Of a stretch of 64,000 nucleotides of DNA, positions 1 to 64,000 are shown one piece after another; within the stretch, counting starts at the first letter, position 1, and the number at the start of each line of letters is the position of its first letter. Source of the DNA: a virus; the IMG/VR virus record IMGVR_UViG_3300045988_133913, positions 2,382 through 66,381 of that record. One strand, 5' to 3'. A model generated the notes under the pieces. That model was given only the letters and a program-made list of their open reading frames with translations. It had not been told where the DNA came from and searched no databases. The translations under genes were made by a program, and so were the position numbers.

Positions 1-169
1 CCGCGACCAGAAAGGCAAGCTGCGACCATACGCACAGCACACACCAGCGCTGTTCGAGGTCAAGGAATTTACTCGCGGGGAGTATTCGGATGTGCAGACC
101 TTGGTTACTCCAACAGGGCGTGAGACCTTCCGCTTGCTGCTACAAGTGCCAACGCTAGAAAATAAATGA
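1..169 (+). CDS. 3' end of an upstream protein-coding gene (partial)
   Basis: Frame 2 is open from the window edge to TGA at 167-169 and looks coding (RDQKGKLRPYAQH...LENK). The other two frames hit stops earlier. The start lies outside the window. Confidence 0.35.
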   Translation, partial: RDQKGKLRPYAQHTPALFEVKEFTRGEYSDVQTLVTPTGRETFRLLLQVPTLENK

Positions 170-199
170 TTACTGTTTATATTTTATAGGAAATTTGTC
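150..199 (+). promoter_or_regulatory. AT-rich promoter-like region upstream of the small gene cassette
   Basis: GC drops sharply (aaataaatgattactgtttatattttatagg). TTACTG and TATATT boxes are present and an AGGAAA SD sits 8 nt before ATG 200. The hexamer spacing is not ideal, so this is a weak call. Confidence 0.25.
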
Positions 200-448
200 A
201 TGAAAGAAGTAGTAAGCCTTGGTTCCCTGAAAACCGTAGAAGAAGCGTTCGATGTAACGCGCACGGATATGCACGACCTGCTAGAGGGCGGTTTGCTCTT
301 GTTCGAGGAAGCAATGGTTGCCATGTCTATGGAACGTGGTTTGCCGTGCGCAAAAGTGTTTTCTTCTGAGCGTGGAGTGTATTGGGTGTTTGACAGCGAG
401 CTTGTTCTTTCTGAACTAAATGAACGGTTTGGGTTAAGCATAAGGTAA
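200..448 (+). CDS. hypothetical small protein (moron cassette gene 1)
   Basis: ATG at 200 with an AGGAAA SD, 82 aa. It sits in a low-GC island with its own terminator, unlike the flanking structural genes. Confidence 0.55.
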   Translation: MKEVVSLGSLKTVEEAFDVTRTDMHDLLEGGLLLFEEAMVAMSMERGLPCAKVFSSERGVYWVFDSELVLSELNERFGLSIR

Positions 449-452
449 ATTA

Positions 453-686
453 GTGGCTGATTATTCTTTTGACACAACCGGGTTTAAGTCTTTACCAGCT
501 TATACGGGAATACCGTTTGATGCCAAACCGTATAATTACTGGCTTACTTGGGAATCCCGTGCCAAGCGATTATCCTCTGAGATGGGGTTTATCGCAATAA
601 AAGTTTACCAGCCAAGCGGGTCAGATTTATTTAACTGCCATTTGTTCCACACGGACGTGCTTGCGGTGTTAAACATGAAAGACTAA
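453..686 (+). CDS. hypothetical small protein (moron cassette gene 2)
   Basis: GTG start at 453 with a TAAGGT SD 6 nt upstream, 77 aa. An intrinsic terminator follows directly. Confidence 0.5.
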   Translation: MADYSFDTTGFKSLPAYTGIPFDAKPYNYWLTWESRAKRLSSEMGFIAIKVYQPSGSDLFNCHLFHTDVLAVLNMKD

Positions 687-697
687 CCTGCTACAAT

Positions 698-731
698 AGC
701 CCAACCCTTTAATTGGTTGGGCTTTTTGTTT
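698..731 (+). terminator. rho-independent terminator
   Basis: agcccaacc / ggttgggct 9-bp stem, 8-nt loop, then TTTTTGTTT. Confidence 0.6.
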
Positions 732-747
732 GCCCACGGAGAACCTC

Positions 748-1932
748 ATGAGCCTTGATTGCAAGAAACCGAAAGTCTGTACCCCGACCCCAGAGCCGCC
801 TCCGCACCCGCCTACTCCGCCCTTCGAGGTGTGCATCGCGATGGATTACAAGCTCACGTGGGACGGGACACACGCGACCCTTGAGCGGGTAACTACTACG
901 CCAGACGGGTCGTACACCATGTTCAACGTGGTAAACGGCTGTATCGTCAATCCCGGCGTGGGCGACATCCCGACCTACACCCCACCTTACTGCAACCCGA
1001 ACCCCGGCGACTGCCAGCAGGGCGGCGGTGCAGGTGGCACGGTGCGCATCTCCAACCAATCCGGCAACACCATTATCAACAACGGTGACGGGCTGTATGC
1101 CCGCTGCTACGTGCAGGCTGGACCGGGCATCGTGGTAGTGGGCGTCGGTACGGTGTACGACCCTTATGTGATTTCTGGCGGCACGAGTGGTGGCGGGATT
1201 GTAAACGTCGTCGGGCGCGACGGTATCAACGCTACGGTGGACGAAAACAAGGTAGCCTACGTGGGGATGACGCCTACCGGGGTTACGCCCGGCACGTTCC
1301 GGGGTCTGACTATCGGTGTGGATGGGCGGGTGTACAGCTACGACCCCAATCTGGACGGCGCAGGCGTTCGTGCAGGTCGCGGACTAGAGAGCCACAACGA
1401 GCAGGACACGCTGGTTATCGAACACCCGTCACAGCAAGTTTCGGGCAGTATCGACGTCGGCGGCTGGCGGCTTTCCCACAACGATTCCGGGCATTTGCAG
1501 CAGGCACAACAGCTTGCTGCCCCCGTAGCAGACGGGTGCTACATGGTTGGCGGGACAGAGATTTGTTTTACCAACGGCATCGCGACCAGCGTCGGCGCAG
1601 GCAACGGCGGCGGGGGTGGTGGCGGCGGAAACAACGGCGTGCCTGCACCCGGTGCGCTACGCGATATGATTCGTGTGGACTTGGCTTCCACCGGGGCGAC
1701 CGGAACGCGCATCGAATATTTCGGGCAGCGGCTTCAGTTGACCTTCGATAACCCCGGTCAGCTACGGGTGCAGATTCCTAGCTATGTGACCGACATCAGT
1801 CAGGTTAGCGCCAATTCCACGGCGGGAAATTGCACCGCATCCATCGACCCCGGTTCGGGCAATCTGGTGGTTCGCTACGGTGGGCAGGCTTCTGTGGATG
1901 CCCAAGTTATCACAATAGCGTTTAGGGGCTGA
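748..1932 (+). CDS. glycine-rich virion structural protein (putative tail fibre/needle-like)
   Basis: ATG 748 with a GGAGAA SD. The track start at 730 is a TTG inside the terminator. Gly/Thr/Val-rich sequence with a poly-Gly run (GNGGGGGGGGNNG, nt ~1606-1629) and a Pro-rich N-terminus. Confidence 0.55.
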   Translation: MSLDCKKPKVCTPTPEPPPHPPTPPFEVCIAMDYKLTWDGTHATLERVTTTPDGSYTMFNVVNGCIVNPGVGDIPTYTPPYCNPNPGDCQQGGGAGGTVRISNQSGNTIINNGDGLYARCYVQAGPGIVVVGVGTVYDPYVISGGTSGGGIVNVVGRDGINATVDENKVAYVGMTPTGVTPGTFRGLTIGVDGRVYSYDPNLDGAGVRAGRGLESHNEQDTLVIEHPSQQVSGSIDVGGWRLSHNDSGHLQQAQQLAAPVADGCYMVGGTEICFTNGIATSVGAGNGGGGGGGGNNGVPAPGALRDMIRVDLASTGATGTRIEYFGQRLQLTFDNPGQLRVQIPSYVTDISQVSANSTAGNCTASIDPGSGNLVVRYGGQASVDAQVITIAFRG

Positions 1933-1933
1933 T

Positions 1934-3571
1934 ATGCTGGCATGGGAGAGCTATGAGTTCGCGGGCATCGTCCCGCGCCTGCGCAAGAAGCAGTTGCCGA
2001 AGGGCTATGCTACCGTCGCTCACAACGTGGACTTAACCCACGGCAGCATCAAGGCGTTTCTGGAACAGCGACACATCAAGCAGGTGGACGCAAACATGGT
2101 GCGGCTGTACGTCTGGGGTTGCGATATTCTCGTCTGGGACAAGTGTGTCGATGTTGCCGAATGGTTACCCGACTGCCCGCGCCTGTTCGTGACCGGGAAC
2201 GCCGATTATCCGCAGGTGCTAACCAGCGAGAACAAGCGTCTGGTTTATCGGCGTCTAGGTGTGCCAGCCCCGCAGGGCGCACCAGTCGCCCGCGCGAACA
2301 ACGTGGACACCGACCGCTCGCGTGCGGTGGCGTACATCGTGACGTTCGTGAACAGCTTTGGCGAGGAGAGCGGACCATCCAATCCCAGTAACGACGTGGT
2401 TATCGAAGATGGGCAGCAGGTGCAGCTCACTTTTCGTTACAACCCGCCCATCGAGTACGACATCAAGAAACTGCGGATTTACCGCCGCGAGACGGGCTTC
2501 CGTACCGGGCTGGAGAAGGAGCAGGAGCTGGAGACCCATTGGTTCTTCCTGACCGAGCTGGATGCCAACGCGCGTGAATTTACCGATACCACGAGCATCA
2601 TCAATCTGGGGTGGGCGTTCGAGGGACTGGACACACGCGAGCCACCTGTCAAACTCCAGAACATCACGGCAATTCCTTCCACGGCGATTCTTGCCGGAAG
2701 CGTGCAGAACAAACTGCTGTTCAGCCGCAACCTTCAGCCGCACAACTGGATGCTCTCGCAGGAGATGACGCTGGACGACAACATCATCGCGCTGGGTGCT
2801 ATCGGCAACAGCCTGTATGTGGCGACAGACGGACACCCCTACCGGGTGCAGGCAGACGTCGGTTGCGATAGCCGCGACTGTCGAGCGGTGCATAAATACA
2901 CCCAGTCATTCCCGATGATTAACTGCCACGTCGGGCAGGGGGCGATAACCACGCCGTTCGGCTTTATCTACGCCAGCACCGACGGACTAGTCATGCTGAA
3001 CGAAGCCGAACAGCCACGGGTGATTACCAGCGAGGTGTTGTCACAGGACGACTGGCGGCAGCTTGCGCCCCAGACTGCACGACTGGCTTACCATAAAGGC
3101 GCGTTGTTTGTAGTCACAGACAACATCAGCTTCATGCTGTGGCTGGACGGAAACACTTACGCCGACACCAAATACAAGAAAATGGTGACGATTTCAGACG
3201 AACCCGTTGATATGTTTACCACCAGGCAGGGCGAGCTGGTGATGCTGTTCCGCGACGGTACGGTTAGCCAATGGAACGCGGGCAACCGCCTGCGCCCATA
3301 CAAGTGGCTGTCGGCAATTATTGATACCGGGTTTTTGTTCGACCTGACCCGGTTGCGCGCGAGAGTGCAAGACCACGACACAGAGATTAGCATCATCTCT
3401 GACCGCGCCCAGATTTCAAGGAGGTTTCCCGTAGGTGATACCAATATCCCCTTCGGGCGGCATGGACGCCGACCTGAATTTACGATACTGGCGGAAGGAA
3501 CGGGGGAGATAACCGAGATTGTCGCCGGGGTTTGTGTGATTGATATGGGGACAAAGGAGACACCGAAATGA
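1934..3571 (+). CDS. virion structural protein (tail-associated?)
   Basis: 545-aa ORF whose ATG is 1 nt after the previous stop. It sits in the structural operon. No motif recognised. Confidence 0.55.
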   Translation: MLAWESYEFAGIVPRLRKKQLPKGYATVAHNVDLTHGSIKAFLEQRHIKQVDANMVRLYVWGCDILVWDKCVDVAEWLPDCPRLFVTGNADYPQVLTSENKRLVYRRLGVPAPQGAPVARANNVDTDRSRAVAYIVTFVNSFGEESGPSNPSNDVVIEDGQQVQLTFRYNPPIEYDIKKLRIYRRETGFRTGLEKEQELETHWFFLTELDANAREFTDTTSIINLGWAFEGLDTREPPVKLQNITAIPSTAILAGSVQNKLLFSRNLQPHNWMLSQEMTLDDNIIALGAIGNSLYVATDGHPYRVQADVGCDSRDCRAVHKYTQSFPMINCHVGQGAITTPFGFIYASTDGLVMLNEAEQPRVITSEVLSQDDWRQLAPQTARLAYHKGALFVVTDNISFMLWLDGNTYADTKYKKMVTISDEPVDMFTTRQGELVMLFRDGTVSQWNAGNRLRPYKWLSAIIDTGFLFDLTRLRARVQDHDTEISIISDRAQISRRFPVGDTNIPFGRHGRRPEFTILAEGTGEITEIVAGVCVIDMGTKETPK

Positions 3572-4005
3572 CCTACCAGATTGTGAGAATGCCGACAGAC
3601 CAAGAAGAACTCTCGCAGATGATGGAGGAGTATGTACCGTTCCTGAACGCGATGTACACACCTCATGAGCGGGCGATGTTTGGGGATATAGACTTCGCGA
3701 TGAGCTACTGGTTTATGTTGTGGGATACCGGGGCGGGTTACTTCCTGACCCGGCGTAACCCCGCAGGCGAGCTGGTGTTTCTGGCGATGGTTACGAAATA
3801 CCAAGACCTCTGGAATGGCAAGTGGCGCATGGAAGTCCACCGCACGGCGGTATCCAGTGCACCGGGGATTGATGGGCAGCACGAAGTGCAGGCAGCGCTG
3901 GATTACCTGAAGCAGAACAGTGGTCTGTTGCAGTTTGACCGCCTGTATTTCACGAACTACTACGAAGACGGCACGGAAGAAAAGCGATTAGTCTGGAAGG
4001 TGTGA
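3568..4005 (+). CDS. hypothetical virion-module protein
   Basis: ATGA overlap with the upstream gene, 145 aa. Confidence 0.55.
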   Translation: MTYQIVRMPTDQEELSQMMEEYVPFLNAMYTPHERAMFGDIDFAMSYWFMLWDTGAGYFLTRRNPAGELVFLAMVTKYQDLWNGKWRMEVHRTAVSSAPGIDGQHEVQAALDYLKQNSGLLQFDRLYFTNYYEDGTEEKRLVWKV

Positions 4006-4006
4006 G

Positions 4007-4903
4007 ATGCCACGCTCTGACAATGACGGGATGAACTTCGACGACCTGTTCGGCAAGTGGGGCGGGAAGCCTGACAAGAACGGGAAGAAGAAAGATACGA
4101 CGCCGAAAGTTCCGGCGGATAACCCTGCGTGCAAAAACACCGGGGTCACGGATGAAGGGATAGAGCAGTCTTCCCGCTGGAAGTCCATGCTGTCTGCCGC
4201 CATCATGGCGTACAACACATGGAATAGCCTGCGCATGGCGAAGTTGCAGCGCGACCTCGCCAGAAAATATTTGCAGATGAGCAAAGACCATCGCAAGTAT
4301 TACAACGACCGCTTCAAGCCGCTGGAGAAAGACCTCACCAAAGAAGCGCTGAAGCTGAAGAAGTATGAGCGCGACAAAGAGCCGCTTTATACCGGGCAGA
4401 TGCTGGTAAGCGTGCGGGGGAAGAACGCGGGTCAGATTGACAAGGCGGTGTCCTGTACGGGGCGCTACTGCACCGGGCAGCGAGCAGCCATCATAACCGA
4501 CCAGCTCCTCAAGCAGGCGACCCAAGAGAGCCTCGCTGCGGGCATGGCGCATCGCTACACGGACAAGGAAGAAATCGTCCACAACAATCTGCGGTGGGAC
4601 AAGCGCGAACAAGTGCTGAAAATCGGGCGCGACATCCCGGCGCAGGCGTCCAGCTTTGCTCAGCTCGCCGCTGGAATTTTCGGCGACCTCGGCACGCAGG
4701 CTGGCAAGGCAGCGGAAGGCGCGATGAGTTTTATCGCCTACGAGAGCAACCGTGCGCAGACACAGTACCCACCGCGACGGGGGGATATGCAGGTGAGCAG
4801 CTACCGCTACAATCCTACACCGCTTGAGGAGTTCAAGCCGAAGCCGCCGGATGTGTACGTGAAGCCGGAAGAACCGACGCAGACCATAAAAGTGATGGGG
4901 TGA
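4007..4903 (+). CDS. virion/internal protein, tandem paralog 1
   Basis: 298 aa. The C-terminal region (AAGIFGDLGTQAGKAAEGAMSFIAYESNRAQTQY) is shared with the next gene. Confidence 0.6.
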   Translation: MPRSDNDGMNFDDLFGKWGGKPDKNGKKKDTTPKVPADNPACKNTGVTDEGIEQSSRWKSMLSAAIMAYNTWNSLRMAKLQRDLARKYLQMSKDHRKYYNDRFKPLEKDLTKEALKLKKYERDKEPLYTGQMLVSVRGKNAGQIDKAVSCTGRYCTGQRAAIITDQLLKQATQESLAAGMAHRYTDKEEIVHNNLRWDKREQVLKIGRDIPAQASSFAQLAAGIFGDLGTQAGKAAEGAMSFIAYESNRAQTQYPPRRGDMQVSSYRYNPTPLEEFKPKPPDVYVKPEEPTQTIKVMG

Positions 4904-4906
4904 TAA

Positions 4907-5830
4907 ATGAGCGGATTACCAGTCGTTGTAACCACCGGTAGGCTTGAGCGGGTAAATGACGTTTCCATCAAGGCGTTCCCTTGCCCGAAGGTAAACGACA
5001 AGGGGCTGACGGGAGCTTGGTGGTGGGCAGATAAAATCGCCATCGCGGTTGCGCTATGGGCTACCTACGAGACATGGAAGGCGGCGAAGGAAGAATACAA
5101 AATCGGCAAGGACTACTACGACCTTGCGAAAGAACAATGGGATTTCTTCCTCGAAAACTACCGCCCGCTGGAAGACCAAGAGCTGTCAGAGATATGGGCA
5201 GAGCCTCCCTACGAGCCAGATTACCCCAAATCCATCGCAGGGCATACCAACACCATAGACAAGGTTTTCGCCGCCGCAGAACGTCATAGGAGCGCCCTCA
5301 CGGATAAATATTGCGTCTGCCCCGACGTGTCGATGTTCACCAAGACCGACATCATGAAATCAACCGTGCGCGGCGACTCTGATAACTTCGGTCGTCGCTA
5401 CGCCGAGAAGCTGGCGCAGGAGAAGAACGACATCCGCTGGCAGCGACGCATATCGACCGCCAGTCGTGGACGCAACCTGCTATCCGAGAGCGCCTCCCTC
5501 GCCAGCAAGGCGGCAGGGCTGTTCGGGGACTATGCTAAGGCGATGGGCAACGTAGCATCAGGGGCAATGGCGTTTTCCGGCTACGTGAACAACCGGATGC
5601 AGACGGAATACAACCCGGTGCGCCAACGCATCAACGCCCGTGCTGATGTGCCGAATACTTACCGGGGATTCGACGCACAGGCTTACTGGGGCGACGGCAG
5701 CCGGATGCTGGAGAACACTCCGCGCGGGGGCATTTCGTGGCAGCAAGCGGAAGCCAACGCACCCTACGATGGCGCGGGTGGGGTTGCAGGTTACGACCCG
5801 ACAGGATATGCTTCCGCTTCAATGAGATAA
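4907..5830 (+). CDS. virion/internal protein, tandem paralog 2
   Basis: 307 aa. The C-terminal AAGLFGDYAKAMGNVASGAMAFSGYVNNRMQTEY aligns with the preceding gene. Confidence 0.6.
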   Translation: MSGLPVVVTTGRLERVNDVSIKAFPCPKVNDKGLTGAWWWADKIAIAVALWATYETWKAAKEEYKIGKDYYDLAKEQWDFFLENYRPLEDQELSEIWAEPPYEPDYPKSIAGHTNTIDKVFAAAERHRSALTDKYCVCPDVSMFTKTDIMKSTVRGDSDNFGRRYAEKLAQEKNDIRWQRRISTASRGRNLLSESASLASKAAGLFGDYAKAMGNVASGAMAFSGYVNNRMQTEYNPVRQRINARADVPNTYRGFDAQAYWGDGSRMLENTPRGGISWQQAEANAPYDGAGGVAGYDPTGYASASMR

Positions 5831-5842
5831 GGGGACGAAATA

Positions 5843-7174
5843 ATGTACATACCAGATTTATTCGGCGCGTTCATGAAAGGCAAGGAATATGCTAACGACC
5901 GTAACTGGAATGACCTCAAGCAGTATGAAGCGGTAGAAGCCGCTCGCAACGCCAACGACCTTTCCTCGCTGGATATTCTGGGGCAGCGGGCGCAGTTCGG
6001 TGGCAAGATGAGTGTTTTCCAGAACAACGTGGATAACTCCGCACGGGCAAACGAGGTTGCCGAAGCCGCGCAGCCGGGGCTACTTGCCAACGCCAGCACA
6101 GGTAGCATGATTCAGATGGACCAGCGCAGCGCGTTTATGAACAACCGCGACGATTACCAGACCATGCTGAACAACACAGCCCAAGCCAATATCGGTAAGG
6201 GCATCGACGCGGCGGCGGTGCAGATGGGCGCTAACGATTACCTGACGCCTGAACGTGCCGCGCAGATGGGTGGCTGGCGCGGGGAGGACATTTACAACAC
6301 GGCGATGTCCAACAACATCACCACAGGTCATGCGCCAACGGTTGCCGCGCAGGGCGTCGTAACGAATGACAAGCTGTACGATAATAATCTGCTAGGCTTG
6401 GACTACGACCGTGATGTGCTGGAAGGGAATATCAAACGCCAGCCCGTAATCGGTGCTATTAAAGACCGCAACGCCGCCAACCAGTACGCCGACGCGAACA
6501 CCTACCTGACCGACAAGGCGAAGTTAGTGCAGCGAGAGAACCAGCGCCAGCGACAAGGGCTTCTGAACACGATTAGCAACCTCCAGCGCCAGCGTGCAGC
6601 ATTTGCCGCCGACCCGATGATGGCAGGGCAGGTGCAGGAACTCACGCAACAGATAGCCGAGTATCAGGCAGAGCTTCAGCGACTGACTGGGGGCGAAACA
6701 GCGGATGTGTACATCACCGCGCCGGGTCAGGCGATGGCGACGGTGCGCAGCCTCGTGCCGGGCGGGCAGGTGTACCAGCAGGGGGTTGGTCCGCGACCCC
6801 TGCAAGGACAGGTCATCATGCCGCCCCCGCAGCCTGCGCAGCAGCCCGTGCAACAACCCCAATCCGCACCGCAAGCCGCTATTGACCCCAAAGTTCATTC
6901 GCAGAACGTGGAAGCCAAGATGGCGTACGTTGCCGACAAGCAGGCGCAGGGTACGTATGACCCGAACGAAGTCATCATGATTGACGGTGTCCCTTACACC
7001 GCAGGGCAGCTTGTGTACCTCCAGAACGTTCAGCCTAGTATGACAAGCACCGTAGCAGAAGGGGTATCTATGGGGCTGCTAGGGCCGGTGGGTTACGCCA
7101 GCCAGTATTTGCTCGGGACTAATCCTGCGTATGCCCGGCAAATCGCGGCGGCACGTGCAGCAGCGGGGCGGTAA
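5843..7174 (+). CDS. internal virion / ejection protein candidate
   Basis: 443 aa, Gln/Asn/Ala-rich with a Q/P-rich stretch. It lies between the paralog pair and the hydrolase-like gene. Confidence 0.5.
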   Translation: MYIPDLFGAFMKGKEYANDRNWNDLKQYEAVEAARNANDLSSLDILGQRAQFGGKMSVFQNNVDNSARANEVAEAAQPGLLANASTGSMIQMDQRSAFMNNRDDYQTMLNNTAQANIGKGIDAAAVQMGANDYLTPERAAQMGGWRGEDIYNTAMSNNITTGHAPTVAAQGVVTNDKLYDNNLLGLDYDRDVLEGNIKRQPVIGAIKDRNAANQYADANTYLTDKAKLVQRENQRQRQGLLNTISNLQRQRAAFAADPMMAGQVQELTQQIAEYQAELQRLTGGETADVYITAPGQAMATVRSLVPGGQVYQQGVGPRPLQGQVIMPPPQPAQQPVQQPQSAPQAAIDPKVHSQNVEAKMAYVADKQAQGTYDPNEVIMIDGVPYTAGQLVYLQNVQPSMTSTVAEGVSMGLLGPVGYASQYLLGTNPAYARQIAAARAAAGR

Positions 7175-7177
7175 GTT

Positions 7178-8065
7178 ATGGCACGGAGGAAGGGGAATAC
7201 CAACGAATCGCGCAACATGAGTATGGTGTTGCAAGCGTTTCAAAATGCCGGGTTGTCGCCAAACCAAGCGCGGATTCTCGCCGCCGAGGTGGGGCGGGAA
7301 AACGCATTCCAAGACCGCTACCTGTGGGGGTATCACAAAGACCCCGGAAACGGCGCGGTCAATCTGGGGATTATCTCGTGGCAAGGCACACGCGGACGGA
7401 ATCTGGAGAAACAGCTTGCGGCACAAGGGCTGATTAAGAACGGGGTGATGGAGCAGTCACAACGCGCGCTGGATGCACAAGCGCGCTTTTTGGTAAACGA
7501 GATAAAGAACGACCCTGCCTACGCCAAGACCAAAAAGCTGTTTCTGTCCAACCCGAACGTGGACTACAACACAGGCGTCCGGGTGCTGGGTAAGGACTTT
7601 ATCCGCTGGCGCATCGACGACCCGAAGTACGCTGCCAAAGGCGCGGCGTCCCGTGACGGTTTTTATCGGAAGCTAGGCGGGGTAGCCCCGCAAGATGGTG
7701 GCGTGGTGCAGACAGGAGCGTCTGCGCCCTCCGTAGCGCCGCTTATTCCGGCGTCTGGGGCGATAAACGCAGCAGCCAATACCGTGAATGACCTGATGGC
7801 ACAGAACGCTCCCCAGAGCGACCTGATGGGCAAAAACGTGCTGGCTGGCAGCGTAGGCTTCGCCGTTCCAGAAACACCTTTGCAGAACAAACTGTACGGC
7901 GAGGTCGCAGAACAAGGCTTACCGCCGCAGAAAGAATCCATCGCGGCGGTGGCGGCTGATACCATCTCGAAAACTTACGACCAGATGTTTAACCAACCTT
8001 TGGTAAAATCCTCCAGTCCTAGCATCGACGCGCTGATGCAAATCTTTAACGCTCTGGAAGTCTGA
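7178..8065 (+). CDS. putative virion-associated peptidoglycan hydrolase (lysozyme-like, GH108-like DPG motif)
   Basis: The N-terminal segment AAEVGRENAFQDRYLWGYHKDPGNGAVNLGIISW resembles the E...Y..DPGG..K.GI signature of GH108 muramidases, with looser spacing. The gene sits immediately upstream of the giant virion protein. Confidence 0.35.
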   Translation: MARRKGNTNESRNMSMVLQAFQNAGLSPNQARILAAEVGRENAFQDRYLWGYHKDPGNGAVNLGIISWQGTRGRNLEKQLAAQGLIKNGVMEQSQRALDAQARFLVNEIKNDPAYAKTKKLFLSNPNVDYNTGVRVLGKDFIRWRIDDPKYAAKGAASRDGFYRKLGGVAPQDGGVVQTGASAPSVAPLIPASGAINAAANTVNDLMAQNAPQSDLMGKNVLAGSVGFAVPETPLQNKLYGEVAEQGLPPQKESIAAVAADTISKTYDQMFNQPLVKSSSPSIDALMQIFNALEV

Positions 8066-8067
8066 TA

Positions 8068-11000
8068 ATGGCGAAGAACAATTCTCTCGAAACTCCCCTC
8101 TCCATGCCTAAACTGCCTGACCTCGACCAAGACCTGTTCGGCGCGGGCGCAGGGGCGATATTCAACCAGTCCGATGACCTGCTCAACCCGAAGGCGGTAG
8201 CGCCTCTGGGGGCGCAGCAAGGCAAACTTTCTCCGGCTGCACAGGCGCTGGCATCGGCACAGCGTGAGCAGAACGACCTGCTGAACTACGCGACTGAACA
8301 GCAGGCGAAAATCCAGCAGCAGGAAGCCCGCCAACAGGCAGCGTTTGACCGTCAGCAGGCGGCACAGCGCCGGGAAACCGACGCGGCTATCCGCCAGTAT
8401 CAGCGGGACAAAAAGGAGCGCGAGAAGGCGCTGAAAGAGAAAGCGAAGGAACAGGGCGGTGTGCTAGGCGCTGGCGCGGATGGTTCGTTTGTCCTGAAGC
8501 CGATGGTTGAAACCATCCTAGCTGATAAGAATTGGAAGGACATCAAGTCCAGCTTCCAGCGCGAGGACGAGGCGCAAGGCTGGCTGAAAGAAAAAGCCGT
8601 TCAGTTGAAGGAGCAGGGCATCCCCGAAGACCTCATCAACAACGAGCTGCGGGTGGCTGGCGCGCTGTTCAAGCAGGATACGGACGCCTACACCAAGCAG
8701 CGTTCGGAAGACCGTGCTGACCCGCTCGATGCGGTTTCATGGCTAGGTAAGGCAGGGCGCAACCTATACAAAGGCACGGTGCTGTGGCTATCCCCGGTAT
8801 GGAACAAAACCATCGGCAAAACGGGGCTTACTTTCGACACGGAGGAGTTTGTCCGCGAACAGAATGACGCGATAAATTCCATTGATTCAACGTTGTCCGA
8901 CAAGATTCACTTTGCCCAAGAGAACAACGAATACCTGACCCAGAAACGCCGGGCGCAGGGTAAGGACGGACTTGTTGCAGGATTCACAGGCGGCATCGCC
9001 GATATGTGGAAAGCGGACAATATGCTTTACACCATGCTGGACTCCGCCGCTTACATTCCTTACTCCGCCGCTGTAGGCGCGAGTGCGGGGGCGTTTGCTT
9101 CTCGCGTCGGCGCGGCTACTCGTCTTACCCCGGCGATTGAAGGTATTACCGCGCGGGTAAACGCCGCTGCGGCTGCACCGGGTGCAAGTCTCGCGACGCG
9201 AATCGGCGCTAAAGCGGCTTCTCACCTGTTATCTTCCGAGGTAGCGGGTGGTATGGCGACTACCGGGTTCTTTGCCGCCACGGACGCCGCTGGTGGCGCA
9301 TACGACGCCGTTTACAACCAAGACGAGGACACCTTCCGCCAGACCTACATCAAAGCAAACGGCGAGGAAAACTGGAACAACCTCGTGCAGTATTACGGCT
9401 CTGCGGGCAAAGCACGTGCAGCGCTCGCAGAACAGGCTGCGGTATCGGCAGGTAATTCCGCCTTCATAAACACCGCGCTGCTAGGCGCTGCCGGTTTGGA
9501 AACTACGCTGCTCAAGGCGAACAAGTTTGGGCTTCAGACGTTTGCGGGCAAGCGCTTGGCGACGGCTGGCGCTAACTCCGTGTCTGAACTCCTCGAAGAA
9601 GGCTTGACGCAATATTCACAAAACGTCGGCGCGCAGCCTGCGACTGGCGTGGATTTGCTGGAAGGCGTGCCGGAAGCAGCCGCTATCGGTTTCGTCGCAG
9701 GCGGCTCGATGGCAGGCGGTACGCAGGTGCTTGGTGCGCTAGGCAAAGGCGTAAAAAACTACGTCGCTCCAGAGTTCGATGCAGCACGGCTTGACCCTAC
9801 GCAGTACGTGCATCAGAATCAGTTGGACTACGACAGCTATCGGCAGGTGGTCGGGCGCGAGATGGACAACATCGCACGCACCGGACGCCGGGCTAAGTGG
9901 CACGAAACTGACATCGGCTCTGCGCAGCAGATGGCGTATGACACGATAATCGACGACCCGTCCAAGTGGGAATCCTTTACGCCAGACCAGCGCGCGCAGA
10001 TGCAGGAGTACCTGAAGCAAGCCTACAACATCAACACCAACCCGTATGCCCAAGTGGAGCGTCAAACGCTGACTGACATTTGGGAGAATGGCGACACGCA
10101 CGTACTGAATGCTTGGCTGCAAAGCGAGGAAAAAGGCATCGGCGAGGACATACGCAACGCCTTCCGTGTCAAGCACGGTGTCGAGTTAGAGAACGTGCCG
10201 GATGGTGTGCGCGCCTACTCTGAAGCGCTGGCTAACGCTATCGACTACCAGATTGCCGCCCCGGTACTACGCGACACGAACGAGCAATGGAAGGCGATGC
10301 GGGATTACGTCAAGACCCAAGTCGAGACTAACCCGACGCTCACCCGCGAACAGCAGAAAGGCATCGACGCCATTCTCGCTAATTACCTCGATGCAGGTCG
10401 TCGTCGCTTGACCGATGAGCAAGTCGCGGCGGCACAATCACAACCGACAGGACAACCCAATGAGCCAGCAAATACCGGCGCAGGACAAGGCGCGCCTACT
10501 GAAAATACTCAACCAGTCGCAGGAGAAAGCGGTGCAGCTCCGGCAGCAGGAGCAGGAAGCACAGGCGGAGAAACCCAAAGCGTGGGGCAGCCTGACGCTG
10601 CACCGGCAGGAGGAGTTAATCCTCAAGGCGCTGGAGTCGATAATGCACAGCAAGGAAATCAGCCCGGCGGTGGGACAGACGCTCCCGCCCAAACTGTTCA
10701 GCCTGCTGGAGGAGCAGCGCAAGCACCTGCATCTGGGGCGCAGCCGGGAGTTACAGCCCCGGTTGGAAATGCTGGTCAAACGGCTGCGGGACAAAGGGCT
10801 GCTGGACAGACCAGCGCAACCGGACAACCCGCTCAACCGATTAACCCCGGCGCAGCGCCGCAGGCAGGAAGCAGCGGAGGCGTTGGAGCTGCGACGCCAG
10901 AACGCAATCCAAATGGTGGAAGCAACCAAGCTGCTACCCAAGCGGTCGGTGTAACGGGCGCTTATAGCCCGCAGGCTGATTTACGCGATGCTAGTCATGC

Positions 11001-14000
11001 GTGGGCACAGTTATCCAAAGCGCAAAAATCAGCTCTCGCGAAAATTGGCATCAGCACCCCGGCGCAGTTGCTGGATATTCTGAAAAACGACGACACAGTC
11101 GCCGAAGCCGGGCAACGTCTGGCGCGGACTGGTCGCGTGCGCAGCATGACGATGAAGTCGGTGCAGGACGCGCTGAAAGCCGCCCGTGACTACATCACGT
11201 CGCCAGAGTGGGTGTTTAACAAGCTGACCCAAGACCAGCTCGGGCTTAGTGCCAACGAGGCAAGTATCCCCGCGGCGGTCGCAGCGCTTCAGGCAAGCGA
11301 CGAAATTACCGCACGGAAAATTAGCCAGCTCGCCAAAGGCGCGGCGGAAATCTACGGGCTGGAGGACGCCTCTAAGGAAGACAAAATCGCCTACGCAGCC
11401 AAGCTGCTGCTTGACATCGCACAGCTCGCCAAGACCTCACCACAGCTATTAGATGTGGCGATGCGGCTCAAGGGCGCGCCGGAATCGTGGTTTCAGGACG
11501 ACGTTGACAAGCTGCTGAAGAACGACATCTGGGCGACGCTCCAGTCTGCACCGGGCATTTTTGAACAAGCCGGGGTGGACTTCAGCCAGTCCCGCCCGAA
11601 CGTCACCCAGTCACAGCAGAATCTCTGGTCGGCGCGTGCGGTATTGTTCACGCTGAAGCAGAACATCAAGGCAGGCGATGCCAGAAGTAAAGCGGTTCAG
11701 GCAGGGCTGGATAAAGCCGCCAAGCGCATCACCGACATGGGCGGCGAAAAAGGACGCCTCTCGCTGCTGTTTTCGATGCTGGAAGCCGACAGCCGGGGCG
11801 AAGACCTGACAGGTTTTCTGGAAAACTACTACATCGGTTCGCGCGCTTCGGCAGATGCTATCGCGGGCGTTATCCGCGCGTATCAGGATGCGAAAACCTA
11901 CATGGCATCCCCCGACTTCCAGAACAGCCTGCGGGCGGATAACTGGCTGCGGCAGGCGGACAAGTCGGTTTACGTGCAGGCTATCCGCGATTATGTGCGC
12001 AATAATTACGCAGCATTCAACCAGATGCTGATTCAGGATGCCGAAGTGGCGTCTGGCAAGAGCGCCCGCACGCGCGTCGCTGGCACGAATTTTGAAACGC
12101 AGGCAGTAAACACCGACATTCTTGCCGACGTACTGGCTGATGTGGTGCATAACACCGCACGCCTCGGACGGGAGTATGCAGGCGAGATTGCCCGCTCCTA
12201 CGCCGGACGGGATGAAAACGGCAACCGGGTTATCAAGCCGTCTGCGGTCAAGCGTTTTCTGGAACAAGCAGATACCATCGCAGCTAACCTTCGGCAGCAG
12301 TATCTGGACGGTAAGCTGGCGCAACAATCCACCCAGCCTGAAGACGAGTCCGAGCAGTTGGTACAACAGGGCGACGACCTTTCCCGCCTGATGGAGGAGT
12401 TCAACGCCGGGCAGCAACCGGATGCCGACGCGGTCATGGGCGACCTCGACGACGCCGTTCGCGGCATTCCGGCGCAGCCGCGCAATGGTGAGAAGCAGAT
12501 TAAAAACGGTGGCTTCGACAGCCCTGAAGCGGCAGAAGACGCGCTTTCCCCGGAGTTGTTCCAGCACCCGGAAACGGTGGAAGAACTCGATACGCTGTTG
12601 CGGTCCATCGCAGAAACAACTGGGCTAGACCCGCTGCTGGTCGGCGAGTATATTGCTCGTGAGTGGTTGAGCCAGTCGGAAGAAGACTACGCAGATGCGT
12701 CAACAGACGAACTGCTGGACATGGTGTACGACGCGGCTAACGATATTTGGATTTACGTTGGAGAACAGAATGCAACACAACAAATTGCAGATACAAAACG
12801 TCTCGAAGGACCTCGCTCGATTACTGCCGACGGACGGCGCATCACGCGACAATCTCAAGACCCTACTGGGTCACTGGCAAGAGCGTTACAGCCGAACCTC
12901 TCCGGCGGCGCATACGCACAGCTAGCCCGTCCTAGCCAGCCTGCCCCGGTGCGACTTGCGATAGCACCTGTCGAGGAGATTGTTGCCGAGTTCGGCGGGC
13001 AGGAGTTCTCCCTCGCTGAGATTATCGAGAATACCGAAAACCAGCGGGGAGACCGTTCACCCACGCTAGGCGAACTCGCACCGGAAGATAACAACGCCCC
13101 GCGCCCGGTTATCGAACTGACGGTAAATGGCGTGAAGCACCGGGGCAGGCTATTCCGCTGGCGTGACCGCAAGAACGGTCGTAATCGTCGTCATGTGGTG
13201 TTTGTCCACGACGGCGACGCTTTCGGTATGCGTGGGTGGGACGATAAGTGGATAGACTTTGGTAATGCTGTTACCCGCAAGCGTGTGGACAGCATCAACC
13301 AAAACGACGGCATCCGCATCGAGGTGCTGGCAGACCAATCTGAAAATCAGGAGCAAACAAATGATAAAACCGAGAAACGTACTCAGCGAACTGGGCGCAG
13401 CGAGACCGAGGATGAAAACAATTCAGGAATCGTGGGGGACGTTCGAGATGCCGATGTCGCCGCGCGAGGAAGCGACAACACGGATGCGCGAGCTGATGAA
13501 TCCGAGCAGGACGAAGGTTCTGGGCAGTCCGATGAAAGTGAACGCGGAAGTGGAGCGGCTGAAGGACGACTAGAAACCCCTGCGCCCGTAGATGTTCCGC
13601 AGGGGCTAGACTACACCCCCGAGCAGGTAGCAGAAATTGACCCGGCGTCGCTTACGGCGGATGAGCGTGCAGCACTTAACCGCCAAGACGATACGAGCGA
13701 GTTTATTGCTAACGCCCTCTACGACATCGAGGGCGCGCTGGAAGATTTCGGTGGGGAAGATTCTGCCGCCCTGCGCAGCGGGCTTGCCAAAATGGCAGCG
13801 CTGCTGGCAGACCCTGCTGCGCCAAGACGGGCTACGCCGACGACGGTTACCGAACAAGCCGCCGGGCGCAAAGAGGTTGCCGACATTATCACCGACGAGG
13901 AGCGCGACATTCTCGACGCCTACCTCGAAGACGTCGGTAACACCGAGCAGAGCGCGGAGGAGTTTGCCGAAGAAGCCATCGCCGACAACCAGTTCGAGGA

Positions 14001-17000
14001 TAGCAGCCTGCCGAAGAAAGTCCGCGCTGTGCTGGAGCGTATCTGGAACGCGCTGCGCAACGGCATGGCGGCTGTCTCGATGGCGTTGGCGGTTCACCTC
14101 GGCTCAAGTATGGTCGTCAGCCAGCCTGCCGAAGCCGCGAACCTCACTCCGCAGGCAGGCGAGGTGGTTATGAGCAGCGCTGCCAAAGCGTCGCTAGACC
14201 ACATCATCGACACCGCCGACAACGGTGGACGCCCGTTTGTGATTGCCGACAAAAAGGCGGGCAAGCTGTACCTGATGAACGCCGAGGGCAAGGTGGTGGA
14301 CACCACTCCGGCGCTGTTTGGCAAGACGCCTTCCGACGCCGCGAAGACGGCGGGTGCTACGGGTGCGGGCAAATACGACCTGACCTACAACCGCGACACC
14401 CGTCTGCCATCCGGTTACGCGGGCAGCGTGCAGTCGTTCGACACCGGAGCAAATGGCGAGCAGTTTGCCATCCACCGTGTTATTGACGTCAAGGGGCAGA
14501 ACCGTCAGAGCCGACTGGATAGCAAGACCGTCCGCGACAACCGCATCACGCTTGGTTGTATCAACGTTCCGGCGGAGTTCTACGACGCCCACCTAGACAA
14601 CGAGCTAGGCGCGGTGCTGTACGTGTTGCCGGAAACCGCTAACTGGGGTGGCGACCTGTATGGCAAGACCCCCCGTCAGTCTGCACAGCCGACGCCACAG
14701 GCGGTTAAAATCGCAACCGAGGGTACTTCCCTTACCCCAGAGCAGTTACTGGCTGCAACGCGCTCTCAGGCGGATAATCTGATAGCGAACGTACGTGGCA
14801 ACATGGACAACGCCAGCTACCAGCCTGTGCAGGTAACACCCGAACAGTTACAGGCGGCGACGGAAGCCGGGCGGAAGGTAACGACCCAACCTGTGCAGGC
14901 GCAAGCGCCCATCCAGATTGCGGGCGTCCAGCCGTCCACGCAGACCGCCTATATCAGTCCGGTCATGGTAAACGGTGTATCCGCTAACACCCTTGTCGTG
15001 CCGTTCGAGGCGCATACCCCTGCCGAGATGCAAGCAAATGGCGTGTTCGACACACAGCCTGTAGGTAACAAGACCGAGAGTGGGGATAGCCTGTACACCA
15101 TCGCGTCGTGGCTGGCTGCCGCGTTCGCTGCGGGCAAGGTGAATAGCCGTCGCAAGAAGCGTCTGGAGAGCCGCAAGAAAGCCAACGAGGAACGGTTGGC
15201 GCGGATTGAAGCGAAGAACAATCCAGAGCTGAAGTCTGAACCGGAGGACACTTCCGTCGTTCCAGACGAAGCCGAGGTGGAAACCGCCGTCGCCGACAAC
15301 CACGACGTGCAGGCAGCCTTTGCGAAACAAGCCGGTACACACAACCCGCAGACGCCGCTGTCGCAGGCGGTCGCGCAGGCTGTGCGCCAGCAGAACGTGC
15401 TGGAGAATAAAGCCGATTGGATTCATGCATTCGCGATGCGGTATTCCAGCGATGAGGCGCAGTACCAGCAACTGCTCGCCACGATGGGCAATTTCGAGTA
15501 CAACCTCGGTGGTGTGCTGACCGACCGCTCTTACACCCAGAGTGGTGACTTCCGTGACCGCAGGCGCTGGCGCGGCGACCAGACTGATGCAAGCCGTGTG
15601 GGGATGTTGCAGGCGTTCATGCGCTTCGCAGGCGGGGCGACGGTTGCGTTCGATAATCTGTTGCACCGTGTCGGGTCTGCCGCGTTCGGACACGAAGCCG
15701 ACAGCGCCATCGCCAGCAAGATGCTCTCGCAGGTACGCGCCAAGTCGTCCGGGGCGTATGCGCAGCTACACAAGACGCTCATCCACCCACTCGTCATGCA
15801 GACCGCCACGCTTGCCAGCCAGATGCGTCGGGGTCACGGCGAGATTGAAATCGACACCGGCAGAACCGCCACGCTGAACCACATCCTCAACGAAGGCGCG
15901 GAGCAGATGTGGAAAGGTGCAGAGCTGGAAATCGCCAAGATGAAGCTGGACTTGCAGGAGGTGGAAGCGCAAATCCGTTCTACCGCTGCCGGGTCGCAGA
16001 TTCAGCAGACGTGGACGAGCAAGCAGTTGCAACTGCTGAAGGACATCGAAGCCGCCCAGACACTCCTAGACCGCCAGCGCGATATGTACTACGGGCGCGA
16101 GGAGTGGGACGGCACGACTGACCTGCCGGGTGGTTACACCGAGGCGCAGGCTAAGACCGAGCTGCAAGCGCTCAAGGATAAATACGGGGAAGACTTCGCC
16201 AAGATTGAAGCGCACAGCAAGGAGCTGGTGCAGACCATTCAGGGCATCCGCAACTTCGCCGCCGCTGCTGGGGTAGTAACCAACGACCAGCTAGCGATGT
16301 ACAACGAGATGGGCTTCAAGGAGTACGTACCGCTGTATTCGCCGCAGGAAGATGTATCCAAGACTGACGAAAGCATCAGCATCATGCAGACCTCCCGCAT
16401 GGACAGACTGCTGGAAGGTATCCCGCTGGCACAGGCGAAGTCGATGGGGCTGACCCGCGACCTCTCCCGCTTTAAGCGTAAGGGCGCAACCAGCCCGGCG
16501 GAAGACGCTTATACCAACATGAAGGTGTATGCGATGAACACCGCAGGACGTGTGGGGCAGCAGGGCTGGTTGCAGGCGGTGCAGCAGCTCTACGAAGGCA
16601 CAATCGGCAAGCCGTACTCCGTGGCGGGTAACCTCGGCGAAGAAACGCTAAAAGAGCTGAACAGCCAGCCGGAAGGCAAGCTGCCGGGGCTGATTCGTGT
16701 GCGTCCGGGTATGGAGGATTACCTGCCTGCCCACTTGCAGACCGCCATCGCAGCACCGGGTGGACGCATCCGCGCTATCCGCGCCAAGGGCTACAACAGC
16801 GCAGGCGAGCTGGTGGACTACCACTACTACTTCACGGACAAGGCAATCCAGCAAGAGGTTTACTACACCTCGGACACCAGCGAGAGCTTCATGATGCGTA
16901 TCGGGCGCAACGCCGGGACAATTACCCGGTTCGCCGCGCGGATGATGACTACCTTCCGCCCCGTCTGGAACGTGTACAACTGGGTGCGGGACAGCATCGA

Positions 17001-18762
17001 GCGGATAAGCATTATGATTGCCCGCCCGGTCAAGGACAAAAACGGTGACCTCATCAACCGCTGGACGCTTGCCAAGACCTACGCATCGCACCTCGCGCGT
17101 CTCGCTTCCAGTCTGGAGGCGCAGAACGAAATTATGCGCTACCTCTCCACAGGCGAGCTGGTGACAGAACTTCAGCGCACGCTGGATGAAGCCGTCGGGG
17201 AAGGTGCAATAAACCTGATGACGACCCAGACGGACAAGCACTCCGTGATGAGCGACCTGCGCAAGTCCGACCTTGACCGCCTGCTGGATACCACCTCAAG
17301 GATGCTTGGCACGACGGCAAACAAACTGGGTGTCGGTCAGGGCAAGGCATGGCTAGGGGATATTGCCGAATACTACGTGCAGCGCATGACGGAAGTGCCG
17401 CAGGTAACGACGGCGCTGGCGTCTTATCTGGCGTACCGCGAACTTGGCGTGAACAAGCACGAGCGCGCCAACCGGGTGCGCGACCAGTATGACCCGACCC
17501 GCACCCGCAGCGAGATTGTGCGCGGGCTATCTACCATGTACCCATTCGTGCGTTCCACCTTCTCCGGTCACTACAACCTGATGCGGACGCTGAGTGAATA
17601 CTGGAATCCCGGCGAGCGTGGCTTCACCACCCTGTACCTCGCTGGCGGCACTGCTGCCATGATGGCAATCCTTGCCCTCGCCGCAGGCGCTATCGGCGAC
17701 GACGATGACGGTGTGCCGCTGGTTGCCCGTATGCCCATCGGTACACTCATGAACGGCATCCCCATCCGCACGCCGGATGGTGGTGTCTGGAGTGCGCCTG
17801 TAGGCTTCGGGATGCCCAAGCTGATGTGGGGGACGGCGGTCAACCTTTACCGCCTCGCCTACGGCGAACAGAGTGCTTCTGACATGAGCCGCTCCATGCT
17901 AGGACTGGTGATGGACAACACCTCACCTGTGCAGGTGGCAAGCGGCGCGGCGTTCGACCGCGATGTGGGCGCGGGCGCGGCGCTTAGTTTCGCCCCGCTG
18001 CTGGCTGTGCCGTTTGTCGAGATGATGACAAACACGAAGGCATACACCGGGCAGAAAATTTACAACCGCGAAACGCCCAGAGGCGAACGTGATGCCGACC
18101 AAGGTGGGTTCAACATACCGGAAGCCTACAAGGACACCGCACAGACTCTCACCGGCATGGGTATCGACGTGCGCCCGGAAACGCTCAAGCACCTGCTGGA
18201 AACATTCAGCTATGGTCCGCTCAAAGCGATACCGACCTCCCTGCTGGCGGACAAGTCCGAGAAGTACCTCGGCAACCGCGAGACGAAAGGGGAAGCCGCA
18301 GGCGCGCTTGTTACCGCTATCGGGATGGACATGGCGTGGTCGCCACACGCGCTGGACGACGAGGCGCGGGTGTACCAGATGCTCGACGATATTTACCCTA
18401 TCTTGGGGAGATACGGCATTACCGAAATCTCGCACGACAAGAGCGAATACAAGCGCTTCGGTATCGAGGGGCGGGAGAACCGCAAGGCACGTCTGCTATA
18501 CGCCAAGATGGTCGCCGCTGGCGCACCAGAGTGGGAAGCGTCCTTTGTCCGCGACGCGGTTATGCACAAGACCTCGCGCCAGAAAGCCATCAAGGAGTTC
18601 CAAGCAGGGTCGGAAGCCTACCTGAAAGCGAAGGCTAACGGGGAGGAAAACGAACAACTGCGTGCAGCCCTTGAAAACCAATGGAATGCCATCGAAAATA
18701 GCGACCAGAATTTCCTACGCCAATACAACGAAGACGCCTATGAGATGCAAGACGACTACTAG
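8068..18762 (+). CDS. giant (3564 aa) virion-associated multidomain protein
   Basis: A single 10.7-kb uninterrupted ORF whose ATG is 2 nt after the upstream stop. It has an N-terminal coiled-coil and Gly/Ala-rich segments, a P/A/G/Q low-complexity linker, an acidic block, an internal hydrophobic segment and an L,D-transpeptidase-like segment. Its size class matches N4 gp50 or Bcep22 gp75. No T7-like RNAP motifs were recognised by eye. Confidence 0.85.
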   Translation: MAKNNSLETPLSMPKLPDLDQDLFGAGAGAIFNQSDDLLNPKAVAPLGAQQGKLSPAAQALASAQREQNDLLNYATEQQAKIQQQEARQQAAFDRQQAAQRRETDAAIRQYQRDKKEREKALKEKAKEQGGVLGAGADGSFVLKPMVETILADKNWKDIKSSFQREDEAQGWLKEKAVQLKEQGIPEDLINNELRVAGALFKQDTDAYTKQRSEDRADPLDAVSWLGKAGRNLYKGTVLWLSPVWNKTIGKTGLTFDTEEFVREQNDAINSIDSTLSDKIHFAQENNEYLTQKRRAQGKDGLVAGFTGGIADMWKADNMLYTMLDSAAYIPYSAAVGASAGAFASRVGAATRLTPAIEGITARVNAAAAAPGASLATRIGAKAASHLLSSEVAGGMATTGFFAATDAAGGAYDAVYNQDEDTFRQTYIKANGEENWNNLVQYYGSAGKARAALAEQAAVSAGNSAFINTALLGAAGLETTLLKANKFGLQTFAGKRLATAGANSVSELLEEGLTQYSQNVGAQPATGVDLLEGVPEAAAIGFVAGGSMAGGTQVLGALGKGVKNYVAPEFDAARLDPTQYVHQNQLDYDSYRQVVGREMDNIARTGRRAKWHETDIGSAQQMAYDTIIDDPSKWESFTPDQRAQMQEYLKQAYNINTNPYAQVERQTLTDIWENGDTHVLNAWLQSEEKGIGEDIRNAFRVKHGVELENVPDGVRAYSEALANAIDYQIAAPVLRDTNEQWKAMRDYVKTQVETNPTLTREQQKGIDAILANYLDAGRRRLTDEQVAAAQSQPTGQPNEPANTGAGQGAPTENTQPVAGESGAAPAAGAGSTGGETQSVGQPDAAPAGGVNPQGAGVDNAQQGNQPGGGTDAPAQTVQPAGGAAQAPASGAQPGVTAPVGNAGQTAAGQRAAGQTSATGQPAQPINPGAAPQAGSSGGVGAATPERNPNGGSNQAATQAVGVTGAYSPQADLRDASHAWAQLSKAQKSALAKIGISTPAQLLDILKNDDTVAEAGQRLARTGRVRSMTMKSVQDALKAARDYITSPEWVFNKLTQDQLGLSANEASIPAAVAALQASDEITARKISQLAKGAAEIYGLEDASKEDKIAYAAKLLLDIAQLAKTSPQLLDVAMRLKGAPESWFQDDVDKLLKNDIWATLQSAPGIFEQAGVDFSQSRPNVTQSQQNLWSARAVLFTLKQNIKAGDARSKAVQAGLDKAAKRITDMGGEKGRLSLLFSMLEADSRGEDLTGFLENYYIGSRASADAIAGVIRAYQDAKTYMASPDFQNSLRADNWLRQADKSVYVQAIRDYVRNNYAAFNQMLIQDAEVASGKSARTRVAGTNFETQAVNTDILADVLADVVHNTARLGREYAGEIARSYAGRDENGNRVIKPSAVKRFLEQADTIAANLRQQYLDGKLAQQSTQPEDESEQLVQQGDDLSRLMEEFNAGQQPDADAVMGDLDDAVRGIPAQPRNGEKQIKNGGFDSPEAAEDALSPELFQHPETVEELDTLLRSIAETTGLDPLLVGEYIAREWLSQSEEDYADASTDELLDMVYDAANDIWIYVGEQNATQQIADTKRLEGPRSITADGRRITRQSQDPTGSLARALQPNLSGGAYAQLARPSQPAPVRLAIAPVEEIVAEFGGQEFSLAEIIENTENQRGDRSPTLGELAPEDNNAPRPVIELTVNGVKHRGRLFRWRDRKNGRNRRHVVFVHDGDAFGMRGWDDKWIDFGNAVTRKRVDSINQNDGIRIEVLADQSENQEQTNDKTEKRTQRTGRSETEDENNSGIVGDVRDADVAARGSDNTDARADESEQDEGSGQSDESERGSGAAEGRLETPAPVDVPQGLDYTPEQVAEIDPASLTADERAALNRQDDTSEFIANALYDIEGALEDFGGEDSAALRSGLAKMAALLADPAAPRRATPTTVTEQAAGRKEVADIITDEERDILDAYLEDVGNTEQSAEEFAEEAIADNQFEDSSLPKKVRAVLERIWNALRNGMAAVSMALAVHLGSSMVVSQPAEAANLTPQAGEVVMSSAAKASLDHIIDTADNGGRPFVIADKKAGKLYLMNAEGKVVDTTPALFGKTPSDAAKTAGATGAGKYDLTYNRDTRLPSGYAGSVQSFDTGANGEQFAIHRVIDVKGQNRQSRLDSKTVRDNRITLGCINVPAEFYDAHLDNELGAVLYVLPETANWGGDLYGKTPRQSAQPTPQAVKIATEGTSLTPEQLLAATRSQADNLIANVRGNMDNASYQPVQVTPEQLQAATEAGRKVTTQPVQAQAPIQIAGVQPSTQTAYISPVMVNGVSANTLVVPFEAHTPAEMQANGVFDTQPVGNKTESGDSLYTIASWLAAAFAAGKVNSRRKKRLESRKKANEERLARIEAKNNPELKSEPEDTSVVPDEAEVETAVADNHDVQAAFAKQAGTHNPQTPLSQAVAQAVRQQNVLENKADWIHAFAMRYSSDEAQYQQLLATMGNFEYNLGGVLTDRSYTQSGDFRDRRRWRGDQTDASRVGMLQAFMRFAGGATVAFDNLLHRVGSAAFGHEADSAIASKMLSQVRAKSSGAYAQLHKTLIHPLVMQTATLASQMRRGHGEIEIDTGRTATLNHILNEGAEQMWKGAELEIAKMKLDLQEVEAQIRSTAAGSQIQQTWTSKQLQLLKDIEAAQTLLDRQRDMYYGREEWDGTTDLPGGYTEAQAKTELQALKDKYGEDFAKIEAHSKELVQTIQGIRNFAAAAGVVTNDQLAMYNEMGFKEYVPLYSPQEDVSKTDESISIMQTSRMDRLLEGIPLAQAKSMGLTRDLSRFKRKGATSPAEDAYTNMKVYAMNTAGRVGQQGWLQAVQQLYEGTIGKPYSVAGNLGEETLKELNSQPEGKLPGLIRVRPGMEDYLPAHLQTAIAAPGGRIRAIRAKGYNSAGELVDYHYYFTDKAIQQEVYYTSDTSESFMMRIGRNAGTITRFAARMMTTFRPVWNVYNWVRDSIERISIMIARPVKDKNGDLINRWTLAKTYASHLARLASSLEAQNEIMRYLSTGELVTELQRTLDEAVGEGAINLMTTQTDKHSVMSDLRKSDLDRLLDTTSRMLGTTANKLGVGQGKAWLGDIAEYYVQRMTEVPQVTTALASYLAYRELGVNKHERANRVRDQYDPTRTRSEIVRGLSTMYPFVRSTFSGHYNLMRTLSEYWNPGERGFTTLYLAGGTAAMMAILALAAGAIGDDDDGVPLVARMPIGTLMNGIPIRTPDGGVWSAPVGFGMPKLMWGTAVNLYRLAYGEQSASDMSRSMLGLVMDNTSPVQVASGAAFDRDVGAGAALSFAPLLAVPFVEMMTNTKAYTGQKIYNRETPRGERDADQGGFNIPEAYKDTAQTLTGMGIDVRPETLKHLLETFSYGPLKAIPTSLLADKSEKYLGNRETKGEAAGALVTAIGMDMAWSPHALDDEARVYQMLDDIYPILGRYGITEISHDKSEYKRFGIEGRENRKARLLYAKMVAAGAPEWEASFVRDAVMHKTSRQKAIKEFQAGSEAYLKAKANGEENEQLRAALENQWNAIENSDQNFLRQYNEDAYEMQDDY
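10440..10950 (+). repeat. low-complexity Pro/Ala/Gly/Gln-rich linker-coding region inside the giant gene
   Basis: Translation is TGQPNEPANTGAGQGAPTENTQPVAGESGAAPAAGAG...QAGSSGGVGAA. This produces long shadow ORFs in other frames. Confidence 0.6.
14050..14650 (+). other. internal hydrophobic segment plus L,D-transpeptidase-like (YkuD-like) domain within the giant protein
   Basis: MAAVSMALAVHLGSSMVVSQPAEAANL is a TM/signal-like stretch. It is followed by FVIADKKAGKLYLMNAEGKVV...FAIHRV...ITLGCINVP, which resembles the His/Cys catalytic motif (H...S.GCIRM) of L,D-transpeptidases. Confidence 0.4.
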
Positions 18763-18763
18763 A

Positions 18764-19249
18764 ATGAGCCGCTGCCGCCGACCGCTCATCGAAATCTGCC
18801 CGGCGACCAGCCAGATAAAACTTGACCTCGCGTCCTGCGGCGTCTGTACGGCTGTCCCTGCGCTTCTTCTGCGCAGGGGAGGGTGTGTGGAGCGGGAGCT
18901 GGTTTGCGAGCCTGTAAAACCCGCTGAGTGCGGTTGCTGTCCATCGCTTCCACCCCGTCCGCGATGGGTGGATAAACCGCAACCGTCGGTGATTTACCCG
19001 CTACACGACATCGACTGCGACGGGATGTATGTGTTCGTGCTGGACGACATGATGAAAGAGCTAGGGCTTGGGCGGCTGGAAGCGGTCGTGCTGGTCGAAG
19101 ATGACGGCACGTACCCCGCCGAGCGCCACCACACGAGTGAGAAGAACTACGTCGAGACGGCTATCCGCTTCGACGTGGACTACCTGCCCTACCAGATGCC
19201 GCTGCGTGGCATCGACACGTCCAACCTTGCCGCTACGAGGGGGTGCTGA
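18764..19249 (+). CDS. small Cys-rich protein
   Basis: ATG 18764 is 2 nt after the giant-gene stop, and the track ORF from 18662 is trimmed accordingly. The N-terminus has about 10 Cys in 60 aa (CRRPLIEICP...CGVC...CVERELVCEP...ECGCCPS). Confidence 0.5.
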   Translation: MSRCRRPLIEICPATSQIKLDLASCGVCTAVPALLLRRGGCVERELVCEPVKPAECGCCPSLPPRPRWVDKPQPSVIYPLHDIDCDGMYVFVLDDMMKELGLGRLEAVVLVEDDGTYPAERHHTSEKNYVETAIRFDVDYLPYQMPLRGIDTSNLAATRGC

Positions 19250-19587
19250 TGTATATTCCGCTTTTTGGTTTCCAGACGCACCTGCGCGAAGGACTGCCCA
19301 TCGACGGTCGCCACCTGCCGATACCGGAGACGGCGTACCAGCACCTGCTCTCGCGGCTAGACGACGGCGACTGGTCGTATCTGGAGCTGCGCGAGGGGCG
19401 TGTCAGCGAGATTGTGCGCGTGCATAACGTGTGCGGTAAACTGGTTATCGACCGGGGTGTGGAGTGTACCGCCCCGCGCTGCCAGCGCTGTGGCATCGGC
19501 GTGTTTTTCGTAATGACCGCACAGGGTGTCCGTGATGCCGTCTGCCAGATGACCGACAAAGATTGTGAAAAAGGAGACTGCCCGTGA
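19249..19587 (+). CDS. small Cys-containing protein, tandem paralog a
   Basis: ATG 19249 overlaps the upstream TGA (TGATG). The C-terminal ...GVRDAVCQMTDKDCEKGDCP is paralogous to the next gene. Confidence 0.55.
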   Translation: MYIPLFGFQTHLREGLPIDGRHLPIPETAYQHLLSRLDDGDWSYLELREGRVSEIVRVHNVCGKLVIDRGVECTAPRCQRCGIGVFFVMTAQGVRDAVCQMTDKDCEKGDCP

Positions 19588-19907
19588 GATACGTCCAATT
19601 CGCCGGGTTTAACTCGAATACCACCGACAAGCTGCTCGATACCGACCTCGACTTGCCTGTGTACGAGCAGCACCTCGCCCTGCTGCGCAAGCGCCTCTCT
19701 GCCGACGGCGACTACACCTACCTCGTGCTGTTTGATGGCACGCAGACAGAAGTAGTGCAGCTAACTAACCACGGCGGGGCGCTCAAACTCACCCGCGCGC
19801 TGGAAGATACCCCCGCGCAATCGTTCCCTACCGGAACGTGCGTGCGGTGGGAACTTACCCCGGCAGCGGTACGCGATATTGTCTGCCAGATGGAGTGCTG
19901 CCCATGA
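19584..19907 (+). CDS. small Cys-containing protein, tandem paralog b
   Basis: GTG 19584 with an AAGGAG SD 7 nt upstream and a GTGA overlap. Ends ...AAVRDIVCQMECCP. It aligns along its whole length with the previous gene. Confidence 0.5.
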   Translation: MRYVQFAGFNSNTTDKLLDTDLDLPVYEQHLALLRKRLSADGDYTYLVLFDGTQTEVVQLTNHGGALKLTRALEDTPAQSFPTGTCVRWELTPAAVRDIVCQMECCP

Positions 19908-20332
19908 GCGCTGTATTAGTAAAATTCGTCAGTTGTGTGCTGCTTCTGGTGTTCGGCATCATGTTCGGGTTCGACCTCGTGCCGCCGTATTATCGTGTCG
20001 GCACGGCTGATGCTAATTCATGGGCAGTCGCCCTGATGACGCTGTGCCTTGCGCAATCCGCTATGACGCTACTTGCCATGAGGGACTGCATCCGCTGCCG
20101 GGTGTGGAGCGATTTTCTCCTCCAAATTACCGGGCTGGTGTTTATAATCCTCGGCGGCGCGTTTGTAACCAAATATCCACCGTTCACATGGGCGATGTGG
20201 CTATTCCCCTTGCTAGGGTTACTGTGCCTGACGACCGGGCGGGAGTTCAGCAGATACTCCAGAAACAAATTGCAACCGCCCTCCATCCGGTCTGGAGGTG
20301 CTGACCGGATGGAACTGCATGACCGAACTTAA
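19904..20332 (+). CDS. 4-TMD membrane protein (holin/antiholin-class candidate)
   Basis: ATGA overlap at 19904. Four hydrophobic helices are predicted. It sits immediately upstream of the holin-like gene and spanin. Confidence 0.5.
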   Translation: MSAVLVKFVSCVLLLVFGIMFGFDLVPPYYRVGTADANSWAVALMTLCLAQSAMTLLAMRDCIRCRVWSDFLLQITGLVFIILGGAFVTKYPPFTWAMWLFPLLGLLCLTTGREFSRYSRNKLQPPSIRSGGADRMELHDRT

Positions 20333-20681
20333 TGGAATCCACACGAACTTAGCGGCAGGCGTCGGTTTTGCTTTCTTCGCGGTGCTGGTCGGCACGCGCT
20401 GGAGTGAAATTGGTCTGCGGGACTATATAATCATCATGGTGCTGGCGCTTCTTTCCACGGCTTTTGCCATCGAGCGCTGGTTTTCTGACGGCACAGTCGT
20501 TACCTGTTCCCTCATTGGGTTCGGTATCGGCTATCTGGCAGACGACGTGTATATCAACATCAACGCGACGCTGCCGGATGTGATTAAAGGTATTATCGGG
20601 GACGGCACAGAATGGCTGCACAACAAGGTGCGGCAGGTGTTGGGGCTTGCCCCGAAAGACGATGACGAGGAGGACGAATGA
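20319..20681 (+). CDS. holin candidate (3 TMD, charged C-terminus)
   Basis: MTELNG... with three hydrophobic segments and a DDDEEDE tail. The start is uncertain: either ATG 20319 or GTG 20298 as in the track. An ATGA overlap links it to the next gene. Confidence 0.5.
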   Translation: MTELNGIHTNLAAGVGFAFFAVLVGTRWSEIGLRDYIIIMVLALLSTAFAIERWFSDGTVVTCSLIGFGIGYLADDVYININATLPDVIKGIIGDGTEWLHNKVRQVLGLAPKDDDEEDE

Positions 20682-21025
20682 ACTACAAACCCTATATTTA
20701 CGCCGCTGCCTGCCTGTTCATGCTCTGGTGTGGCTATGATGCTGGCAAAACCGTGGGTCGGCAGGATATGCAGAAAGAAGTCCACGCGGCAAAGCTGGAA
20801 GTGGACAACATGAAGCGCCGGGCGCAGGAGATGGCAGACAACCACGCGAAGCAGATGAGTGCCGCCAGCAAGATGTATCAGGAAGTACGTGCAGAAGCCG
20901 AAGCTAAACAGAAAGAAAGGATTGTAAAAGTGCGGGAGATTGTGGAGAAGCCCGTGTACCGTAGCGACTGCATCGACAAATCAGGGTTGGATGAAATCAA
21001 CAAGGTAATTGGAGGAAGCAAATGA
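20678..21025 (+). CDS. i-spanin (Rz-like)
   Basis: N-terminal TMD (YIYAAACLFMLWCGY) followed by a charged coiled-coil periplasmic domain, 115 aa. It is in lysis-cassette context. Confidence 0.6.
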   Translation: MNYKPYIYAAACLFMLWCGYDAGKTVGRQDMQKEVHAAKLEVDNMKRRAQEMADNHAKQMSAASKMYQEVRAEAEAKQKERIVKVREIVEKPVYRSDCIDKSGLDEINKVIGGSK

Positions 21026-21546
21026 ACGAACTCGACTGGATTGCCGAAGGGCGCAAACTCATCGGCGTGGAAGAAAACGCCAACACCTCTAAGGTCGTCG
21101 CCATGTGGCGCGATGGCTTCGAGGCGTCGGGACAAGCCGGGCGGATGAAAGAGTCCGTGTGGAATACTGGCAGCACGCCGTGGTGCGGAGGCTTCGTCGC
21201 CGCCTGCCTCGCCCGTGCAGGTCTGGGCAAGCACGTGCCGAAAGACTTTCCGCTTGCGCGTGCATGGGCTAAGGTAGGCACACCGCTCTCTAAGCCCGCG
21301 TATGGCTGCGTGGTCGTCTTTACACGCGACGGTGGGGGTCACGTTGGCTTTGTCGTCGGTAAGGACACTAAGGGCAACCTGATGGTGCTAGGCGGCAATC
21401 AGGGCAACCACGTCTGCATCAAACCGTTCAGCAAAGCGCGCGTGCTGGCGTATCGCTGGTGCGGGCAGACAGGCGCACCTGCACAGGGTCGGTACGACCT
21501 ACCGCTACTGTCGTCGGATGGCAAGGTGAGTACGAATGAAGCGTAG
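21022..21546 (+). CDS. endolysin, Cys/His (NlpC-P60/CHAP-like) peptidoglycan hydrolase
   Basis: STPWCGGFVAACL with a Cys and GGHVGFVVG with a His are typical of a Cys-His papain-fold cell-wall hydrolase. ATGA overlap with the spanin. No signal or SAR segment. Confidence 0.55.
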   Translation: MNELDWIAEGRKLIGVEENANTSKVVAMWRDGFEASGQAGRMKESVWNTGSTPWCGGFVAACLARAGLGKHVPKDFPLARAWAKVGTPLSKPAYGCVVVFTRDGGGHVGFVVGKDTKGNLMVLGGNQGNHVCIKPFSKARVLAYRWCGQTGAPAQGRYDLPLLSSDGKVSTNEA

Positions 21547-21638
21547 TGCTCAGTTATATAAATAATTTATTGTGCAGCAGGCCATAACCGGCCCTCCGTG
21601 TTCGTAAGTTATTGATTTGTGTAGATGGGTAAAATTCC

Positions 21639-21926
21639 ATGTTTACTAAACTATTGATTTATAAATATACTTTCATCAGGCCGCTGGCGGCCCTACTGCT
21701 AACTGCCTGCACCCGCGTTACCGTCCCGTATCTCGCGCATGAACCGCCTGCTGACCTAACGCAGCCCTGCCCTGCACTGCAACCGCTGGCGGGCATGACG
21801 GGCAAAGACATGACGCTGTGGATAATCACCGCTGCCAACCAGTATCACGACTGTGCTGCCCGCCACGCCGGGCTGGTGCAGGCAACCCGCATCGAGGGGT
21901 CTGTCACGCGGTATGAGTGGCGCTGA
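21639..21926 (+). CDS. o-spanin (Rz1-like outer-membrane lipoprotein)
   Basis: Signal peptide with an LLTAC lipobox, then a short Pro-rich mature peptide with three Cys. It is separated from the i-spanin by the endolysin gene and a low-GC spacer. Confidence 0.5.
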   Translation: MFTKLLIYKYTFIRPLAALLLTACTRVTVPYLAHEPPADLTQPCPALQPLAGMTGKDMTLWIITAANQYHDCAARHAGLVQATRIEGSVTRYEWR

Positions 21927-21949
21927 CCCATTTGTGACCCACAATCAAC

Positions 21950-21984
21950 AAAAAATGAGCCACAAACGAATTTGTGGCTCATTT
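21950..21984. terminator. bidirectional rho-independent terminator between the convergent late (+) and early/middle (-) arms
   Basis: aaaaaat GAGCCACAAA cgaa TTTGTGGCTC attt. This is a 10-bp perfect stem with T/A tracts on both sides. Confidence 0.65.
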
Positions 21985-22001
21985 AGTCTGCACAAGTGCG
22001 A

Positions 22002-22283
22002 TTAGAGGATGGAGACGTTCAGATTTTCTGACGGCTTGAAATGGATATAGGTCTTTGCAGGGATGGTAATCGGCTCACCATTCTGCGGGTTTTTGCCTTT
22101 GCGCTCGGCACGGGTTTTCTTCTGGAATGAACCCACATCGCGGATTTCTACACGCCCGCCTGCACGGAGGGTTTCTACGACGTGCGACCACATGGCGTCC
22201 AGAGCCTTGCGCGCGCTGTCTTGGGTGATGCCTGCGTCTTTAGCGACGGCTGCAATCAGTTTTACTTTGCTAAGATTACTCAT
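22002..22283 (-). CDS. HU/IHF-family histone-like DNA-binding protein
   Basis: A 93-aa protein matching the HU signature (SK..LIAAVA...AGITQDSARKALDAM...RAGGRVEIRDVGSFQKKTRAERKGKNPQNGEPITIPAK). Confidence 0.65.
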   Translation of the reverse strand: MSNLSKVKLIAAVAKDAGITQDSARKALDAMWSHVVETLRAGGRVEIRDVGSFQKKTRAERKGKNPQNGEPITIPAKTYIHFKPSENLNVSIL

Positions 22284-25200
22284 GAGTTTTCCTCGGTTAA
22301 GTTTTCATAACCCTCGAGTGATATATCGAGGGGGATTTTTACGCAGATACATTCAGTCTTACCTGCGCCTCTGGAGACGGTAAAGCCTCCCAAGTCGATT
22401 TTCTGGGGTTTTATCACCTTGCCGTAGAGCGCCTCGAGGTTGCTGATAAACTCCGGCGCGCCGATGTTCTGGCGCTTGCACCACTGCTTAATAGCTGGCA
22501 TCGAAATGAACGCGCGTTCTTCCTTCATCTCGTAGCGTATCTGGATACCACGACCCGGCACCGTCTGTTTCTTGACGTAGTTCACGTCGTTCATCACGCC
22601 CTTGCCGGGCTGGTCGGGCATATCTGACGGGCGGACATGGGCGGCGACCACAATCCGCGCGCCCTCATGCTCGTTCATAAACTGCGCAATCATGCCTTCC
22701 GGTGACATCAGGCTCTGTCCGATAGTCTGCTTGCCTTCAGCGATAAGCCCCAGCAGGTATTCCAGCAGGTTGTCGAGGTCGTAGTTAATCAACCCCAAGT
22801 CACGAGCGATACGCATCCCAACCATCATGCGAGTAGTCATGTACGACCAGAAGCGGTAGTTGCTGCCGATGCTTGCACGCTTGCGGATGAGCTTCTCCAT
22901 CTCGTACAGCTCGTCTTCGATTTCTTCCTTGTGGGTCGTCACGTAGCGGATATAGACGTCGCCTGCCACGCCGTAGTTCTGCGGCAGCTTGCGGATAAGG
23001 CGTTCGTTTTCCTCGAACTCCTCCGGGGAGTAAACCTCTCCTAGCGGCTTGACCTTTATCTCCAGCACCCGGCTCATCTGGGCAGAAGCGTCATGGCTGT
23101 GGTTGGCAAGCGAGGCGATGATACTGCTGTTTGCGCTCATCACGGGCAGGCACGACCAGAATGTAGTGTTGAGTTGCAGGTTCTCGCCACCTGACTGCAT
23201 CCGGTCTTTGCCGCGCCCTTGCGTGAGCTGGTAGGCAATATCGGAAGCGTCTTTCGGCGAAATATCGGTCATCTCGTCAAAGCCAGCGGCTATGTTGTTC
23301 ATGATGCCGAGCTTGGCGAACCGGGCGATGTAGGTGTCTTCCTTGTTTATCATCAGCCCGGTACGCGGTGACGGGTCGCCGTAAACAGAAATGCCAAGTG
23401 AGAGCGCGGCTGACTTGCCCGCGCCTTTCTCGCCTGTGAGGAACAGAAGCGCGGCACTCTCCAGCGCGCCGATGGGCATCAGCGGAGAAGCGAAAGCCGC
23501 AGCGAGTGTCGTCTGCGCCCACTCCATGCCCTTGCGGTTGTAGGTTTCCGCAATCGCTTTCCATGTGTCGAGTGAGCCGCGCGGACGGGTCAGCCCGCTA
23601 TAAATCGCGGCTTTTCCCTTCGGTGCAATTTCGATGACGCTGCCGTCTGCCTTGTACAGTTTGTCGCCTAGCAGGAAACTCTGTTGGTCTTTGTCCCATC
23701 CGAGCTGGTCTGTGACCGTGGTTTCGGCAAGGGTAGATTCGGTTTGCTTGAGAAGTTCGATTAGCATCTGTCCCATCAACTTTCTGTCTTTGTCGTGCAG
23801 CAGAAAACCGACAGAGCCGAGGTAAGCGTTTAGCCCCTGCCCCATCAGGGTCTCGCCCGGTATCTGCACATCATCATACCCTTTCAGGTGGTGTTTGCGA
23901 AAGACGTAGCTCATCTGAACTTCGCCTGTTGCGGTGCGGGCTTTAATCCGCTGCACCGGATAAACGGGGTATGGGTAAATATTGCGCCAGTACCAGTCGC
24001 CTTCGGCGTCCTTGCAGCGCACGAAACATCCGCCTTCGTTTACCCTAACCGTCTGATATTCGTATTTGGGCAAGTTGGATTCGGGTTCAGCGGCTGGTGA
24101 TAGGTCTTCCCCCTCCGCTGCCCACCCAGACGGCACAGGAAGCGTTATCGCGGGTCGTGGCGGCAGGTCAGTAGTCTGACTAGGGGTGGCGTCCTTTGGG
24201 GCGGCAGGCGTCACCTCCTGCGCGAGAAGCGGGGCATTCGGCACGCTGATGGGTGACTTGATTATGCCTGCAAACGGACAACCCTCGCACGCTTCCGGAC
24301 GGTATTCGGCGAAGGTGCTACAGTGCATGGGCTTGATGTCGTTGGCTTCCAGCCATGCGAACTTTTCGTCGATGCTGTATTCGCTGTGCCACTTGGGGTC
24401 AGTCGAGAGGCGCTCTGCCGTTTCGCGTCCGTCGGTGCAGAAACGCAGCACGGAAAGCGCCGCACGCCACGTCGGCTCTTTGCCATCGTTCATGGTGCGG
24501 ATTTGCTTGCATCCGGCAACGATGTCTGCGGCGTTGCGTTCTGGGAAGTCTGCTTTGGGAATCTGGAAAAAGCGCATGAGCGCAGCATCAGTCACCGCCT
24601 TCACGTAGTCCGGCACGTTTACCTGCGGAAGCGTAGGAACATGACTGGTCGCCTTCGGCACGTAAGCGTCGAGTTTTTCTTTGTAGAAGGCGTAGGGCAT
24701 GGTCGCGCCCACGACGCGGATTTCCACCAGCGCCGCACCCGTCATACCACCTTTCATATTCCACGTGCCGGGCAGTCGCAGGACGCTGGCAATATCGCGC
24801 GTCCGCATCGGGTCGGCGTGCAGCCCCAGAGCTTCGCAGGCGGCGCGCAGGCGGTCGGCAAGGTACTGCCATTCGTCGGGTGTTACTTCCGCCTCCAGTG
24901 CCCAGTAAACGTGCAATCCTGCTGCGCCAGACGCGACCACCCACGGGCAGGGCATACCGCTTGCGACACAGAAATCGCGCAGGGAAGTCAGCGCTTCGGC
25001 GCGGGTTTTGTAATCCTTTTTCTCGCCCACGTCGAGGTCAAGCCATAACGCTTTGACCGCACGGGCGTTGTTGCGCGTGCGAAGCTGGTTTTTCTCGCCC
25101 TTGTGGGTCTGCACGGTATGCCAGCCTTGCTTGTACGCAGCCAGCGCGAACCACACGTCACGCGGCAGTTGATAAAAATAGCCTGCGGTCTGGACAAGTT

Positions 25201-25330
25201 CGTCTTGGCGCTCCAGCACTTTCTGCCGCATCTTGCCGTCTTTCAGCCCGCCGTCATCTGAGTGGGCATACACATACACCCCGGAGGCGGGCAGGACGGC
25301 ACGGAGAAAGTCTGTGAGGGAAGCGGTCAT
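22280..25330 (-). CDS. primase-polymerase (PrimPol/AEP) fused to a D5-like SF3 helicase
   Basis: The N-terminus has LWLDLDVG (DxD) and SGAAGLHVYW (sGxGxH), the PrimPol motifs. The mid-region has a Cys cluster (CSTFAEYRPEACEGCPFAG). The C-terminus has Walker A (GEKGAGKS) and Walker B (FDEM). 1016 aa. Confidence 0.75.
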   Translation of the reverse strand: MTASLTDFLRAVLPASGVYVYAHSDDGGLKDGKMRQKVLERQDELVQTAGYFYQLPRDVWFALAAYKQGWHTVQTHKGEKNQLRTRNNARAVKALWLDLDVGEKKDYKTRAEALTSLRDFCVASGMPCPWVVASGAAGLHVYWALEAEVTPDEWQYLADRLRAACEALGLHADPMRTRDIASVLRLPGTWNMKGGMTGAALVEIRVVGATMPYAFYKEKLDAYVPKATSHVPTLPQVNVPDYVKAVTDAALMRFFQIPKADFPERNAADIVAGCKQIRTMNDGKEPTWRAALSVLRFCTDGRETAERLSTDPKWHSEYSIDEKFAWLEANDIKPMHCSTFAEYRPEACEGCPFAGIIKSPISVPNAPLLAQEVTPAAPKDATPSQTTDLPPRPAITLPVPSGWAAEGEDLSPAAEPESNLPKYEYQTVRVNEGGCFVRCKDAEGDWYWRNIYPYPVYPVQRIKARTATGEVQMSYVFRKHHLKGYDDVQIPGETLMGQGLNAYLGSVGFLLHDKDRKLMGQMLIELLKQTESTLAETTVTDQLGWDKDQQSFLLGDKLYKADGSVIEIAPKGKAAIYSGLTRPRGSLDTWKAIAETYNRKGMEWAQTTLAAAFASPLMPIGALESAALLFLTGEKGAGKSAALSLGISVYGDPSPRTGLMINKEDTYIARFAKLGIMNNIAAGFDEMTDISPKDASDIAYQLTQGRGKDRMQSGGENLQLNTTFWSCLPVMSANSSIIASLANHSHDASAQMSRVLEIKVKPLGEVYSPEEFEENERLIRKLPQNYGVAGDVYIRYVTTHKEEIEDELYEMEKLIRKRASIGSNYRFWSYMTTRMMVGMRIARDLGLINYDLDNLLEYLLGLIAEGKQTIGQSLMSPEGMIAQFMNEHEGARIVVAAHVRPSDMPDQPGKGVMNDVNYVKKQTVPGRGIQIRYEMKEERAFISMPAIKQWCKRQNIGAPEFISNLEALYGKVIKPQKIDLGGFTVSRGAGKTECICVKIPLDISLEGYENLTEENS

Positions 25331-25333
25331 GGG

Positions 25334-25639
25334 TTAGCCTCTATCGCGGGTCAGGTGTGAGCTAATAATTTCCATCGCTGTCGCAGAGCGCTGGTTGTAA
25401 CTGATTTCTTCCGGTATGGGGAGTTGTCCATCCTTGACAAGCTGGGTAAGCACGTCGGTGATAACCACCAGCCTTTGGGCGATGGACGGTGTGCTGATGC
25501 TGCGTTCCTTGCGCAGGTATTTGTCTAGGGTGATGTAGGGGATTCCGGCAAGCGTGGCGACTACCGGGCGCTTGACATCGCTATCGCGCATGGCGACTAG
25601 CAGGTCGTCGATTACTGTTTGATAGCGTTTCTTTTTCAT
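25334..25639 (-). CDS. hypothetical protein (possible small DNA-binding protein)
   Basis: 101 aa, ATG 25639, immediately upstream of the primase-helicase. Confidence 0.45.
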   Translation of the reverse strand: MKKKRYQTVIDDLLVAMRDSDVKRPVVATLAGIPYITLDKYLRKERSISTPSIAQRLVVITDVLTQLVKDGQLPIPEEISYNQRSATAMEIISSHLTRDRG

Positions 25640-25675
25640 GATTCGGTAAGCGGCACGTCCCTGTGCCTGTTTGGT

Positions 25676-26635
25676 TTAGAGTGTTGCCATGCCCGCAGGT
25701 GCGGTCTGTTCGTTTTGAGGTTGCATCTGCGCTTGTTGCTGCCATGCAGGCGGTTGCGGTTGCGGTTGCGCCTGTGCTTGTTGCTGCCACGCAGGAGGTT
25801 GTTGACCTTGAGGCTGCATTTGAGGCGGCTGTACCTGACCTTGTGGCGGAACTTGCATTTGCGGCTGCTGCGGCGGGGCTGCGTTGACTGTGGCGTTTTC
25901 CGTCGTGTTGTCGAAATGGATGTCCAGCAGGCGGTCAGTCGTACCGTTAGTCATCGCCTCAACCATCGCCTGAATGGCAGGTTCGGACGCGAAGCGAACT
26001 TCGTTGCTGCGGTTGCGCAGGTCGTACAGGCTGAACGCAACGACGGGTACAGACTGGCTGCCATCGAACGAAAGTTGCACGGTAAAGGTAAACGGCATGA
26101 TGCCGTGCGATGCTTGGAAGTCGCCCATCGTTTTCAGCAGGGTAGCGAAACTGCACGTGCCGACGTTCGCGTTGCCAGACTGGCGCACGGACTTATAGCC
26201 GAAATCCACCACATACAGCTCGTGCTGCGGGTCGTTTGCCAGCATGACGATAGCGCGCTGGCGGTAGTTACGCTGCACGAAACCGGCTGGCAGCGGGCTG
26301 TCGAATTTCTCGTCCGGGAGCGGATAACGGGAAAGCGTCTTGGGCGCAACACCTGTCTTCTCGCTCTCGTCGTAGGTACGGTCGTAGAAGACGTAGTGGA
26401 ACTGCGGATTGACCGCAACGATATGCACATCGAGCGTCAGTTCAGAAAGCTGCACCGGTTCGCCGCCGCCTTTGGAGATGTTGAAGCGGTTGCTTTTGAA
26501 GGTGATGCGGTTCGGCGCGTTGGTCGCGAGAGCGGCTGCTTGCTGCCATTGCGCGGCGATTTTCGCGGCGAAGTCAGCGTTCATCTGCGGGACTGGCACA
26601 TTGGCGTTGCCAAAGGGAATGACTTGGTTTGTCAT
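25676..26635 (-). CDS. hypothetical protein with C-terminal Gln/Pro-rich repeat tail, a candidate ssDNA-binding/annealing protein by context
   Basis: 319 aa with a GGAG SD. The C-terminal ~70 aa are PQQPQMQVPPQGQVQPPQMQPQGQQPPAWQQQAQAQPQPQPPAWQQQAQMQPQ. It sits between a helicase and the primase. Confidence 0.45.
   Translation of the reverse strand: MTNQVIPFGNANVPVPQMNADFAAKIAAQWQQAAALATNAPNRITFKSNRFNISKGGGEPVQLSELTLDVHIVAVNPQFHYVFYDRTYDESEKTGVAPKTLSRYPLPDEKFDSPLPAGFVQRNYRQRAIVMLANDPQHELYVVDFGYKSVRQSGNANVGTCSFATLLKTMGDFQASHGIMPFTFTVQLSFDGSQSVPVVAFSLYDLRNRSNEVRFASEPAIQAMVEAMTNGTTDRLLDIHFDNTTENATVNAAPPQQPQMQVPPQGQVQPPQMQPQGQQPPAWQQQAQAQPQPQPPAWQQQAQMQPQNEQTAPAGMATL
25690..25900 (-). repeat. 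imperfect tandem DNA repeats encoding the Gln/Pro-rich tail
   Basis: tgcttgttgctgccatgcaggcggttgcggttg and tgcttgttgctgccacgcaggaggttgttg are near-identical ~27-bp units. Confidence 0.5.
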
Positions 26636-26666
26636 GGGGATTACTCCGGGTTGGTTAAGAAAAGGG

Positions 26667-27311
26667 TTAAGCGGATTTACGGGGGGCGGAAAGTTTGGTT
26701 TCCACGTAGTGTCCGAACGGGCTGGCGGCTAGCAGGTGAAGCTCTGGTTGTCCGGCAAGCGCGCGGTGAACATTCAGCTCCTGCACACGGGTCGCGAACG
26801 CCTGCTGCTGGTTGAGAATCTGGTCGTAGGTGGTAACGCCATCGTCCAGTTGCTGCTGCTGCTTGTTCAGCTCGTCTGCGCTGATAAGGGCGGCGTTTAG
26901 CAACACCTTCCAGTTATGCTCGCAGGCAAGGCGCTCAACCGCCAGCACGCTGTCCGGTACAAGTCGCGCCTGCTGCGCGTACAACACGTGCTGCGTGGTG
27001 ATGATGCCATCGGCAAGCAGTCTGTCCAGCCAAGCCCCGGCTGCCTCGCGTCCGCCCGCTTCTTCGGTCGGGAAGCTGCACTTGACGCTCTGGCGGCGAG
27101 CGAATGTGCCGACACCATCGAAGGCGAAGTGTTTTGCACCTTCTGCGTCCATACGACTGAGCAGATGCTCCTCGGCAGTTGCCTTAGCGGTTTTCAGCAT
27201 CTTCTCCCAGTCCGATAGCTTGCCAAGCTGTTCGTTGATACGTACAATGAACTCCGCGCACGCTTTGTCGGATGAATAAATTTCCTGTGGGATTTCTATT
27301 TGTTTCGGCAT
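26667..27311 (-). CDS. hypothetical replication/recombination-module protein
   Basis: 214 aa, ATG 27311. No motif recognised. Confidence 0.45.
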   Translation of the reverse strand: MPKQIEIPQEIYSSDKACAEFIVRINEQLGKLSDWEKMLKTAKATAEEHLLSRMDAEGAKHFAFDGVGTFARRQSVKCSFPTEEAGGREAAGAWLDRLLADGIITTQHVLYAQQARLVPDSVLAVERLACEHNWKVLLNAALISADELNKQQQQLDDGVTTYDQILNQQQAFATRVQELNVHRALAGQPELHLLAASPFGHYVETKLSAPRKSA

Positions 27312-27403
27312 AAATGCCTCCTGTATGATTGAATGGTTAGTCAGAATGTGCGTATAAGTTTACCCCTTGATAGCCTAGCTGTCAAGGGGTTCTTATTTGA
27401 AAT

Positions 27404-29029
27404 TTAGTGCTCAAAGCCGGAAATGTTTTTCGTAAATAAATTAACAATGTTCCGCTCAATGTTCACCCCGCGCTCCAGCGCCGAGAACGCCAGCTTGTCC
27501 TGCGCGCCTGCCGAGAGATGCACCACGAACGTCTCCTTCGCCGTCTGCCGCGCCGACGACAAGCGCTCAAACATCTGCTGATACATGAACGCCCCGGTCA
27601 GCGGTACGCCGTAGCAGATGATGTAATCCGCACTCGCCAGCTCCACCCCGAACGCCGTCGTGCGCGGGTGACACACGAGGACGTGCGGTTCTCGCTCGTC
27701 GAGAAAATCGCGCAGAATTTTAGAGCGCGCCAGTCCGGTCACGCTGCCGTCAATCTTCTCACAGCTAAACCCTTCGCTGCGGATGAACTCCACCAGCATA
27801 TCGTTTACCGCCGTGAAGCTGGAAAACACTACCTTCTTGCGTGGTGTCGCGCGGAGCAGCTCTGCCAGACGGGTCAGCTTGGGCGTGGCGTCCACCTGGA
27901 CAACGCTGGCTTCACCTTCCTTTTTCGCCCGCACCGCGCCACCAGACACCTGCAACAATTTTTGCGCCAGCGTGGACGCTGTCGTTGCTTCAACGGTGTT
28001 GGTGTCAATCATGTACTGCAACTGCTCCACCAGCTCCTTGCTCATCGCCCGCTGTTGCGGCGAGAGCGGTACGTCTTCCCGTAGCACCTGTGGCACAGGG
28101 ATTTTCATGAGCTGTTCTTTGTCGAAGCGGATGCAGGGCGACATGGCGGCTTTAACGAGCGCTTCGTGTCCGTGCTTGGGAATCCACTTGAACTGCGTAA
28201 TCTTCTGCATCGTCATGTATTTCCAGCGGATGTACTGGTCTGGCACTTGCGTCGGGTTGATGAGCTTAACTTGCAGATAGATTTTATCCGGTGCGCCCGG
28301 TGTTCCGGTCAGCCCCCATCGGTAGGGGCATTTGCTGGCGACCTTGTGCGCTGCCTGCCAGCGCTGCGTCGGTTTGCCGTTGCTGCCGCCGTACTCGGTC
28401 AGCTCATCGAACACGCAGATGCCGATGCGTCCGGCTTCTACCTTTTGTCGCAGCTTGTCCGACACCTTGCCACGCTCTGCGCGGGACAATCCGTCCGGGT
28501 TGATGAGATAAATATCCGCAGGCTTGTCCACTTCCCCCATGCGGTCGTTGTGGATGAGCTGGACGCGCTTCTGCGGAAACCACTCCTCACAGGTTTTCTC
28601 CCACTCGCCGCCTGCCGCGACGGTCAGCGGGGCAACAATAAGCGCCGCCTGCACGCCCATGTAGCGCTGGAGGTAGTCGATAGCTAGCAGCGTCGAGAGC
28701 GTCTTGCCTGTGCGCGGCGTGCTGGTGACGAAGGCGTAGGGGTTGCTGGCGAGGAAGGCGGCGGTCTCCATCTGCCACCACCACGGGGTATGCCCGTGCT
28801 TGGATGTGGGCGGGTCGTAGTAGGTGCTGAACGGGTCGCAGCCCTCGGTGTCGATGCCCATGTTGGACAGCATCTTCAGCACGTCGTTGTGGTGTGGCAG
28901 GGCGATGACGTCGCCGTCTGGCAGGTGTAGTGTCGGGAAAATAAATAGCTGGTTTAGCAGCTTGACGTGTTCGGGGTCGTGCGGCATCGGCACGACGATT
29001 TTTTTAAGATTGGGAAGAACAACCGCCAT
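27404..29029 (-). CDS. SF2 helicase (SNF2/DEAD-like)
   Basis: CVFDELTEYGG (motif II DExx), GLTGTPGAP (motif III) and a C-terminal helicase domain (LVCHPRTTAFGVELASADYIICYGVPLTGAFMYQQMFERL). The start was moved to ATG 29029, which overlaps the upstream TGA. Confidence 0.7.
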   Translation of the reverse strand: MAVVLPNLKKIVVPMPHDPEHVKLLNQLFIFPTLHLPDGDVIALPHHNDVLKMLSNMGIDTEGCDPFSTYYDPPTSKHGHTPWWWQMETAAFLASNPYAFVTSTPRTGKTLSTLLAIDYLQRYMGVQAALIVAPLTVAAGGEWEKTCEEWFPQKRVQLIHNDRMGEVDKPADIYLINPDGLSRAERGKVSDKLRQKVEAGRIGICVFDELTEYGGSNGKPTQRWQAAHKVASKCPYRWGLTGTPGAPDKIYLQVKLINPTQVPDQYIRWKYMTMQKITQFKWIPKHGHEALVKAAMSPCIRFDKEQLMKIPVPQVLREDVPLSPQQRAMSKELVEQLQYMIDTNTVEATTASTLAQKLLQVSGGAVRAKKEGEASVVQVDATPKLTRLAELLRATPRKKVVFSSFTAVNDMLVEFIRSEGFSCEKIDGSVTGLARSKILRDFLDEREPHVLVCHPRTTAFGVELASADYIICYGVPLTGAFMYQQMFERLSSARQTAKETFVVHLSAGAQDKLAFSALERGVNIERNIVNLFTKNISGFEH

Positions 29030-29421
29030 CACCACACCGCCAGCTTGTCCACGTATTCCTGCTTGTGCGCTGGGAGCGCCGGAGCGTTCTTCTTGAGCCA
29101 CGTAACCAGCACCTCGAGGTTCTCACTATGAATGCACAGCCACTCGCCCCCTGCGGCTTCTATGGCGGCTTTCTGGCGCTGCTGCATGACCTCGTTTGGC
29201 TTGGCTTTTAATTCCGGTCGTGTATGGTGGTTGTTGCGGTCTTTCTTGACCTCGACACCGAGGAAGCGTCCGTTGGTTACGATGATGCGGTCAGGGTGTC
29301 CTGACGCGCCGTATCCGAAGGTCATCGGGCAGAAAGTGTAGATATGGCTGAAGGCGATGTAGGGGTCGAGGATTTGTTTGATGCGTTCTTTGACTGCCTT
29401 CTCGGTAAGTTTTGCGGGCAT
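29029..29421 (-). CDS. VRR-NUC domain (PD-(D/E)XK) nuclease
   Basis: GHPDRIIVTNGRFLGVEVKKDRN matches the G.PD...E.K core of VRR-NUC. ATG 29421 has an AGGAGG SD. A helicase partner is adjacent. Confidence 0.6.
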   Translation of the reverse strand: MPAKLTEKAVKERIKQILDPYIAFSHIYTFCPMTFGYGASGHPDRIIVTNGRFLGVEVKKDRNNHHTRPELKAKPNEVMQQRQKAAIEAAGGEWLCIHSENLEVLVTWLKKNAPALPAHKQEYVDKLAVW

Positions 29422-29609
29422 GGGTAAGCCTCCTGATGCAAGGATGTGAAAAGAAAAAAGGAAGCGGTTAGCTTCCCCTGTTTTTCGCTTTCCCACCTGA
29501 GAGGTCTACCCCCACGGAGAGTTACTAACCGCTTGGTGGACACCCCCGGCACGCTGACGGCGCAGTGCGAGAGGTAAATAAAGCACTGCCGAGGGCATCC
29601 ACCAAGCGT

Positions 29610-29867
29610 TCAGGATGAACGTTTGGACTTCAAATTTCGTGAGCGGTTGGCGTGGGTGGAGGTGATGCGGCGATTGCTCTTGGCATTGCTCCCGCCCTTC
29701 GACAACGGCTTGATGTGGTCTATGTCTTTACCTTCCAGCGCCGCCTTGCCATGCTGGGCGATAGCCTGCCGACGTGCGGTATTGCGCATCGCCCGCAGTT
29801 TTTTCTGCTCTGGTTTGGCGTGGAATTGCTCGTACTCCCGTTTGTAGTCACGTTTACGTGTTGCCAT
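29610..29867 (-). CDS. free-standing HNH endonuclease
   Basis: EGKDIDHIKPLSKGGSNAKSNRRITSTHANRSRN is an H-N-H motif. ATG 29867 lies about 15 nt after a terminator. Confidence 0.7.
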   Translation of the reverse strand: MATRKRDYKREYEQFHAKPEQKKLRAMRNTARRQAIAQHGKAALEGKDIDHIKPLSKGGSNAKSNRRITSTHANRSRNLKSKRSS

Positions 29868-29882
29868 GTTAGTGTCCTGTAG

Positions 29883-29931
29883 AAAAAACACGACCAGAAT
29901 ACCAGAAAAACCACAACCCAGTATTCTGGTC
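29883..29931 (-). terminator. rho-independent terminator (- strand) upstream of the HNH gene
   Basis: GACCAGAATAC / GTATTCTGGTC 11-bp stem followed by U6 on the - strand. Confidence 0.5.
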
Positions 29932-29978
29932 GCCAACAATCCCAAGGAGTCTTACGCCTGTGGCACGGGTAGCCCACA

Positions 29979-30043
29979 GGAAGGACGGCACGGGCAACAA
30001 CAGACCGAAACCGGAGAGCTTCGAGAAACCATGCCGTCCTTCC
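29979..30043. repeat. 12-bp-arm inverted repeat (GGAAGGACGGCA / TGCCGTCCTTCC) with 41-nt spacer
   Basis: Seen directly in the non-coding stretch between the exonuclease and HNH genes. Confidence 0.5.
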
Positions 30044-30192
30044 TATGCGCTAGTTCCAGCGGGTGCTTTCTTGAGAGTACCTGACATGAGGAAAATCTCC
30101 ACCCGCCGGATGTGTCGTATATTACCGAGAAGCCCTGATGCTGTCAAGCCTTCCTGCCGTTAAACTCGCACGAGATGACGAAACACGCTCGA

Positions 30193-30894
30193 CTACGCCG
30201 TAGTCTCGCGCGCGTCGTTTTTACGTCCATTGAATTCGCACGAGATGACGTCGCACCAGTTCTTGCACAACCCAGACGGCTTCGGGGGAAACTGGTTGTG
30301 CAAGTGGGCATCAGACAGCAGTCCCATATTGACCTTCATCTGGGTCAGGTGATTACCCGGCTGGTACTCCTGCCTGTCGCTTTCGCCTGAAAACAGGTAA
30401 ACGAAAATCGTCAGAATCTTCTTTACCTGCGGATAGTGCGCGGCAACGCAGTGCTTGATGAAGTCGTGCTGCATCGAGGCGTCGCGCTTCTTTCCCGTCT
30501 TCCAGTCCACGCAGATGATGGTTTTCTGGTCGCGGCTGATTAGCATCGCGTCCACGATGCAGCGCTGGTAGGCGGTTTTAGCACTCCAGTCCACAGGCGC
30601 GCCATTAAAGTCCACCGCGAGTTTTACCTCCGCGCCGAGGAAGATGTTACGCATCCGCGCCAGCGTCCCCATTGCCGGAAGCAGGATGGACGGCAGGGGC
30701 TTCCCGTGCTTGAGGTAGTTTTCAATCGCCGCGTGCAGCAGCGTACCAAAGCGCGTGTGGTCGGTATCCTGAAACTTGACCTCACGGGTGATGTACTTCG
30801 CCTCGTACTGGCGCGGGCAGGTGAGAAACGTCTGAAGCGACGTTGGCGACTGCGGCATCATTTCTGATTCGCCCCATAGCTGCTGTACACCCAT
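30193..30894 (-). CDS. PD-(D/E)XK exonuclease with Cas4/AddB-type Fe-S cysteine cluster
   Basis: An N-terminal Cys (CPRQY) plus a C-terminal C..C..C cluster (CKNWCDVISC), and a D...D/E.K nuclease core (CVDWKTGKKRD). 233 aa. Confidence 0.6.
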   Translation of the reverse strand: MGVQQLWGESEMMPQSPTSLQTFLTCPRQYEAKYITREVKFQDTDHTRFGTLLHAAIENYLKHGKPLPSILLPAMGTLARMRNIFLGAEVKLAVDFNGAPVDWSAKTAYQRCIVDAMLISRDQKTIICVDWKTGKKRDASMQHDFIKHCVAAHYPQVKKILTIFVYLFSGESDRQEYQPGNHLTQMKVNMGLLSDAHLHNQFPPKPSGLCKNWCDVISCEFNGRKNDARETTA

Positions 30895-30923
30895 ACAATG
30901 CTGTTTGTCATGATTTACTCCTT

Positions 30924-31703
30924 CTAGGCAAATTTAACTTCACGCAGGCTATCGCGCCATACCTTTTCGGCAGTCGACACGCTACGCCAACCTACACTAC
31001 CCAGTTCGCCTACGTTAAACATTGCCCACGCTCCCGTCCCATTACCATGCGCAATCGCTTCCGGTTTTACGTCGTATGCCCACACTCTGCCGTTACTATC
31101 CATAGCGATAAACTTCGCCCATTCTGGAAGGACAAGTTCAGCACCGTAGTAATCCCGCACAAGACGACTTCCGTCTCCAAGTCGCTCGCACTTCTCCGCC
31201 TCAACATAACGCATCGCCACTTGACACATCTTTACACCCAACGCTGAAAGGAAGTTATCATCTGCCACACTCATTACGCCAGAATGTTTATAAAAAGCAT
31301 TCCACTGCTGATTTAGTGCAACAGGTGTATATGGCTTGCCCAATATGGACGGCAAGGAGTTCATGATGTTACATAAGGCTGTCTCCCTTGAGATTACATC
31401 CTCATTCGCCAGCGTATACTCAATGGCTATTTTGGTTTTGAGGTCAAGCATCCAGTCCTGCCCGTCGTCTTTGCAGCAGGTCAAGGTATCCTTCCAGCTT
31501 TCGCCGTCATTAAACCGGACTACCGCATCCAAGCAGGTAAGCGCGGCTCCATGCCATATCTTTCTGGCGTCCAAACAGTATGGTTCGCCAAGGAACGCAA
31601 AAATCTCACCGTCGGCGTTGGCAGCGATATATGACGCATGGCGTTTAACCTGCAAGATGCGTCCATAAAACAGGACGTTTTTGAAGTGTTCATTGATTTC
31701 CAT
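30924..31703 (-). CDS. hypothetical protein, paralog family A member 1
   Basis: 259 aa. It aligns end to end with 36408-37142 (ESWKDTLTCC / ENWKDTLTHC, VRDYYGAELVLPEWAKFIAM / VKDYYGADLIVPTWARFIAM, WRDSLREV / WRDSLQEV). Confidence 0.6.
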   Translation of the reverse strand: MEINEHFKNVLFYGRILQVKRHASYIAANADGEIFAFLGEPYCLDARKIWHGAALTCLDAVVRFNDGESWKDTLTCCKDDGQDWMLDLKTKIAIEYTLANEDVISRETALCNIMNSLPSILGKPYTPVALNQQWNAFYKHSGVMSVADDNFLSALGVKMCQVAMRYVEAEKCERLGDGSRLVRDYYGAELVLPEWAKFIAMDSNGRVWAYDVKPEAIAHGNGTGAWAMFNVGELGSVGWRSVSTAEKVWRDSLREVKFA

Positions 31704-31748
31704 AGTGTACCTCGGTTAGTTTGTGGTTAAGAGCCGCTTACGGCGGCA

Positions 31749-32009
31749 TCATAAGATTTCTTCCATAGCCTTCCGCAGACCGTGCAGCATCTTCATCGCT
31801 TTGAGACTACTACCGTCATTTAGCTCCTGCATAATCGCACCCAATTCGTCGTAGGTAGTTCTCAGTATCACGATAAAATCTTCTGCAACCGTTGTCGCTA
31901 ACTTATCCGCAAACTTGTACACATACGGGTTCAGGTCATCTGGTTGTGGCTTCAGTTTGAAACCGGCTTCAAGGGCAAGTTGTTGCACCGTATCTTTTTT
32001 AAGGTTCAT
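31749..32009 (-). CDS. hypothetical protein
   Basis: 86-aa ORF in the early arm. Confidence 0.45.
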   Translation of the reverse strand: MNLKKDTVQQLALEAGFKLKPQPDDLNPYVYKFADKLATTVAEDFIVILRTTYDELGAIMQELNDGSSLKAMKMLHGLRKAMEEIL

Positions 32010-32011
32010 GG

Positions 32012-32191
32012 TTAGTCTCCACTACTTGAGCTGCTTGAATCGTCTGAACTGCTACTATATGAGCTGCGCGATGAATGGCTTGATGAACTGTTGTCGTCAG
32101 ACAAAACCGCAGATGCCAAAGCCCGCTCCATCGGGTCGCTACTTGTCAGGCTGCGTACCGGATTGCGAACTACTTTTGATAATTTACTCAT
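32012..32191 (-). CDS. small Ser/Asp-rich protein
   Basis: 59 aa (MSKLSKVVRNP...SSSSHSSRSSYSSSSDDSSSSSSGD). ATG 32191 has a GGAG SD and an ATGA overlap with thyX. The longer track ORF is rejected. Confidence 0.45.
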   Translation of the reverse strand: MSKLSKVVRNPVRSLTSSDPMERALASAVLSDDNSSSSHSSRSSYSSSSDDSSSSSSGD

Positions 32192-32829
32192 GCTTGTACT
32201 CCAGTTAGTGCCGCCCACGCTACAGGAAACAGCGGGGCGATAATGTCGCTCACCATGTGGGCAAGCTCTTGAATTTCTTTTTGTGCGTGGGCGTCGCTGC
32301 GCAGGCGGTAGAAGCGGACAAACGCCAGCAGGCTGCCTGTCCACACCCACTCGGTCATCATGCCCTGCGGCAGCAGGAAACGCGCCTGCTCCGGGGCGAC
32401 GCCCATATCGAGGAAGTTGTGATACATAACCTGCGCGCCCTGCATGAAGGCGACGTAGGTTTCCCGCAGCTTCTCCTGCTTCTCATCGTCCAGCAGCTCA
32501 CCGCTACCCTGCTTGACATTCTCCGCCTTAGCGCGGAACTCCGGCACGAAAAATCCCGGCGTGGATGATATGTATCTGCGCGAGATTTCACTTTCAACGA
32601 ACCCCACCTTATGCTTGAAAGCCTGCGCACGAACGGCTACGGGCGCACGAACGCGCAGGGTGATGGCGGTATGGGCAAAGGGTATCTCATGCCCGTGCCG
32701 CGCCAGATAGGCGATGAGCCGAGCGTTTTCCTCATCGGTGTAAAGCTCCGGGGATTTGTCAAACGAAACCCGTGCAGCCCGGACAACGCTGTCGTCGTTG
32801 CCCATGTGGTCGATATATTCCACGCTCAT
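32188..32829 (-). CDS. thyX: flavin-dependent thymidylate synthase ThyX
   Basis: ARHGHEIPFAHTAITLRV, SEISRRY and QARFLLPQGMMTEWVWTGSLLAFVRFYRLRSDAHAQKEIQELA match the ThyX family pattern. Confidence 0.65.
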   Translation of the reverse strand: MSVEYIDHMGNDDSVVRAARVSFDKSPELYTDEENARLIAYLARHGHEIPFAHTAITLRVRAPVAVRAQAFKHKVGFVESEISRRYISSTPGFFVPEFRAKAENVKQGSGELLDDEKQEKLRETYVAFMQGAQVMYHNFLDMGVAPEQARFLLPQGMMTEWVWTGSLLAFVRFYRLRSDAHAQKEIQELAHMVSDIIAPLFPVAWAALTGVQA

Positions 32830-33473
32830 GTGAAAGCCTCCAGCGACGGCGCGCGATAGTTTTTGCCCTTTTTGATTTTGCCCTGTTCATCAAACACCGG
32901 CTGCCCGTCCTCAAACTTGCTCCAGTTGGAAGCGTTTACCACCTCAAGTGCCGCGTGCAGGTCGTAGCCCATCATGTAGGCAAGCCCGGCGCAGGTCACG
33001 ATGAGGTCGCACAGGGCATCCAGCGTCGGAACAGGCGCGGGGTCGAACTTGGACACGCCCTGTTTCAGTTCGTCGGCGAGGTCGCCAATCTGCGGGCATC
33101 CTGCACCGATGGCTTCCGTCAGCTCGGCGGCTTCCTCGAACAAGCATCCAGCCTGCACCATCTGATTGCGCAGCGCAGGTGTCGGCACTGCACGGGAGAA
33201 CCACTCGGCGATGCCGTTCAGCACGTCGTCTTCAGTCCACTCCGGCGTGGCAAAGTATTTCTGATACTCCCGGCGCAGCATCGTGTCCTGCGCGTAGAAG
33301 CGGGCGTCCTGTGGTGTACCGAACCCTTTTTGGATTTCCGGGCGGGCAGACCCGCCGGAACACGTCGCCATGTAAGTACCGTCGGCGTCCTGCACAACCG
33401 CCAGTTGCAGCCCCATAACACTTGCACTCCAGACGCCGCAGTCGAACGTCCAGTCTAAGGGTTTCAAATTCAT
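32826..33473 (-). CDS. MazG-like nucleotide pyrophosphohydrolase domain protein
   Basis: The C-terminal half (EEAAELTEAI...IGDLADEL...DALCDLIVTCAGLAYMMGYDLHAALEVVNASNWSKF) resembles the MazG/HisE all-alpha NTP-PPase fold. Confidence 0.45.
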   Translation of the reverse strand: MNLKPLDWTFDCGVWSASVMGLQLAVVQDADGTYMATCSGGSARPEIQKGFGTPQDARFYAQDTMLRREYQKYFATPEWTEDDVLNGIAEWFSRAVPTPALRNQMVQAGCLFEEAAELTEAIGAGCPQIGDLADELKQGVSKFDPAPVPTLDALCDLIVTCAGLAYMMGYDLHAALEVVNASNWSKFEDGQPVFDEQGKIKKGKNYRAPSLEAFT

Positions 33474-33691
33474 CGTTTTTCTCCGTTTACATCGTCAAGG
33501 GCTTGCTGATAGCCTGCCCGAAATGCCATCCACGCCAAGTTCACCCGGTAGTCCCGGAACGTCACGCTCTTACTGGTAGCGTTGAGGTCGTAGTTAAACC
33601 TGAACCGGTAGGCGTTTTTGTAGGCATTCACCTGTTGCTGCCATGCTAGGAAGCGGTTGGCGTAGTGCAGATTGTTGATATTATTTCTCAC
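33470..33691 (-). CDS. small hypothetical protein coupled to the DNA polymerase gene
   Basis: GTG 33691 overlaps the polymerase TGA (GTGA) and has a GGAG SD 8 nt upstream. 73 aa. Confidence 0.35.
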   Translation of the reverse strand: MRNNINNLHYANRFLAWQQQVNAYKNAYRFRFNYDLNATSKSVTFRDYRVNLAWMAFRAGYQQALDDVNGEKR

Positions 33692-35721
33692 AGATATTTC
33701 TCCGGGTGTACCGTGAATAACTTGCCGTAATTCCTGCCGACGTCCACCTCGCAGTCGAGGACGCCCTGCGGAAACCACGGCGGACTGGTTTTCATTGCGC
33801 GGCAATGGATAATCGCCGCTGCCGCTGCGTCCCGCTCCGGCACGACTGATACCCACTCGTCATGTACGTTCAGGTTTATCGGCACGCCTGCTTTGGCGAT
33901 TTCCAGCGCTTGCCATTTGAGAATGTCAAATGATTGTTTCTGCACAAGATTTTCCGATAAGGCGCTTCCCCAGATGCGCTTACTCAGCATCCCTCTGCCT
34001 TTCATCTGGTCGTACACATAGTTTGTTTTACCTTCCTCATCGGCTTCTCGGCGCAGGTTCTGATACCAGATGCGTGTGCCGTTCGGGAACAGGATAGAGG
34101 GAATAACTACCCCGTGGAAGGTGCTTGTGCCGTCGGCGAAAAACATCCGGTCATCTGCACCGCCGAACCACATCTGCTGCCCACCGTACATCACATCCAG
34201 CGCGCGCTGGCAGGTCTTCCAGAACTGGACAATCTTGTGGTTCTTGGTACGGAAAGCCGCGATAAGTTCATCTGCCATATCTGCCGCTTCTTGGTTTTTC
34301 TCCAGTATCATCCGGTACTTAAACGTAGCAGCCGACATACCGTAACCCGCCGCGAGGCAGACGAGCTTGCCCATCTGGCGCATGGCTTTACCTTCTTTGG
34401 ACTTCTCCACCTTCGCCGCGTGCAGGATTTCATCGTAGGTCTTGTGGTAAATCGCTGCCGCCATATCCACGTAGGGGTCGAGGTCGTCCTGAAAGACTTT
34501 TACCAAGTCCTGCTGGTCGGACGCCACAGCGTTTACCCGCAGCTCAATCTGGCTACTGTCCGTCGGCAATACGATATGCCCTTGCTTTGCCCGCATACTT
34601 TGGCGTAAGATTGGTTCTTTAGAACGCTTCGATAGGTTCTGCCAATTACAGGCTTCACCTCCGCCGAAGCGCCCTGTATGGGCAGCGGCGTAGGAAAGGT
34701 AAATCGGCGCAAGCCCCCGACTCGCAATATCCAGAAACGTCTGGGTGCGGGTCGCTTCCATACTGGACTGTGCGCCTAGTTTGGTTTCAACCAGCAACTG
34801 CACCGTTTCATCGTCATGGTCTTTGAGAGCCAAAAATTCTTGGTCAGTCTTGCTTACCGCAGGAATTAGCTGTTTCTTTTTCTCGCTCCACTTCATCGGG
34901 CAATCCACACCCAGATTTTCCAGCAGCTTGACGAATTTCGAGCTGCTACGCAGGTTCTTGTGCAAGTCATCGAGGTCGGTAAAGCCTAGCACCGCTGCCA
35001 GCTCGGACAACTTTTCCTGCCGCTCTGCTTCCAGCCGCACGGCGTAGTCTTGTAGCAGCGGCACGTCGAGGTCGAATGCGGGCTTTGTCCACATTTTGGT
35101 CGTCAGGTCGCTCATCAGCAGCTCGCTCACCTGACACATGGGCAGCATATAGCTGTAAAGCTCGTAGCCCAAGTCGCTGTCGAGTATGCAGTAGTCGCCG
35201 TAGGCTTGCCACTGCGCCTCGGTCATGTCGTCGGCGTGAACGCCTAACATATCGTGGACAGTCCCGCGTTTCTGCTCCGCTACAAGCCCCTGCGCCTGCA
35301 TCCAGCCGGACAGTTTAGCAAGGCTCTTACCGCCTGCTACGCGGTCTAGCGCGGACAATTTCGCCATGATAACGGTGTCCACGGTGAACAGCGGGTGGAC
35401 GTTGTAACGCAGTCCAAGAATGCCTTGGTCGAAGGTGCAGTTGTGGGAAATAAACGGTGAAGTTTCATAGGCTTGGACTAATTCTTTGATATAAGGTAAC
35501 CCTTCTTCCCTACGGTAAAACTCGGCAGGGTTGCTACCGACCTTTATCGAAACTCCAATCATTTCAAACTGGTTGCAGCGGATATACTTCTCCGTAGTGA
35601 TTTTTGACAGAGAATAATCCTTGTCGTAGTAGGTTTCAAAGTCTATGACGATGGGCAATCCCCAGTTGATTTTGGACGGGTCGCGGTAAAGGTCAGTCGG
35701 GGTCATTTGTTTTCTCCTCAC
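33688..35721 (-). CDS. family A DNA polymerase with 3'-5' exonuclease domain
   Basis: The exonuclease site is PIVIDFETY. Pol motif A is PTDSSQIELRVNA, motif B is RQMGKLVCLAAGYGMS and motif C is NLNVHDEWV. 677 aa. Confidence 0.85.
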   Translation of the reverse strand: MRRKQMTPTDLYRDPSKINWGLPIVIDFETYYDKDYSLSKITTEKYIRCNQFEMIGVSIKVGSNPAEFYRREEGLPYIKELVQAYETSPFISHNCTFDQGILGLRYNVHPLFTVDTVIMAKLSALDRVAGGKSLAKLSGWMQAQGLVAEQKRGTVHDMLGVHADDMTEAQWQAYGDYCILDSDLGYELYSYMLPMCQVSELLMSDLTTKMWTKPAFDLDVPLLQDYAVRLEAERQEKLSELAAVLGFTDLDDLHKNLRSSSKFVKLLENLGVDCPMKWSEKKKQLIPAVSKTDQEFLALKDHDDETVQLLVETKLGAQSSMEATRTQTFLDIASRGLAPIYLSYAAAHTGRFGGGEACNWQNLSKRSKEPILRQSMRAKQGHIVLPTDSSQIELRVNAVASDQQDLVKVFQDDLDPYVDMAAAIYHKTYDEILHAAKVEKSKEGKAMRQMGKLVCLAAGYGMSAATFKYRMILEKNQEAADMADELIAAFRTKNHKIVQFWKTCQRALDVMYGGQQMWFGGADDRMFFADGTSTFHGVVIPSILFPNGTRIWYQNLRREADEEGKTNYVYDQMKGRGMLSKRIWGSALSENLVQKQSFDILKWQALEIAKAGVPINLNVHDEWVSVVPERDAAAAAIIHCRAMKTSPPWFPQGVLDCEVDVGRNYGKLFTVHPEKYL

Positions 35722-35999
35722 GGTCTTCTCGCCAATAAATTAACTCCCCATGACAAATCTTCTGCCACGACTATCTCCATGCCTAGCACCATACTAAGCT
35801 CTGCGTCAGCCGCAACGGGAGGGTCTATCTCCATGCACAGCGCTTGGTAAGTAGCTACGTCTAGCACTATATGGGTAGGTTCTTTACCGATGCGGCGCAT
35901 ATAGTCATTACGTGCAGAATCAAATTTCTTCAATAAACTTTGTAATGTGCCTTTGCTAAGGTCTATATGTTGGTTCATGACTGTTTCTCCGTTATTCAT
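35718..35999 (-). CDS. hypothetical protein
   Basis: 93 aa with an ATGA overlap. Confidence 0.45.
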   Translation of the reverse strand: MNNGETVMNQHIDLSKGTLQSLLKKFDSARNDYMRRIGKEPTHIVLDVATYQALCMEIDPPVAADAELSMVLGMEIVVAEDLSWGVNLLARRP

Positions 36000-36411
36000 C
36001 TTCTATCGGGTAATGACGAAGGGTGTTGATAACATCGTTGTCAACGCCCGGCTCAAACGTACCGATACGCACGGCATCTATTTCATAGCGCTGCGGGACT
36101 ACCCATACCCCGTGCTGTTCTTCTGGCTCTATCGGGTAGCTGAACACGCTCCCGTCGTCATCGGTTGCCACCCACTCATGGTCTGAGGGAATGCTGATTT
36201 TCACGCCGTAGTAATTGACTACCCGCGTAGAGCGGTGACTAAAGTGTCTGTGTTTCATTGTTCTCTCCTTCGCCCCATGCAATGGGCAATCACGAGTAAT
36301 CCACCAGTAACTTCCATCTGCTCCCTGCCCATGATTGTTGTCGAGTACGGGGCAGGTGCAGCCTTGTTCGATTGCTTCATCGCTGCCGGGATTTGGTATT
36401 GTTGTGTTCAT
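35992..36411 (-). CDS. hypothetical protein with N-terminal CxCP...WW...CPxHG zinc-ribbon-like motif
   Basis: GCTCPVLDNNHGQGADGSYWWITRDCPLHG, 139 aa. Confidence 0.45.
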   Translation of the reverse strand: MNTTIPNPGSDEAIEQGCTCPVLDNNHGQGADGSYWWITRDCPLHGAKERTMKHRHFSHRSTRVVNYYGVKISIPSDHEWVATDDDGSVFSYPIEPEEQHGVWVVPQRYEIDAVRIGTFEPGVDNDVINTLRHYPIEDE

Positions 36412-37142
36412 ACCCGCACCTCCTGAAGGCTATCTCGCCAGTTTGCTATACTTGTTGACTCATCCCGCCAAGCGACCTGCGCCACGCGACCTCTACCCAT
36501 TGACGACCAAGTTTGGGTAGATTTATCAGTAACGATATTGTCTGGCTTAACTTCGTAACACCATACGGCGCCGCTTATCTGCATAGCAATAAACCGCGCC
36601 CATGTCGGAACGATAAGGTCAGCACCGTAATAGTCTTTGACTATGCGAGATTCTGGTTCTTTATGTCTAGCAAATAATCGGTTATACAATTCTTTAGTAA
36701 AATCCTCATCCTGTAGAAACTTCGATACTGCGTGTTTCATCCAACTGTCCCATGTAGCTTGCAAAGTATTACCTTCAGCCCGATAAGATAGGGCGTCCGC
36801 AAGGCTGTTAAGTTCGAGTTCTTTCGCCTCGCTTTGGAGTAGCCCAATCACGTGCAAATTCCACGCCTGCTCCAGTTTGGCAGCCTCCTCAATCATCCAT
36901 TTCTGGTCGTGCGGGCAGTGGGTAAGGGTGTCTTTCCAGTTCTCGTCTTCGAGTTTTGCGCGGGCGTCAATATTCCAAATCTCCCCGCCCGTCACATCCC
37001 ATACGCTACCGATAACGCATGGTTCATCCGTGAATGCCGTAATTGTTCCGTCTTTATCAACAGCTAGCCAGTTAGCATTAACATTGATACGTAGGGCATT
37101 ACCGTAAAACATCACGGTCTTATAAGGTGTTTTAAGTTTCAT
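36408..37142 (-). CDS. hypothetical protein, paralog family A member 2
   Basis: The start was moved to ATG 37142 (MKLKTPYK...), which forms an ATGA overlap with the upstream membrane-protein gene. It aligns with 30924-31703. Confidence 0.55.
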   Translation of the reverse strand: MKLKTPYKTVMFYGNALRINVNANWLAVDKDGTITAFTDEPCVIGSVWDVTGGEIWNIDARAKLEDENWKDTLTHCPHDQKWMIEEAAKLEQAWNLHVIGLLQSEAKELELNSLADALSYRAEGNTLQATWDSWMKHAVSKFLQDEDFTKELYNRLFARHKEPESRIVKDYYGADLIVPTWARFIAMQISGAVWCYEVKPDNIVTDKSTQTWSSMGRGRVAQVAWRDESTSIANWRDSLQEVRV

Positions 37143-37426
37143 TTCTCCATCTCCCGTATAACAGCCGCACTGACAGAAAGCACAAACTGTAATAAAGCAA
37201 CCGCAATCCACACCTCCGGCACAGTCACTATGCCGATAGTGTTTATTAACAATACGCCGATAACCGAAATAACACCGCCAATCATCCGCGTACTTGGATA
37301 CGGTCGCTCCGTAAACACAATCGCCTCCACTTCTTTGTGAAACGTCCAAAGCAAACAGCCTACGGCGGCTACCAGTATCGCCACATCAAACGCTTGCACC
37401 CATAAAATGGTATATGATTCGTTCAT
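37139..37426 (-). CDS. small integral membrane protein
   Basis: 95 aa with three hydrophobic segments. Confidence 0.45.
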   Translation of the reverse strand: MNESYTILWVQAFDVAILVAAVGCLLWTFHKEVEAIVFTERPYPSTRMIGGVISVIGVLLINTIGIVTVPEVWIAVALLQFVLSVSAAVIREMEK

Positions 37427-37542
37427 TTCTGCACCTCCCGTTCTTTTTCTTTTCTACTTGCGGCTACTTCTTTTTGAATCGCCACTACTTCCACTACTGC
37501 ATTCATAAGCGCTGCTACTTTTTGTTTGAAACCTATTTTCAT
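37423..37542 (-). CDS. very small ORF (39 aa)
   Basis: AAGGAG SD then ATG, with an ATGA overlap to the downstream gene. Not in the track because it is under 60 aa. Confidence 0.3.
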   Translation of the reverse strand: MKIGFKQKVAALMNAVVEVVAIQKEVAASRKEKEREVQK

Positions 37543-37563
37543 AATAAGCTCCTTGTTAAAATT

Positions 37564-38211
37564 TCAAGCCATTCTCTGTGCAAAAGCTATTGCAGCTTCC
37601 TTACTAGAAAAGCACAAGCCTCTGCTAAGCCGGTATTTATCGTCATCAATATCTAGCCATTGCGTTTCATAATAACCGTCGTCTGCCGTAATATCAGCGT
37701 AATAATAGCGTTCTCTCATACGGACGCCCGGAAGAAAGTTTACTATACGCATCCAACGGTCAAGCAATACTTTCTCTATACCCTTAGTCCGTATGCTACG
37801 CAATGCTTCTCTGCATTGCTCCTCAATATCATCCGAATATACACCTTTTCGTATCGACTCCCACAAGAATGTGTCTTGATATTGACACAACTCATCTAGC
37901 ACAGCGCTAGGGATTTTGTATCCTTTATTGTGGTGCTTGTATAGGGCGACATAAACACTAGCGAAGTAATTAAAAGTGCCTTTGTTATCACTATCGGTTA
38001 CTAGCTCGATGAGTTTAGCGTAACCCGCAGCGCTTTTTCTTTGCCGCTCTGCCGCTTCTTTTTTAGCCGACGCTAGTTCTTTTTTAAGTGCTGATATTTC
38101 TCTTGTAAGAGTTGCTACTTCTTCTCTAAGACTCTCAATTTCTCTCATAGTCTGTTCGTGTGGGTCAAATGCGCTTCTATAAAGTCTTTCGTCGTCTTCC
38201 CAAGTATTCAT
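37564..38211 (-). CDS. hypothetical protein, family B member 1 (shared C-terminal module), low GC
   Basis: The C-terminal YYYADITADDGYYETQWLDIDDDKYRLSRGLCFSSKEAAIAFAQRMA is conserved in two neighbouring genes. GC is ~40%. Confidence 0.55.
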   Translation of the reverse strand: MNTWEDDERLYRSAFDPHEQTMREIESLREEVATLTREISALKKELASAKKEAAERQRKSAAGYAKLIELVTDSDNKGTFNYFASVYVALYKHHNKGYKIPSAVLDELCQYQDTFLWESIRKGVYSDDIEEQCREALRSIRTKGIEKVLLDRWMRIVNFLPGVRMRERYYYADITADDGYYETQWLDIDDDKYRLSRGLCFSSKEAAIAFAQRMA

Positions 38212-38231
38212 AAGTTCCTCGGCTAAATTAA

Positions 38232-38369
38232 TTATTTACGTTTCCAGAACATCGCGTCGGTCAGTAGGGCGATGCCCGCGAAAGCTATCGCGAACACCGC
38301 ACATACCAGACTAAAGCACAGGCTGCCGATGAACCAGTCCCATGCGTGGGAAAGGATGAAGTCAATCAT
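38232..38369 (-). CDS. small hydrophobic peptide (45 aa)
   Basis: MIDFILSHAWDWFIGSLCFSLVCAVFAIAFAGIALLTDAMFWKRK. Its ATG overlaps the upstream stop (ATGATTGA). It is too short for the track. Confidence 0.3.
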   Translation of the reverse strand: MIDFILSHAWDWFIGSLCFSLVCAVFAIAFAGIALLTDAMFWKRK

Positions 38370-39009
38370 CGTGAAGCATCCTCTTGGCGCGGGCTACCGC
38401 CTCATCCTGTGAGAGATACACCAGCCCACGGCGGAACAGGCGAACATCGTCAGCATCGCCTTCCCACTTGAACTCACGGTAATACCACGTCTCACATGGT
38501 ATGGGGACGTAGTATGCCTGCCCGATACGCAGCGCATCTTTTAGGTGGGTTTCTTGTTCAGGCTTTGCTGCTGCGGTAGCGTCTACTTTCGTCAGGAAGC
38601 ACTTGTTGCGCTTCAGGTGGGTAACGTTCACCGGGTTGCCTGTCCACTCCCACTTGGCGTACCGCTCCGGCTTATCCGGTTCAGGCGTGTAGTAGGTCGG
38701 ATACATAGCGAATATGCACAGAAGCCCTTGCACGCGCGCCAGATGCTCATATAAGCTCTCGTAATAGCGCGTCGTACCATCCGGGGATTCCTCCAGCATA
38801 GCGGTAATGACCGGGTGCATCACGCCCATCGAGACGGACGTCGTGAAGAACCGGGGAAGCCCGCGTTCTACGCACATACGGATAATGAGTTGCTGTTTGT
38901 CTGCGTTGGTGCGAATATCGTCTTTCAGTTTATCCCACAGGGATAATAATTCCTTCGGGGTATATTTGTTAATACCTAGAAAAAGGCTGTAAATATGTTC
39001 TTCAGTCAT
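38362..39009 (-). CDS. hypothetical protein, family B member 2
   Basis: The start was moved to ATG 39009 with a GGAG SD. The C-terminal AYYVPIPCETWYYREFKWEGDADDVRLFRRGLVYLSQDEAVARAKRML matches the family motif. Confidence 0.55.
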   Translation of the reverse strand: MTEEHIYSLFLGINKYTPKELLSLWDKLKDDIRTNADKQQLIIRMCVERGLPRFFTTSVSMGVMHPVITAMLEESPDGTTRYYESLYEHLARVQGLLCIFAMYPTYYTPEPDKPERYAKWEWTGNPVNVTHLKRNKCFLTKVDATAAAKPEQETHLKDALRIGQAYYVPIPCETWYYREFKWEGDADDVRLFRRGLVYLSQDEAVARAKRMLHDD

Positions 39010-39721
39010 GATTAACTCCGTTGTATTTGTGGATTGCGCCGAACCAATTATGTGCTCCCAAAGAAAGCACAATGGAAGGGATTAGTTTGTTGTTAATGAG
39101 ATAGCCCCAGACGTATTCGTCGTCGTAAATAATGCCGTCTTTCTCAGCAAGGGTTTTTGCCCCGTAAACAAAAAGGTGCAGGAATTCGTTGGCTAGACGT
39201 GTCGGCACAACCCACGTGCTGCCAGAAAGCCGCCCGCCAGACTCGAAAAAGGTCGCGACGTAGTCGGCGAACTCGTACTCCCACGCGCGCGGAACAGTAG
39301 GGGTTTGTTCTACCTTGCCATACCAGCGAAGCGCTGCAAAATCAACCCATGCTGTATGGGTGGCTTGGGGATAATTATCTGCGGCGTTGGTGACAAATAG
39401 CGCCTTCAACCACATCATCGCGATGTATGGCATAGTCAGCGGCTCTTGTACCGTTTTATCTGCGTACTTCTCGGCGATTACTTCCGCCACTCTCTGCACC
39501 TCGCCTTCCAGCGAAGTGTCGATGTACGCGGGTGTCTCCCTGCCTTCCAGCAGTTTTTCGATTTCTGGCTTCAACGCCTCGCTGGTGTAAACCGTCATCG
39601 GGTTGTCCAGCTCGGCTAGCGGTTTGAACCGCTCCAGATACCACGGCACGGAACGCTCGTCCGTACCGGGCAAACCCTTCCAGCCAATATCGAAAAAGGC
39701 TGTGACAATATGCGGTTTCAT
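39002..39721 (-). CDS. hypothetical protein
   Basis: ATG 39721 with an ATGA overlap, 239 aa. No motif recognised. Confidence 0.45.
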   Translation of the reverse strand: MKPHIVTAFFDIGWKGLPGTDERSVPWYLERFKPLAELDNPMTVYTSEALKPEIEKLLEGRETPAYIDTSLEGEVQRVAEVIAEKYADKTVQEPLTMPYIAMMWLKALFVTNAADNYPQATHTAWVDFAALRWYGKVEQTPTVPRAWEYEFADYVATFFESGGRLSGSTWVVPTRLANEFLHLFVYGAKTLAEKDGIIYDDEYVWGYLINNKLIPSIVLSLGAHNWFGAIHKYNGVNHD

Positions 39722-40614
39722 ATCATGCCCTTTGCCCAACGCACAGCAGTTTCGCTATGGAAAAAGCACAAGCCTTTTGTGAATCGGTGCTGGTCGATTG
39801 TGTCGCCTTTCCAAGTAGTACAAATTGGTCGGTCATCTTCGGTAATTGCGGCGAAGTAATACAAATCGCCGGGCTTAATCTGCGCAGCAAAGCAAACCAT
39901 GTTGTACCACTTCTTAGCCAGTCGTTCGTTGTAGTCCACAAGTTTGTCCACAAGCTGCTTGCATTGGTCATACACCGCTTGTGGGTAACAGTTATTCAAG
40001 ATGGCGGTGCGGACAAACTCCGCCTGCTTGCGCTTAAACAACTCTGCGGCAGCGTTGCGGTCAGCCTCCGGCAGGCGGTTATCATGTAGATAGCAAAACC
40101 AATATGCCAAACTGGAAAGTTCGGGTTGGTCGTTGGTACGCAATCCACAGTACAGTTTTTGGAATATTCTTTCCTCCGGCTTCTGGCTGTTAAACGCTTT
40201 CAGGAATTTCTTAAATGGTTCAATCCTAGCAAAAATAATTGCTCCCCGATTAGGAATGTCCTGAACAACCTCCCATACCGTGTAGCGGCACTTCAACCCG
40301 GCAAGGCTGTGCAATTCCTCGTGCATCTTTTGGACTTCATCGACAAGCCGGGTGCGTTGCAACTCATACTGGGCGCGGGTTTTCAAATCTTCAGCACAAC
40401 CCGGATGGTAATAACCCTCGTGAAGCAGTTTGTGCAGCACGGCAGGAAACTTAAAATGCACCAGCGCGGCTTTCAATTCATTAGCTGCGCTGTGTTCTCC
40501 GGTCGCTTTCAGCTCTACTGCTACCTGTGTCAAAGCCCACCAGAAATTCAGCGGGATTATCTGGGCTTCTTCTACCGCTCTATCTAAGCGTGATTTCAGT
40601 TCTTTAACGTTCAT
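39718..40614 (-). CDS. hypothetical protein, family B member 3
   Basis: ATG 40614 (MNVKEL). The track start at 40632 is a TTG. The C-terminal LYYFAAITEDDRPICTTWKGDTIDQHRFTKGLCFFHSETAVRWAKGMI matches the family motif. Confidence 0.55.
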   Translation of the reverse strand: MNVKELKSRLDRAVEEAQIIPLNFWWALTQVAVELKATGEHSAANELKAALVHFKFPAVLHKLLHEGYYHPGCAEDLKTRAQYELQRTRLVDEVQKMHEELHSLAGLKCRYTVWEVVQDIPNRGAIIFARIEPFKKFLKAFNSQKPEERIFQKLYCGLRTNDQPELSSLAYWFCYLHDNRLPEADRNAAAELFKRKQAEFVRTAILNNCYPQAVYDQCKQLVDKLVDYNERLAKKWYNMVCFAAQIKPGDLYYFAAITEDDRPICTTWKGDTIDQHRFTKGLCFFHSETAVRWAKGMI

Positions 40615-41014
40615 TACCTTTCTCCAAATCAATTAACCACTCCAGATATTGCTTTGCTTTCTCCAAGTCACGCACGCCACCTTTTTCTTTGTAGCGGGCG
40701 AGGTATTTAATTATGTTCCCCCGCAGGAAGCCCGCGTATTCGGCGGGCGTTAGCCAGCTTCGCAGTAGGTCAATAGGCTGCGGGTTCATCTTGATATAGT
40801 GGTCGCCGCCAACCTGATGGCGCGGTGATTTTTCCGCGAGGCGCTTCATTTTCTCTTGTTCAATAATAACCTCTACGGCTTTAGTAAAACCTTCCTCGCG
40901 TTCATCCAGATATTCTTCAGTCAAGTCTTCGTGCGATGTCTCGGCAAGGAAATTCCTGTATGTTCTGGCTAGCGCCCTCACCCCTTCGCGGGCGAGCTCA
41001 TCGTAGTCTTTCAT
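40604..41014 (-). CDS. DUF3310-like phage protein
   Basis: The core QVGGDHYIKMNPQPIDLL...FLRGNIIKYLARYKEKGGVRDLEKAKQYLEWL matches a motif common in phage DUF3310 proteins. Recognised from memory. Confidence 0.45.
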   Translation of the reverse strand: MKDYDELAREGVRALARTYRNFLAETSHEDLTEEYLDEREEGFTKAVEVIIEQEKMKRLAEKSPRHQVGGDHYIKMNPQPIDLLRSWLTPAEYAGFLRGNIIKYLARYKEKGGVRDLEKAKQYLEWLIDLEKGNER

Positions 41015-41642
41015 TTCCCCACCATCTGTTACAAGGAAACGTGTACACCTCCTTCATGTGTTGCAATAATGTATCCGGCGATGCCCACATATAGGGCGGC
41101 ACAGGCGGCGCTTCATGGCGATAGCGCTCGCGCAGTTCATCGTACCCCCACAGGCAGGCGTAAGCTGACCTAAGCACGGTAACGTGCAGCTTGCCGGGCG
41201 GTATCGGGTTGCTGATGGCGTTACGCCATGCGCAGGCGAACAGCCCCAGAAAACCAACCTTAGCAACCGCTGCGGGCAGTTCGTCCAGCGCTATACTGGG
41301 GATAACCACCCAGAGGTTCAGCTCCGTGCCGACCTCCGGGTAAATCGCCATGCCGTCCATCAGACACGGCTCTCGCGCTATGCCGGATAGTCCACACAAG
41401 GACTCACACAGAATGTCGCCGTGAGTCTGTGATGGGTAGTCGTCATCCGGCACGTGGTTTATGAACATCTGGGCGGCGGCGACGTCGGCTTCGGTGTTGT
41501 AGTCCTTCATCGCCACCAGCGGCTGTTCCATCGGTATCGAGAACTGCACATACCTCGTTTTCGCGTCCTTTAGCAGATGCAGCCATGTGAACCCCCACCC
41601 CGCAGCCCTGCGGGGCTTACGGGGCGGTTTATGTGCGCCCAT
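40998..41642 (-). CDS. hypothetical protein
   Basis: Start moved to ATG 41642, adjacent to the upstream stop. Confidence 0.45.
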   Translation of the reverse strand: MGAHKPPRKPRRAAGWGFTWLHLLKDAKTRYVQFSIPMEQPLVAMKDYNTEADVAAAQMFINHVPDDDYPSQTHGDILCESLCGLSGIAREPCLMDGMAIYPEVGTELNLWVVIPSIALDELPAAVAKVGFLGLFACAWRNAISNPIPPGKLHVTVLRSAYACLWGYDELRERYRHEAPPVPPYMWASPDTLLQHMKEVYTFPCNRWWGNERLR

Positions 41643-41643
41643 G

Positions 41644-42303
41644 TCAGCCTCCCATCGCGGCGGCGATTTCGGTTTCCAGTTGCGCAAGCGATTTAGGGTT
41701 CACGTCGCCCGCGCCGATAGCCGCTGCGGTCAGACTGATAGCTTCCTCGTCGGCGTGGGTCTGTAATTGGGGCGGTACTTGTGCCTGAACAGTTCCAGCG
41801 GACTGCCCGGCGGCGTAAGACTGTGGGGATTGCGGCTGTGGGGCAGGCGCACCGAGGTCAGCCATAACAGGCGTTTCCGGGGCGGGTGGCGTGATAGGAC
41901 TCGCCGCCGGGGCCGCAGCTTCTTCCGCCGGTTTTTCTTCTTTCGGCTTGCGGGTGCGCTTGGGCTTCTCAGCAGGCGCAGCGGTTTCCAGCGCTTCTAC
42001 GCGAGCCAGCAGGGCGGCGACGTCCGCGCGCAGCGTGTCGGCGTGCTTCTCGGCAGCTTCGGCGCGAGCGATGGCTTGAGCGGCGATGTCGTTAGCAACG
42101 GCTGCGCGGTGGATAGCCGTGTCCAGTGCAGCGAAGGCTTGCGATAGCGCCCCCGGCATCGGGAATTGTGAATCTTTGCCATGGATAACCCAGTCAACAA
42201 TCTTGGTGAAGTTGTTGTACATCAGGTCAAGGGTGTCGCTGTTTACTTTCGAGGAAAGTTGGGTGGTAGGTACAGAGTTTGTCATGGTATCTCCAGTTGT
42301 CAT
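41644..42303 (-). CDS. hypothetical coiled-coil / Pro-Ala-rich protein
   Basis: 219 aa. The central stretch is KPKRTRKPKEEKPAEEAAAPAASPITPPAPETP. Confidence 0.45.
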   Translation of the reverse strand: MTTGDTMTNSVPTTQLSSKVNSDTLDLMYNNFTKIVDWVIHGKDSQFPMPGALSQAFAALDTAIHRAAVANDIAAQAIARAEAAEKHADTLRADVAALLARVEALETAAPAEKPKRTRKPKEEKPAEEAAAPAASPITPPAPETPVMADLGAPAPQPQSPQSYAAGQSAGTVQAQVPPQLQTHADEEAISLTAAAIGAGDVNPKSLAQLETEIAAAMGG

Positions 42304-42324
42304 GAGGGTTTTCGGGGGTTAAAT

Positions 42325-42882
42325 CTATACGGTTTCTTCCGGTTCGTCAAGTGCGGATTCGTTGGTATCCGGCTTGGCGTCTGATGTTTCAAGGGAAAGC
42401 CATGTGTCGTGTCGCTTCTCGGCGAGGTAATCCAGAATGACTTTCACCTCTTGCTGTGAGCCAGCGTACTGCTCCAGCAGGTCGGGGTCGTAGATGCCGT
42501 CGCGCAGAATGTCACTCACACCATGCACAAGGCAGTAGTCCACGGCGTACTGGGTAGACCATGAGGTCAGCCCCTGCACTTTGGACTGCGAGAGGATGCC
42601 GTTGTTGTACATGATGTAGGCGGCGACGTCGCGCACCAGAATGAAGTGCAGGGCAAGCGCGATGCGCTTCGGGTCGTCGCGGATAACGCGCGCCTTCTGG
42701 TTCAGGGCGATGCGACGGCGTGCTTGGGCAAGCTCGCCTGCATTGTGTGGCAGCTCCAGCGCGCGGTCGTAGTCGATAAGCCGCTGTTCCGTAGCCGCAA
42801 GACGTTGCTCCAGATGTTCGATGCGGCGCATGGCTGTGTTGATGTGGTGCAGTAGCGAAGCGTTGATTTCTTTCTGTTCCAT
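42325..42882 (-). CDS. hypothetical protein
   Basis: 185 aa. Confidence 0.45.
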   Translation of the reverse strand: MEQKEINASLLHHINTAMRRIEHLEQRLAATEQRLIDYDRALELPHNAGELAQARRRIALNQKARVIRDDPKRIALALHFILVRDVAAYIMYNNGILSQSKVQGLTSWSTQYAVDYCLVHGVSDILRDGIYDPDLLEQYAGSQQEVKVILDYLAEKRHDTWLSLETSDAKPDTNESALDEPEETV

Positions 42883-43176
42883 TTAGTTCTCCCATGATAT
42901 TTGGATGTAGTGTTTAGCGTAGTCAAGGCGGAAGCCGATGCGGCGCAGATGGTTGTAAAATCCGCTGTGCAGCCTTCTCGGAAGCGTTACAACCACCGCC
43001 TTGTCTAAGTGTCGGGTCGTGACCAGCGCGGGCTTGTAGCAGCCGTCAACCTGCTTCCAGAGGTCGAAACCCAAGTCCTTACGGCAGTAGAGGCGCAGAC
43101 GCTTTAGCTGATGGTTGCGCGCCAGCACCTGCGCCAGCATAACCGCACGCAAAGCTTTGGTTTGCTGTCTCGTCAT
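42883..43176 (-). CDS. hypothetical basic protein
   Basis: Start moved to ATG 43176 (MTRQQTK). The longer ORF would overlap the upstream gene by 50 nt. Confidence 0.4.
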   Translation of the reverse strand: MTRQQTKALRAVMLAQVLARNHQLKRLRLYCRKDLGFDLWKQVDGCYKPALVTTRHLDKAVVVTLPRRLHSGFYNHLRRIGFRLDYAKHYIQISWEN

Positions 43177-43234
43177 AATCCTAGCAGGTCGAGGATGTGT
43201 AGCCAGACGCCTGCGATGAGAAACAGCAGTACCG

Positions 43235-43699
43235 TCATGCGCCCTCCCCGGTGCTGTCGCCGTCTCCTGCGTCGCCGCCTCCACCTCCGGTGTCGCCGTC
43301 GATTACATCGAGGAAGTCTTTAAGTCGTTCTGCAAACGCTCGCAGCCAATACTCACCCCATTCTTTCGGGATGTTCTCCAGAAACGCTTTGGTTTCCTTC
43401 GCGATGAACGCGCTAATATCGTCGGTGCGCTTAAAAACGCCTGCGATGGCTATCGGCACATAAGTCGGGCTGTCCAGCTTCTTAGCTTTCTCCATGAAAA
43501 TAGCTAAGGCGTGCAGCTCCAGCCCGTCGCCGCAGCTCTCGATGAACTTCTCGGTGTCGAAATTCGCGGGCAGATTTTCTTGGGCGTGGATTGCGTCGCG
43601 TGCGGAAGCCTCCGCCTTCGGGCGGTACAGCTCCACCAACGCCTGAACGAGCGTAAGCGCACCCATAAGTTCAAAGCCATTGTTTGCAGGTTTGCTCAT
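43235..43699 (-). CDS. hypothetical protein with Gly/Asp-rich C-terminus
   Basis: Start moved to ATG 43699 with an ATGA overlap to the upstream gene. Ends ...DGDTGGGGGDAGDGDSTGEGA. Confidence 0.45.
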   Translation of the reverse strand: MSKPANNGFELMGALTLVQALVELYRPKAEASARDAIHAQENLPANFDTEKFIESCGDGLELHALAIFMEKAKKLDSPTYVPIAIAGVFKRTDDISAFIAKETKAFLENIPKEWGEYWLRAFAERLKDFLDVIDGDTGGGGGDAGDGDSTGEGA

Positions 43700-44538
43700 T
43701 TTGTGTCTCCTATTTTGGATTCTAAAAGGGATTGATATTTGTGTAGGACATCCTGCACGTAGGGCTTGAGTTGCTGGATAATGCCGCTCTCGCCTGCGTA
43801 AGCCGCGCTGTGGCGCTTCTTCCGCAAAAGGTCTACAAGTGATTGCGCCTCTTTCTTGGAAAGGCAAACACCAGCGGCGAGGTCAGGGTAGTACACCACG
43901 CCCTGCACGTCTTGCGCTACCGTGTACAGAATATACTTGGCGGCGACGGGCATCTTGGCAGCCGTCAATGCGTGTTCCGTAGCTGTAGAGTTTAAGCCAA
44001 AGAACCGTTCTACGTCGTTTCGCTTGAAGAAGGCACGAATACTCGCCTCCAGCTTGTCGGCAGTGGTGGCGTTTCCATCCAGCCTTGCCACCTTATTGCA
44101 CTCGTACTGGATGCGGTCGCGTACCACGTCATAGTCGCTCTGCGCGTTGGTCGTAGTAACGTACCAGATTTCCCTGTCGATACCGCTAAACTCCGCACTC
44201 GCTTCGTACCGGGGAATATTCACCTCTCGCATAGCAGCTCTCGCCTGCCGCTGGTGTTTGTCGGAAAGGGTCTTGCCGCTGGTATAAACACGTGTAGCGC
44301 GGTGCAGCAGGTCGCCCTGCACGTGATACAGCCAGCCTGTCTCATCCAGCAGGTAGCGCCTACGCCGGGGGAAGTGGCTCTCGTCCAGCCGGTAAACCTC
44401 CATCGCCTCCCAGATAGAAGTGAAGTAGGCAACTTCGGGCGCGCGCTTGCCGGTGAAGAAAACCACAACAAAGGGCTTACGTGTGGGGAAGTTCAGCTTG
44501 GCGCTGCGCCCGTTATGGTTAAAGGTAAAGGCTGTCAT
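43696..44538 (-). CDS. hypothetical protein
   Basis: 280 aa. Confidence 0.5.
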   Translation of the reverse strand: MTAFTFNHNGRSAKLNFPTRKPFVVVFFTGKRAPEVAYFTSIWEAMEVYRLDESHFPRRRRYLLDETGWLYHVQGDLLHRATRVYTSGKTLSDKHQRQARAAMREVNIPRYEASAEFSGIDREIWYVTTTNAQSDYDVVRDRIQYECNKVARLDGNATTADKLEASIRAFFKRNDVERFFGLNSTATEHALTAAKMPVAAKYILYTVAQDVQGVVYYPDLAAGVCLSKKEAQSLVDLLRKKRHSAAYAGESGIIQQLKPYVQDVLHKYQSLLESKIGDTK

Positions 44539-44541
44539 GAT

Positions 44542-44862
44542 TTAGTCCTCCAGAACATAAACGCGCAAGTGCGCGAGGTCGCCGTAAGTCACCTTATGTT
44601 TTTCCTTGCACGAAGCATCCAAACTCGCTAGAGTTCGGGCGTCCTCCGCCGGATAAATCCGCACGCGGTTAGCTATAGCTTGTGGGTGTATGCGGATAAC
44701 GTCCGCGCCCCTATATGACTCATGGTAAAGATTGACAAGCTCTTGGAAGAAGCCAAAGGGGAAGTCATAGCCCCAGACTTTGAAAACCTCCTGAAGCCGC
44801 ATAGCGGCAACAGTCAGGCTCTTGTTGGTGTTTATTTCCTCGGGGAAAGGGTAGATAATCAT
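44542..44862 (-). CDS. hypothetical protein
   Basis: 106 aa. Confidence 0.45.
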   Translation of the reverse strand: MIIYPFPEEINTNKSLTVAAMRLQEVFKVWGYDFPFGFFQELVNLYHESYRGADVIRIHPQAIANRVRIYPAEDARTLASLDASCKEKHKVTYGDLAHLRVYVLED

Positions 44863-45077
44863 TTGCCAAGCTCCGGGTTAAAGGTTGTTACGGCGAGTTC
44901 CATAGCGCCGAAAAAGTCCATCAGGATTTCCGCTAAATCGTTGTGGGTGTACATCTCGTGGACCTTCCATAGGCGTCGTCCACCCCCTCTTTGAGGTGTA
45001 AGTAGTGGTAAAGCATTACCCACTCGCAGGCGAGGCGTTTCAGGCGGTTTCTGGTTTCGATGTTCATAAAGTTTCAC
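44859..45077 (-). CDS. hypothetical small protein
   Basis: 72 aa with an ATGA overlap. Confidence 0.4.
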   Translation of the reverse strand: MKLYEHRNQKPPETPRLRVGNALPLLTPQRGGGRRLWKVHEMYTHNDLAEILMDFFGAMELAVTTFNPELGK

Positions 45078-45094
45078 TCCGGTTATTTGTGAGT

Positions 45095-45106
45095 GGGGGG
45101 GGGGGG
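45095..45106. repeat. G12 homopolymer (C12 on the coding strand) in the 5' leader of 44859-45077
   Basis: gagtGGGGGGGGGGGGtgcagg is visible directly. Confidence 0.7.
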
Positions 45107-45112
45107 TGCAGG

Positions 45113-45829
45113 TTAAACCCGCAGCCCCATGATGACGACGCGAATATTCTTCGCCCAGTTATCCTCCCCGACAAGGTGGGCGTGCAGTTGAGTGCCGGTG
45201 CATTTAATCTTCGCGCCGGTAAAGTTCTTCTTCGATGATGGCAGGATGGTGTCCAGCGTAGCGAGGTAGGCGGTATTTAATCCTGTGACCGGCACGAATG
45301 TAGATGCGCAGTCGCCCTCGCCGTCGCGCTGAGGCTCGGTGGCGAACATGATACTATCGAAATCCCCCGGTACCACGCGGGGCATATCCGGGAAAACCCC
45401 GCCTATGGTGTACAGGTTCATTGTCGATAGCAGGGTGTTGCGGGCGTCGTAGCACTCCAGCCGCCATACCGGGTCGCCGCCGGTGGAAATTTTCCCGTCG
45501 CTAGATACTGAGGCTTTCTCGTCGGTAGGGAATGCGCGGGTGGTGTATGTGCCTGCGGGAAGTTTGGGCGGGTAGAAAGTAACGCCGTCGGCAGGAAACC
45601 ACGACGGCACGGGTTTGTCCGCAAAGGCATGGGGCAGGTCGATGGTGATGCCGATATGCCCGTTGGTCGCCCATACCTGCCCACAAGGGGCGAAGTGGAT
45701 GCCTTGAAGGTATTGGCACACATCTTTGACTGCGAGAAAGGCTTTCGGCGCTTTCCACAGGGCGACGGGGATTTCGATGCCGTCTGGCAGCCAGTTGAAA
45801 TCGGCACGGGGGGATGTGTTTTTGCTCAT
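45113..45829 (-). CDS. hypothetical protein
   Basis: 238 aa with an SD upstream. Confidence 0.5.
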   Translation of the reverse strand: MSKNTSPRADFNWLPDGIEIPVALWKAPKAFLAVKDVCQYLQGIHFAPCGQVWATNGHIGITIDLPHAFADKPVPSWFPADGVTFYPPKLPAGTYTTRAFPTDEKASVSSDGKISTGGDPVWRLECYDARNTLLSTMNLYTIGGVFPDMPRVVPGDFDSIMFATEPQRDGEGDCASTFVPVTGLNTAYLATLDTILPSSKKNFTGAKIKCTGTQLHAHLVGEDNWAKNIRVVIMGLRV

Positions 45830-45845
45830 GGTTAGACTCCAGATT

Positions 45846-45895
45846 GTTTGTAGGGGTTAGGTTGTGTGGGGCGGTGCAATCCGCACCGCCGGGGG
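45846..45895 (-). promoter_or_regulatory. conserved early-arm upstream element (CCCTAACCCC-type motif plus 8-bp-stem hairpin), copy 1
   Basis: - strand sense: CCCCCGGCGGTGCggattGCACCGCCccACACAACCTAACCCCTACAAACAA ... GGAG ... ATG. Confidence 0.35.
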
Positions 45896-45904
45896 TGGGG
45901 TGGG

Positions 45905-46246
45905 TCAGATATAGTACACTACGGGCTTGCCCTCATACTCGCCTGACCATAGTAGATAGCCTTCGTCGCTGGCTTGTTCGGTAAGCGCGTCAATGATGGT
46001 TTCATCATCGTTGTCTGCGTCGTCGGGGTCATAATATTCGTCTCTGACGTCGTCGGCGGTTAGCTCCTTAATGTCGCAACATAGCCCGATGACGTCCAGC
46101 TCGTATGGCTCGTCGTCGCCGTATGTTTCTTCAAACATTTCTATGAGCCTCTCGTAAACCCCGTAAGGGTAGTAATCGCGGTCATACTCTTTGAACTGTT
46201 GTTGCAGTTGGCGTGCAGATGTGATGGGTATAATTATGGATGCCAT
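45905..46246 (-). CDS. hypothetical acidic protein
   Basis: 113 aa, rich in Asp/Glu/Tyr. Confidence 0.45.
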   Translation of the reverse strand: MASIIIPITSARQLQQQFKEYDRDYYPYGVYERLIEMFEETYGDDEPYELDVIGLCCDIKELTADDVRDEYYDPDDADNDDETIIDALTEQASDEGYLLWSGEYEGKPVVYYI

Positions 46247-46261
46247 GATTTTTTCTCCGGT

Positions 46262-46285
46262 TTGTGTTAGGGGTTAGGGTTGTTT
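46262..46285 (-). promoter_or_regulatory. conserved upstream element, copy 2
   Basis: - strand sense: AACAACCCTAACCCCTAACACAAACCGGAG then ATG. Confidence 0.35.
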
Positions 46286-46699
46286 ACAGGTGACGGGCAG
46301 GAATGCGTGGCTATACAGCCGCGTTGAGTTATTCAGCGCAGTGGTGTAGCGGCGCATCCGCCGCAGCATGATTGCCCGCAGTCTGTCGTAGCGGTCATTG
46401 TCGCGGGCACTTAGGTAGTAGCTGGTCAGAAAGCCCGGCGGGCTCATGTGGTAGCCGTTAAGGGTTTTGTCCGCCGCCGTCTGCGCGCGGATGAAGATGT
46501 CGTCGTAGTGGTCGTAGCGGTACTTCAGCAACGCCTCGCACAGGTCAGGGCTGGCTTGCTTGTTGTAAAAGACGCCCACATGGTAGCACCTACCGCTGAA
46601 ATCGGTTGTACGGGTAGCGTAGGGAAAGCGCTTGCGCACATGGCGGTTAAGGCTGGCGCGGATGGTGATGGGGGTTTTATAGTCGGTGTGGTCGCGCAT
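46274..46699 (-). CDS. hypothetical protein
   Basis: 141 aa. Confidence 0.45.
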   Translation of the reverse strand: MRDHTDYKTPITIRASLNRHVRKRFPYATRTTDFSGRCYHVGVFYNKQASPDLCEALLKYRYDHYDDIFIRAQTAADKTLNGYHMSPPGFLTSYYLSARDNDRYDRLRAIMLRRMRRYTTALNNSTRLYSHAFLPVTCKQP

Positions 46700-46878
46700 G
46701 GCTTACTCCGGTTTGTTGGGTTGCTGTTTGGGCTGTCTCTTGAGCCGCGTGTTGCGCGTCGGATGCCGATTGGTTGAGTGTGGTCGGCGTGTCTGCGGGC
46801 GTGGGTGTGTCGGCTGGTAAAAGGTCGGGATGGGGGTGTGTAACAGCATGGGGTTTCTCCGGTTGTGGGGGGTGTGGG

Positions 46879-47382
46879 TTAGCCTTGCGCGGCAATAGCG
46901 CTGGCTACTTTGGCGGCGTAACGGGCAAGGCTCTCGCCTACCCCGCCGAACATATCGCCGCTGTCCTCGTGCAGTTGACAAACTAGCCTGCGGTTGCTAT
47001 GGCCGGGTCTAGCAAGGCAGTAATTCAGGCAGCGCTGGTAGTATTCCTCGCCTTCAGGAGAGCGCGCGGCTACCATTTCCGCCGCGTGTTGTGCGTCGTA
47101 GTACGCCGCCGCGCGCTCCAGTAATTCCTCAAACAGTATCCGCGCGCGGTTACGCTTGCGTATTGCCCGTTCGTATTCCTTGCGATATTTCGTACGGTCA
47201 AGGAAGGCCACGCCGTAATTGTAGTGGTTTGCAATCTCTCGCAGCAGGTCAGCACGGCGCGCTTCTTGCGGGCGCGCGTCCGTACTCCATTTCCGGTGTA
47301 GTTGGTATGCCTGTTCGGCGTAGGCAAGGGCGTCGGCAAAGGTTGTTTTTATGCCGTAGACGCTAGTGGTGAGGATGTGCAT
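46879..47382 (-). CDS. hypothetical protein
   Basis: Start moved to ATG 47382 with an AGGAG SD 8 nt upstream. Confidence 0.45.
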   Translation of the reverse strand: MHILTTSVYGIKTTFADALAYAEQAYQLHRKWSTDARPQEARRADLLREIANHYNYGVAFLDRTKYRKEYERAIRKRNRARILFEELLERAAAYYDAQHAAEMVAARSPEGEEYYQRCLNYCLARPGHSNRRLVCQLHEDSGDMFGGVGESLARYAAKVASAIAAQG

Positions 47383-47411
47383 TTTTATACTCCTATTTTT
47401 GTATGGGTGGG

Positions 47412-47912
47412 TTATTCCTGTCCGGTTTGGGCAAGGATTTCCTCGCACTTGGCGAGGGCTTGGGCAAACACTTCGCCACGTGTCATGCCCTTCAAAATGG
47501 GGTCATGGGCGGCAGGTGCGTAGGCGTTGAAGGCGACGGCGTCATCGCGCAGGGCGTCGCGCAGGTATTCCACGTCTTCTAGCTGGTCGGTGCGGTAGTC
47601 ATCTTCCAGCAGCCGTATGGCAAGTTCTGGCAAAATCCCTTCCTGTCCATAGTACGGGCTGAAGTACCACTTGCACAGCCCATGCTCGTCGTCTAAGACA
47701 AGCGTGTCGTATCCATTGGTAAGAAAGACGCTCCCGCTTTGTTGATTAAAGTCAATATAGACGCCTACGTCGTCAAACGATTCAGGTAGGGCGTTGCTGA
47801 TGCCCTCCCCCGCGTCTGCGTAAGCGCGTAGCAGATTGGCTGCTAGGTCAAGCTCATATGCGCCGAACCTGTCCAAGGTTGTCATGGGGTATAGGGTGTT
47901 TTGTTTTTTCAT
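47412..47912 (-). CDS. hypothetical acidic protein
   Basis: 166 aa. Confidence 0.45.
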   Translation of the reverse strand: MKKQNTLYPMTTLDRFGAYELDLAANLLRAYADAGEGISNALPESFDDVGVYIDFNQQSGSVFLTNGYDTLVLDDEHGLCKWYFSPYYGQEGILPELAIRLLEDDYRTDQLEDVEYLRDALRDDAVAFNAYAPAAHDPILKGMTRGEVFAQALAKCEEILAQTGQE

Positions 47913-47924
47913 GTTTTATCCTTG

Positions 47925-47965
47925 TGTTGTGGATTAGGGTTGTGGCGGTGCGTAGCACCGCCGGG
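47925..47965 (-). promoter_or_regulatory. conserved upstream element with hairpin, copy 3
   Basis: - strand sense: CCCCCGGCGGTGCtacGCACCGCCACAACCCTAATCCACAACACAAGGA ... ATG. Confidence 0.35.
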
Positions 47966-47987
47966 GGTTTATTGTGTGGGTGGGTTA

Positions 47988-48749
47988 TCATTCATATTCG
48001 AGTATTTCACCAACGTTTTCTTCCAGCCACTCTCTGGCTAATTCAGCCAGTTTTTTGCGGTCGGTTTCTGAATACGGCAGGAGTTTTTCGTCTTTGACAA
48101 TATCTGCGCAGATTTTATTGATGACTTCTTCTTTAACGTCTTTATCCCAGTAAATATAGCAGTCGTCCATGTATTCATCTACATATACTCCCCATTCATC
48201 TACGCCACCAATGGTAATCGTGAACTTACCAGAAATGGGAGAATCATAGAAAATGTTCGTTATATAGGCGCGGTCTATATATTCGTGTGCCTGTTTAGCG
48301 ACGTCATTATAAAAATAAACGTCGATACAATAGCCTTGTGAATAACCGAATGCCCTAAATCCGTCTAACTCGTTTAATGCGTCTGCATTTTCTAACATTT
48401 TGACATAATCTTTCGCTGTTACGTCTGAAAGGTCGGCTAGCATATCTGAAAGCTCATCCCCCGCAACAAAGCCAGCTTCGTAGGGGTCATAACGCATCCA
48501 TTCTTCGGTAAGGGCGCGCGGGTTTTCCTCAAATTCAGCAATCTGTTCGGCGCTGTAATGTTTTTTTGTTTTCGCACCTTCACTAGCGAAAACGATTATA
48601 GCTGATAAGTCGTGCCGGGTATTATAAACCCCTACCATAGGGGTATCGTTCATAAAGTCGTCGAAGTAATCGCTAGCCAAGTTGATGTCATAGCGAAAAC
48701 TATGGCTGAATTCTGCGTCAATAATGGTTTTGAAGGGTAAGTTTTTCAT
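47988..48749 (-). CDS. hypothetical protein encoded in a low-GC island
   Basis: 253 aa. GC is ~42% against ~60% in the flanks. Asp/Glu/Tyr-rich. Confidence 0.5.
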   Translation of the reverse strand: MKNLPFKTIIDAEFSHSFRYDINLASDYFDDFMNDTPMVGVYNTRHDLSAIIVFASEGAKTKKHYSAEQIAEFEENPRALTEEWMRYDPYEAGFVAGDELSDMLADLSDVTAKDYVKMLENADALNELDGFRAFGYSQGYCIDVYFYNDVAKQAHEYIDRAYITNIFYDSPISGKFTITIGGVDEWGVYVDEYMDDCYIYWDKDVKEEVINKICADIVKDEKLLPYSETDRKKLAELAREWLEENVGEILEYE

Positions 48750-48802
48750 GGTTTTTATCCTTGTTTGTGGGTAGCGTGTTAGTCTTGTATCGGTTGCCCG
48801 TG

Positions 48803-49330
48803 CTACGCCATCATGTCGCAGCGGTCGGCAAGTCTGCCGCTTGTGGCGGCATCCACCATCGCGCTCACCGCGTGGCGCACCGCGTAGTCAGCGTCGTCGC
48901 GGATGTCGCAATAGTCGCGGCGACGGTGTGGGTACTTGGCGAGCTTGTCGCGCAAGGCGCACGTCGCGGCAACCGCGCAATCGCGTAGGACGCGGCGCGC
49001 GCCGGGGTAGCTACCGGCACTATACGCGCACGCCAGCGCAAGCGTCTCAAGCGGCAGACGGCACAGCTCCAGCCATGCCGCGTCATAGGCGCGGGTTGCC
49101 AACAAGGAAGCGTCTGGCGCGTCTGCGGCGGTAAGGTCTGCGACGCGCCACAGGTTCGCCTGTGCGTCGAGGTCGTCGGCGAGGTCGCCAATTTCGCTGG
49201 CGAGGTTGTCGGCGACGTCAGCCGCCAGCAGGTTATGCGGGCGCGGCAGACGGTCGAGGTGCGCCGGGTTAAGGCTCTTTTGCAGAGCATCAAGGTCTGC
49301 GATGGTTTTGGGTTGGGTTTGATTGCTCAT
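48803..49330 (-). CDS. hypothetical protein
   Basis: 175 aa, Ala/Asp/Leu-rich. It is the most upstream gene of the compact early cluster. Confidence 0.45.
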   Translation of the reverse strand: MSNQTQPKTIADLDALQKSLNPAHLDRLPRPHNLLAADVADNLASEIGDLADDLDAQANLWRVADLTAADAPDASLLATRAYDAAWLELCRLPLETLALACAYSAGSYPGARRVLRDCAVAATCALRDKLAKYPHRRRDYCDIRDDADYAVRHAVSAMVDAATSGRLADRCDMMA

Positions 49331-49345
49331 TTTTGACTCCTTTTA

Positions 49346-49366
49346 TACTTTTGTTAGGGGTTGATG
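49346..49366 (-). promoter_or_regulatory. conserved upstream element, copy 4
   Basis: - strand sense: CATCAACCCCTAACAAAAGTATAAAAGGAGTCAAAA then ATG. Confidence 0.35.
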
Positions 49367-49372
49367 CGTTTG

Positions 49373-49412
49373 TATCGGATAGCACCCGGAATAGTATGGA
49401 TGCTATCCGATA
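49373..49412. repeat. 12-bp-arm inverted repeat (TATCGGATAGCA / TGCTATCCGATA)
   Basis: A perfect inverted repeat with a 16-nt spacer, just upstream of the copy-4 element. Confidence 0.5.
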
Positions 49413-49471
49413 CAAGCTAGCCGTGGTTTGTGGTTTAGGGTGGCTAGCTTGCATCGCGTTGTGTCGTCTGA

Positions 49472-49506
49472 TACTTATATAAGTACAGGCTGGCGACGTT
49501 GTCGCC
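49472..49506. promoter_or_regulatory. AT palindrome (TACTTATATAAGTA) followed by a GGCGAC-GTT-GTCGCC hairpin with a 3-nt loop
   Basis: Seen directly. Confidence 0.3.
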
Positions 49507-50344
49507 GTTAGTGTTTTATGCGTCGTCTTTGTTGGCGCATTTCAGACATTTACAATGGCTTCCGCAGTCTTTTTCAGCAGTTACATTCACCATTTTCAGT
49601 CTATTCCGCGTGCCGGTACGTTTCGTTTTGTGTCCTTGCCAGCATCCGCGTCATGTAGTGGTTCGCGCGCTATCGTATGCACGCGGCTACATTCTTTACC
49701 GTTTCCCGCTTGCTACTTTGCTAAGGTAGCGCGCTTGTTACGTTTTCCCCTATTGTTAAAGATTGCGCCTTGCACCCGGATGAGGCTAGCGCGAGGTTAA
49801 TTCCTCAATGTATCCGATTTTTCGTGCAGCGGATAGTAGCTGCCGTGCATATTGTTTAGGTGTTAGCACTTGCCTTTGCAAGGTATGGCACGTTGTGTTG
49901 TTGTGCATTGCCTTGCTTGATGCCAGCGGCTCGCCGTAAGGCTCGCTCGCTGTATGGGGCGCATTATAGCGGTTTGTGGGTGGCTTGTCAATAGGCAATC
50001 TTGTTTTTTGTTGATTGCTTATTGCGTGATGATAGGTTGTTGGCAACCATATCAGCATCGCGCCGCCGTCATATTGTTACCGCTATAACGTCGTCCTGTT
50101 TGATTACGGTAATGCCTTTGTCGTGCCAACGTTGAAAACTATTTAGATAACATACAGATATTGGAAAACGTTGAAAGAGTAGAAAAGGATTGGCGACGGA
50201 TTAGCAGCGCAAAATTGTCGGCGAGCGGGAAATTTTTGGCGGATTGTTGTCCTTATATATTGTGCGCAGACGGCACCAACTTTTGCACGCGGTTTTGTTG
50301 TCGCCGTTTTTGTACGCTAACTTTTTCGAGCCGTCGTTGTGTTT

Positions 50345-50359
50345 TTGCTTTTGTTGCCG
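50345..50359. promoter_or_regulatory. second GC hairpin with a GTT loop (TGCCGC-GTT-GCGGCA)
   Basis: Seen directly. Same architecture as 49492-49506. Confidence 0.3.
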
Positions 50360-50369
50360 CGTTGCGGCA

Positions 50370-50560
50370 GTTTGCGACGGATTTTGTCAAGATTAAGATT
50401 TTGAAATGTTAAATGCTGAATTTTGTTAGGTAGTAGGATTCATGCGTAGTTAAGATGGATTTTGAAAAAAAATTGAATTCAATACACAAAATCTTGAATA
50501 TCTTAAATCGGAAAATTAAGGTATTGATTTTGTTCACATTTAATAGCCGAATCTTGAAAA
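50370..50560. repeat. iteron-like array of (G)AT(T/C)TTGAA repeats
   Basis: gattttgt, aagattttgaaatg, gaattttg, ggattttgaaaaaaaa, aatcttgaa, tatcttaaa, tgattttgt and aatcttgaa give about 8 copies in ~190 bp. Confidence 0.45.
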
Positions 50561-50834
50561 GGGGGGTTTTTTGTTGAATCAATATTTTATTTGTTGATTA
50601 TATATAATCCCGAAAAAAACCTGTTTGTTTTGACTATATTAAGATTGGCGATGTTAATTAACATCGGGATTTTGGGGGTTCGGCGAAAGAGAGAGGGGTT
50701 TTGTGATTGTGGGATTATTTGCACGGGCGAAAAATGATGGCGGGGTTTTTGGGATTGCACGGCGCGCAAAAAGATATTACCAAAACATGGACAACTCATT
50801 AAAACCAAAAAGGTCGAAAAAAGGAAAAAAGGGG

Positions 50835-50878
50835 GTATATATATATATATTCAATATATTATTTTTTTTTTTTTTTTT
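50835..50878. repeat. (TA)7 microsatellite followed by a T18 homopolymer (DNA-unwinding-element-like)
   Basis: tatatatatatata ... tttttttttttttttttt is visible directly. Confidence 0.8.
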
Positions 50879-51399
50879 AGCCGATTTTTTCCTCTCCCTC
50901 CTGCTGCTGTTGAATGCCGCCGCCGCCCGCAACCCCCTGTTTTTTCTAGGGTTTTTTATTTCCAGTCAATATAAATCCACATAACATTATTATTGTACAA
51001 TGTTGTAAACATTATTTGTTCAACATTTAAATCTTAACAAAAAAACCATCAACATTTTCAACACGTCTCGAAATTTATTTGCAATCCTCGAAATTCCGCT
51101 TCACGTCTACGCTTCGCGCCCCTCAAAACATTTCTGACGTGTTAATTAACATTTCCCGATTTTTTATTGACAACATTAACCTCAAATTATGTTGGTAACA
51201 TTATTCGTTATTCCAGATAATCCAATAATTCAGCGCCGCAAATGTTATTTTTCGCCGCGCTTTTCCTCGCCATTTCCGCCTGCCGTTTTACGTCATGTTC
51301 AATACTTATTAACACCCTAGTATAATTTAACGCTAATCAATCTTTGCATCTTGATAACCACGCCGCCACCTATCATCCCAAACCGAGATGATAACGTAC

Positions 51400-51540
51400 C
51401 GTGAATTTCGTGGGGCGAGGGCGTCGAAGGGGCGGAGTTGACGGGGGGACCCCGGGACTTGGACACGTGGAGTCGAGGGGGGCTGGGTGAATATATACCC
51501 ACCCCCGCAGACCACCTGCCCCTCCCAGAAATCTAAGGGA
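51400..51540. other. G-run-rich block (potential G-quadruplex/structured region)
   Basis: ggggcgagggcgtcgaaggggcggagttgacggggggaccccgggac...gaggggggctgggtg...cccacccccgc. Includes a CGGGG-GGA-CCCCG 3-nt-loop hairpin. Confidence 0.35.
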
Positions 51541-51771
51541 AACAATAATCATTCCCACCAAGCCGCCAATGCCCCCGGGAAGCCTACGTCCATTACGCTT
51601 CTTGTGGCTTTCTAATATGCTCGGGTGCAGTCTACGTAGCCCATGTCGCCACCAAGCGTCCTGTCCGCTCTCTACAGCCCGGTGCAGCCCACACCCTACC
51701 ACCCACCCCTCCCCCTGCAATCCGCCCAAGAAAAAGCCCCCCATCGCTGGAGGGCTGCCAAAAAATTTTCC

Positions 51772-52245
51772 TCACGAGCCGGGTGCAGTCTCCGCCGCTT
51801 CCTCCCCGGCTTCCTCACCAGCGTTACCCTTACGACCCTTCATCGCCTTCAGGAGGTCAATAGACTTCGCCATCACTCCCACCTGCTGTTCCAACCGTCC
51901 CTGCCCTTCTTTCAGCGCAGCAACGTCTGCAATCAATGCGTCGAGGTCGATGTTCTCTCCATCCACCATAGCTTCCGCGTAGCTGTCAGCGAAAGCCTGT
52001 GCAGTCAGAACCACACCCATCCCCGTGCCGTCAAAGACCACGTAGTGTCCAAGCGGCAACGTCACTTCCTTCCAGTCGTATTTGACAACGACGACAGGAC
52101 CTCCAGCACGCTCGGAACGCTCGCACGTGCCGCCTGCCGCTTCAACATCCGCTGAAAGCTCCGCAAAGTTATCGCCACCAGACTCATCGCCCAGCGCCAC
52201 AAACTTGAAGGCTACAATCGGTTTTTCTTTCTTGTATGCGTACAT
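51772..52245 (-). CDS. hypothetical protein, first gene of the - strand arm
   Basis: ATG 52245 (MYAYKKEK) with a GGAG SD 7 nt upstream, 157 aa. It is isolated from the rest of the arm by the 2.4-kb non-coding region. Confidence 0.45.
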   Translation of the reverse strand: MYAYKKEKPIVAFKFVALGDESGGDNFAELSADVEAAGGTCERSERAGGPVVVVKYDWKEVTLPLGHYVVFDGTGMGVVLTAQAFADSYAEAMVDGENIDLDALIADVAALKEGQGRLEQQVGVMAKSIDLLKAMKGRKGNAGEEAGEEAAETAPGS

Positions 52246-52383
52246 AATACACTCCACTTACGCCCGCCAGCCCGTGCAGCCCCATGCCGCCAGTCGCAAG
52301 CGTAGCGTGTAAGGCATTCTAAGGGTTATACATTTTTACCTCAACCCTTCCATCAGCCCAAACCGTCCTTTACAATCCCCCAC

Positions 52384-52442
52384 GCCAGCCGCAGCCTGCG
52401 ATAGCACAAGCCATTGCGGAACCCCCATACCCTGCGGCTGGC
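52384..52442. repeat. 11-bp-arm inverted repeat (GCCAGCCGCAG / CTGCGGCTGGC)
   Basis: Lies in the divergent region between the - and + arms. Confidence 0.4.
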
Positions 52443-52465
52443 GTCCCCACACTATCTCCGTTACA

Positions 52466-52503
52466 ATCTCCCATAAACCGTTAAGTGTATGGGAGATTTT
52501 TTC
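52466..52503 (+). terminator. terminator-like hairpin plus T6 immediately upstream of the packaging operon
   Basis: ATCTCCCATA / TATGGGAGAT 10-bp stem, 12-nt loop, then TTTTTT. Confidence 0.4.
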
Positions 52504-52504
52504 T

Positions 52505-53233
52505 GTGTCCTCACAAACCACCCCCACCAGTTCGCTAAACCTCAACGAGCAGGCAGCAAGCGCGTTGCGGTCTGCCACCACCCCTGCCTCAACTCCTCCC
52601 GCCGCCAAAACCACCCTCGCACCAGTCGTTCCAGACGACGCCCCGCCTCCGGTGGAGTTCACCCTGTGGGAAGTGCTGGCATCCGACCTCGCTATCGGTA
52701 TGACACCTACCCCCGCCATACTGAAAGCCTACGATATTAGCAAGGAACAACTTGACCTCCTGCAAGCCAACCCCTTCTTCCAGAAGCTGCTGCAAGCCAA
52801 GCAGGACGAAATCGCCGAGAGTTCCCGCAACCCGTCGGAAGCCGCCTTCGTGCAGAAAATGCGCTTTATCGCGGACAAGGCAACCCCCCGCCTGCTCGCG
52901 CGCCTGACCGACAACGAGACGACCAACAAGGACTTCGCCACACTCCTCCAGATGGTTGTGCGGCTTGCCCGGCGTGAACCCCCGCCGCCTCGGGACGACG
53001 CCCCGCTAGCCCCCGCGCTCACAGGCCCTACCGTTACGTTTAACATCGTCGGTGTGCCGGGGTTAGACCATCTGGCGGCAGCTCAGGTAGTGCAGGCCCC
53101 ACCCATCCCGCATACCCCCTCCCCTCCGCTCTCTCACCCGACGTCCACGCCGCCAACCCCCGACACGACCCTGCCCTCACCCGTCGGCCCTGAACCTTCC
53201 GCTGACGACCTGTTGCAGATGGGGGTGCTGTGA
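52505..53233 (+). CDS. small terminase subunit candidate
   Basis: A 242-aa ORF directly upstream of the large terminase, overlapping it by TGATG. GTG start. The call rests on position only. Confidence 0.4.
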   Translation: MSSQTTPTSSLNLNEQAASALRSATTPASTPPAAKTTLAPVVPDDAPPPVEFTLWEVLASDLAIGMTPTPAILKAYDISKEQLDLLQANPFFQKLLQAKQDEIAESSRNPSEAAFVQKMRFIADKATPRLLARLTDNETTNKDFATLLQMVVRLARREPPPPRDDAPLAPALTGPTVTFNIVGVPGLDHLAAAQVVQAPPIPHTPSPPLSHPTSTPPTPDTTLPSPVGPEPSADDLLQMGVL

Positions 53234-54714
53234 TGGCGACCACCTACCGCGCATACCCTACGATGGAGCGATTCCACGCGGACTACGGCAAATATTTCAA
53301 CCGCTTCGTCGCGGGACCCCCGGGAAGCGGCAAGTCGGTCGGAAGCGCTTTGGAGCTAATCGGTATCGGGCTGCGGCAAGAGCCCACGGCAGAAGGAATA
53401 CGCCCGACGAAATTCGCCATCATCCGCTCTACCTACGGCGAGCTGGAGCGTACCACGCTGGAAACGCTTCGCCAGTGGCTGCCGCCCCAGTACACCAAAA
53501 TCAACAGGAGCAAGCCGATAACGGTTCACTGCCGCCTGCCGCTGCCAGACCATACCATCGCCGATATGCGATTCGAGTTGATAGCCATCGAGTCCTACTT
53601 CGACCTCGGCAAGCTCGACTCGTATGAGGCGACCGCTATCTGGTTAAACGAGATGACCGGGCTGCCGAAAGAGCTGGTGGGTAAGGCGGGCGAACGGGTC
53701 GGGCGTTATCCGCCTGCGAATATGTGGGACGATGGCAAGAACCATTGCACGCTCTACTGTGTCATCGGCGACTACAACTACCCGCCCAAGGACCACTGGC
53801 TGGTCGAGTACCTCCACTCCGGCACGCTGCCACCTAACACCATGCTCTACGAGCAGCCGCCTGCGCTTATCGAGACGGTCAATCCCGACACAGGCGAGAC
53901 AACCTACGCGGTAAACCCCCACGCCGAGAACCTGACTAACCTCGACGGTGGGCAGAAATATCTGAACGACCTTGCGACCTACGAGCGCATGGGGCTGACC
54001 GATATGATTCAGACCCGCCTCTTGTGCCGCTATGGTCGTGCAGGCGGCGACGGCAAGAAGGTCTTTACCAACTTCGACAAGGACTTCCACGTGGCGGACA
54101 ACCCGCTTGAACCCGCCAAGCTCACCGACTGCCTCATCAGCATCGACACGTCAGGTATCCACCCCTGCGCGCTCATCTGGCAGCACGTGCGGTCAAAGTG
54201 GCAGATAGCCGATGGGATTTACGGCGAGGAGATGGGACTGGAGGAGTTCATCGACGACGTGCTGACACCGCTTCTTACTCTGCGCTACGCCGGATGCAAC
54301 ACGCTCTGTGTCTGCGACCCGGCAAACGCCCGCGACGCGCGCACCGCCATCACGCCTATCGACCTGCTGCGGGAAAAAGGCTACGACGCTATACCTGCGC
54401 CCACTAACCGCTTCAAGGAGCGCCTGCAAGCCAGCGAGATAATGCTGAACCGTCGCGAGAAGGGAAGCCTCGTGATTAGCCCCTCGCTTGGCGAACTGGT
54501 GGATGCGATGGACGGCGGGTATCAGTACCGCAAGCTCAAAGTCGGGGGGCTGAACACGGTCTTCTCCGCGCAGCCCGAGAAGAACAAATACAGCCACTGG
54601 GCAGATGCCTTCCAGTACGGCGCGCTGCATATCACCTCAAGTGTGCTGTCAGATGATGCGCTGGACAAAGCCAGACGGCTCGCGGCGGCGAGCTTCGCCC
54701 GCGCGCGGGCATGA
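53233..54714 (+). CDS. terminase large subunit
   Basis: Walker A-like GPPGSGKS near the N-terminus, an Asp-containing segment (ISIDTSG) consistent with the C-terminal nuclease domain, and position before the portal gene. Confidence 0.75.
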   Translation: MATTYRAYPTMERFHADYGKYFNRFVAGPPGSGKSVGSALELIGIGLRQEPTAEGIRPTKFAIIRSTYGELERTTLETLRQWLPPQYTKINRSKPITVHCRLPLPDHTIADMRFELIAIESYFDLGKLDSYEATAIWLNEMTGLPKELVGKAGERVGRYPPANMWDDGKNHCTLYCVIGDYNYPPKDHWLVEYLHSGTLPPNTMLYEQPPALIETVNPDTGETTYAVNPHAENLTNLDGGQKYLNDLATYERMGLTDMIQTRLLCRYGRAGGDGKKVFTNFDKDFHVADNPLEPAKLTDCLISIDTSGIHPCALIWQHVRSKWQIADGIYGEEMGLEEFIDDVLTPLLTLRYAGCNTLCVCDPANARDARTAITPIDLLREKGYDAIPAPTNRFKERLQASEIMLNRREKGSLVISPSLGELVDAMDGGYQYRKLKVGGLNTVFSAQPEKNKYSHWADAFQYGALHITSSVLSDDALDKARRLAAASFARARA

Positions 54715-54801
54715 CGCGCCTTCGCCTACCGCTTTCCCTGCACCTACACTACCCTGCTATAATCCCTCAACTTTTTCACGAACCAGCAAGGACCACCACT
54801 C

Positions 54802-56910
54802 ATGGCAGTCATCCAGCACATCGACGATAACCAAGACCTCAAGGCGTCTCGCATTGAGAAGACCATCACCCCGCATGAGGAGCTAGGGCTTGAGGTCATG
54901 CGCCAGTTCCGCCATGCCCGCACAGTCCGCGCCAGCAAACAGGTCGGCGAGTACACGCTCGACAAGCTGCTGCATGAGTGCTACAAGGCGCGGGACGACC
55001 AGTTGCTTTGCGACGAGGCGGAGCTGCGCGAGAAGTTCCCGCCGTGGGCAGCGATGCCTGTTAGCATCGTGGCGTTTAAGGTCAATATTCTGGTGAGCCT
55101 TATCCGTGAGACGCTGGTCGATATTAGCCGTGCGCCGTTTATCGTTGATCCTACCCCAGAGCCTGAGATTCCACAGGATGAAATCCGCGCCCGGATGCAG
55201 GCAATTTACGACGAGATTACGTCCATCAGCGCGCAGGTGGTGCAGGAGCAGCAGGCGTTCGTAGCCGGCGCAGTTGAGGGCGGCGCTGCGCCCTCCGACG
55301 CGGTAGCTTCATCCGAACTACCAGGGTTGCCTCCAGAAGCCGTCATGGAGCTTCTCAAGCAGGCTAAGGTGGAGATGCGCCAGCAGGTAATCGACCACGC
55401 CAAGCAGCAGGCGCGGTTACTGGAACAGGAGCTGTACGACAAGACGACCGAGGGCGGCTATCGCCGTGCGGTGATGGAGTTCGCGGATGACTTCGCGACT
55501 TACCCTTATGCCTGTATGCACGGACCGTTTCCGACGGTGCGCACCGAGAGTGTGTGGAAGGATAACAAGTTCACCGAGGAGACCCGGGTGTCGTGGGTAT
55601 TCGAGCGGGTGTCGCCGTTTGATTTTTACTGGACGGAAGACAGTACCAATACCCAAGACGGGACGGCGGTGTTTATCCGTAAGATGGTCGGTTATGACTA
55701 CCTCTACGACTGCCGGGAACTCGCCAAGTCCGACGATAAGAGCGGCTACCGCTTCGACGTCATCGACGAGCTTATCGAGGATGCGCAGGAAGGTCATGTG
55801 CCGCGGGAGTGGCTGCTGTGGTTCGACCAGAGCCCAGAGACCCGCCAGACGTCGCTGGAGTGGTCGCGCGGGCAGAGTGCGGAAATCCTTATCCGCTATG
55901 GGCGGTTCAGCGGGTATGAGCTGAAAGAAATGGGTTTTTTGGATTTGGAGGAAAAGAAGCTCTACGAGACGAAAATCATCATGTGCGGCGGGCAGGTTAT
56001 CTACTGCCAGATTAACAACAACCCTAGTCAGTACAAGCGCCCGGTGTTTACCGCCAGCTTCGAGAGCCGCAACAATTCCATCGTCGGCTGCGGGCTGGCA
56101 CAGAAACTCCTCTCGCTGGACAAGGCATACCGCGCCACGATGAACCTCGCGCTGTACAACCTGTCGCTGGCGAGCGAACCTGTGACCGAGGTGGAGGTTA
56201 ATCGCATCTTGCAGTACGTGCCGGATGACTGGATTGAAGACCCGAAAATCGCGCCCGGTATGGTGGTGGTTGCCGACGGCGACCGCATGGGCAACGGCTC
56301 ACGGGCTATCAAGTTCACCCAGATTCCGACAACCACCGAGGCGGCGCTGCGTCTTGCCAACTACATCTTCGAGCAGGCGCACGTTATCAGTAACATCCCC
56401 GCCGCCTTGCATGGGCAGCCTGTGGGTAGCGGGGCTAACCGCACGGTGCGTGGGCTGCTGACGCTTCAGGGCAATACGCTGAAACCCATTCAGTCAGCGC
56501 TCATGAATCTGGACTTGGGCGTTATCGAGCCGATGGTGACGCTGCTGTATATGCTGCTGGTTATGTACGACGAGGACTTCGAGTACACAGGAGACGCGAA
56601 GATTGTTGCTAAGGGCGCGGCGAGTATGGTCGAGCGCGAGATGGACAAGCAGACGGCGATGGAGAATATGCAGATTCTGGGGCAGCTTGGCGAGCTGATA
56701 CCAGAACATATCCGCCTGCCCGTCATCGAGAACCTGCTGCGCACTGCCGACATCCTGAAGCCGGGTCAGACGCTTTCGCCGCCTGTGATGCAGCAGATAG
56801 CCTCGCAGTTAGGGCAGATGCAACAAGGCGCACCAGACGGCATACCGGGACAAGCCCCGCAGCCGCAAGGTGCGCCTGTACCACAGGAGCAAACGCTCCC
56901 GCAGACGTGA
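54802..56910 (+). CDS. portal protein
   Basis: 702 aa directly after the terminase, with a Q/P-rich C-terminus. The call is by position and size. Confidence 0.6.
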   Translation: MAVIQHIDDNQDLKASRIEKTITPHEELGLEVMRQFRHARTVRASKQVGEYTLDKLLHECYKARDDQLLCDEAELREKFPPWAAMPVSIVAFKVNILVSLIRETLVDISRAPFIVDPTPEPEIPQDEIRARMQAIYDEITSISAQVVQEQQAFVAGAVEGGAAPSDAVASSELPGLPPEAVMELLKQAKVEMRQQVIDHAKQQARLLEQELYDKTTEGGYRRAVMEFADDFATYPYACMHGPFPTVRTESVWKDNKFTEETRVSWVFERVSPFDFYWTEDSTNTQDGTAVFIRKMVGYDYLYDCRELAKSDDKSGYRFDVIDELIEDAQEGHVPREWLLWFDQSPETRQTSLEWSRGQSAEILIRYGRFSGYELKEMGFLDLEEKKLYETKIIMCGGQVIYCQINNNPSQYKRPVFTASFESRNNSIVGCGLAQKLLSLDKAYRATMNLALYNLSLASEPVTEVEVNRILQYVPDDWIEDPKIAPGMVVVADGDRMGNGSRAIKFTQIPTTTEAALRLANYIFEQAHVISNIPAALHGQPVGSGANRTVRGLLTLQGNTLKPIQSALMNLDLGVIEPMVTLLYMLLVMYDEDFEYTGDAKIVAKGAASMVEREMDKQTAMENMQILGQLGELIPEHIRLPVIENLLRTADILKPGQTLSPPVMQQIASQLGQMQQGAPDGIPGQAPQPQGAPVPQEQTLPQT

Positions 56911-57183
56911 TTAGAGTTTGAGGTGGGCGGCGACGGCCGCCAGGACGCTCTGGAGTGTCTCCCACCCGCGATTGTCTCGGGGTGGCGGTATGACTACCGG
57001 GTTGTGCCAGTAAAGGCGTCTGACGCCGCCCAGTGAGCCATCAGACTCATATTTGACCGCCCGGTTGTCACCAAAGCGAACTTGGATTGAACCGAACATG
57101 GTGCTGGTTACAATGCCGTAGCCCCAGATGATGTCGTACACTTTGTCATCGACGGTGACGGTTTGGTTGTCTAGGAGTGCCAT
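56911..57183 (-). CDS. hypothetical protein encoded antisense within the late operon
   Basis: ATG 57183 with an AGAGGG SD. 90 aa. Its stop abuts the portal stop. Confidence 0.45.
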   Translation of the reverse strand: MALLDNQTVTVDDKVYDIIWGYGIVTSTMFGSIQVRFGDNRAVKYESDGSLGGVRRLYWHNPVVIPPPRDNRGWETLQSVLAAVAAHLKL

Positions 57184-57197
57184 GTTAATATACCCTC

Positions 57198-57416
57198 TTG
57201 AAGTTATTGGAGAAGGTCATGAGATTACCACCCCCGCTCAGAAAAATCCACGACAGGTTTGTTGCGTGGGCTGCCAGCCAGCGATGGCTGAATGACTACC
57301 TCATCGCGTGGGTCACGGAGGACGACGGTCAGGAGGTCGCGTGTATCTATTGCACAATCGTCCGCGTTGCACTAATATTTGGTTTTATTGGATTTATCGT
57401 AGGACTGCTGGTGTGA
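57198..57416 (+). CDS. small protein with C-terminal TM helix
   Basis: GGAGAAGG SD. VALIFGFIGFIVGLLV is a C-terminal hydrophobic helix. Confidence 0.45.
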   Translation: MKLLEKVMRLPPPLRKIHDRFVAWAASQRWLNDYLIAWVTEDDGQEVACIYCTIVRVALIFGFIGFIVGLLV

Positions 57417-57417
57417 T

Positions 57418-57918
57418 ATGCCACCGAATCTGAAAACAGGAAAGAGCCAAGTTTCCTCCGCGTCCAGCGAGGGGCTAGGGCTTCCGGGTGATTTCCGGGG
57501 GCGTGTCCATGAGTACAACGATACGAATCCGGTTGAGAATGTCGTTTACCCTTACGCGAAACAGAAGCAAGCGCTGCTGGTTGTCCAGCCGGGGCAGCAG
57601 ATGGTGCTTACCTGCTATGCCGAGTACGACACGACTAAGGTCGAGATTTACAAGGTGATGCCCAGTCAGGGCGTACCTGTGCAGGGTTCAGGCGGATGTT
57701 GCCCGGTGGTTACTATCGGGCGGAGCATCATCCTGCGCCGCGCCAAGCTGGAATGTTGGCGGTTGGATAAGTGCAATCCGGTGTTTGTGATTAAGACGCC
57801 GGGGTACTACGAGGTCGAGGTGAGTGGGGACACGTCGGAAACAACGGTGACTGCGGTGGTAACACCACTTCAGGAAGTAAATGTGTTTGCCCAAACAGCG
57901 CCTTGCGCGTGCGGGTGA
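57418..57918 (+). CDS. hypothetical structural protein
   Basis: 166 aa. Confidence 0.5.
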   Translation: MPPNLKTGKSQVSSASSEGLGLPGDFRGRVHEYNDTNPVENVVYPYAKQKQALLVVQPGQQMVLTCYAEYDTTKVEIYKVMPSQGVPVQGSGGCCPVVTIGRSIILRRAKLECWRLDKCNPVFVIKTPGYYEVEVSGDTSETTVTAVVTPLQEVNVFAQTAPCACG

Positions 57919-57928
57919 GGAGGGAAAG

Positions 57929-58459
57929 GTGAAGGCAAGGGCTGAATCTGAATACACGCCCCGCGTACTGTTCGACCGGAAGACGCGCGCTATTGACGAT
58001 TCCGGCAAGAAGGCGTATTCGGATATTTTTTATATCGCGCCCGGTGAGTCGGCGTTATTGTCGCTGTATGGCGCGCCGGAAGTGCTGAAGGGCAAGATTA
58101 CGAACGAGGATGATGGCATCCTGCAAATAGAATCCGATAGCTGTTTCGTGCTGTACAAAGTGTCGTTTGGTCCGGTGGCATCGCTTCACGTCGAGCGTCA
58201 ATGCGGCGAGCGGGTGAACATTCAGGATGAGTACGACAAGCTGGTGGCAAACCGCCAAGTGTTCTTCGAGCCTGTGCGCCGCTGCGGCGACTTGTGGACG
58301 ATGAGCGGCTGCGATAACTACGCGATGCTGAACATTCCGGGGTTCTATATGTTTGAAGTATCTGACCCGGAATTGTTTAATATTACACGTTTGGAAATGG
58401 TTAAACAAAATGTGTTTGAAACAAACGCTGTACCGGATAATTTTAAGTTTGGGAGTTGA
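57929..58459 (+). CDS. hypothetical structural protein
   Basis: GTG 57929 with a GGAGGG SD. The track's earlier start overlaps the previous gene. Confidence 0.45.
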   Translation: MKARAESEYTPRVLFDRKTRAIDDSGKKAYSDIFYIAPGESALLSLYGAPEVLKGKITNEDDGILQIESDSCFVLYKVSFGPVASLHVERQCGERVNIQDEYDKLVANRQVFFEPVRRCGDLWTMSGCDNYAMLNIPGFYMFEVSDPELFNITRLEMVKQNVFETNAVPDNFKFGS

Positions 58460-58462
58460 GAA

Positions 58463-60529
58463 ATGTCTTGCAAGATGACCCTTGATGTCAAGGATTTACA
58501 GAAACACCTTAAAGACGATTTTGTCAGTAAAGGCGAAATTGTTAATGGCAATACCCTGAAATTAACTCGTGAACAGGGCGGTACAGTTGAAGTCGTTTTA
58601 CCGGAAGGACAAAAGATTACGTCTTTCGATTTGGCAAATCGTGGCGGTAAGAATGTTTTAGAATTAAAAACATCTGACGGTAAAACGTTTACTGCGCATC
58701 TCCCAGAGGCACGGCAGACAGAAGACAAACACGTTACAGCCTTTGAAATAAATACCGTAGGCAATGACACGAGCCTGACACTTCGTCGTAGTGATGGTGA
58801 GAAGTTTGTGGTGCATCTGCCGCCGCAACAGCAAGGCGGTGGAGGCGGTACAGACCTTCATATCACAGGGTTTGAGTATGAGCCGAGAATAAAACCCGGC
58901 AAAACTGTGATTAGCCATACGTTGGTTATTACTCGCAGCGACAATAAGACCTTTGAGGTTGAGATACCGATTCCCAACGTTGGTGGCAATCCTGGCAACC
59001 CCGGGGGCACAGATATTTATCTGACCGATTTGGTTACTGGTGTTCCGCCAGTCGAAAAGTTAGAAGATGTAGGTGATGGATATTATTTTACCAAGAATAT
59101 TCCCCTGCAAGGTGTACTCAATAACGGTAATCTCGTAGAAACTAAACAACCGCATAACCGTTTGTATTTCTCCGCCCAGAAGTCAGATGACCCTAGAGAA
59201 GCCGTTGAGCGTCGTCCGGTTATGGATATTACGTTAGGCGCAAACGGTACGGAGTTGCGTGTTGTCCGTGATGATACCTCCATTACGACACTTAGCCTTC
59301 CCGCTGGCGGTGGCGGCGGTGGCGGTGGCGGTGGCGGCGCAGACAAGTTTGTGTCGGGTCTGAACAGTACGATTGAGTACGGCGACACCCGAACCGTAGG
59401 CGGAGTTTCGTACAGTAAGGCGACCATTACTGCGCGCTTCAACGACGGGACTTCTGTATCGACTAAGCTGCCGTTTGAGGTAGCTTTTGACGAGCGCACT
59501 GGAGAGCAGCTTTTCCCCGGCGCTGGCGGCGGTGCAGCAGGCACTACCGTAGTTAAAGATGTCGCGCCTAGCACTTCCAAAAACCGCACGATTGTTATTA
59601 CGGATTCTAAGGGTGTTACCAAAGAACTTACCTTGCCGGATAACTGGTTTAACGGTAAAGACGGCAAAGACGGTAAAGACGCGGATTCCGTTAAAGGGCA
59701 ATTTATCACGCAGGATATGTTCAGGAAATTCCACGAAGCGAATATTATTGCCGAGCAATTAGCCGCGCCGATTCAGATTGGAGCTTATATTGGTAATGAA
59801 TTGCCGTTGCCGGGTAATATTCAGGCTGGTGAGGCTAAGTTTGTGGTTGCCCCATATCTTCCGAAGTTGGCGTCAGAGTTTGTTATAAACAAGCCACAGG
59901 GGGCGCAAGTCCATGAGGGTACTGTTTATAATTCCCCGTTATCAGTACGTCCAGTTAAGGGTTTGGCTACTTCGTGGGTAAATCTGATTCCGGGCTTCGA
60001 CAAAATTGCACCTGCTGACGCATGGTCATATCTGGAGGCTAAATACTATGGCGAAGAAGGAAGAACCCCAGGGTTCCTGAGCGGCGCGGCGAGTAACACT
60101 TGGCATCCGGGTCATGCGTACCGTACTATTCCGCTCGCTAAACCGTTACTTAGCGCAGATAATATGTTCTTGCCAGTGCCGATGCGATTCCATGCGTTTA
60201 ACTACCATATTCACGGTGCTACTTTCGCTATGGACGTATTTGAGCTGGTGGATATTGCGGACAACGGTGGGCTGATACAGACCGATAAGATGTTCTACCG
60301 TGGTACTATGTACACCCAAACCTTCCCGCACGGGGATGGTTACTTCCCTGCGTTTATATCTGTTGAAGGTATGGCTCACGCGGAATACTTGAAGTTGGCA
60401 TCCCGTTTGTCTAACTTTGTTATTTTCCGTATCCGCGAAATACGCGAGCAGGAAGAAAAGAACTTCGCAGCGGATAAGTTATTCGATGCGTATGAAACTT
60501 ACGGTGTCGGGCGACCGAACCACGGATAA
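58463..60529 (+). CDS. tail fibre / receptor-binding protein candidate with internal repeats
   Basis: Four ~40-aa tandem repeats (..TL.L.R.DG.kF.v.LP.), poly-Gly runs, a collagen-like DGKDGKDGKD and a low-GC 5' end. Confidence 0.55.
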   Translation: MSCKMTLDVKDLQKHLKDDFVSKGEIVNGNTLKLTREQGGTVEVVLPEGQKITSFDLANRGGKNVLELKTSDGKTFTAHLPEARQTEDKHVTAFEINTVGNDTSLTLRRSDGEKFVVHLPPQQQGGGGGTDLHITGFEYEPRIKPGKTVISHTLVITRSDNKTFEVEIPIPNVGGNPGNPGGTDIYLTDLVTGVPPVEKLEDVGDGYYFTKNIPLQGVLNNGNLVETKQPHNRLYFSAQKSDDPREAVERRPVMDITLGANGTELRVVRDDTSITTLSLPAGGGGGGGGGGGADKFVSGLNSTIEYGDTRTVGGVSYSKATITARFNDGTSVSTKLPFEVAFDERTGEQLFPGAGGGAAGTTVVKDVAPSTSKNRTIVITDSKGVTKELTLPDNWFNGKDGKDGKDADSVKGQFITQDMFRKFHEANIIAEQLAAPIQIGAYIGNELPLPGNIQAGEAKFVVAPYLPKLASEFVINKPQGAQVHEGTVYNSPLSVRPVKGLATSWVNLIPGFDKIAPADAWSYLEAKYYGEEGRTPGFLSGAASNTWHPGHAYRTIPLAKPLLSADNMFLPVPMRFHAFNYHIHGATFAMDVFELVDIADNGGLIQTDKMFYRGTMYTQTFPHGDGYFPAFISVEGMAHAEYLKLASRLSNFVIFRIREIREQEEKNFAADKLFDAYETYGVGRPNHG
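59306..59338 (+). repeat. (GGC/GGT)11 trinucleotide repeat encoding Gly11
   Basis: ggcggtggcggcggtggcggtggcggtggcggc. Confidence 0.7.
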
Positions 60530-60540
60530 GGAGAAACTAA

Positions 60541-60681
60541 ATGTCTTGCTCATCATGCAAACAAGGTAATACGGGTGGTCGGATTATTCCGGTCATCCCG
60601 CGTCAGCAGCCGCAAGAGCCGAAGCAAAGCCACGCACTTCCCAAAGACGTGCGTAACAAACTACGGTATAACGGCAAATGA
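60541..60681 (+). CDS. small ORF (46 aa, Cys/Pro/Gln-rich)
   Basis: AAGGAG SD then ATG 60541, with an ATGA overlap to the next gene. Too short for the track. Confidence 0.35.
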   Translation: MSCSSCKQGNTGGRIIPVIPRQQPQEPKQSHALPKDVRNKLRYNGK

Positions 60682-60917
60682 AAAAGGACGTCTTCATTGC
60701 GCTGCCGGATGATTCCTGCAAAGAATTTATTGCTTTCCTCGAAGGCAAAATTGAGCAATGTCGCCGCGACAGCCAGCAGGCTGCGGCGGCGTTCACCCTG
60801 AAAATGGACGAGAGTCAGCGCGGGGTGGCGCTCTTGGCTGCGGGTAGTCAGGCAGCGTATGAGGACGTGTTACAAGCATTCAAACAAGGTATGGGATTGA
60901 AATATGGCAAAAATTGA
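60678..60917 (+). CDS. hypothetical protein
   Basis: 79 aa. Confidence 0.45.
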   Translation: MKKDVFIALPDDSCKEFIAFLEGKIEQCRRDSQQAAAAFTLKMDESQRGVALLAAGSQAAYEDVLQAFKQGMGLKYGKN

Positions 60918-61773
60918 CTTTAGCGCGCCGTCTATCGACGAGCGCCGGGCAAACGCTGCTGCGGCAGCGCAGGCGGTTGCACAAGCTGCGGTAAACACGG
61001 ATATTCCTGAAGATGACCCGTTGCTGTACGGTACAGGGGCTGAACCGGCTGATGAGGACGGAGACCAAGACGACGATAGCTGGTTAGACCAGTTGACGCC
61101 TTTCCAGTCAGAAACCGGGGAAACGAATCCATACGCGCGTGTAGCCGCGCCAGCGGCACCACAAGCGCCGGAAGCACCGAAGGAAGGGTTTACCCCGCAG
61201 CAACAGCAGGAGAACCTTGACAAGCTGTATGAGGGGCTGGAGCATTTGGACGAGGATTCAGCTCGTGAGCTGAAGACGAAAATCCTAGACCCGGTGTTGA
61301 CCAAGCAGGAAGAACGTTTAGCCCGTCTGGAGAAGGAGCGCCAGCAGGAAGCAGCGCAGCAAGCGAAGACACGATTGGACGTAGCAACTAAAAAGATTTT
61401 GTCAAAACATCCAAAAGCTGCTAGTATTCTCCAAAGCACTCAGTTTATTGAGTTTATTAACTCCGGTGTATCGAAATACGCCACCGAGAAACCAAGTGAT
61501 TTATTAGCCGCCGCATATTATCAGCACGGGGACGCTGAGTATGTGATTGGCGAACTCGACAAATTTGTCGAGTCGCGGAAGAAGCCGAAACCACCCGTGG
61601 GTGCTGAACCGCAACAAGGTAGGGGGACAAGCGGGGTCGCTCCGGCGAAAGCTGGACGCAAGATGAGCTACGCGGAATACGAAGCGAAGGCACAGGCGAT
61701 TATGGCTGCGCCGCGCGGAACATATCCGCCTCATGCGTTACGCGACCTTGAATTACAGTACCATAGCCAATAG
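60904..61773 (+). CDS. scaffolding protein candidate
   Basis: Acidic, coiled-coil and Ala/Gln-rich, 289 aa, immediately upstream of the capsid gene. Confidence 0.5.
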   Translation: MAKIDFSAPSIDERRANAAAAAQAVAQAAVNTDIPEDDPLLYGTGAEPADEDGDQDDDSWLDQLTPFQSETGETNPYARVAAPAAPQAPEAPKEGFTPQQQQENLDKLYEGLEHLDEDSARELKTKILDPVLTKQEERLARLEKERQQEAAQQAKTRLDVATKKILSKHPKAASILQSTQFIEFINSGVSKYATEKPSDLLAAAYYQHGDAEYVIGELDKFVESRKKPKPPVGAEPQQGRGTSGVAPAKAGRKMSYAEYEAKAQAIMAAPRGTYPPHALRDLELQYHSQ

Positions 61774-61782
61774 AGGTTACTA

Positions 61783-62751
61783 ATGTCAAAACCTATCGCT
61801 GCAAGTGGTTACAAGGATATATTCGCGACCCCGCTTGGGAAGGGTGTCGAATATGGTGGGACTATTATCCGACGCAACATCGAAGATAGTCTCATCCCGT
61901 ATATCTGTAATACGACTATCCTGAAACCGCTTACCCAATGTGCTGAACTCATCGAGTTCCGCAAACCCGCCGAAGTCGGCGCATGGCGTCCGTATGAGAT
62001 GAACCAGCGCCTGATTCCTGATGAGCCGCATTCTGACCGGATGTGCATTCAGATTTGTAATCAGGCATACAAGTCCATCAAAATCGACAAGGAAACCATC
62101 CGCCGCGCCTGTAATTACTGGGATGCCTACGAGCAGGAGTTCTTGGATTCCGCATGGAATAACCTCGAAGAACTGCTGAACAACGATGTCCTGACCGGCA
62201 TGATGACCCAAGTTGCCAGTTACAACATTGGTAAACAGGCGGGTCGCTACGGCAACATCGACCTCGGTTCGCTGACTGCGCCGCTCGACCTGACCCCGGA
62301 CAATATCGTGGTGTTCTTCGATAAGATGAAGACTACGCTGAAAGAAGCCAAACGCTGGTATCCGGGTGAGATGGTGCTGGTTATTCCCGAAGCGCTGGAA
62401 ACCCTGCTGCTGGTTACACTGTTTAATAAACAGATGTGCTGCAGCACCGGGGAACTCCTGCTGTTCAAAGGACTGGTTGCCAAGAACATCCTCGGATTCA
62501 CCGTGGTTTCTAGCCCGCGTCTGCGCCCGACGATTGACCCGGCGACCAAGAAGCTGGTTTACCCGGTTCTGGCGGCTTGGAACGAGGCTTACGCCCACAC
62601 GTCCCAGATTGTTGAAGCGAATCTGGAGAACATTCCGCAGTCTTTCGGCGTGCAGTACAATATGCTCTGCGTCTATGGCGGCGGCGTGATTTACCCGGAT
62701 GCGATGGCACTTGCCTACGCTTCCTTCTCAACTTCTGGTCTTGCACCGTAA
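61783..62751 (+). CDS. major capsid protein candidate
   Basis: 322 aa with a GAGG SD. It follows the scaffold-like gene, and the next gene has a very strong RBS. Confidence 0.5.
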   Translation: MSKPIAASGYKDIFATPLGKGVEYGGTIIRRNIEDSLIPYICNTTILKPLTQCAELIEFRKPAEVGAWRPYEMNQRLIPDEPHSDRMCIQICNQAYKSIKIDKETIRRACNYWDAYEQEFLDSAWNNLEELLNNDVLTGMMTQVASYNIGKQAGRYGNIDLGSLTAPLDLTPDNIVVFFDKMKTTLKEAKRWYPGEMVLVIPEALETLLLVTLFNKQMCCSTGELLLFKGLVAKNILGFTVVSSPRLRPTIDPATKKLVYPVLAAWNEAYAHTSQIVEANLENIPQSFGVQYNMLCVYGGGVIYPDAMALAYASFSTSGLAP

Positions 62752-62763
62752 GGGAGGAAAACA

Positions 62764-63387
62764 ATGGCTCATATACAAATGTGGGTACAAGGCGAACAGT
62801 CTCTTGTGTCCCTCGACTGCGGGGAGATTTACAAATTCTCTTGCCCGAAATCCAAGCGCACGGCGATTGAGTACGACCGTGGTTACTTCACCCACACCGC
62901 CGTTCTCTCGCCGAACCAAGCATACGACCAGCGCGGACAGGAGTCCCAAGTGTGGCGTATGCTGCAAGAGGCTAAGGTAGGCGACTACCTCTGGCTGGTG
63001 CTTGTTCCGCCGATGCACAAAATCGACGACGTGTTCGCTTACAACGACACGCTCATGATGGAGAACTCCTCTCTGGCGTCCTTCGGCGGCATCTCCGTTT
63101 CGCTGGTAACAGGCAAGTTCAAAGCCCCGGATGCGGACAAGAACTGCCCGATGGCTGGCGAAGAATCGCACGGCACGCTGGCATTCCCGGAACACACCGT
63201 GGCAACGCCTGCCAAAGCCCAGTTCTTGTCCAAAGACGTGACTATGGTAAACGACCTCGAAACATGGACAGGCGTCGGCTTGAAGATTGACGCGCTGCCG
63301 AAAGACGGTGCGCTCGCTAACATCACCGGACGTCTGGTGGTTGGCGCGCACACCCGCGACTACGAAGGTCAAATCACCCTGTTGTAA
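62764..63387 (+). CDS. hypothetical structural protein (decoration/head-associated?)
   Basis: AAGGGAGG SD, 207 aa. Confidence 0.5.
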   Translation: MAHIQMWVQGEQSLVSLDCGEIYKFSCPKSKRTAIEYDRGYFTHTAVLSPNQAYDQRGQESQVWRMLQEAKVGDYLWLVLVPPMHKIDDVFAYNDTLMMENSSLASFGGISVSLVTGKFKAPDADKNCPMAGEESHGTLAFPEHTVATPAKAQFLSKDVTMVNDLETWTGVGLKIDALPKDGALANITGRLVVGAHTRDYEGQITLL

Positions 63388-63396
63388 GGAGGGCAA

Positions 63397-63567
63397 ATGG
63401 CTGACAAAAGCAAAATCTCCTCGCTGAAAGCCAAGTCCAAAATGATGAAGCCTGCTTCATCTGCGGAACAGGCAATCAAGGGGAACAAAGCAAAAAAATC
63501 TGACATTGATATGCCTAAGAGCATGGGCGATAAAAAGTCCAAACTCAAGGCGAAGTCGATGATGTAA
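63397..63567 (+). CDS. small highly basic Lys/Ser-rich protein (56 aa)
   Basis: AAGGAGGG SD. MADKSKISSLKAKSKMMKP...KSKLKAKSMM. Confidence 0.45.
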   Translation: MADKSKISSLKAKSKMMKPASSAEQAIKGNKAKKSDIDMPKSMGDKKSKLKAKSMM

Positions 63568-63570
63568 CCA

Positions 63571-63595
63571 GTGCCGCCTTCGGGCGGCGCTTTCA
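63571..63595 (+). terminator. UUCG-tetraloop hairpin, terminator candidate
   Basis: GCCGCC ttcg GGCGGC then gcTTTC. The T tract is weak. Confidence 0.35.
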
Positions 63596-63610
63596 AATAT
63601 GGGGGAAACT

Positions 63611-63901
63611 ATGAGTGCTTCTGCTGAACGAACCGACCCGATGTCTTTCGTCGGAAACCCGACCATCAAGACAACCGAATTTACCACGACGTATCCGCCG
63701 CTGGAGAACGTCGATGCGCCCTACCTGCTGAACAAGGGCAACAACCAGCTTTACCCGAACATCCCGGAGCTGCGCGCCCGCTCGGACGCCTACGTACCGT
63801 ACTACGGCGAGGTCGCGGTGAATAACGCCAGCGCGGAAGTAACCGCGCTCAACAAGGCGATTGCGCCTACCGAAACTGACGAATCAATGGCTGCCCTATG
63901 A
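63611..63901 (+). CDS. hypothetical protein
   Basis: ATG 63611 with a GGGGGAA SD, 96 aa. Confidence 0.45.
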   Translation: MSASAERTDPMSFVGNPTIKTTEFTTTYPPLENVDAPYLLNKGNNQLYPNIPELRARSDAYVPYYGEVAVNNASAEVTALNKAIAPTETDESMAAL

Positions 63902-64000
63902 GAAACCTTCTGCTGACTTACGCTAGAGACCTAGACGACGCTCGCCCCGGCTATGAGTTTTCTATCTGGTCGGCAGAGCAGCTTTTGGGCTATTTCAACG
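63898..64000 (+). CDS. 5' end of a downstream gene (partial)
   Basis: ATGA overlap with the previous gene. The ORF runs open to the window edge (MRNLLLTYARDLDDARPGYEFSIWSAEQLLGYFN). Confidence 0.4.
   Translation, partial: MRNLLLTYARDLDDARPGYEFSIWSAEQLLGYFN

What the first reader, a model, noticed from the sequence alone, without database searches (positions are those of the whole stretch)
8068..18762. Giant 3564-aa virion gene of uncertain identity: N4-type vRNAP or another giant injection protein?
A single 10.7-kb ORF sits at the end of the internal-protein module. It follows several ejection-protein-like genes and a lysozyme-like gene. Its size matches N4 gp50 (virion RNA polymerase) and Bcep22 gp75. 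I could not recognise T7-like RNAP motifs (DxxGR, the motif B Lys/Tyr, or HDS/A in the correct spacing). The only candidate is FVHDGDAFG at about aa 1713. No N4-type RNAPII subunit genes appear in the early arm. The gene order (TerL adjacent to portal, lysis after the giant gene) is not N4-like.
Basis: partly seen in the sequence, partly recalled or inferred. Interest (0 to 1): 0.7.

Follow-up and report, generated by a model that had tools for sequence, protein, structure and literature searches.

The report
Polymerase-less giant phage ejection protein
This 3,564-residue phage gene most likely encodes a giant protein that is packed in the capsid and shot into the bacterium at infection: it shares part of the N-terminal domain of phage N4's injected RNA polymerase and the C-terminal module of Bcep22-type 'polyvalent' proteins, but carries a cell-wall-modifying (YkuD) enzyme domain and no detectable RNA polymerase.

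Summary
The ORF is real: 8068..18762 (+), 3,564 aa. It is intact and colinear in 12 related viral contigs and under purifying selection (dN/dS 0.23).

It is not an N4-type virion RNA polymerase. No polymerase core was found by phmmer, profile search against PDB, profile-profile search or Foldseek. No ortholog has an HExxH peptidase, and there are no N4 gp51-53 homologs.

The protein is a mosaic, phage-type 'polyvalent' protein:
- aa ~400-660 is homologous to part of the N4 gp50 N-terminal domain (hhalign 98.4%, E 7e-15; phrog_2206, E 2e-10).
- aa 791-980 is a low-complexity linker.
- aa ~981-1998 is a lineage-variable centre.
- aa ~2057-2190 is a YkuD (L,D-transpeptidase-fold) domain. It holds the protein's only cysteine and lies between two hydrophobic helices with positive-inside flanks.
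- aa ~2689-3385 is homologous to the C-terminus of Bcep22 gp75 and Stx-phage giants (99.6%, E 3e-24) and includes Pfam LPD38.

Relatives carry ART, MuF_C/PBECR or HExxH inserts in the centre. About 50 unnamed metagenomic giants form this family, and no deposited phage has it.

Best reading: a capsid-packaged ejection protein that anchors in the inner membrane and presents a peptidoglycan-acting enzyme to the periplasm. It is a new variant of a known kind.

The parts
8068..18762 (+). Giant gene, 3,564 aa (stop codon included)
   Evidence: ORF list and translation. Intact orthologs of 3,564-4,081 aa in 12 IMG/VR loci. dN/dS 0.23.
8704..10014 (+). N-module, aa 213-649: homologous to N4 gp50 N-terminal domain residues 109-543. 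The strongest signal is aa 400-660 <-> N4 300-543.
   Evidence: hhalign profile-profile 98.4%, E 6.6e-15, 400 columns; block-shuffled controls score 14-25. Sub-segment tests. PHROG 2206 'virion RNA polymerase', profile positions 288-603 of 3406, E 2e-10. The module occurs only in 14 giant-protein clusters among 1.84 billion representatives.
9019..9219 (+). Ala/Gly-rich hydrophobic stretch, aa 318-384: positional counterpart of the N4 gp50 predicted membrane-spanning helices (res. 224-278)
   Evidence: Mapping through the profile alignment and hydropathy. This stretch gives no homology signal on its own, so the equivalence is positional only. Membrane insertion of the N4 NTD is reported in PMC13434306.
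10438..11007 (+). Low-complexity Gly/Ala/Gln/Pro linker, aa 791-980
   Evidence: Composition: 42% A+G and 43% Q/N/S/T/P. dN/dS ~1.3. N4 gp50 has an analogous ~100-aa low-complexity linker after its NTD (PMC13434306).
11008..14058 (+). Variable centre, aa 981-1997: replaced or unalignable between lineages; no recognisable domain in this phage
   Evidence: BLASTP maps. No Pfam hit. Relatives carry ART-PolyVal, MuF_C/PBECR and HExxH inserts here.
12955..13347 (+).
   Evidence: dN/dS 0.11. Shared with a subset of relatives, but the His and Asp are not invariant. No PDB or Pfam match.
14059..14124 (+). Hydrophobic helix 1, aa 1998-2019 (signal-peptide-like, ...SQPAEA/A); basic upstream flank
   Evidence: Kyte-Doolittle maximum 1.73; net charge +4 upstream and -2 downstream. 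Conserved across the family.
14236..14637 (+). YkuD (L,D-transpeptidase-fold) domain, aa ~2057-2190; His2136 (14473-14475) and Cys2164 (14557-14559), the only Cys in the protein
   Evidence: Pfam PF03734: window 23.0 bits against a cutoff of 23.4; 12 of 12 family segments hit, best E 2.7e-9. Invariant H...[ST]xGCIN motif and one Cys in nearly every member with the domain. dN/dS 0.08. Weak PDB profile hits to Csd6 (4xzz) and Bd1075 (7o21), E 0.02.
15091..15141 (+). Hydrophobic helix 2, aa 2342-2358, followed by a strongly basic stretch (NSRRKKRLESRKK...)
   Evidence: Kyte-Doolittle 1.29; net charge -2 upstream and +7 to +8 downstream.
16132..18222 (+). C-module core, aa ~2689-3385: homologous to the C-terminal region of Bcep22 gp75 (~aa 3812-4462) and of Ralstonia, Vibrio and Stx-phage giants. 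It has two hydrophobic helices (aa 3185-3213, 3298-3322) and a DDDDG patch.
   Evidence: hhalign 99.6%, E 3.2e-24, 599 columns; controls 14-22. The AF2 model (pLDDT 61) matches BFVD 'LPD38' polyvalent proteins, 27 hits at E<=1e-3, and has no PDB match.
17776..18231 (+). Pfam LPD38 (PF18857) match, aa 3237-3388
   Evidence: 49.2 bits against a cutoff of 27, E 8.9e-13 on the tiled scan. The same domain is at the C-terminus of Bcep22 gp75 (127.8 bits).
7178..8065 (+). Upstream partner gene (295 aa), weakly lysozyme-like; conserved immediately upstream of the giant gene in relatives
   Evidence: Pfam Phage_lysozyme2 21.7 bits (cutoff 28.2); phrog_6922 E 7e-32. Synteny in L010 and L011. No PDB sequence hit.
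1934..3571 (+). Internal virion protein gene, homolog of Bcep22 gp67; marks the same module as in Bcep22
   Evidence: phrog_511 E 4.9e-83. BLASTP to gp67 E 6e-44.

Best explanation
The gene encodes a capsid-packaged ejection protein of the phage 'polyvalent protein' class. It is built as beads on a string and does not contain an RNA polymerase.

Proposed mechanism:
1. The protein is packaged in the head. This is inferred from its position in the internal-virion-protein module and from mass spectrometry of C-module relatives in other phages.
2. At infection it is expelled through the tail ahead of, or together with, the DNA (inferred).
3. The N-module contains a segment homologous to the N4 gp50 N-terminal domain, which inserts into membranes and helps form the inner-membrane part of the N4 ejectosome. 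It is proposed to tether the protein at the cytoplasmic membrane. The homology is shown; the function is inferred.
4. The two hydrophobic helices at aa 1998-2019 and 2342-2358 have basic outer flanks. They form an in-out-in hairpin that places the ~320-aa loop carrying the YkuD domain in the periplasm. The topology is inferred from the sequence pattern.
5. In the periplasm the His2136/Cys2164 active site acts on peptidoglycan stem peptides. The most likely activity is hydrolytic: L,D-carboxypeptidase or endopeptidase, or cleavage of the Lpp-peptidoglycan link. This would complement the weakly lysozyme-like product of the upstream gene in opening the wall locally. The domain and catalytic residues are shown; the activity is inferred.
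6. The gp75-type C-module with LPD38 supplies a function common to this class. It has two more hydrophobic helices and is the part shared with virion-proven giants. That function is probably packaging into the capsid and/or formation of the envelope-spanning conduit (inferred).
7. The centre is a lineage-variable payload slot. Relatives place ART, PBECR/MuF_C or HExxH domains there. In this phage it holds a conserved domain of unknown function.
For: Gene and selection.

C-module:
- LPD38 above Pfam cutoff.
- hhalign to gp75-type C-termini 99.6%, E 3e-24.
- BFVD structural hits are all LPD38-type polyvalent proteins.

Relatives of that module are virion proteins or essential:
- JC1 gp69, 51 peptides by MS (PMC9144972).
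- phi24B gp47, abundant in virions and proposed as an ejection protein (bioRxiv 10.64898/2026.04.10.717836).
- PTXU04 gp25, essential by knockdown (PMC11879866).

N-module:
- hhalign to six N4-type vRNAP N-termini 98.4%, E 7e-15, with shuffled controls at 14-25.
- The signal lies outside the Ala/Gly-rich stretch.
- Independent PHROG 2206 hit confined to NTD positions.
- Membrane insertion of the N4 NTD and its linker (PMC13434306).

YkuD; lowest dN/dS in the gene, 0.08; charge-based topology.

Polyvalent character: variable centre with ART-PolyVal, MuF_C and HExxH in relatives. [quoted passage not shown]

Synteny with Bcep22: gp67 homolog, then the giant, then a lysis-like cassette.
Against: - There is no direct evidence that this protein is in virions or is ejected.
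- The window's own YkuD score is 0.4 bits below Pfam's cutoff.
- The second motif His is Leu here (TLGCIN instead of THGCIN), and the His-Cys spacing is longer than usual.
- Helix 2 is only moderately hydrophobic, and no dedicated TM predictor was available.
- The AF2 model of aa 1470-2400 failed (pLDDT 42), so the YkuD fold and the hairpin are not structurally confirmed.
- The C-module model is only moderate (pLDDT 61).
- The upstream 'lysozyme' is sub-threshold.
- No homologs of N4 gp51, gp52 or gp53 were found, so the rest of the ejectosome, if any, is of a different kind.
- Sequence methods have poor power for very divergent polymerases: the positive control N4 polymerase versus T7 RNAP scored only 33.
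Confidence: 0.72

Rival explanations
1. It is a virion RNA polymerase after all, with a polymerase core too divergent for sequence methods hidden in the centre (aa ~981-1760) or in the helical C-module. The crAss-like virion RNAP is a precedent: it was recognised only from structure.
For: Size and position resemble N4 gp50, and there is real homology to the N4 gp50 N-terminal domain. The window encodes no other RNA polymerase. The positive control shows that sequence profiles barely detect the known N4-T7 RNAP relationship. The centre could not be modelled.
Against: - The N4-type polymerase-domain profile scores at background (17-22) along the whole protein, while the N-module of the same proteins scores 133.
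- No hit to 2PO4 or T7 RNAP sequences in PDB, with the single sequence or with the ortholog profile.
- The C-module model has no RNAP match in PDB by Foldseek and matches only LPD38 proteins in BFVD.
- The centre is the least conserved part and is non-orthologous between lineages. That is not expected for an essential early enzyme.
- No acidic residue in the candidate motif is invariant.
- No HExxH module.
- Phages with gp75-type giants, such as Bcep22 and the Stx phages, use host RNAP (established knowledge).
Confidence: 0.04
2. The delivery route is the same, but the YkuD domain is a cross-linking or attaching enzyme rather than a hydrolase, or it acts as a toxin. Three versions are possible. 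It could covalently tether the ejectosome or itself to meso-DAP of peptidoglycan, as Ldts attach Lpp or OutB. It could reseal or stiffen the wall after entry. Or, like T6SS Tlde1 effectors, it could deplete tetrapeptide donors to arrest wall synthesis as a host take-over step.
For: YkuD enzymes can be transpeptidases, carboxypeptidases or endopeptidases (PMC12729407). L,D-transpeptidases attach an inner-membrane protein to peptidoglycan in Dickeya (PMC12274547, listed). T6SS effectors with this fold are periplasm-acting toxins (PMC9638812 and bioRxiv 10.1101/2020.02.18.954545). L,D-carboxypeptidase trimming alone would not open the peptidoglycan mesh (inference).
Against: The nearest solved relatives by profile, although weak (E 0.02), are the hydrolytic L,D-carboxypeptidases Csd6 and Bd1075. 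Virion-borne wall enzymes known so far are lytic (established knowledge). Pairing with a muramidase-like upstream gene suggests a glycan-plus-peptide cutting pair.
Confidence: 0.2
3. It is a DarB-like anti-restriction protein, as its nearest named relative Bcep22 gp75 is annotated. On this reading it protects incoming DNA by methylation and translocation.
For: It shares the C-terminal module and a short N-module segment with Bcep22 gp75 and has the same genomic position.
Against: The domains that justify the DarB name, namely the Eco57I-type methylase, the ResIII/Helicase_C helicase and LPD3, are present in gp75 and absent from every tile of this protein.
Confidence: 0.03
4. It is a non-ejected structural protein, for example a tape-measure-like, tail or capsid-internal scaffold protein. 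On this reading its hydrophobic and low-complexity segments are structural, and the YkuD domain acts from the virion on the outside of the wall.
For: It is a long, largely helical protein with Gly/Ala-rich segments. Weak BFVD hits to tape-measure proteins appear far down the list at E > 0.01.
Against: Significant hits are exclusively to LPD38 polyvalent proteins and to the N4 NTD. Both of those are internal, ejected or proposed-ejected proteins. The portal's nearest relatives are phages of ~54-68 kb. Podoviruses do not need a tape measure (established knowledge). The in-out-in charge pattern fits insertion into the cytoplasmic membrane.
Confidence: 0.06

Closest known systems
Bcep22 gp75 / JC1 gp69 'DarB-like' giants and Stx-phage giants (phi24B gp47, PA28 gp48): LPD38-terminated phage polyvalent proteins
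   Same: Very large single ORF at the end of the virion module, just before the lysis genes, with a homologous upstream internal virion protein (gp67). The C-terminal ~650-700 aa including LPD38 is homologous, with a matching hydrophobic helix and acidic patch. A short N-module segment is also shared (95%, E 3e-8). These relatives are virion-associated by MS.
   Different: No DarB-type methylase or helicase, no LPD3, LPD5 or LPD1, and no N-terminal SLT; a weakly lysozyme-like protein is a separate upstream gene. This protein carries a TM-flanked YkuD domain that was not found in gp75 or in any deposited phage genome by tblastn. Pairwise BLASTP to gp75 is only E 0.004.
Phage N4 gp50 virion RNA polymerase (Schitoviridae)
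   Same: Similar size. A homologous segment in the N-terminal domain (N4 res. ~109-543), followed by a long low-complexity linker. A gene annotated as a cell-wall hydrolase or 66-kDa virion protein lies directly upstream in N4-likes, paralleling the lysozyme-like gene here. A 'beads-on-a-string' ejected giant is the working model for both.
   Different: No polymerase domain, no HExxH peptidase and no detectable homology to the N4 C-terminal domain (score 31 against controls up to 29). No gp51, gp52 or gp53 homologs, and a different genome organisation.
Polyvalent proteins sensu Iyer, Burroughs, Anand, de Souza & Aravind 2017 (PMC5512222)
   Same: A multidomain giant encoded among late genes that combines unrelated domains. 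[quoted passage not shown] Family members carry ART-PolyVal, MuF_C/PBECR and HExxH modules.
   Different: YkuD or L,D-transpeptidase is not mentioned in that paper's text (0 occurrences of 'YkuD' and 'transpeptidase'). That study also reported that searches with the N4 N-terminal region recovered nothing outside N4-like phages, whereas here that region links to this family and to gp75-type proteins.
T7 gp16 (with gp14 and gp15), the classical podovirus ejectosome
   Same: Works alike in outline: an internal core protein is ejected to span the envelope, carries a peptidoglycan-cleaving domain and associates with the inner membrane (established knowledge; summarised in PMC13434306).
   Different: No sequence relationship was tested or seen. 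T7 uses a lytic transglycosylase domain, not a YkuD fold, and gp16 is about 1,300 aa.
YkuD-fold peptidoglycan enzymes used as delivered or editing hydrolases: T6SS Tlde1/Tae5, H. pylori Csd6, Bdellovibrio Bd1075, E. coli DpaA/LdtF
   Same: Same catalytic fold family and His/Cys motif. These are precedents for periplasm-acting, non-cross-linking activities.
   Different: Those are small secreted or T6SS-delivered proteins. Here the domain is embedded at aa ~2057-2190 of a 3,564-aa phage protein between two membrane helices, with a longer His-Cys spacing and Leu in place of the second motif His.

Membership tests
N4-type virion RNA polymerase | Central T7-like single-subunit RNA polymerase domain (N4 mini-vRNAP, PDB 2PO4) | tested here: not met
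   phmmer and ortholog-profile hmmsearch against all PDB sequences: no RNAP hit at E<=10. phmmer/BLASTP against N4 gp50: nothing significant in the polymerase region. hhalign of a six-member N4-type polymerase profile against all parts of the giant: scores 17-22, which is background. Foldseek of the C-module model against PDB: no RNAP. Caveat: the positive control against T7 RNAP was weak, and aa 981-1998 has no usable model.
N4-type virion RNA polymerase | HExxH zincin metallopeptidase fused C-terminal to the polymerase ('always fused', Iyer 2017) | tested here: not met
   No HExxH in the window protein or in orthologs L010, L011, L013 and L015. N4 gp50 has HELVH at residue 2228.
N4-type virion RNA polymerase | N-terminal domain of gp50 (membrane-associating, needed for injection) | tested here: met
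   hhalign 98.4%, E 6.6e-15, giant 213-649 <-> N4 109-543; shuffled controls 14-25. The signal is in aa 400-660. phrog_2206 positions 288-603, E 2e-10.
N4-type virion RNA polymerase | Stereotyped N4-like neighbourhood (gp51, gp52, gp53 ejection/plug proteins; phage RNAPII genes) | tested here: not met
   Profiles of gp51-, gp52- and gp53-like proteins against 11 window ORFs: all probabilities are 6% or lower. No polymerase-like ORF in the window. RNAPII subunits themselves were not used as queries.
Phage-type polyvalent proteins (Iyer et al. 2017) | Large polypeptide combining two or more unrelated domains, including LPD-type domains | tested here: met
   YkuD plus LPD38 plus the N4-NTD-like module in one 3,564-aa chain. 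Relatives add ART-PolyVal, MuF_C and HExxH.
Phage-type polyvalent proteins (Iyer et al. 2017) | Encoded among late/virion genes | tested here: met
   The gene lies downstream of the internal virion protein homolog and upstream of a lysis-like cassette, on the same strand as TerL, portal and MCP.
Phage-type polyvalent proteins (Iyer et al. 2017) | Delivered into the host with the DNA | not testable with these tools
   Only indirect support: C-module relatives JC1 gp69 and phi24B gp47 are in virions by MS.
Bcep22 gp75-type 'DarB-like' protein | C-terminal LPD38-containing module | tested here: met
   Pfam LPD38 49.2 bits (cutoff 27). hhalign 99.6%, E 3e-24, 599 columns.
Bcep22 gp75-type 'DarB-like' protein | DarB dyad: N6-adenine methylase plus SF2/SNF2 helicase | tested here: not met
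   Present in gp75 tiles (Eco57I, ResIII, Helicase_C). Absent from all tiles of the window protein.
YkuD / L,D-transpeptidase catalytic domain (PF03734) | Match to the family profile | tested here: inconclusive
   The window domain scores 23.0 bits against the gathering score of 23.4 (E 1.3e-4). All 12 diverse family segments match at E<=0.01, best 2.7e-9, and P0003 scores 32 bits. The family-level match is convincing, but the window copy is just under the cutoff.
YkuD / L,D-transpeptidase catalytic domain (PF03734) | Catalytic His ... [S/T]-x-G-C-[I/V]-[N/R] motif with the nucleophilic Cys | tested here: met
   H2136 and C2164 are invariant. The motif is TLGCIN here and [ST][HLMY]GCIN in relatives. 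The Cys is the sole Cys in almost every member with the domain.
YkuD / L,D-transpeptidase catalytic domain (PF03734) | Activity on peptidoglycan stem peptides | not testable with these tools
   Needs a muropeptide assay.
T7 gp14/gp15/gp16-type ejectosome | Sequence or structural homology to gp14, gp15 or gp16 | not tested
   No T7 core proteins were used as queries. No such hits appeared in the PDB or BFVD searches of the C-module.

The most novel reading that the evidence does not exclude
Three kinds of giant capsid-packaged proteins appear to be built on a common delivery chassis. These are N4-type virion RNA polymerases, Bcep22/Stx-phage 'DarB-like' polyvalent proteins and this uncultured family. 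All share an N4-NTD-like segment, here followed, as in N4 gp50, by a flexible linker, and the cargo behind it is exchangeable: a polymerase, a methylase-helicase, or a periplasm-facing YkuD enzyme. In this family the cargo would be the first L,D-transpeptidase-fold enzyme found in a phage ejectosome. It could act unconventionally, either by cutting the Lpp-peptidoglycan tether or by covalently stapling the conduit to the wall.
Probability: 0.3. Interest if true: 0.75.

Novelty: new variant of a known kind. Interest (0 to 1): 0.55.

Why it matters
If correct, it has four consequences.

1. The N-terminal domain of the N4 virion polymerase, recently shown to insert into membranes, is not specific to polymerase-carrying phages. 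Part of it is shared by unrelated podovirus lineages. That gives a handle for recognising ejected giants in metagenomes and for asking how megadalton proteins cross the envelope.

2. It adds an L,D-transpeptidase-fold enzyme to the repertoire of virion-borne cell-wall enzymes. The sequence-derived topology (periplasmic loop between two membrane helices) makes a directly testable prediction.

3. It corrects the likely annotation trap: 'virion RNA polymerase' through the PHROG hit, or 'DarB-like antirestriction protein' through gp75.

4. It defines a family of about 50 unnamed 2.5-4.3-kaa proteins from uncultured phages, here probably of the oral bacterium Cardiobacterium.

Tried and rejected
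- The full-length search of the 5.8-billion-protein database timed out, so it was repeated in pieces.
- The N-terminal 790 aa gave no hit in the word-indexed search. The exhaustive HMMER search was needed.
- Megablast against phages found nothing. tblastn of aa 1-1000 found nothing. tblastn of aa 2001-3564 gave one weak hit, to Pasteurella phage Pmp11.
- Whole-protein Pfam and PHROG scans missed LPD38 and the vRNAP-NTD hit. Only tiling recovered them (versus 14, 102).
- The AF2 model of aa 1470-2400 was unusable (pLDDT 42), so neither the YkuD hairpin nor the 'FVHDGDAFG' block has a fold assignment.
- Foldseek of the C-module against PDB gave nothing.
- Pfam on the variable centres of six relatives and of the window gave nothing.
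- The PDB profile search of the central block gave nothing.
- Both genome-contig scans found no prophage copy in species-representative genomes.
- N4 gp51, gp52 and gp53 profiles against the upstream ORFs gave nothing.
- The C-module against the N4 C-terminal domain was not above controls.
- PDB sequence searches for the upstream lysozyme-like protein and the downstream endolysin-like protein gave nothing.
- Considered and rejected: DarB-like function (domains absent), a chance ORF, and a tape measure protein.

Full report
OBSERVATION. The window contains one ATG-initiated ORF at 8068..18762 (+) encoding 3,564 aa. It starts two bases after the stop of the upstream gene. The N-terminal residues are invariant in orthologs. 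Twelve IMG/VR contigs, mostly ~66 kb, carry relatives at ~99%, 75% and 58% identity. Where the locus is complete, the ORF is intact at 3,564-4,081 aa and colinear. NG86 analysis against the 75% relative gives dN/dS 0.23 overall. The strongest constraint falls on the TM+YkuD segment (0.08), the central conserved block (0.11) and the LPD38 region (0.14). The low-complexity linker shows none (about 1.3). A 99% relative differs by 238 synonymous and 63 nonsynonymous changes. The gene is therefore real and expressed as one protein. A 98%-identical fragment is deposited from a Cardiobacterium sp. MAG, and the window's G+C of 55-61% around the gene is compatible with that host. No prophage copy was found in species-representative genomes.

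CONTEXT. The upstream gene 1934..3571 matches PHROG 511 'internal virion protein' (E 5e-83) and Bcep22 gp67 (E 6e-44). Genes 4007..4903 and 4907..5830 are tandem paralogs. Gene 7178..8065 is weakly lysozyme-like (Pfam Phage_lysozyme2 21.7 bits against 28.2; phrog_6922 E 7e-32; no PDB hit) and is conserved directly upstream of the giant gene in relatives. Downstream lie holin-like multi-TM ORFs, an NlpC/P60-like ORF, spanin-like ORFs and a strong bidirectional terminator. The order 'gp67 homolog ... giant ... lysis' is that of Bcep22. Elsewhere the window encodes a primase/helicase, a helicase, a family-A DNA polymerase, TerL, portal and MCP. Nothing resembles an RNA polymerase. The portal is at most 26% identical to any deposited phage.

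IS IT AN N4-TYPE vRNAP? Four defining features were tested.
(i) Polymerase core: not found.
- phmmer of the protein and an hmmsearch profile of six orthologs against all PDB sequences, which include N4 mini-vRNAP and T7 RNAP, gave no RNAP hit at E<=10.
- Direct comparison with N4 gp50 gave nothing in the polymerase region.
- A profile of six N4-type polymerase domains scored 17-22, which is background, against every 900-aa slice of the ortholog alignment.
- The AF2 model of the C-terminal 1,164 aa has no PDB match (best E 0.68).
(ii) The HExxH metallopeptidase, which according to Iyer et al. 2017 is always fused to N4-type vRNAPs, is absent from the protein and its close orthologs.
(iii) N4 gp51, gp52 and gp53 homologs are absent.
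It therefore has no invariant acidic residue.

There is a caveat. My positive control, the N4-type polymerase profile against T7 RNAP, scored only 33, so sequence methods cannot exclude a very divergent polymerase. In addition, aa 1470-2400 could not be modelled (pLDDT 42). Against that possibility, the only unassigned stretch large enough, aa ~981-1760, is the least conserved part and is non-orthologous between lineages. That would be odd for an essential early enzyme.

WHAT IT IS. Tiling revealed what whole-protein scans missed.

(a) C-module. Pfam LPD38 matches aa 3237-3388 at 49.2 bits (cutoff 27). Bcep22 gp75 ends with the same domain (127.8 bits), preceded by SLT, an Eco57I-type methylase, an SF2 helicase and LPD3. 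Profile-profile comparison extends the homology to ~600-700 columns: giant ~2689-3385 against gp75 ~3812-4462, 99.6%, E 3e-24, with controls at 14-22. The aligned region includes a matching hydrophobic helix followed by an acidic patch. The AF2 model (pLDDT 61, mostly helical) matches 27 BFVD viral proteins at E<=1e-3. The named ones are all 'large polyvalent protein associated domain (38)' proteins, including those of Ralstonia phage Alix and E. coli phage PTXU04.

(b) YkuD. Pfam YkuD matches aa 2057-2169. The window copy scores 23.0 bits against a cutoff of 23.4, and all 12 diverse family segments match, the best at 2.7e-9. His2136 and Cys2164 are invariant within H...[ST]xGCIN. Cys2164 is the only cysteine in the protein, and nearly every family member that has the domain has just one cysteine. 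The nearest solved relatives by profile are weak (E 0.02). They are Csd6 (4xzz) and Bd1075 (7o21), both L,D-carboxypeptidases.

(c) Topology. The YkuD domain lies on a ~320-aa loop between hydrophobic helices at aa 1998-2019 and aa 2342-2358. Helix 1 has net charge +4 upstream and -2 downstream. Helix 2 has -2 upstream and +7 to +8 downstream. By the positive-inside rule this is an in-out-in hairpin with YkuD in the periplasm.

(d) N-module. A 20-member profile of the first 820 aa aligns to six N4-type vRNAP N-termini at 98.4%, E 6.6e-15 (giant 213-649 against N4 109-543). Block-shuffled controls score 14-25. The signal resides in aa 400-660 against N4 300-543 (97.8%, E 1e-12), and two sub-segments score independently. 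The Ala/Gly-rich stretch at 318-400 gives no signal on its own. The link is therefore not compositional, and the match of that stretch to N4's predicted membrane helices (res. 224-278) is positional only. Independently, aa ~423-764 hits PHROG 2206 'virion RNA polymerase' at E 2e-10, confined to profile positions 288-603 of 3406. gp75-type proteins share a shorter piece (95.1%, E 3e-8), and the N4 NTD aligns to gp75-type N-parts at 97.3%. Outside those groups the module is exclusive to this family: 14 cluster representatives among 1.84 billion, all giants, always at aa ~130-790.

(e) Linker. A 190-aa low-complexity linker (aa 791-980) follows the N-module. N4 gp50 has a similar ~100-aa linker after its NTD.

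(f) Centre. The region aa ~981-1998 is variable. Relatives carry ART-PolyVal (P0003), MuF_C/PBECR at 47.7 bits followed by HEFAH (P0050), and other HExxH inserts (P0041, P0048, P0049). The window's own centre has no recognisable domain.

HOW IT MOST LIKELY WORKS. The following are shown: the gene, the module homologies, the catalytic motif, and the charge and hydropathy pattern. The rest is inferred. The N4 NTD inserts into nanodiscs. It is proposed to form the inner-membrane complex together with gp51, while the rest of gp50, arranged as 'beads on a string', passes the ~35 A channel (PMC13434306; PMC13492108). C-module relatives are virion proteins (JC1 gp69 with 51 peptides; phi24B gp47) and one is essential (PTXU04 gp25). 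I therefore propose a capsid-packaged ejection protein with these properties:
- It is tethered at the inner membrane through its N-module.
- It loops its YkuD domain into the periplasm, where the domain acts on stem peptides. A hydrolytic activity is most likely, complementing the upstream muramidase-like protein.
- It uses the gp75-type C-module for packaging and/or conduit formation.
- Its centre is a lineage-specific payload slot.
The authors of PMC13434306 note that N4 ejection proteins lack a wall-degrading activity. This family appears to have built one in.

COMPARISON AND NOVELTY. The protein qualifies as a phage-type polyvalent protein (PMC5512222). It shares its C-module with Bcep22 gp75 but fails the DarB criterion, and it fails three of four N4-vRNAP criteria. 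Two points appear to be new relative to the literature I could read. First, a YkuD fold in a phage virion or polyvalent protein: the term occurs 0 times in Iyer 2017, a 2025 LDT review mentions no phage-borne YkuD domain, and no deposited phage matched by tblastn. Second, the N4-NTD link to non-polymerase giants: Iyer et al. reported that the N4 N-terminal region recovered nothing outside N4-like phages, and the 2026 N4 paper does not mention polyvalent or DarB-type proteins. I rate the finding as a new variant of a known kind, of moderate interest.

Noticed in passing
window 10438-11007 (aa 791-980 of the giant): Against the 75% relative, the low-complexity linker has much lower synonymous divergence (pS 0.20) than the rest of the gene (0.5-0.78), with dN/dS ~1.3. 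Possible causes are recent recombination or gene conversion, nucleotide-level constraint, or an alignment artefact in repetitive sequence.
   Followed up: no
window 4007-4903 and 4907-5830: These are tandem paralogous genes (26% identity, E 2e-27). Both match phrog_37635 (unknown function), inside the internal-protein module. The second weakly resembles Bcep22 gp70.
   Followed up: partly
window 19243-19587 and 19584-19907: Two small, overlapping Cys-rich ORFs lie directly after the giant gene, with similar C-terminal ends (...CEKGDCP and ...CQMECCP). The second hits phrog_6427 (unknown function). Their function is unknown.
   Followed up: no
window 19838-21926, terminator 21953-21984: This is a lysis-like cassette. 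It has two multi-TM holin-like ORFs and an N-terminal-TM coiled-coil ORF (i-spanin-like). It also has a 174-aa ORF with a WCGGF...GGHVGFV NlpC/P60/CHAP-like motif (no PDB sequence hit) and a lipobox (LLTAC) ORF that is o-spanin-like. A 14-bp-stem bidirectional terminator then separates it from the convergently transcribed (minus-strand) replication arm.
   Followed up: partly
proteins P0041, P0048, P0049, P0050 (family members from metagenomes): Their variable centres contain HExxH motifs. P0050 also has a MuF_C/PBECR domain at 47.7 bits. P0051 (4,274 aa) has long coiled-coil inserts and a second Cys. The payload slot is evidently highly plastic.
   Followed up: partly
L011-L014 giant orthologs (insert at aa ~958-1155) and P0053 (aa ~990-1130): A shared insert carries the motif 'LPFYRSTG.GGK.DV...KWYP.FG'. 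It is absent from the window protein and has no Pfam match.
   Followed up: partly
L015 (ENA scaffold, 16,258 bp), 11-664, 1463-1753 and 7779-13733: The lysozyme-like gene homolog lies ~7 kb upstream of the called 1,984-aa protein P0003 (ART-PolyVal + YkuD + LPD38). This suggests the giant gene there is split by frameshifts or miscalled, so P0003 is probably a C-terminal fragment.
   Followed up: no
L017-L021 (N4-like phages), gene directly upstream of vRNAP: In all five N4-like loci fetched, a ~650-820-aa virion protein gene directly precedes the vRNAP gene. It is the N4 gp51 position, and R7L gp67 is annotated 'cell wall hydrolase'. This parallels the lysozyme-like gene preceding the giant here, although no sequence homology was detected.
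   Followed up: partly
N4 gp50 ~aa 2224-2346 vs Bcep22 gp75 ~aa 3548-3648: There is a weak but above-control profile match (score 40 against controls of 23 or lower). It falls between the N4 HExxH peptidase region and a region of gp75 with no Pfam assignment, hinting at a cryptic metallopeptidase in gp75-type proteins.
   Followed up: no
window 22280-25330 (-): A 1,016-aa primase/helicase-type protein (phrog_25314 E 7e-112, with primase/helicase PHROGs) heads the replication arm. The early arm contains no ORF resembling a phage RNA polymerase.
   Followed up: partly

Follow-up and report, generated by a model that had tools for sequence, protein, structure and literature searches.

A YkuD-like Cys/His domain behind a signal-peptide-like helix in the giant polyvalent protein of an uncultivated phage

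Residues ~2035–2198 of a 3564-residue protein encoded by an uncultivated phage rather likely form a YkuD-fold Cys/His domain that is catalytically intact, belonging to a divergent subfamily of that superfamily. The domain follows a hydrophobic helix that resembles a Sec signal peptide, and this pairing of helix and domain recurs in giant proteins of dozens of other uncultivated phages. Based on the sequences, the best mechanism that we can offer is that of a periplasm-facing Cys/His enzyme that would act on peptidoglycan stem peptides during genome ejection, probably as a hydrolase.

The giant protein and its genomic setting

The window (i.e., the whole 64,000-nucleotide stretch of viral DNA that was analyzed) codes for the giant protein among virion structural genes. 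The giant ORF lies in a structural gene block, downstream of an ORF (1934–3571) that matches the “internal virion protein” family phrog_511 (E = 5e-83), and the terminase, portal/adaptor, and major head genes are on the same strand. All of the sequence strings quoted in the initial annotation of this region were found in one frame of the giant ORF: MAAVSMALAV starts at aa 2000 (nt 14065), GKLYLMNAEGKVV at aa 2065 (nt 14260), FAIHRV at aa 2133, and ITLGCINVP at aa 2160. The features discussed here are collected in Table 1.

Table 1. Positions of the giant ORF and of its predicted features in the window
Feature	Nucleotides	Residues	Strand	Basis or remark
Giant ORF, 3564 aa	8068..18762		+	ORF list and translation; LPD38-type phage “polyvalent” protein, presumed capsid-packaged ejection protein
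Basic amphipathic flank KKVRAVLERIWNALRNG, similar to a signal-peptide n-region	14014..14064	1983–1999	+	Translation
Hydrophobic helix MAAVSMALAVHLGSSMVVSQPAEA	14065..14136	2000–2023	+	h-region and A-E-A c-region; Sec signal peptide-like
Predicted catalytic domain of the YkuD fold (L,D-transpeptidase superfamily)	14170..14661	~2035–2198	+	Profile and alignment evidence
His2136 codon, predicted catalytic base	14473..14475	2136	+	Conservation; aligns with YkuD His123
Active-site motif T2161-L-G-C2164-I-N2166	14548..14565	2161–2166	+	Aligns with SKGC139IR of YkuD
Cys2164 codon, predicted nucleophile	14557–14559	2164	+	Motif alignment
Second hydrophobic stretch LYTIASWLAAAFAAG, then basic cluster KVNSRRKKRLESRKK	15091..15180	2342–2356 (hydrophobic stretch)	+	Hydropathy scan
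LPD38 domain (PF18857), a hallmark of phage-type polyvalent proteins	17776..18231	~3237–3388	+	Pfam scan

The giant protein belongs to the LPD38-type polyvalent proteins, which as a class are found in virions. The LPD-type signature domain of this very large, multidomain protein was missed when the full-length sequence was scanned against Pfam; it was recovered when the C-terminal 875 aa were scanned alone (PF18857, 48.3 bits against a gathering score of 27, E = 1.7e-12). The C-terminal homologues P0239–P0242 also bear PF18857, and in relatives the module of helix and domain is combined with ART-PolyVal, GNAT, and LPD38. A jackhmmer search seeded with the LPD38 region of locus L034 failed to recover the window protein. 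We considered whether the giant protein could be an N4-like virion RNA polymerase and rejected this, as the Pfam scan detected no polymerase domain.

The giant protein of podovirus phi24B, gp47 (2811 aa), also carries LPD38 at its C-terminus; proteomics has placed it in virions, and it has been proposed to be an ejection protein. The window protein resembles gp47 in its giant size and in its C-terminal LPD38. Gp47 differs in carrying LPD5, LPD1, and a MuF-C metallopeptidase, and no YkuD-like module has been reported in it. By analogy, the window protein would be packaged in the virion, and the phage probably injects it into the host. Contigs nearly identical to this phage were observed in a Human Microbiome Project sample and in a metagenome-assembled genome labeled Cardiobacterium; an oral Cardiobacterium is the probable host.

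A divergent YkuD-like domain with a solitary cysteine

The proposal that this part of the protein contains an L,D-transpeptidase-like segment is supported by profile comparisons. The Pfam YkuD model (PF03734) matched the domain with an E-value of 2.8e-4, scoring 21.9 bits for the segment and 18.1 bits in the context of the whole protein; the window sequence thus falls below the gathering threshold of 23.4 bits. Within the family, 18 of 41 members matched the model at E ≤ 0.01 (best E = 2.1e-4), and the homologous module of phage locus L008 passed the gathering score (25.9 bits). When the family profile was aligned to the verified B. subtilis YkuD with hhalign, the conserved His fell on His123 and the G-C pair on G-C139, at a weak E-value (0.085). 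The domain has the YkuD beta-sandwich fold with the catalytic His and Cys at homologous positions. In the AlphaFold2 (AF2) model, the His is on strand E145–149 and the Cys on strand E175–179, and the loop at model residues 105–139 is of low confidence. Neither the single sequence nor the family profile retrieved an L,D-transpeptidase (LDT) from the PDB, where all matches were noise at E > 0.5, and NCBIfam has no model for the domain’s family, though NCBI calls some of its members “L,D-transpeptidase.” A sub-threshold match to PhdYeFM_antitox (E = 0.002) over the domain’s first strands occurred in only one of 41 members and was dismissed as noise.

The published LDT motif is HXX14-17-(S/T)HGCh (PMC9638812). 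Against it, the window reads H2136-R-V-(22 aa)-T-L-G-C-I. The resemblance to a His...(S/T)xGC signature that had been pointed out earlier is borne out in its (S/T)xGCh part; the 26-residue gap that had been given between FAIHRV and ITLGCINVP is in fact 21 residues, with the His and Cys 28 positions apart. Two departures from the canonical motif stand out. The spacer from HXX to the (S/T) is 22 residues, 5–8 longer than the canonical 14–17, and the His at position C-2 is replaced by Leu in the window domain and by Tyr in the family. Between the His and the Cys lies an Arg/Asp-rich insert that is specific to the family (R2146, R2149, D2157, R2159). The active-site residues themselves are highly conserved: His2136 and the G-C of the motif are invariant in alignment A1 and the I-N nearly so, and His2136, G2163, C2164, and N2166 each occur in at least 90% of both the phage and the bacterial members among about 115 sequences.

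Cys2164 is the only cysteine among the 3564 residues of the giant protein; 36 other ORFs in the window average 1.5% Cys, from which ~54 would be expected (Poisson P(≤1) ~3e-22). The same is seen in relatives: the motif Cys is the only one in 26 of 32 distinct giant ORFs, which together hold 40 Cys in 90,462 aa, 32 of them being the motif Cys, and in L047 (43% identity) the sole Cys likewise resides in the module. That ORFs otherwise nearly free of Cys retain this one argues for a chemically needed thiol. It thereby weighs against a pseudoenzyme, a non-catalytic module that would bind peptidoglycan or be purely structural, as does the retention of the His, Cys, and Asn across ~115 divergent sequences. 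Such a reading would account for the longer spacer, the missing His at C-2, and the sub-threshold Pfam score; we nevertheless judge it very improbable.

A 227-aa segment retrieved 88 homologues (E down to 7e-21) from a database of 5.8 billion proteins, and the domain profile matched 2040 cluster representatives at E ≤ 1e-3 among 1.84 billion searched; given these counts, the motif is not a chance one. Most of this divergent subfamily of ~2040 clusters consists of small, secreted bacterial proteins that bear signal peptides. The chromosomal contexts of three such stand-alone homologues were variable and ordinary, with no type VI secretion system (T6SS), immunity gene, or prophage. In IMG/VR, 33 of the 35 loci found with the domain profile carry the helix and the domain mid-chain in giant ORFs of 2100–5500 aa. 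The module is 84–89% identical between the window protein and L005, compared to 51–57% for the flanks, and it is the sole region that BLASTP detects in common between the window protein and 28 distant giant ORFs; we count both observations as pointing to selection on the module. A search for relatives that have a different wall hydrolase in place of the module yielded a single additional relative, L047, and it has the module. Among the cultured phages of INPHARED, there was no match to 3 kb by megablast or to the modules of the window and L026 by tblastn, and the C-terminal 1164 aa matched only an unannotated misc_feature of Pasteurella phage Pmp11. We found no paper describing a YkuD-fold module in a phage ejection protein; one such phage protein already bears a label from UniProt’s automatic annotation.

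This distribution bears on whether the domain could be a cysteine peptidase that processes its own giant polyprotein, as zincin metallopeptidases have been proposed to do in other polyvalent proteins. Iyer et al. make the case that proteins of this kind require processing, and the Pfam scan of the giant protein revealed no recognizable processing peptidase. Yet the small, secreted homologues would have nothing to process, cleavage of ordinary L,L peptide bonds is not known for any enzyme of the YkuD fold, and the relatives L015 and L018 also carry an HExxH directly after the module. We accordingly give self-processing hardly any credence.

Hydrophobic helices and predicted topology

The helix that the initial annotation had described as transmembrane or signal-like was confirmed. 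It is the strongest Kyte-Doolittle peak of the giant protein (1.63 over 19 aa), and AF2 modeled it as a helix with a pLDDT of 85–90. It is kept in all of the giant ORFs, 165–224 aa upstream of the motif Cys; in the other giant ORFs, basic helices likewise precede the hydrophobic stretch. Moreover, it lines up colinearly with the signal peptides at the N-termini of the stand-alone homologues. We took a Sec signal peptide to comprise a basic n-region, an h-region of 10–18 residues, and small residues at -3/-1, all at the N-terminus of a protein. The segment has the n-, h-, and c-region anatomy (KKVRAVLERIWNALRNG, MAAVSMALAVHLGSSMVV, and SQPAEA/A, respectively); being ~2000 residues from the N-terminus, it is not a Sec signal peptide in this sense. 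An internal start at Met2000, which would give a separately secreted protein, was rejected because the Met is absent at this position in other phages; in the window sequence, no strong or convincing Shine-Dalgarno sequence was found upstream of it.

A second hydrophobic stretch, followed by a basic cluster, lies downstream of the domain. The pair also occurs in L005, L047, and L008, and more distant clades lack the second stretch. This stretch may be a second membrane helix, which would place the YkuD domain in a periplasmic loop; together with the basic flanks, it suggests a hairpin topology. We thus infer that the domain is periplasmic. The sequence also raises the possibility that the A-E-A site (A2023/A2024) of this internal signal-peptide look-alike is cut by host signal peptidase, so that the host would process the injected polyprotein.

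Predicted reaction, relation to known wall enzymes, and implications

The whole unit of signal-peptide-like helix and domain is carried mid-chain by LPD38-type giants that would be packaged in the capsid and then ejected when infection begins. Once ejected, we propose, the hydrophobic helix would insert in the inner membrane with its basic flanks in the cytoplasm, joined in the window’s clade by the helix at aa 2342–2356, and the YkuD domain would be held in the periplasm against the sacculus. There, Cys2164, activated by His2136, would attack the L,D bond after meso-DAP (position 3) of the peptidoglycan stem to form a thioester. The thioester would most likely be resolved by water, or the enzyme would run on cross-linked or protein-linked stems. 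Presumably, then, the activity would be that of an L,D-carboxypeptidase, an L,D-endopeptidase, or a peptidoglycan-lipoprotein amidase, as in Csd6, Pgp2, Bd1075, DpaA, and Tlde1, and the wall would be locally remodeled or untethered where the ejection conduit crosses it. In most Gram-negative walls, 4-3 (D,D) cross-links predominate. An L,D-specific enzyme cannot cut these, and its value for making a pore is therefore not obvious.

The same thioester could serve a different end. A true transpeptidase might covalently link the ejected giant protein to peptidoglycan and so anchor the trans-envelope conduit, either through a long-lived thioester at Cys2164 or by transferring the stem to an amine of the phage protein, as LdtA-C do with Lpp. 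Such anchoring lacks precedent among phages, would need donor tetrapeptides at the entry site, and has no conserved acceptor Lys or N-terminus that we could identify; hydrolytic members of the fold match equally well. We thus deem it unlikely. For the further-reaching proposition, that the domain is a working transpeptidase rather than a hydrolase and the ejected protein is stapled to the sacculus (or cut by host signal peptidase), our expectation is low.

The closest known fold is that of the YkuD/L,D-transpeptidase superfamily (PF03734; B. subtilis YkuD, E. faecium Ldtfm, M. tuberculosis LdtMt2). Compared with its established members, the phage domain scores below the gathering threshold, has a spacer of 22 rather than 14–17 residues, has Leu/Tyr for His at C-2, and is embedded in a protein of 3564 aa with neither a LysM nor a PG_binding partner domain. 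The hydrolytic members Csd6 (H. pylori), Pgp2 (C. jejuni), and Bd1075 (Bdellovibrio) are L,D-carboxypeptidases, and DpaA/LdtF (E. coli) is an Lpp-peptidoglycan amidase; all are housekeeping bacterial enzymes, and we detected no sequence relationship of the phage domain to them beyond the active-site motif.

Tlde1 (Tlde1a of S. Typhimurium) is a T6SS effector, a small toxin that is free, contains two disulfides, and is paired with a cognate immunity protein. By contrast, the phage module is poor in Cys, is tethered by hydrophobic helices within a giant protein, and would act on a cell that the phage is about to exploit. It could still be an injected effector instead of an entry tool, altering stems as Tlde1 does: converting tetra- to tripeptides or exchanging D-amino acids might arrest wall growth and division, or might block superinfection or lysis from without. 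A few membrane-tethered copies per virion would change little of the sacculus, and the module’s being the most widely shared part of the giant proteins suggests that its role is mechanical and central, not accessory. An effector role thus strikes us as rather improbable.

T7 gp16, an ejected podovirus protein, has an N-terminal lytic transglycosylase, mutants in which are impaired on stationary-phase cells and at low temperature. The phage domain would occupy the same position in the life cycle as such wall-breaching domains, that of an enzyme in an internal or ejected virion protein that is presumed to be periplasmic at entry (PMC5512222); it differs in fold, and the bond that it is predicted to cleave is an L,D peptide bond, not a glycosidic or D,D one. 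Lysozyme, SpoIID, and DD-peptidase domains are listed for polyvalent proteins, and neither “YkuD” nor “L,D-transpeptidase” occurs in the text of that survey of 131 domains (PMC5512222). The paper on the internal virion proteins of phage PhiGT1 contains nothing on peptidoglycan enzymes.

The molecular detail of how short-tailed phages cross the periplasm comes mainly from T7 and its close relatives, and the known wall-breaching tools in that group are glycosidases and a few peptidases. Across the uncultivated phages sampled, no other piece of the presumed giant ejection proteins is shared as widely as the module described here, a hydrophobic helix plus a YkuD-fold Cys/His domain. The module’s predicted activity would be a further class among the wall enzymes known from virions and would extend the parallel that links T6SS effectors with the ejection proteins of phages. 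Cys2164 offers a single-residue handle for genetics and for activity-based probes. Beyond phages, ~2000 clusters of small, secreted, YkuD-like bacterial proteins are missed by the current Pfam and NCBIfam models. Were host signal peptidase to cleave the giant protein, the delivery of phage genomes would include a step not known before; stapling to the sacculus would be another, providing a fixed anchor for the DNA conduit. If the domain acts as a true transpeptidase or an anchor rather than as a hydrolase, it would represent a new principle in phage entry.

Fold and active site of the embedded domain

The strings quoted in the initial annotation all lie in a single frame of the giant ORF, and the hydrophobic segment said to precede the domain is the strongest hydropathy peak of the giant protein. 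The spacer between FAIHRV and ITLGCINVP, given there as 26 aa, is 21 aa by our count.

Features of the giant protein and of neighboring ORFs in the window
Feature	Window (nt)	Strand	Giant protein (aa)	Remark
phrog_37635 match, first ORF	4007-4903			E 1e-25
phrog_37635 match, second ORF	4907-5830			E 4e-18
Upstream ORF, 443 aa	5843-7174			zero Cys
Upstream ORF, 295 aa	7178-8065			zero Cys
Giant ORF	8068-18762	+	3564 aa in all	contains whole module
Gly/Ala/Gln/Pro-rich tract			about 790-960	long, low complexity; upstream of module
Acidic tract			about 1790-1850	strongly acidic; upstream of module
Hydrophobic stretch MAAVSMALAVHLGSSMVV	from 14065	+	from 2000	translation
PF03734 (YkuD) match			2057-2169	profile positions 3-128 of 146
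String GKLYLMNAEGKVV		+	2065	translation
FAIHRV	14473-14475 (His codon)	+	2133 (His = 2136)	translation
ITLGCINVP	14557-14559 (Cys codon)	+	2160 (Cys = 2164)	translation
Gln/Pro/Thr-rich linker			about 2200-2290	after module
Second hydrophobic stretch LYTIASWLAAAFAAG, then dense basic cluster KVNSRRKKRLESRKK	15091-15180		2342-2371 (stretch 2342-2356)	178 aa past Cys
LPD38 (PF18857)			about 3237-3388	
Lysozyme-like ORF, 174 aa	21022-21546			phrog_1259 match, E 6e-37

Several independent lines agree that the domain has a YkuD fold. The Pfam YkuD profile matched it with an E of 2.8e-4 and a score (21.9 bits) slightly below the gathering score (23.4 bits). Sub-threshold matches over the same profile positions were also found in 18 of 41 aligned family members, and the module of L008, a distant phage giant protein, scored above threshold (25.9 bits). 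A protein database search with the window segment returned 88 homologues, with E down to 7e-21. In the AlphaFold2 model of the domain, calculated from the 41-sequence alignment, the core is confident (pLDDT 87-95 at model residues 41-100, and 75-86 near the strands of the His and Cys), and one loop (residues 105-139) is poorly modelled. The best 50 Foldseek matches to this model in the PDB were all L,D-transpeptidase-fold proteins, bearing out the structural similarity that had been proposed. In an hhalign comparison of the family profile with B. subtilis YkuD (sequence checked against 2MTZ and 1Y7M), four family motifs fell on their YkuD counterparts: PFVIVDK on the first strand, TPAGRF on TPTGEF, the family His on His123, and RISYGC on AVSKGC139. 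Given an E of only 0.085, this alignment is supporting evidence, not proof. Sequence-only searches of the PDB and NCBIfam gave no match to the domain; it is thus an outlying subfamily of the YkuD superfamily rather than a typical member.

The putative catalytic residues are conserved. In a 115-sequence alignment, positions conserved at 90% or more in both phage and bacterial members were F2057, D2061, K2062, G2085, D2090, T2098, A2100, G2101, H2136, R2146, R2149, D2157, R2159, G2163, C2164, I2165 and N2166. The string T-L-G-C-I-N fits the (S/T)xGCh portion of the published L,D-transpeptidase motif HXX14-17-(S/T)HGCh (PMC9638812) and departs from the motif at two points: the spacer measures 22 residues, and C-2 is Leu in the window and Tyr in the family instead of His.

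Relatives of the module and its sole cysteine

The family profile, searched against 1.84 billion cluster representatives, retrieved 2040 at E<=1e-3, of which 602 reached E<=1e-30; all of the top 150 proteins are 176-589 aa long. Aligned homologues are about 200-300 aa, with an N-terminal hydrophobic segment resembling a Sec signal peptide, and a few (from Variovorax, Brevundimonas, Caulobacter and Azohydromonas) bear the NCBI name "L,D-transpeptidase". The three stand-alone homologues whose context was inspected lie in ordinary, variable chromosomal surroundings. In one of these contexts, a gene for a ShlB/POTRA two-partner-secretion transporter and an 817-aa ORF that has no Pfam match come directly before the homologue (P0066 at locus L048, Brevundimonas sp. 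SL130, CP113064.1), and resolvase genes are nearby. The arrangement, absent from the other two contexts, may belong to a locus that is mobile or encodes a secreted toxin.

The stand-alone homologues are colinear with the phage segment from their signal peptide on; in the latter, the n-region (KKVRAVLERIWNALRNG) is basic, the h-region is MAAVSMALAVHLGSSMVV, the c-region ends in A-E-A, and a short linker leads to the domain. Because it lies 2000 residues into the giant protein, the phage helix is no true N-terminal signal peptide. Translation is unlikely to start internally at Met2000, as no good Shine-Dalgarno sequence was seen upstream and the position lacks Met in other phages.

IMG/VR, scanned with the family alignment, yielded 35 loci. 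In 33, the match sits mid-chain in an open frame 1393-5524 aa long (2100-5500 aa for complete frames); the other two are small stand-alone ORFs. In a rough neighbour-joining tree, the latter group with bacterial forms and the giant-embedded modules form separate deep clades. Every giant ORF has a basic amphipathic stretch and then a hydrophobic helix, 165-224 residues upstream of the catalytic Cys. By BLASTP, helix and domain are the only region common to the window protein and 28 distant giant ORFs; sharing of the module is expected, since the loci were retrieved via the domain, and the informative part is that nothing else is common. The module is under purifying selection; it is 84-89% identical to that of L005 (a phage giant ORF 64% identical overall), with flanks at 51-57%. 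Residues 1501-1700 are likewise conserved in L005 (74-75%), yet have no family match. The more distant L047 (43% identity, 3221 aa), found via the C-terminal region, also has the module, with a single Cys inside it.

Cys2164, as the initial annotation had missed, is the sole Cys among 3564 residues. Thirty-six other window ORFs average 1.5% Cys, from which about 54 would be expected (Poisson P(<=1 Cys) about 3e-22). Across 32 distinct giant ORFs (90,462 aa), 32 of the 40 Cys are the motif Cys, which is the only one in 26 of these ORFs; the extra Cys in L005 and in L012 is residue 1 or 3 of the frame and probably precedes the true start. That a thiol is kept at one position in proteins nearly purged of Cys argues strongly that it is used. 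We consider a pseudoenzyme or binding module highly unlikely, and likewise a self-processing peptidase. The two Cys-free ORFs just upstream of the giant gene may encode co-ejected proteins.

Polyvalent-protein identity and genomic setting

When the C-terminal 875 aa were scanned alone, LPD38 was found at 48.3 bits (gathering score 27). The full-length Pfam scan (window 8068-18759) missed it, so domain scans of very long proteins can drop real matches. Homologues at 44-51% identity also carry LPD38, and in distant relatives the module occurs together with ART-PolyVal, GNAT and LPD38. The giant protein and its relatives are what Iyer et al. 2017 (PMC5512222) call "polyvalent proteins"; those authors found LPD38 only in phage-type members and proposed their injection with DNA. 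The peptidoglycan-targeting domains in that paper are lysozyme, SpoIID-like, DD-peptidase and zeta-toxin; its text mentions neither YkuD nor transpeptidase. The LPD38-bearing giant protein of podovirus phi24B, gp47, was detected in virions by proteomics, and its authors proposed an ejection-protein role.

The giant protein resembles a set of domains joined by flexible strings. In L034:4814-14935, a 3374-aa giant ORF, ART-PolyVal (E 1e-20) comes right after the YkuD module, a weak GNAT match before it and LPD38 near the C-terminus, an order that makes the module one bead in variable effector strings. In the marine-type giant ORFs L015 and L018, an HExxH (AHEVAGHFGL / LHEVGVHVGL) directly follows the module, about 160 aa past the Cys; it is probably a zincin-like processing peptidase typical of polyvalent proteins.

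The genomic setting is consistent with an ejection-type virion protein: the giant ORF comes after an internal virion protein homologue (phrog_511), on the same strand as the terminase, portal/adaptor and major head genes, and the TerL relatives are podoviral (about 30-33% identity). The 295-aa ORF matches positions 727-834 of phrog_19273, a giant-protein profile of 4846 positions, as well as phrog_6922, and so resembles a fragment split off from the giant proteins of other phages. The adjacent phrog_37635 matches look like a tandem duplication inside the virion gene block. Several small ORFs beyond the giant gene, the lysozyme-like ORF matches the C-terminal lysozyme part of phrog_1259 ("baseplate hub subunit and tail lysozyme") and endolysin families; it probably serves as endolysin within a lysis cassette and can suffice to explain lysis.

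Proposed role at entry

How might the module be oriented? The second hydrophobic stretch and basic cluster lie 115-178 residues past the Cys in the window, L005, L047 and L008; a hydropathy comparison of giant ORFs found them absent from more distant clades. The flank before the first helix is likewise basic. By the positive-inside rule, this predicts a hairpin whose two flanks are cytoplasmic and whose periplasmic loop contains the YkuD domain. We infer that the giant protein is packaged and ejected and that its module faces, and acts in, the periplasm, where it would serve as an active peptidoglycan stem-peptide enzyme during entry; we favor this reading with moderate confidence.

YkuD-fold enzymes cross-link peptidoglycan, attach proteins to it, act as L,D-carboxypeptidases (Csd6, Pgp2, Bd1075 and the S. 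Typhimurium T6SS effector Tlde1a) or, as the amidase DpaA, detach Lpp. The computed results fit hydrolysis and transfer alike; for an entry protein, a cutting or untethering role is most likely. Covalent self-anchoring of the phage protein to the sacculus is unlikely, and a host-modifying effector resembling Tlde1 slightly less likely still. Wall breaching by the favored entry enzyme has a weakness: the dominant 4-3 cross-links are beyond the reach of L,D-specific enzymes.

The YkuD fold was already known, as were hydrolytic and injected (T6SS) versions. PhaLP lists a YkuD domain in 10 phage lytic proteins. In BFVD, our model matched chunks of several giant proteins from uncultured podoviruses, including A0A8S5MLI3 of Podoviridae sp. 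ctlpi2 (66-68% identical), a [quoted passage not shown], and A0A8S5MBC9, machine-named "L,D-TPase catalytic domain-containing protein"; automatic annotation had thus recognized the domain in at least one of these proteins before. In PHROGs the module is an unannotated family (phrog_38499), and full-text literature searches found no paper reporting ejection, internal virion or polyvalent proteins with a YkuD-type module.

INPHARED cultured phages gave no match. Window 13855-16359 (giant aa about 1929-2764) is 97% identical to an 835-aa partial hypothetical protein in GenBank (P0243) from a MAG labelled Cardiobacterium sp., and near-identical IMG/VR contigs include one from sample 7000000285, an identifier that we take to be Human Microbiome Project numbering. 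Probably the phage (window GC 55.5%) is a podovirus of the human mouth, and its host may be Cardiobacterium.

What is new is a divergent YkuD subfamily, with its own signal-peptide-like helix, fused into giant, presumably ejected proteins across the sampled uncultivated phage lineages. For specialists in phage entry this is somewhat surprising, the surprise being limited by the T6SS precedent and the existing machine annotation, and a single residue offers a direct way to test it.

What the first reader, a model, noticed from the sequence alone, without database searches (positions are those of the whole stretch)
37564..40614. Three-member early-gene family sharing a ~50-aa C-terminal module (YY.A.IT.DD...W..D..R...GLCF...EAA....A..M)
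Genes 37564-38211, 38362-39009 and 39718-40614 have unrelated N-terminal regions. They end with a clearly alignable module: YYYADITADDGYYETQWLDIDDDKYRLSRGLCFSSKEAAIAFAQRMA, YYVPIPCETWYYREFKWEGDADDVRLFRRGLVYLSQDEAVARAKRML and YYFAAITEDDRPICTTWKGDTIDQHRFTKGLCFFHSETAVRWAKGMI. The architecture looks like modular effectors or adaptors with a common targeting or interaction domain. One member sits in a low-GC island. Such diversified early-gene families are typical of host-takeover or anti-defence arsenals. I do not recognise this module as a named domain.
Basis: seen in the sequence. Interest (0 to 1): 0.7.

Follow-up and report, generated by a model that had tools for sequence, protein, structure and literature searches.

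The report
Shared phage domain in three genes
Three neighbouring phage genes really do end in the same small (~50 amino-acid) folded domain, which belongs to a large phage-only protein family that is catalogued but has no name, solved structure or known function.

Summary
Genes 37564-38211 (g1), 38362-39009 (g2) and 39718-40614 (g3), all on the minus strand, share a C-terminal module. Pairwise BLASTP gives E = 7e-13, 6e-6 and 1e-4. A profile built only from other phages finds exactly four copies among 1,236 window ORFs.

Two refinements:
- g1 and g3 share about 100 residues, not 50.
- g2 carries a second, degenerate internal copy.

The module is not private to this phage. An exhaustive search finds 631 clusters (50% identity). 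Most are ~130-aa proteins with the module at the C-terminus. Some are stand-alone, some are tandem repeats, and some sit in arrays of up to five adjacent genes. It corresponds to PHROG 18768 ("unknown function"). It has no Pfam or NCBIfam model, and its confident AlphaFold2 fold (beta-hairpin, helix, strand, helix) has no PDB neighbour.

Relatives show head-swapping chimeras, loss or disruption of g1, an imported g3 allele and a DUF3310 fusion. All three genes are under purifying selection (dN/dS 0.13-0.28).

Best reading: a non-enzymatic binding domain on exchangeable accessory proteins co-transcribed with replication genes. Host takeover or anti-defence is plausible but untested. This is a new member of a catalogued, uncharacterised family. 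Interest is moderate.

The parts
37564..38211 (-). g1, 215 aa. It has a coiled-coil head (aa ~8-70), a helical middle region and the C-terminal module. GC is 42%.
   Evidence: ORF. Weak coiled-coil Pfam hits at aa 8-70. Orthologue P0003 is 79% identical. Present in L014, L015 and L017; absent in L013 and L016. dN/dS 0.13.
37567..37722 (-). g1 module core (RMRERYYYADIT...AFAQRMA).
   Evidence: Independent family HMM iE = 2e-20. AF2 pLDDT 93 with E24-28, E36-40, H45-52, H60-70. Translation checked.
37570..37878 (-). g1 aa 112-214, the ~100-aa stretch shared with g3. It includes an extra helix (EKVLLDRWMRIVNF) in front of the module.
   Evidence: BLASTP E = 7e-13. The helix at residues 2-18 of the 71-residue AF2 model of g1 aa 145-215 (g1 aa ~146-162) is modelled confidently.
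38362..39009 (-). g2, 215 aa. It has a helical head followed by two tandem modules.
   Evidence: ORF. Orthologue P0004. 84-98% identical in five relatives. dN/dS 0.28.
38563..38703 (-). g2 internal, degenerate module copy (YPTYYTPEPDKPERYAKWEW...LTKVDATAAAK).
   Evidence: HMM iE = 2e-10 with the independent profile. iE of 3.7e-14 to 1.4e-13 in all five orthologues. BLASTP against the g1 module E = 0.005. AF2 did not model it (pLDDT 31-42) because the alignment gave it no coverage.
38371..38544 (-). g2 C-terminal module copy.
   Evidence: HMM iE = 2.8e-20. phrog_18768 E = 2.4e-4. AF2 pLDDT 92-96 with the same E-E-H-E-H pattern.
39718..40614 (-). g3, 298 aa. It has a helical head (aa 1-~155), a middle region shared with g1, and the module.
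   Evidence: ORF. Orthologues are only 55-59% identical while flanking genes are 82-98% identical. Window versus relatives: dS 1.2-1.8 against 0.04-0.37 for the flanks, with dN/dS about 0.25.
39721..39882 (-). g3 module.
   Evidence: HMM iE = 5.7e-16. phrog_18768 E = 0.015.
40604..41014 (-). DUF3310 gene immediately upstream of g3, overlapping it by 11 nt. This domain is also found fused to the module in another phage.
   Evidence: Pfam PF11753 E = 4.6e-15. The fusion ORF L023:695-1348 has DUF3310 at E = 1.1e-16 plus the module at iE = 1.6e-15.
39002..39739 (-). HtrL/YibB-like gene lying between g3 and g2. It is context only and does not carry the module.
   Evidence: Pfam PF09612 E = 7.7e-8. 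93-98% identical in relatives.
38232..38369 (-). 45-aa hydrophobic ORF between g2 and g1. Context only.
   Evidence: Conserved at 96-98% in all five relatives, dN/dS 0.03.

Best explanation
SHOWN. g1, g2 and g3 are functional cytoplasmic accessory proteins of a ~66-kb phage related to 'Podoviridae sp. ctnCN2' from human-associated metagenomes. Between them they carry four copies of one ~50-residue autonomous domain (beta-hairpin, short helix, strand, C-terminal helix). The family consensus is wkPk.Ge.YYvPd......Y....W..D..D.....RGLVFkTKEEAIA.AKaML. This domain is the conserved core of a large phage-restricted family (PHROG 18768). The family occurs in several forms: stand-alone, C-terminal to variable heads, as intragenic tandem repeats, and as multi-gene arrays. 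In this lineage the genes behave as exchangeable cassettes. Heads are swapped between relatives, g1 is gained, lost or disrupted, and the window's g3 is an allele imported by recombination. All three remain under purifying selection.

INFERRED. The near-invariant positions are aromatic, hydrophobic or Gly plus one Asp, with no conserved His, Cys or Ser. The proteins are acidic and have no signal peptide or membrane segment. The domain is therefore most likely a non-catalytic binding 'handle', probably working in multiple copies. It would dock on a partner conserved across very different hosts or phages. The variable heads (coiled coil in g1, helical domains in g2 and g3, phrog_1972 or DUF3310 elsewhere) would supply different specificities or activities. 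The proteins are made together with the replication and nucleotide-metabolism genes. They most plausibly modulate host or phage factors during takeover, and anti-defence is one possibility.
For: - Four copies and their significance.
- Fold: AF2 pLDDT 93 for g1 and 92-96 for the g2 C-terminal copy.
- Family size and architecture: 631 clusters at 50% identity with E <= 1e-3. 143 of 161 domains end within 15 aa of the C-terminus, and the median protein length is 132 aa. There are 2-3 tandem copies in 8 proteins. Stand-alone proteins of 60-79 aa exist.
- PHROG 18768 matches 49 of 68 family members.
- Gene arrays: five adjacent paralogues in L019, and two or three in L020-L024 and L026.
- Conservation pattern.
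- Charge and hydropathy: module median charge -1, whole proteins median -4, median pI 5.4.
- Operon context: primase-helicase, helicase, exonuclease, ThyA, MazG, DNA polymerase, DUF3310 and RusA on the same strand. No excess of promoter or terminator motifs.
- Head swapping: P0005 and P0009. DUF3310+module fusion.
- g1 absent in L013 and L016. It is disrupted by an in-frame TAA in L001 and a 5-nt deletion in L003. In both, an ATG replaces the ATA just before the module.
- g3 allele replacement: dS 1.2-1.8 against flanks of 0.04-0.37.
- Purifying selection: dN/dS 0.13, 0.28 and 0.25.
- In other phages the family sits in nin-like accessory regions, or as an insert between terminase and portal. 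In the Acidovorax phage AP1, whose record annotates a virion-encapsulated RNA polymerase, it sits near the start of the record (positions 2598-2996).
Against: - No partner, ligand or phenotype is known for any member. Every database name is 'hypothetical protein'.
- 'Binding handle' is inferred from the absence of catalytic-looking residues and from the architecture. The conserved residues could all be fold determinants.
- dN/dS gives no sign of an arms race.
- Which half is the constant 'handle' and which is the 'effector' cannot be decided from sequence.
- Expression timing was not tested.
- The stand-alone ORFs in L001-L003 arise from gene disruption and may be decaying genes rather than designed split genes.
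Confidence: 0.4

Rival explanations
1. The module proteins are accessory subunits or regulators of the phage's own replication and nucleotide-metabolism machinery. They might work with the DUF3310 protein. They would not be host-directed effectors.
For: - They are embedded in the replication operon, directly downstream of DUF3310.
- A natural DUF3310+module fusion exists.
- DUF3310 genes lie a few kb from family members in L008-L010.
- T7 gp1.7, a nucleotide kinase, is cited as a DUF3310 protein (PMC10700055).
- Presence across phages of very different hosts fits a phage-intrinsic or universal partner.
Against: - g1 is dispensable in close relatives.
- Arrays of up to five divergent paralogues are hard to explain as subunits.
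- Family members occur in phages with unrelated replication systems and in moron-like positions, for example between terminase and portal in L010.
- Only one fusion was seen.
Confidence: 0.2
2. The module is a nucleic-acid-binding domain, and the proteins are transcription or replication regulators. This would resemble other domain-shuffled phage regulators such as the KilA-N, Bro-N and ANT families (comparison from general knowledge).
For: - Extensive domain shuffling and tandem repetition.
- Location among replication genes.
- Conserved Arg and Lys around strand 3 and helix 3.
Against: - The modules and whole proteins are mostly acidic: median net charge -1 and -4, median pI 5.4.
- There is no HTH, RHH or other DNA-binding Pfam hit in about 90 members.
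- No structural neighbour is a DNA-binding domain.
Confidence: 0.12
3. The module oligomerises into a sponge for a small molecule, such as an immune signalling nucleotide. It would then act as an anti-defence decoy in the manner of Tad1, Tad2 or Acb2.
For: - The proteins are small, acidic, multi-copy or tandem.
- Tyr, Tyr, Trp, Asp and Arg are conserved and could line a pocket.
- One subfamily has an N-terminus (MTFKEALIAHLQGEKVE) that recalls the DUF2829/Tad2 N-terminal motif. This is a recollection only.
- A Lar restriction-alleviation gene lies nearby in L010.
Against: - DUF2829 was not detected by Pfam even at E <= 10.
- There is no sequence or fold similarity to any solved sponge.
- No ligand evidence exists.
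Confidence: 0.1
4. The similarity is chance or low-complexity, or the genes are decaying duplicates without function.
For: - The g2 internal copy is degenerate.
- g1 homologues are disrupted in L001 and L003.
Against: - E-values reach 2e-20 with an independent profile, and no other window ORF scores below E = 1.6.
- The fold is predicted confidently.
- dN/dS is 0.13-0.28 across six genomes.
- The g2 cluster (90% identity) has 110 member sequences and the cluster of g3's orthologue P0015 (55% identical to the window's g3) has 60.
Confidence: 0.02

Closest known systems
PHROG family phrog_18768 (phage protein cluster, 'unknown function')
   Same: The module aligns to the C-terminal ~75 positions of this 131-position profile. 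Scores are g2 E = 2.4e-4, g3 E = 0.015, Acidovorax AP1 4.2e-13 and Shewanella ZP9 5.6e-16. It matches 49 of 68 family members found from the window's module.
   Different: g1 does not reach the PHROG profile on its own. g1 and g3 have different, longer heads and an extra helix plus a ~50-aa middle region not present in the typical ~130-aa members. g2 has a tandem duplication.
DUF3310 / SaV-like early phage proteins (Pfam PF11753)
   Same: These are also small early or accessory phage proteins. The DUF3310 gene abuts g3 here, and DUF3310 is fused to the module in one IMG/VR phage. SaV is an early, toxic protein that determines sensitivity to AbiV (Haaber et al. 2009, as cited in PMC8306868). 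DUF3310 proteins were cytotoxic in mycobacteriophage overexpression screens (PMC10700055).
   Different: There is no sequence relationship between DUF3310 and the module. The link is by adjacency and a single fusion only.
Domain-shuffled phage accessory families such as KilA-N, Bro-N and ANT (general knowledge, not tested here)
   Same: One small conserved domain is combined with many alternative partner domains. Several paralogues occur per genome, in early or accessory regions.
   Different: Those domains are DNA-binding and have Pfam models. This module is acidic, unnamed and has no detected similarity to them.

Membership tests
PHROG 18768 | Significant match to the phrog_18768 profile HMM | tested here: met
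   g2 E = 2.4e-4. g3 E = 0.015 and g1 no hit. All four window copies match a profile built from family members at <= 2e-10, and 49 of 68 of those members hit phrog_18768, with a best E of 1.4e-39. Membership is direct for g2 and transitive for g1 and g3.
Any named Pfam-A or NCBIfam domain | Match to a curated model over the module | tested here: not met
   No hit over the module for g1-g3. No consistent hit in 68 family members against Pfam or NCBIfam. None in 25 further members. None among the precomputed Pfam assignments of 107 database hits.
Kunitz/BPTI fold | Three conserved disulfides (six Cys) and significant structural superposition | tested here: not met
NDUFS4 (complex I 18-kDa subunit) | Significant profile match beyond the 'L.F.TKEDAI.FA' strand-helix motif | tested here: not met
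DUF2829 / Tad2 (for the N-terminal head of the 'MTFKEALIAHLQGEKVE' subfamily, not for g1-g3) | Match to Pfam DUF2829 | tested here: not met
   No hit at E <= 10 in ten members. The resemblance was recalled from memory only.
Anti-defence proteins (functional class) | Demonstrated inhibition of a defence system, or homology to a protein with that activity | not testable with these tools
   No homologue carries any name. The only support is indirect: the genes sit in an accessory region, vary in presence, and form paralogue arrays.
Early genes (temporal class) | Transcription in the first minutes of infection, or location behind early promoters | tested here: inconclusive
   The genes lie inside the minus-strand replication operon 22280-49330. 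The sigma-70 and terminator scan is not above the shuffled expectation. No expression data are available.

The most novel reading that the evidence does not exclude
The module defines a previously unrecognised, very widespread phage fold used as the common docking domain of expandable arsenals of host-directed proteins, either anti-defence or takeover factors. Each paralogue or head would address a different host target. The arrays (three genes here, five in L019) would then be counter-defence loci comparable in generality to known anti-CRISPR or anti-RM gene clusters.
Probability: 0.2. Interest if true: 0.7.

Novelty: new member of a known kind. Interest (0 to 1): 0.4.

Why it matters
The module marks a large phage-specific domain family: at least 631 clusters at 50% identity, found in podo-, sipho-, myo- and herelle-type phages of Proteobacteria, of Fusobacterium and in a Coprobacillus (Firmicutes) genome bin. 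The family has no Pfam or NCBIfam entry, no structural neighbour and no known function.

The family shows behaviours often associated with phage-host interaction genes. It expands into arrays, swaps heads, varies in presence and is replaced by recombination.

Defining it as a domain would improve annotation of many 'hypothetical' phage genes. It would also give a compact, well-folding 50-residue target for interaction and anti-defence screens.

For this window itself, the result is an ordinary accessory gene family, not a new kind of system.

Tried and rejected
- **Named-domain searches.** Pfam, NCBIfam and PHROG scans of g1-g3, the isolated modules and about 90 family members gave only phrog_18768 and related PHROGs, all of unknown function.
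- **Profile against PDB sequences.** Only a 15-residue NDUFS4 motif at E ~0.6, rejected.
- **DUF2829/Tad2 lead** for the head of one subfamily: no Pfam support.
- **Near-identical DNA in GenBank phages:** none. The DNA polymerase is at most 30% identical to Pseudomonas KPP25-like and Rhizobium phages.
- **Word-indexed protein searches** and cluster names gave no names and no Pfam partners.
- **Genome-collection scan:** only one confirmed locus, a Coprobacillus MAG, because confirmation uses the first sequence only. An earlier attempt failed for lack of a conserved stretch.
- **Literature:** no paper mentions phrog_18768. A general anti-defence catalogue preprint contained nothing specific.
- **Positive-selection idea:** rejected, since dN/dS is 0.13-0.28. 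g3's divergence comes with dS of 1.2-1.8, which points to allele import rather than accelerated evolution.
- **AF2 of full-length g2** to confirm the internal copy: inconclusive, pLDDT 31-42 in that stretch.
- **Promoter and terminator scan:** no signal above the shuffles.
Full report
**1. The observation**

The three ORFs are on the minus strand at the stated coordinates, and the quoted peptides are their C-termini. Orthologues in public data start at the same ATG codons (P0003, P0004, P0015).

Pairwise BLASTP results:
- g1-g3: E = 7e-13 over 103 residues at 28% identity.
- g1-g2: E = 6e-6 over 46 residues.
- g2-g3: E = 1e-4 over 31 residues.

For an independent test I built an HMM from 147 module sequences of other phages, leaving out this phage's close relatives. 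I searched all 1,236 six-frame ORFs (>= 30 aa) of the window with it. It finds four domains:
- g1: iE 2e-20.
- g2 C-terminal copy: iE 2.8e-20.
- g3: iE 5.7e-16.
- a second copy inside g2 (aa 103-149): iE 2e-10.

The next ORF scores E = 1.6.

First, g1 and g3 share about 100 residues. That stretch comprises an extra helix and part of a middle region in front of the module. Second, g2 is a tandem two-module protein. Its internal copy has lost the near-invariant Asp and Gly.

The low-GC statement is also right. g1 is 42.1% GC and the spacer downstream is 37.2%, against 55.5% for the window.

**2. What the module is**

*Predicted fold.* AlphaFold2 on the 71-residue g1 segment gives mean pLDDT 93 and pTM 0.78. 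It shows helix 2-18, strands 24-28 and 36-40, helix 45-52, a short strand near 56, and helix 60-70. The same strand-strand-helix-strand-helix pattern is predicted for g2 residues 165-213 at pLDDT 92-96.

*Family size.* An exhaustive HMMER search of 1.84 billion representative proteins with the module profile finds 631 clusters (50% identity) at E <= 1e-3.

- Median protein length is 132 aa.
- 143 of 161 domain hits end within 15 residues of the C-terminus.
- Some proteins are stand-alone modules of 60-79 aa.
- Eight proteins carry two or three tandem copies.

*Consensus.* The family consensus is wkPk.Ge.YYvPd......Y....W..D..D.....RGLVFkTKEEAIA.AKaML. The nearly invariant positions are Tyr, Trp, Asp, Gly, Leu and Ala.

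*Database status.*
- There is no Pfam or NCBIfam model over it.
- PHROG 18768 ('unknown function') covers it. That profile matches g2 (2.4e-4), g3 (0.015) and 49 of 68 family members.

*Distribution.* In the viral structure library the matches are uncharacterised proteins. They come from Podoviridae sp. ctnCN2 (298 aa and 215 aa, the sizes of g3 and g2), Acidovorax ACP17, Fusobacterium Fnu1, Delftia PhiW-14 and many metagenomic phages. Cultured phages of Shewanella, Acidovorax, Proteus, Morganella, Providencia and Acinetobacter also carry it. In every case it is annotated 'hypothetical protein' or the stretch carries no annotated feature. No source gives any member a name.

**3. Context in the window**

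The genes lie in a long minus-strand block (about 22.3-49.3 kb). That block encodes:
- a primase-helicase;
- a helicase;
- an exonuclease;
- thymidylate synthase;
- a MazG-like pyrophosphatase;
- DNA polymerase;
- a DUF3310 protein;
- a RusA-like resolvase.

Neighbouring genes overlap or abut. A sigma-70 promoter and terminator scan shows nothing above shuffled expectation. Co-transcription with the replication genes is therefore likely. 'Early' timing is not established.

The proteins are acidic or near neutral, except g3 (pI 8.5). None has a membrane segment or signal-like stretch.

**4. Comparative evidence**

Five IMG/VR contigs of 13-66 kb (two of ~66 kb) share the neighbourhood; the DNA polymerase is 97-98% identical in three of them and interrupted by an insertion in the other two.

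| Gene | Pattern in the five relatives |
|---|---|
| g2 | 84-98% identical |
| g1 | Present in three (81-94% identical), absent in two |
| g3 | Only 55-59% identical; flanking genes 82-98% |

Nei-Gojobori estimates show that the window's g3 differs from its orthologues at dS 1.2-1.8, compared with 0.04-0.37 for the flanks. Its dN/dS is about 0.25. The allele was therefore imported by recombination rather than driven by positive selection. Overall dN/dS is 0.13 for g1, 0.28 for g2 and 0.25 for g3, against 0.06 for the polymerase. All three are functional genes under purifying selection.

*Head swapping is real.*
- P0005 joins a g3-type head to g1 residues 63-215 (52% identity).
- P0009 joins a phrog_1972-type head (41% to the neighbouring gene 36408-37142) to g3 residues 154-298 (54% identity).

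*Disrupted g1 homologues.* In more distant metagenomic relatives the g1 homologue is broken. L001 and L002 have an in-frame TAA. L003 has a 5-nt deletion. In both lineages the ATA codon just before the module is an ATG, so the module can still be made as a 67-71-aa protein. This is suggestive, but it does not prove selection for the module alone.

*Gene arrays elsewhere.* The family forms arrays in other phages. L019 has five adjacent paralogues that are 27-40% identical over their full length. L020-L024 and L026 have two or three.

*DUF3310 fusion.* One ORF, L023:695-1348, fuses DUF3310 (Pfam E = 1.1e-16) to the module. In the window the DUF3310 gene directly precedes g3.

*Positions in other phages.* In temperate siphovirus-like contigs the family sits in nin-like accessory regions. 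In one case it lies between terminase and portal.

**5. How it most likely works**

*Shown.* The module is a compact, autonomous, non-membrane domain. It is present in multiple copies, attached to interchangeable heads, on dispensable and exchangeable genes that are nonetheless under purifying selection.

*Inferred.* No His, Cys or Ser positions are conserved, and the proteins are acidic. The module is therefore most likely a binding domain rather than an enzyme or a DNA binder. Tandem copies and the g1 coiled coil suggest that it acts in multiple copies. Its spread across phages of unrelated hosts suggests a partner that is universal or phage-borne.

I give 0.4 to the model of a common docking handle with variable heads on accessory proteins made alongside the replication genes. 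Within that model, a host-takeover or anti-defence role is plausible but untested.

Rivals:

| Rival | Confidence | Main points |
|---|---|---|
| Accessory subunits of the phage's own nucleotide or replication machinery | 0.2 | Supported by the DUF3310 link |
| Nucleic-acid-binding regulators | 0.12 | Disfavoured by charge and the lack of DNA-binding signatures |
| Small-molecule sponge | 0.1 | No homology; the DUF2829 lead failed |
| Chance similarity or decay | 0.02 | Refuted by the statistics and dN/dS |

What is known about DUF3310 comes from the literature. SaV of lactococcal phages is an early, toxic protein that governs sensitivity to AbiV (Haaber et al. 2009, as summarised in PMC8306868). 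DUF3310 proteins are cytotoxic in mycobacteriophage screens and are linked to the T7 gp1.7 nucleotide kinase (PMC10700055).

**6. Comparison with what is known, and verdict**

The closest known entity is PHROG 18768, a catalogued but uncharacterised family. g2 is a direct member. g1 and g3 are divergent members with an added helix, an added middle region and different heads.

The module is not a Kunitz domain, not NDUFS4-like, and not any named Pfam or NCBIfam domain.

The modular-architecture reading is supported. The 'early host-takeover or anti-defence arsenal' reading remains a hypothesis. The would-refute condition, that the module is 'a common known domain with described function', is half met: the domain is common, but it has no name and no described function.

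Novelty: new members of a known (catalogued) kind. Interest: moderate (0.4). It is a good candidate for a new domain definition and for functional screening, but it is not a surprising kind of system.

Noticed in passing
window 30924-31703, 35992-36411, 36408-37142 (all minus strand): A second multi-copy module family, phrog_1972-type, with a 'YYG..I.vP..a.WiA.D.dG.v.ay' motif. There are five copies in three genes. BLASTP between copies gives E from 1e-6 to 2e-47, and the PHROG match reaches E = 1e-23. Relatives carry an extra paralogue where g1 is missing. P0009 fuses this module to the g3 body.
   Followed up: partly
window 36408-37349 (minus strand): The mechanical ORF starting at TTG 37349 is probably over-extended. 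Relatives and L003 start at MKLKTPYK, which is ATG 37142. That start overlaps the stop of a 95-aa hydrophobic ORF at 37139-37426.
   Followed up: partly
window 38232-38369 and 37139-37426 (minus strand): Two small hydrophobic, probably membrane, ORFs are interleaved with the family. The 45-aa one is 96-98% conserved in five relatives (dN/dS 0.03). The 95-aa one is 68-76% identical (dN/dS 0.67).
   Followed up: partly
window 39002-39739 (minus strand): An HtrL/YibB-like protein (Pfam PF09612, E = 7.7e-8) lies between g3 and g2. It is 93-98% conserved in relatives. Its role in a phage replication operon is unexplained.
   Followed up: no
window 8068-18762 (plus strand): A giant 3,564-aa ORF with no Pfam hit at E <= 1e-3. 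It is possibly a virion-associated giant protein of this podovirus-like phage.
   Followed up: partly
L014:13194-16286 and L015:6915-9958 (relatives), compared with window 33688-35721: In two relatives the DNA polymerase match is split by an insertion of about 0.8-1.1 kb. The window's gene is uninterrupted. The insert could be an intein or a homing-endonuclease element.
   Followed up: no
L001:984-986 and L003:~735-745: g1 homologues in distant relatives are interrupted by an in-frame TAA (L001) or a 5-nt deletion (L003). Both have ATG in place of ATA immediately before the module, which creates a separate 67-71-aa module ORF.
   Followed up: yes
L023:695-1348 (IMGVR_UViG_3300045988_120157): A natural fusion of DUF3310 (aa 5-59) with the module (aa ~153-211). 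In the window the DUF3310 gene (40604-41014) abuts g3.
   Followed up: yes
window ~49300-51400: The lowest-GC kilobase of the window (37.7% at 50001-51000). It lies just beyond the upstream end of the minus-strand replication block, where large ORFs thin out. It may be a promoter or origin region.
   Followed up: no
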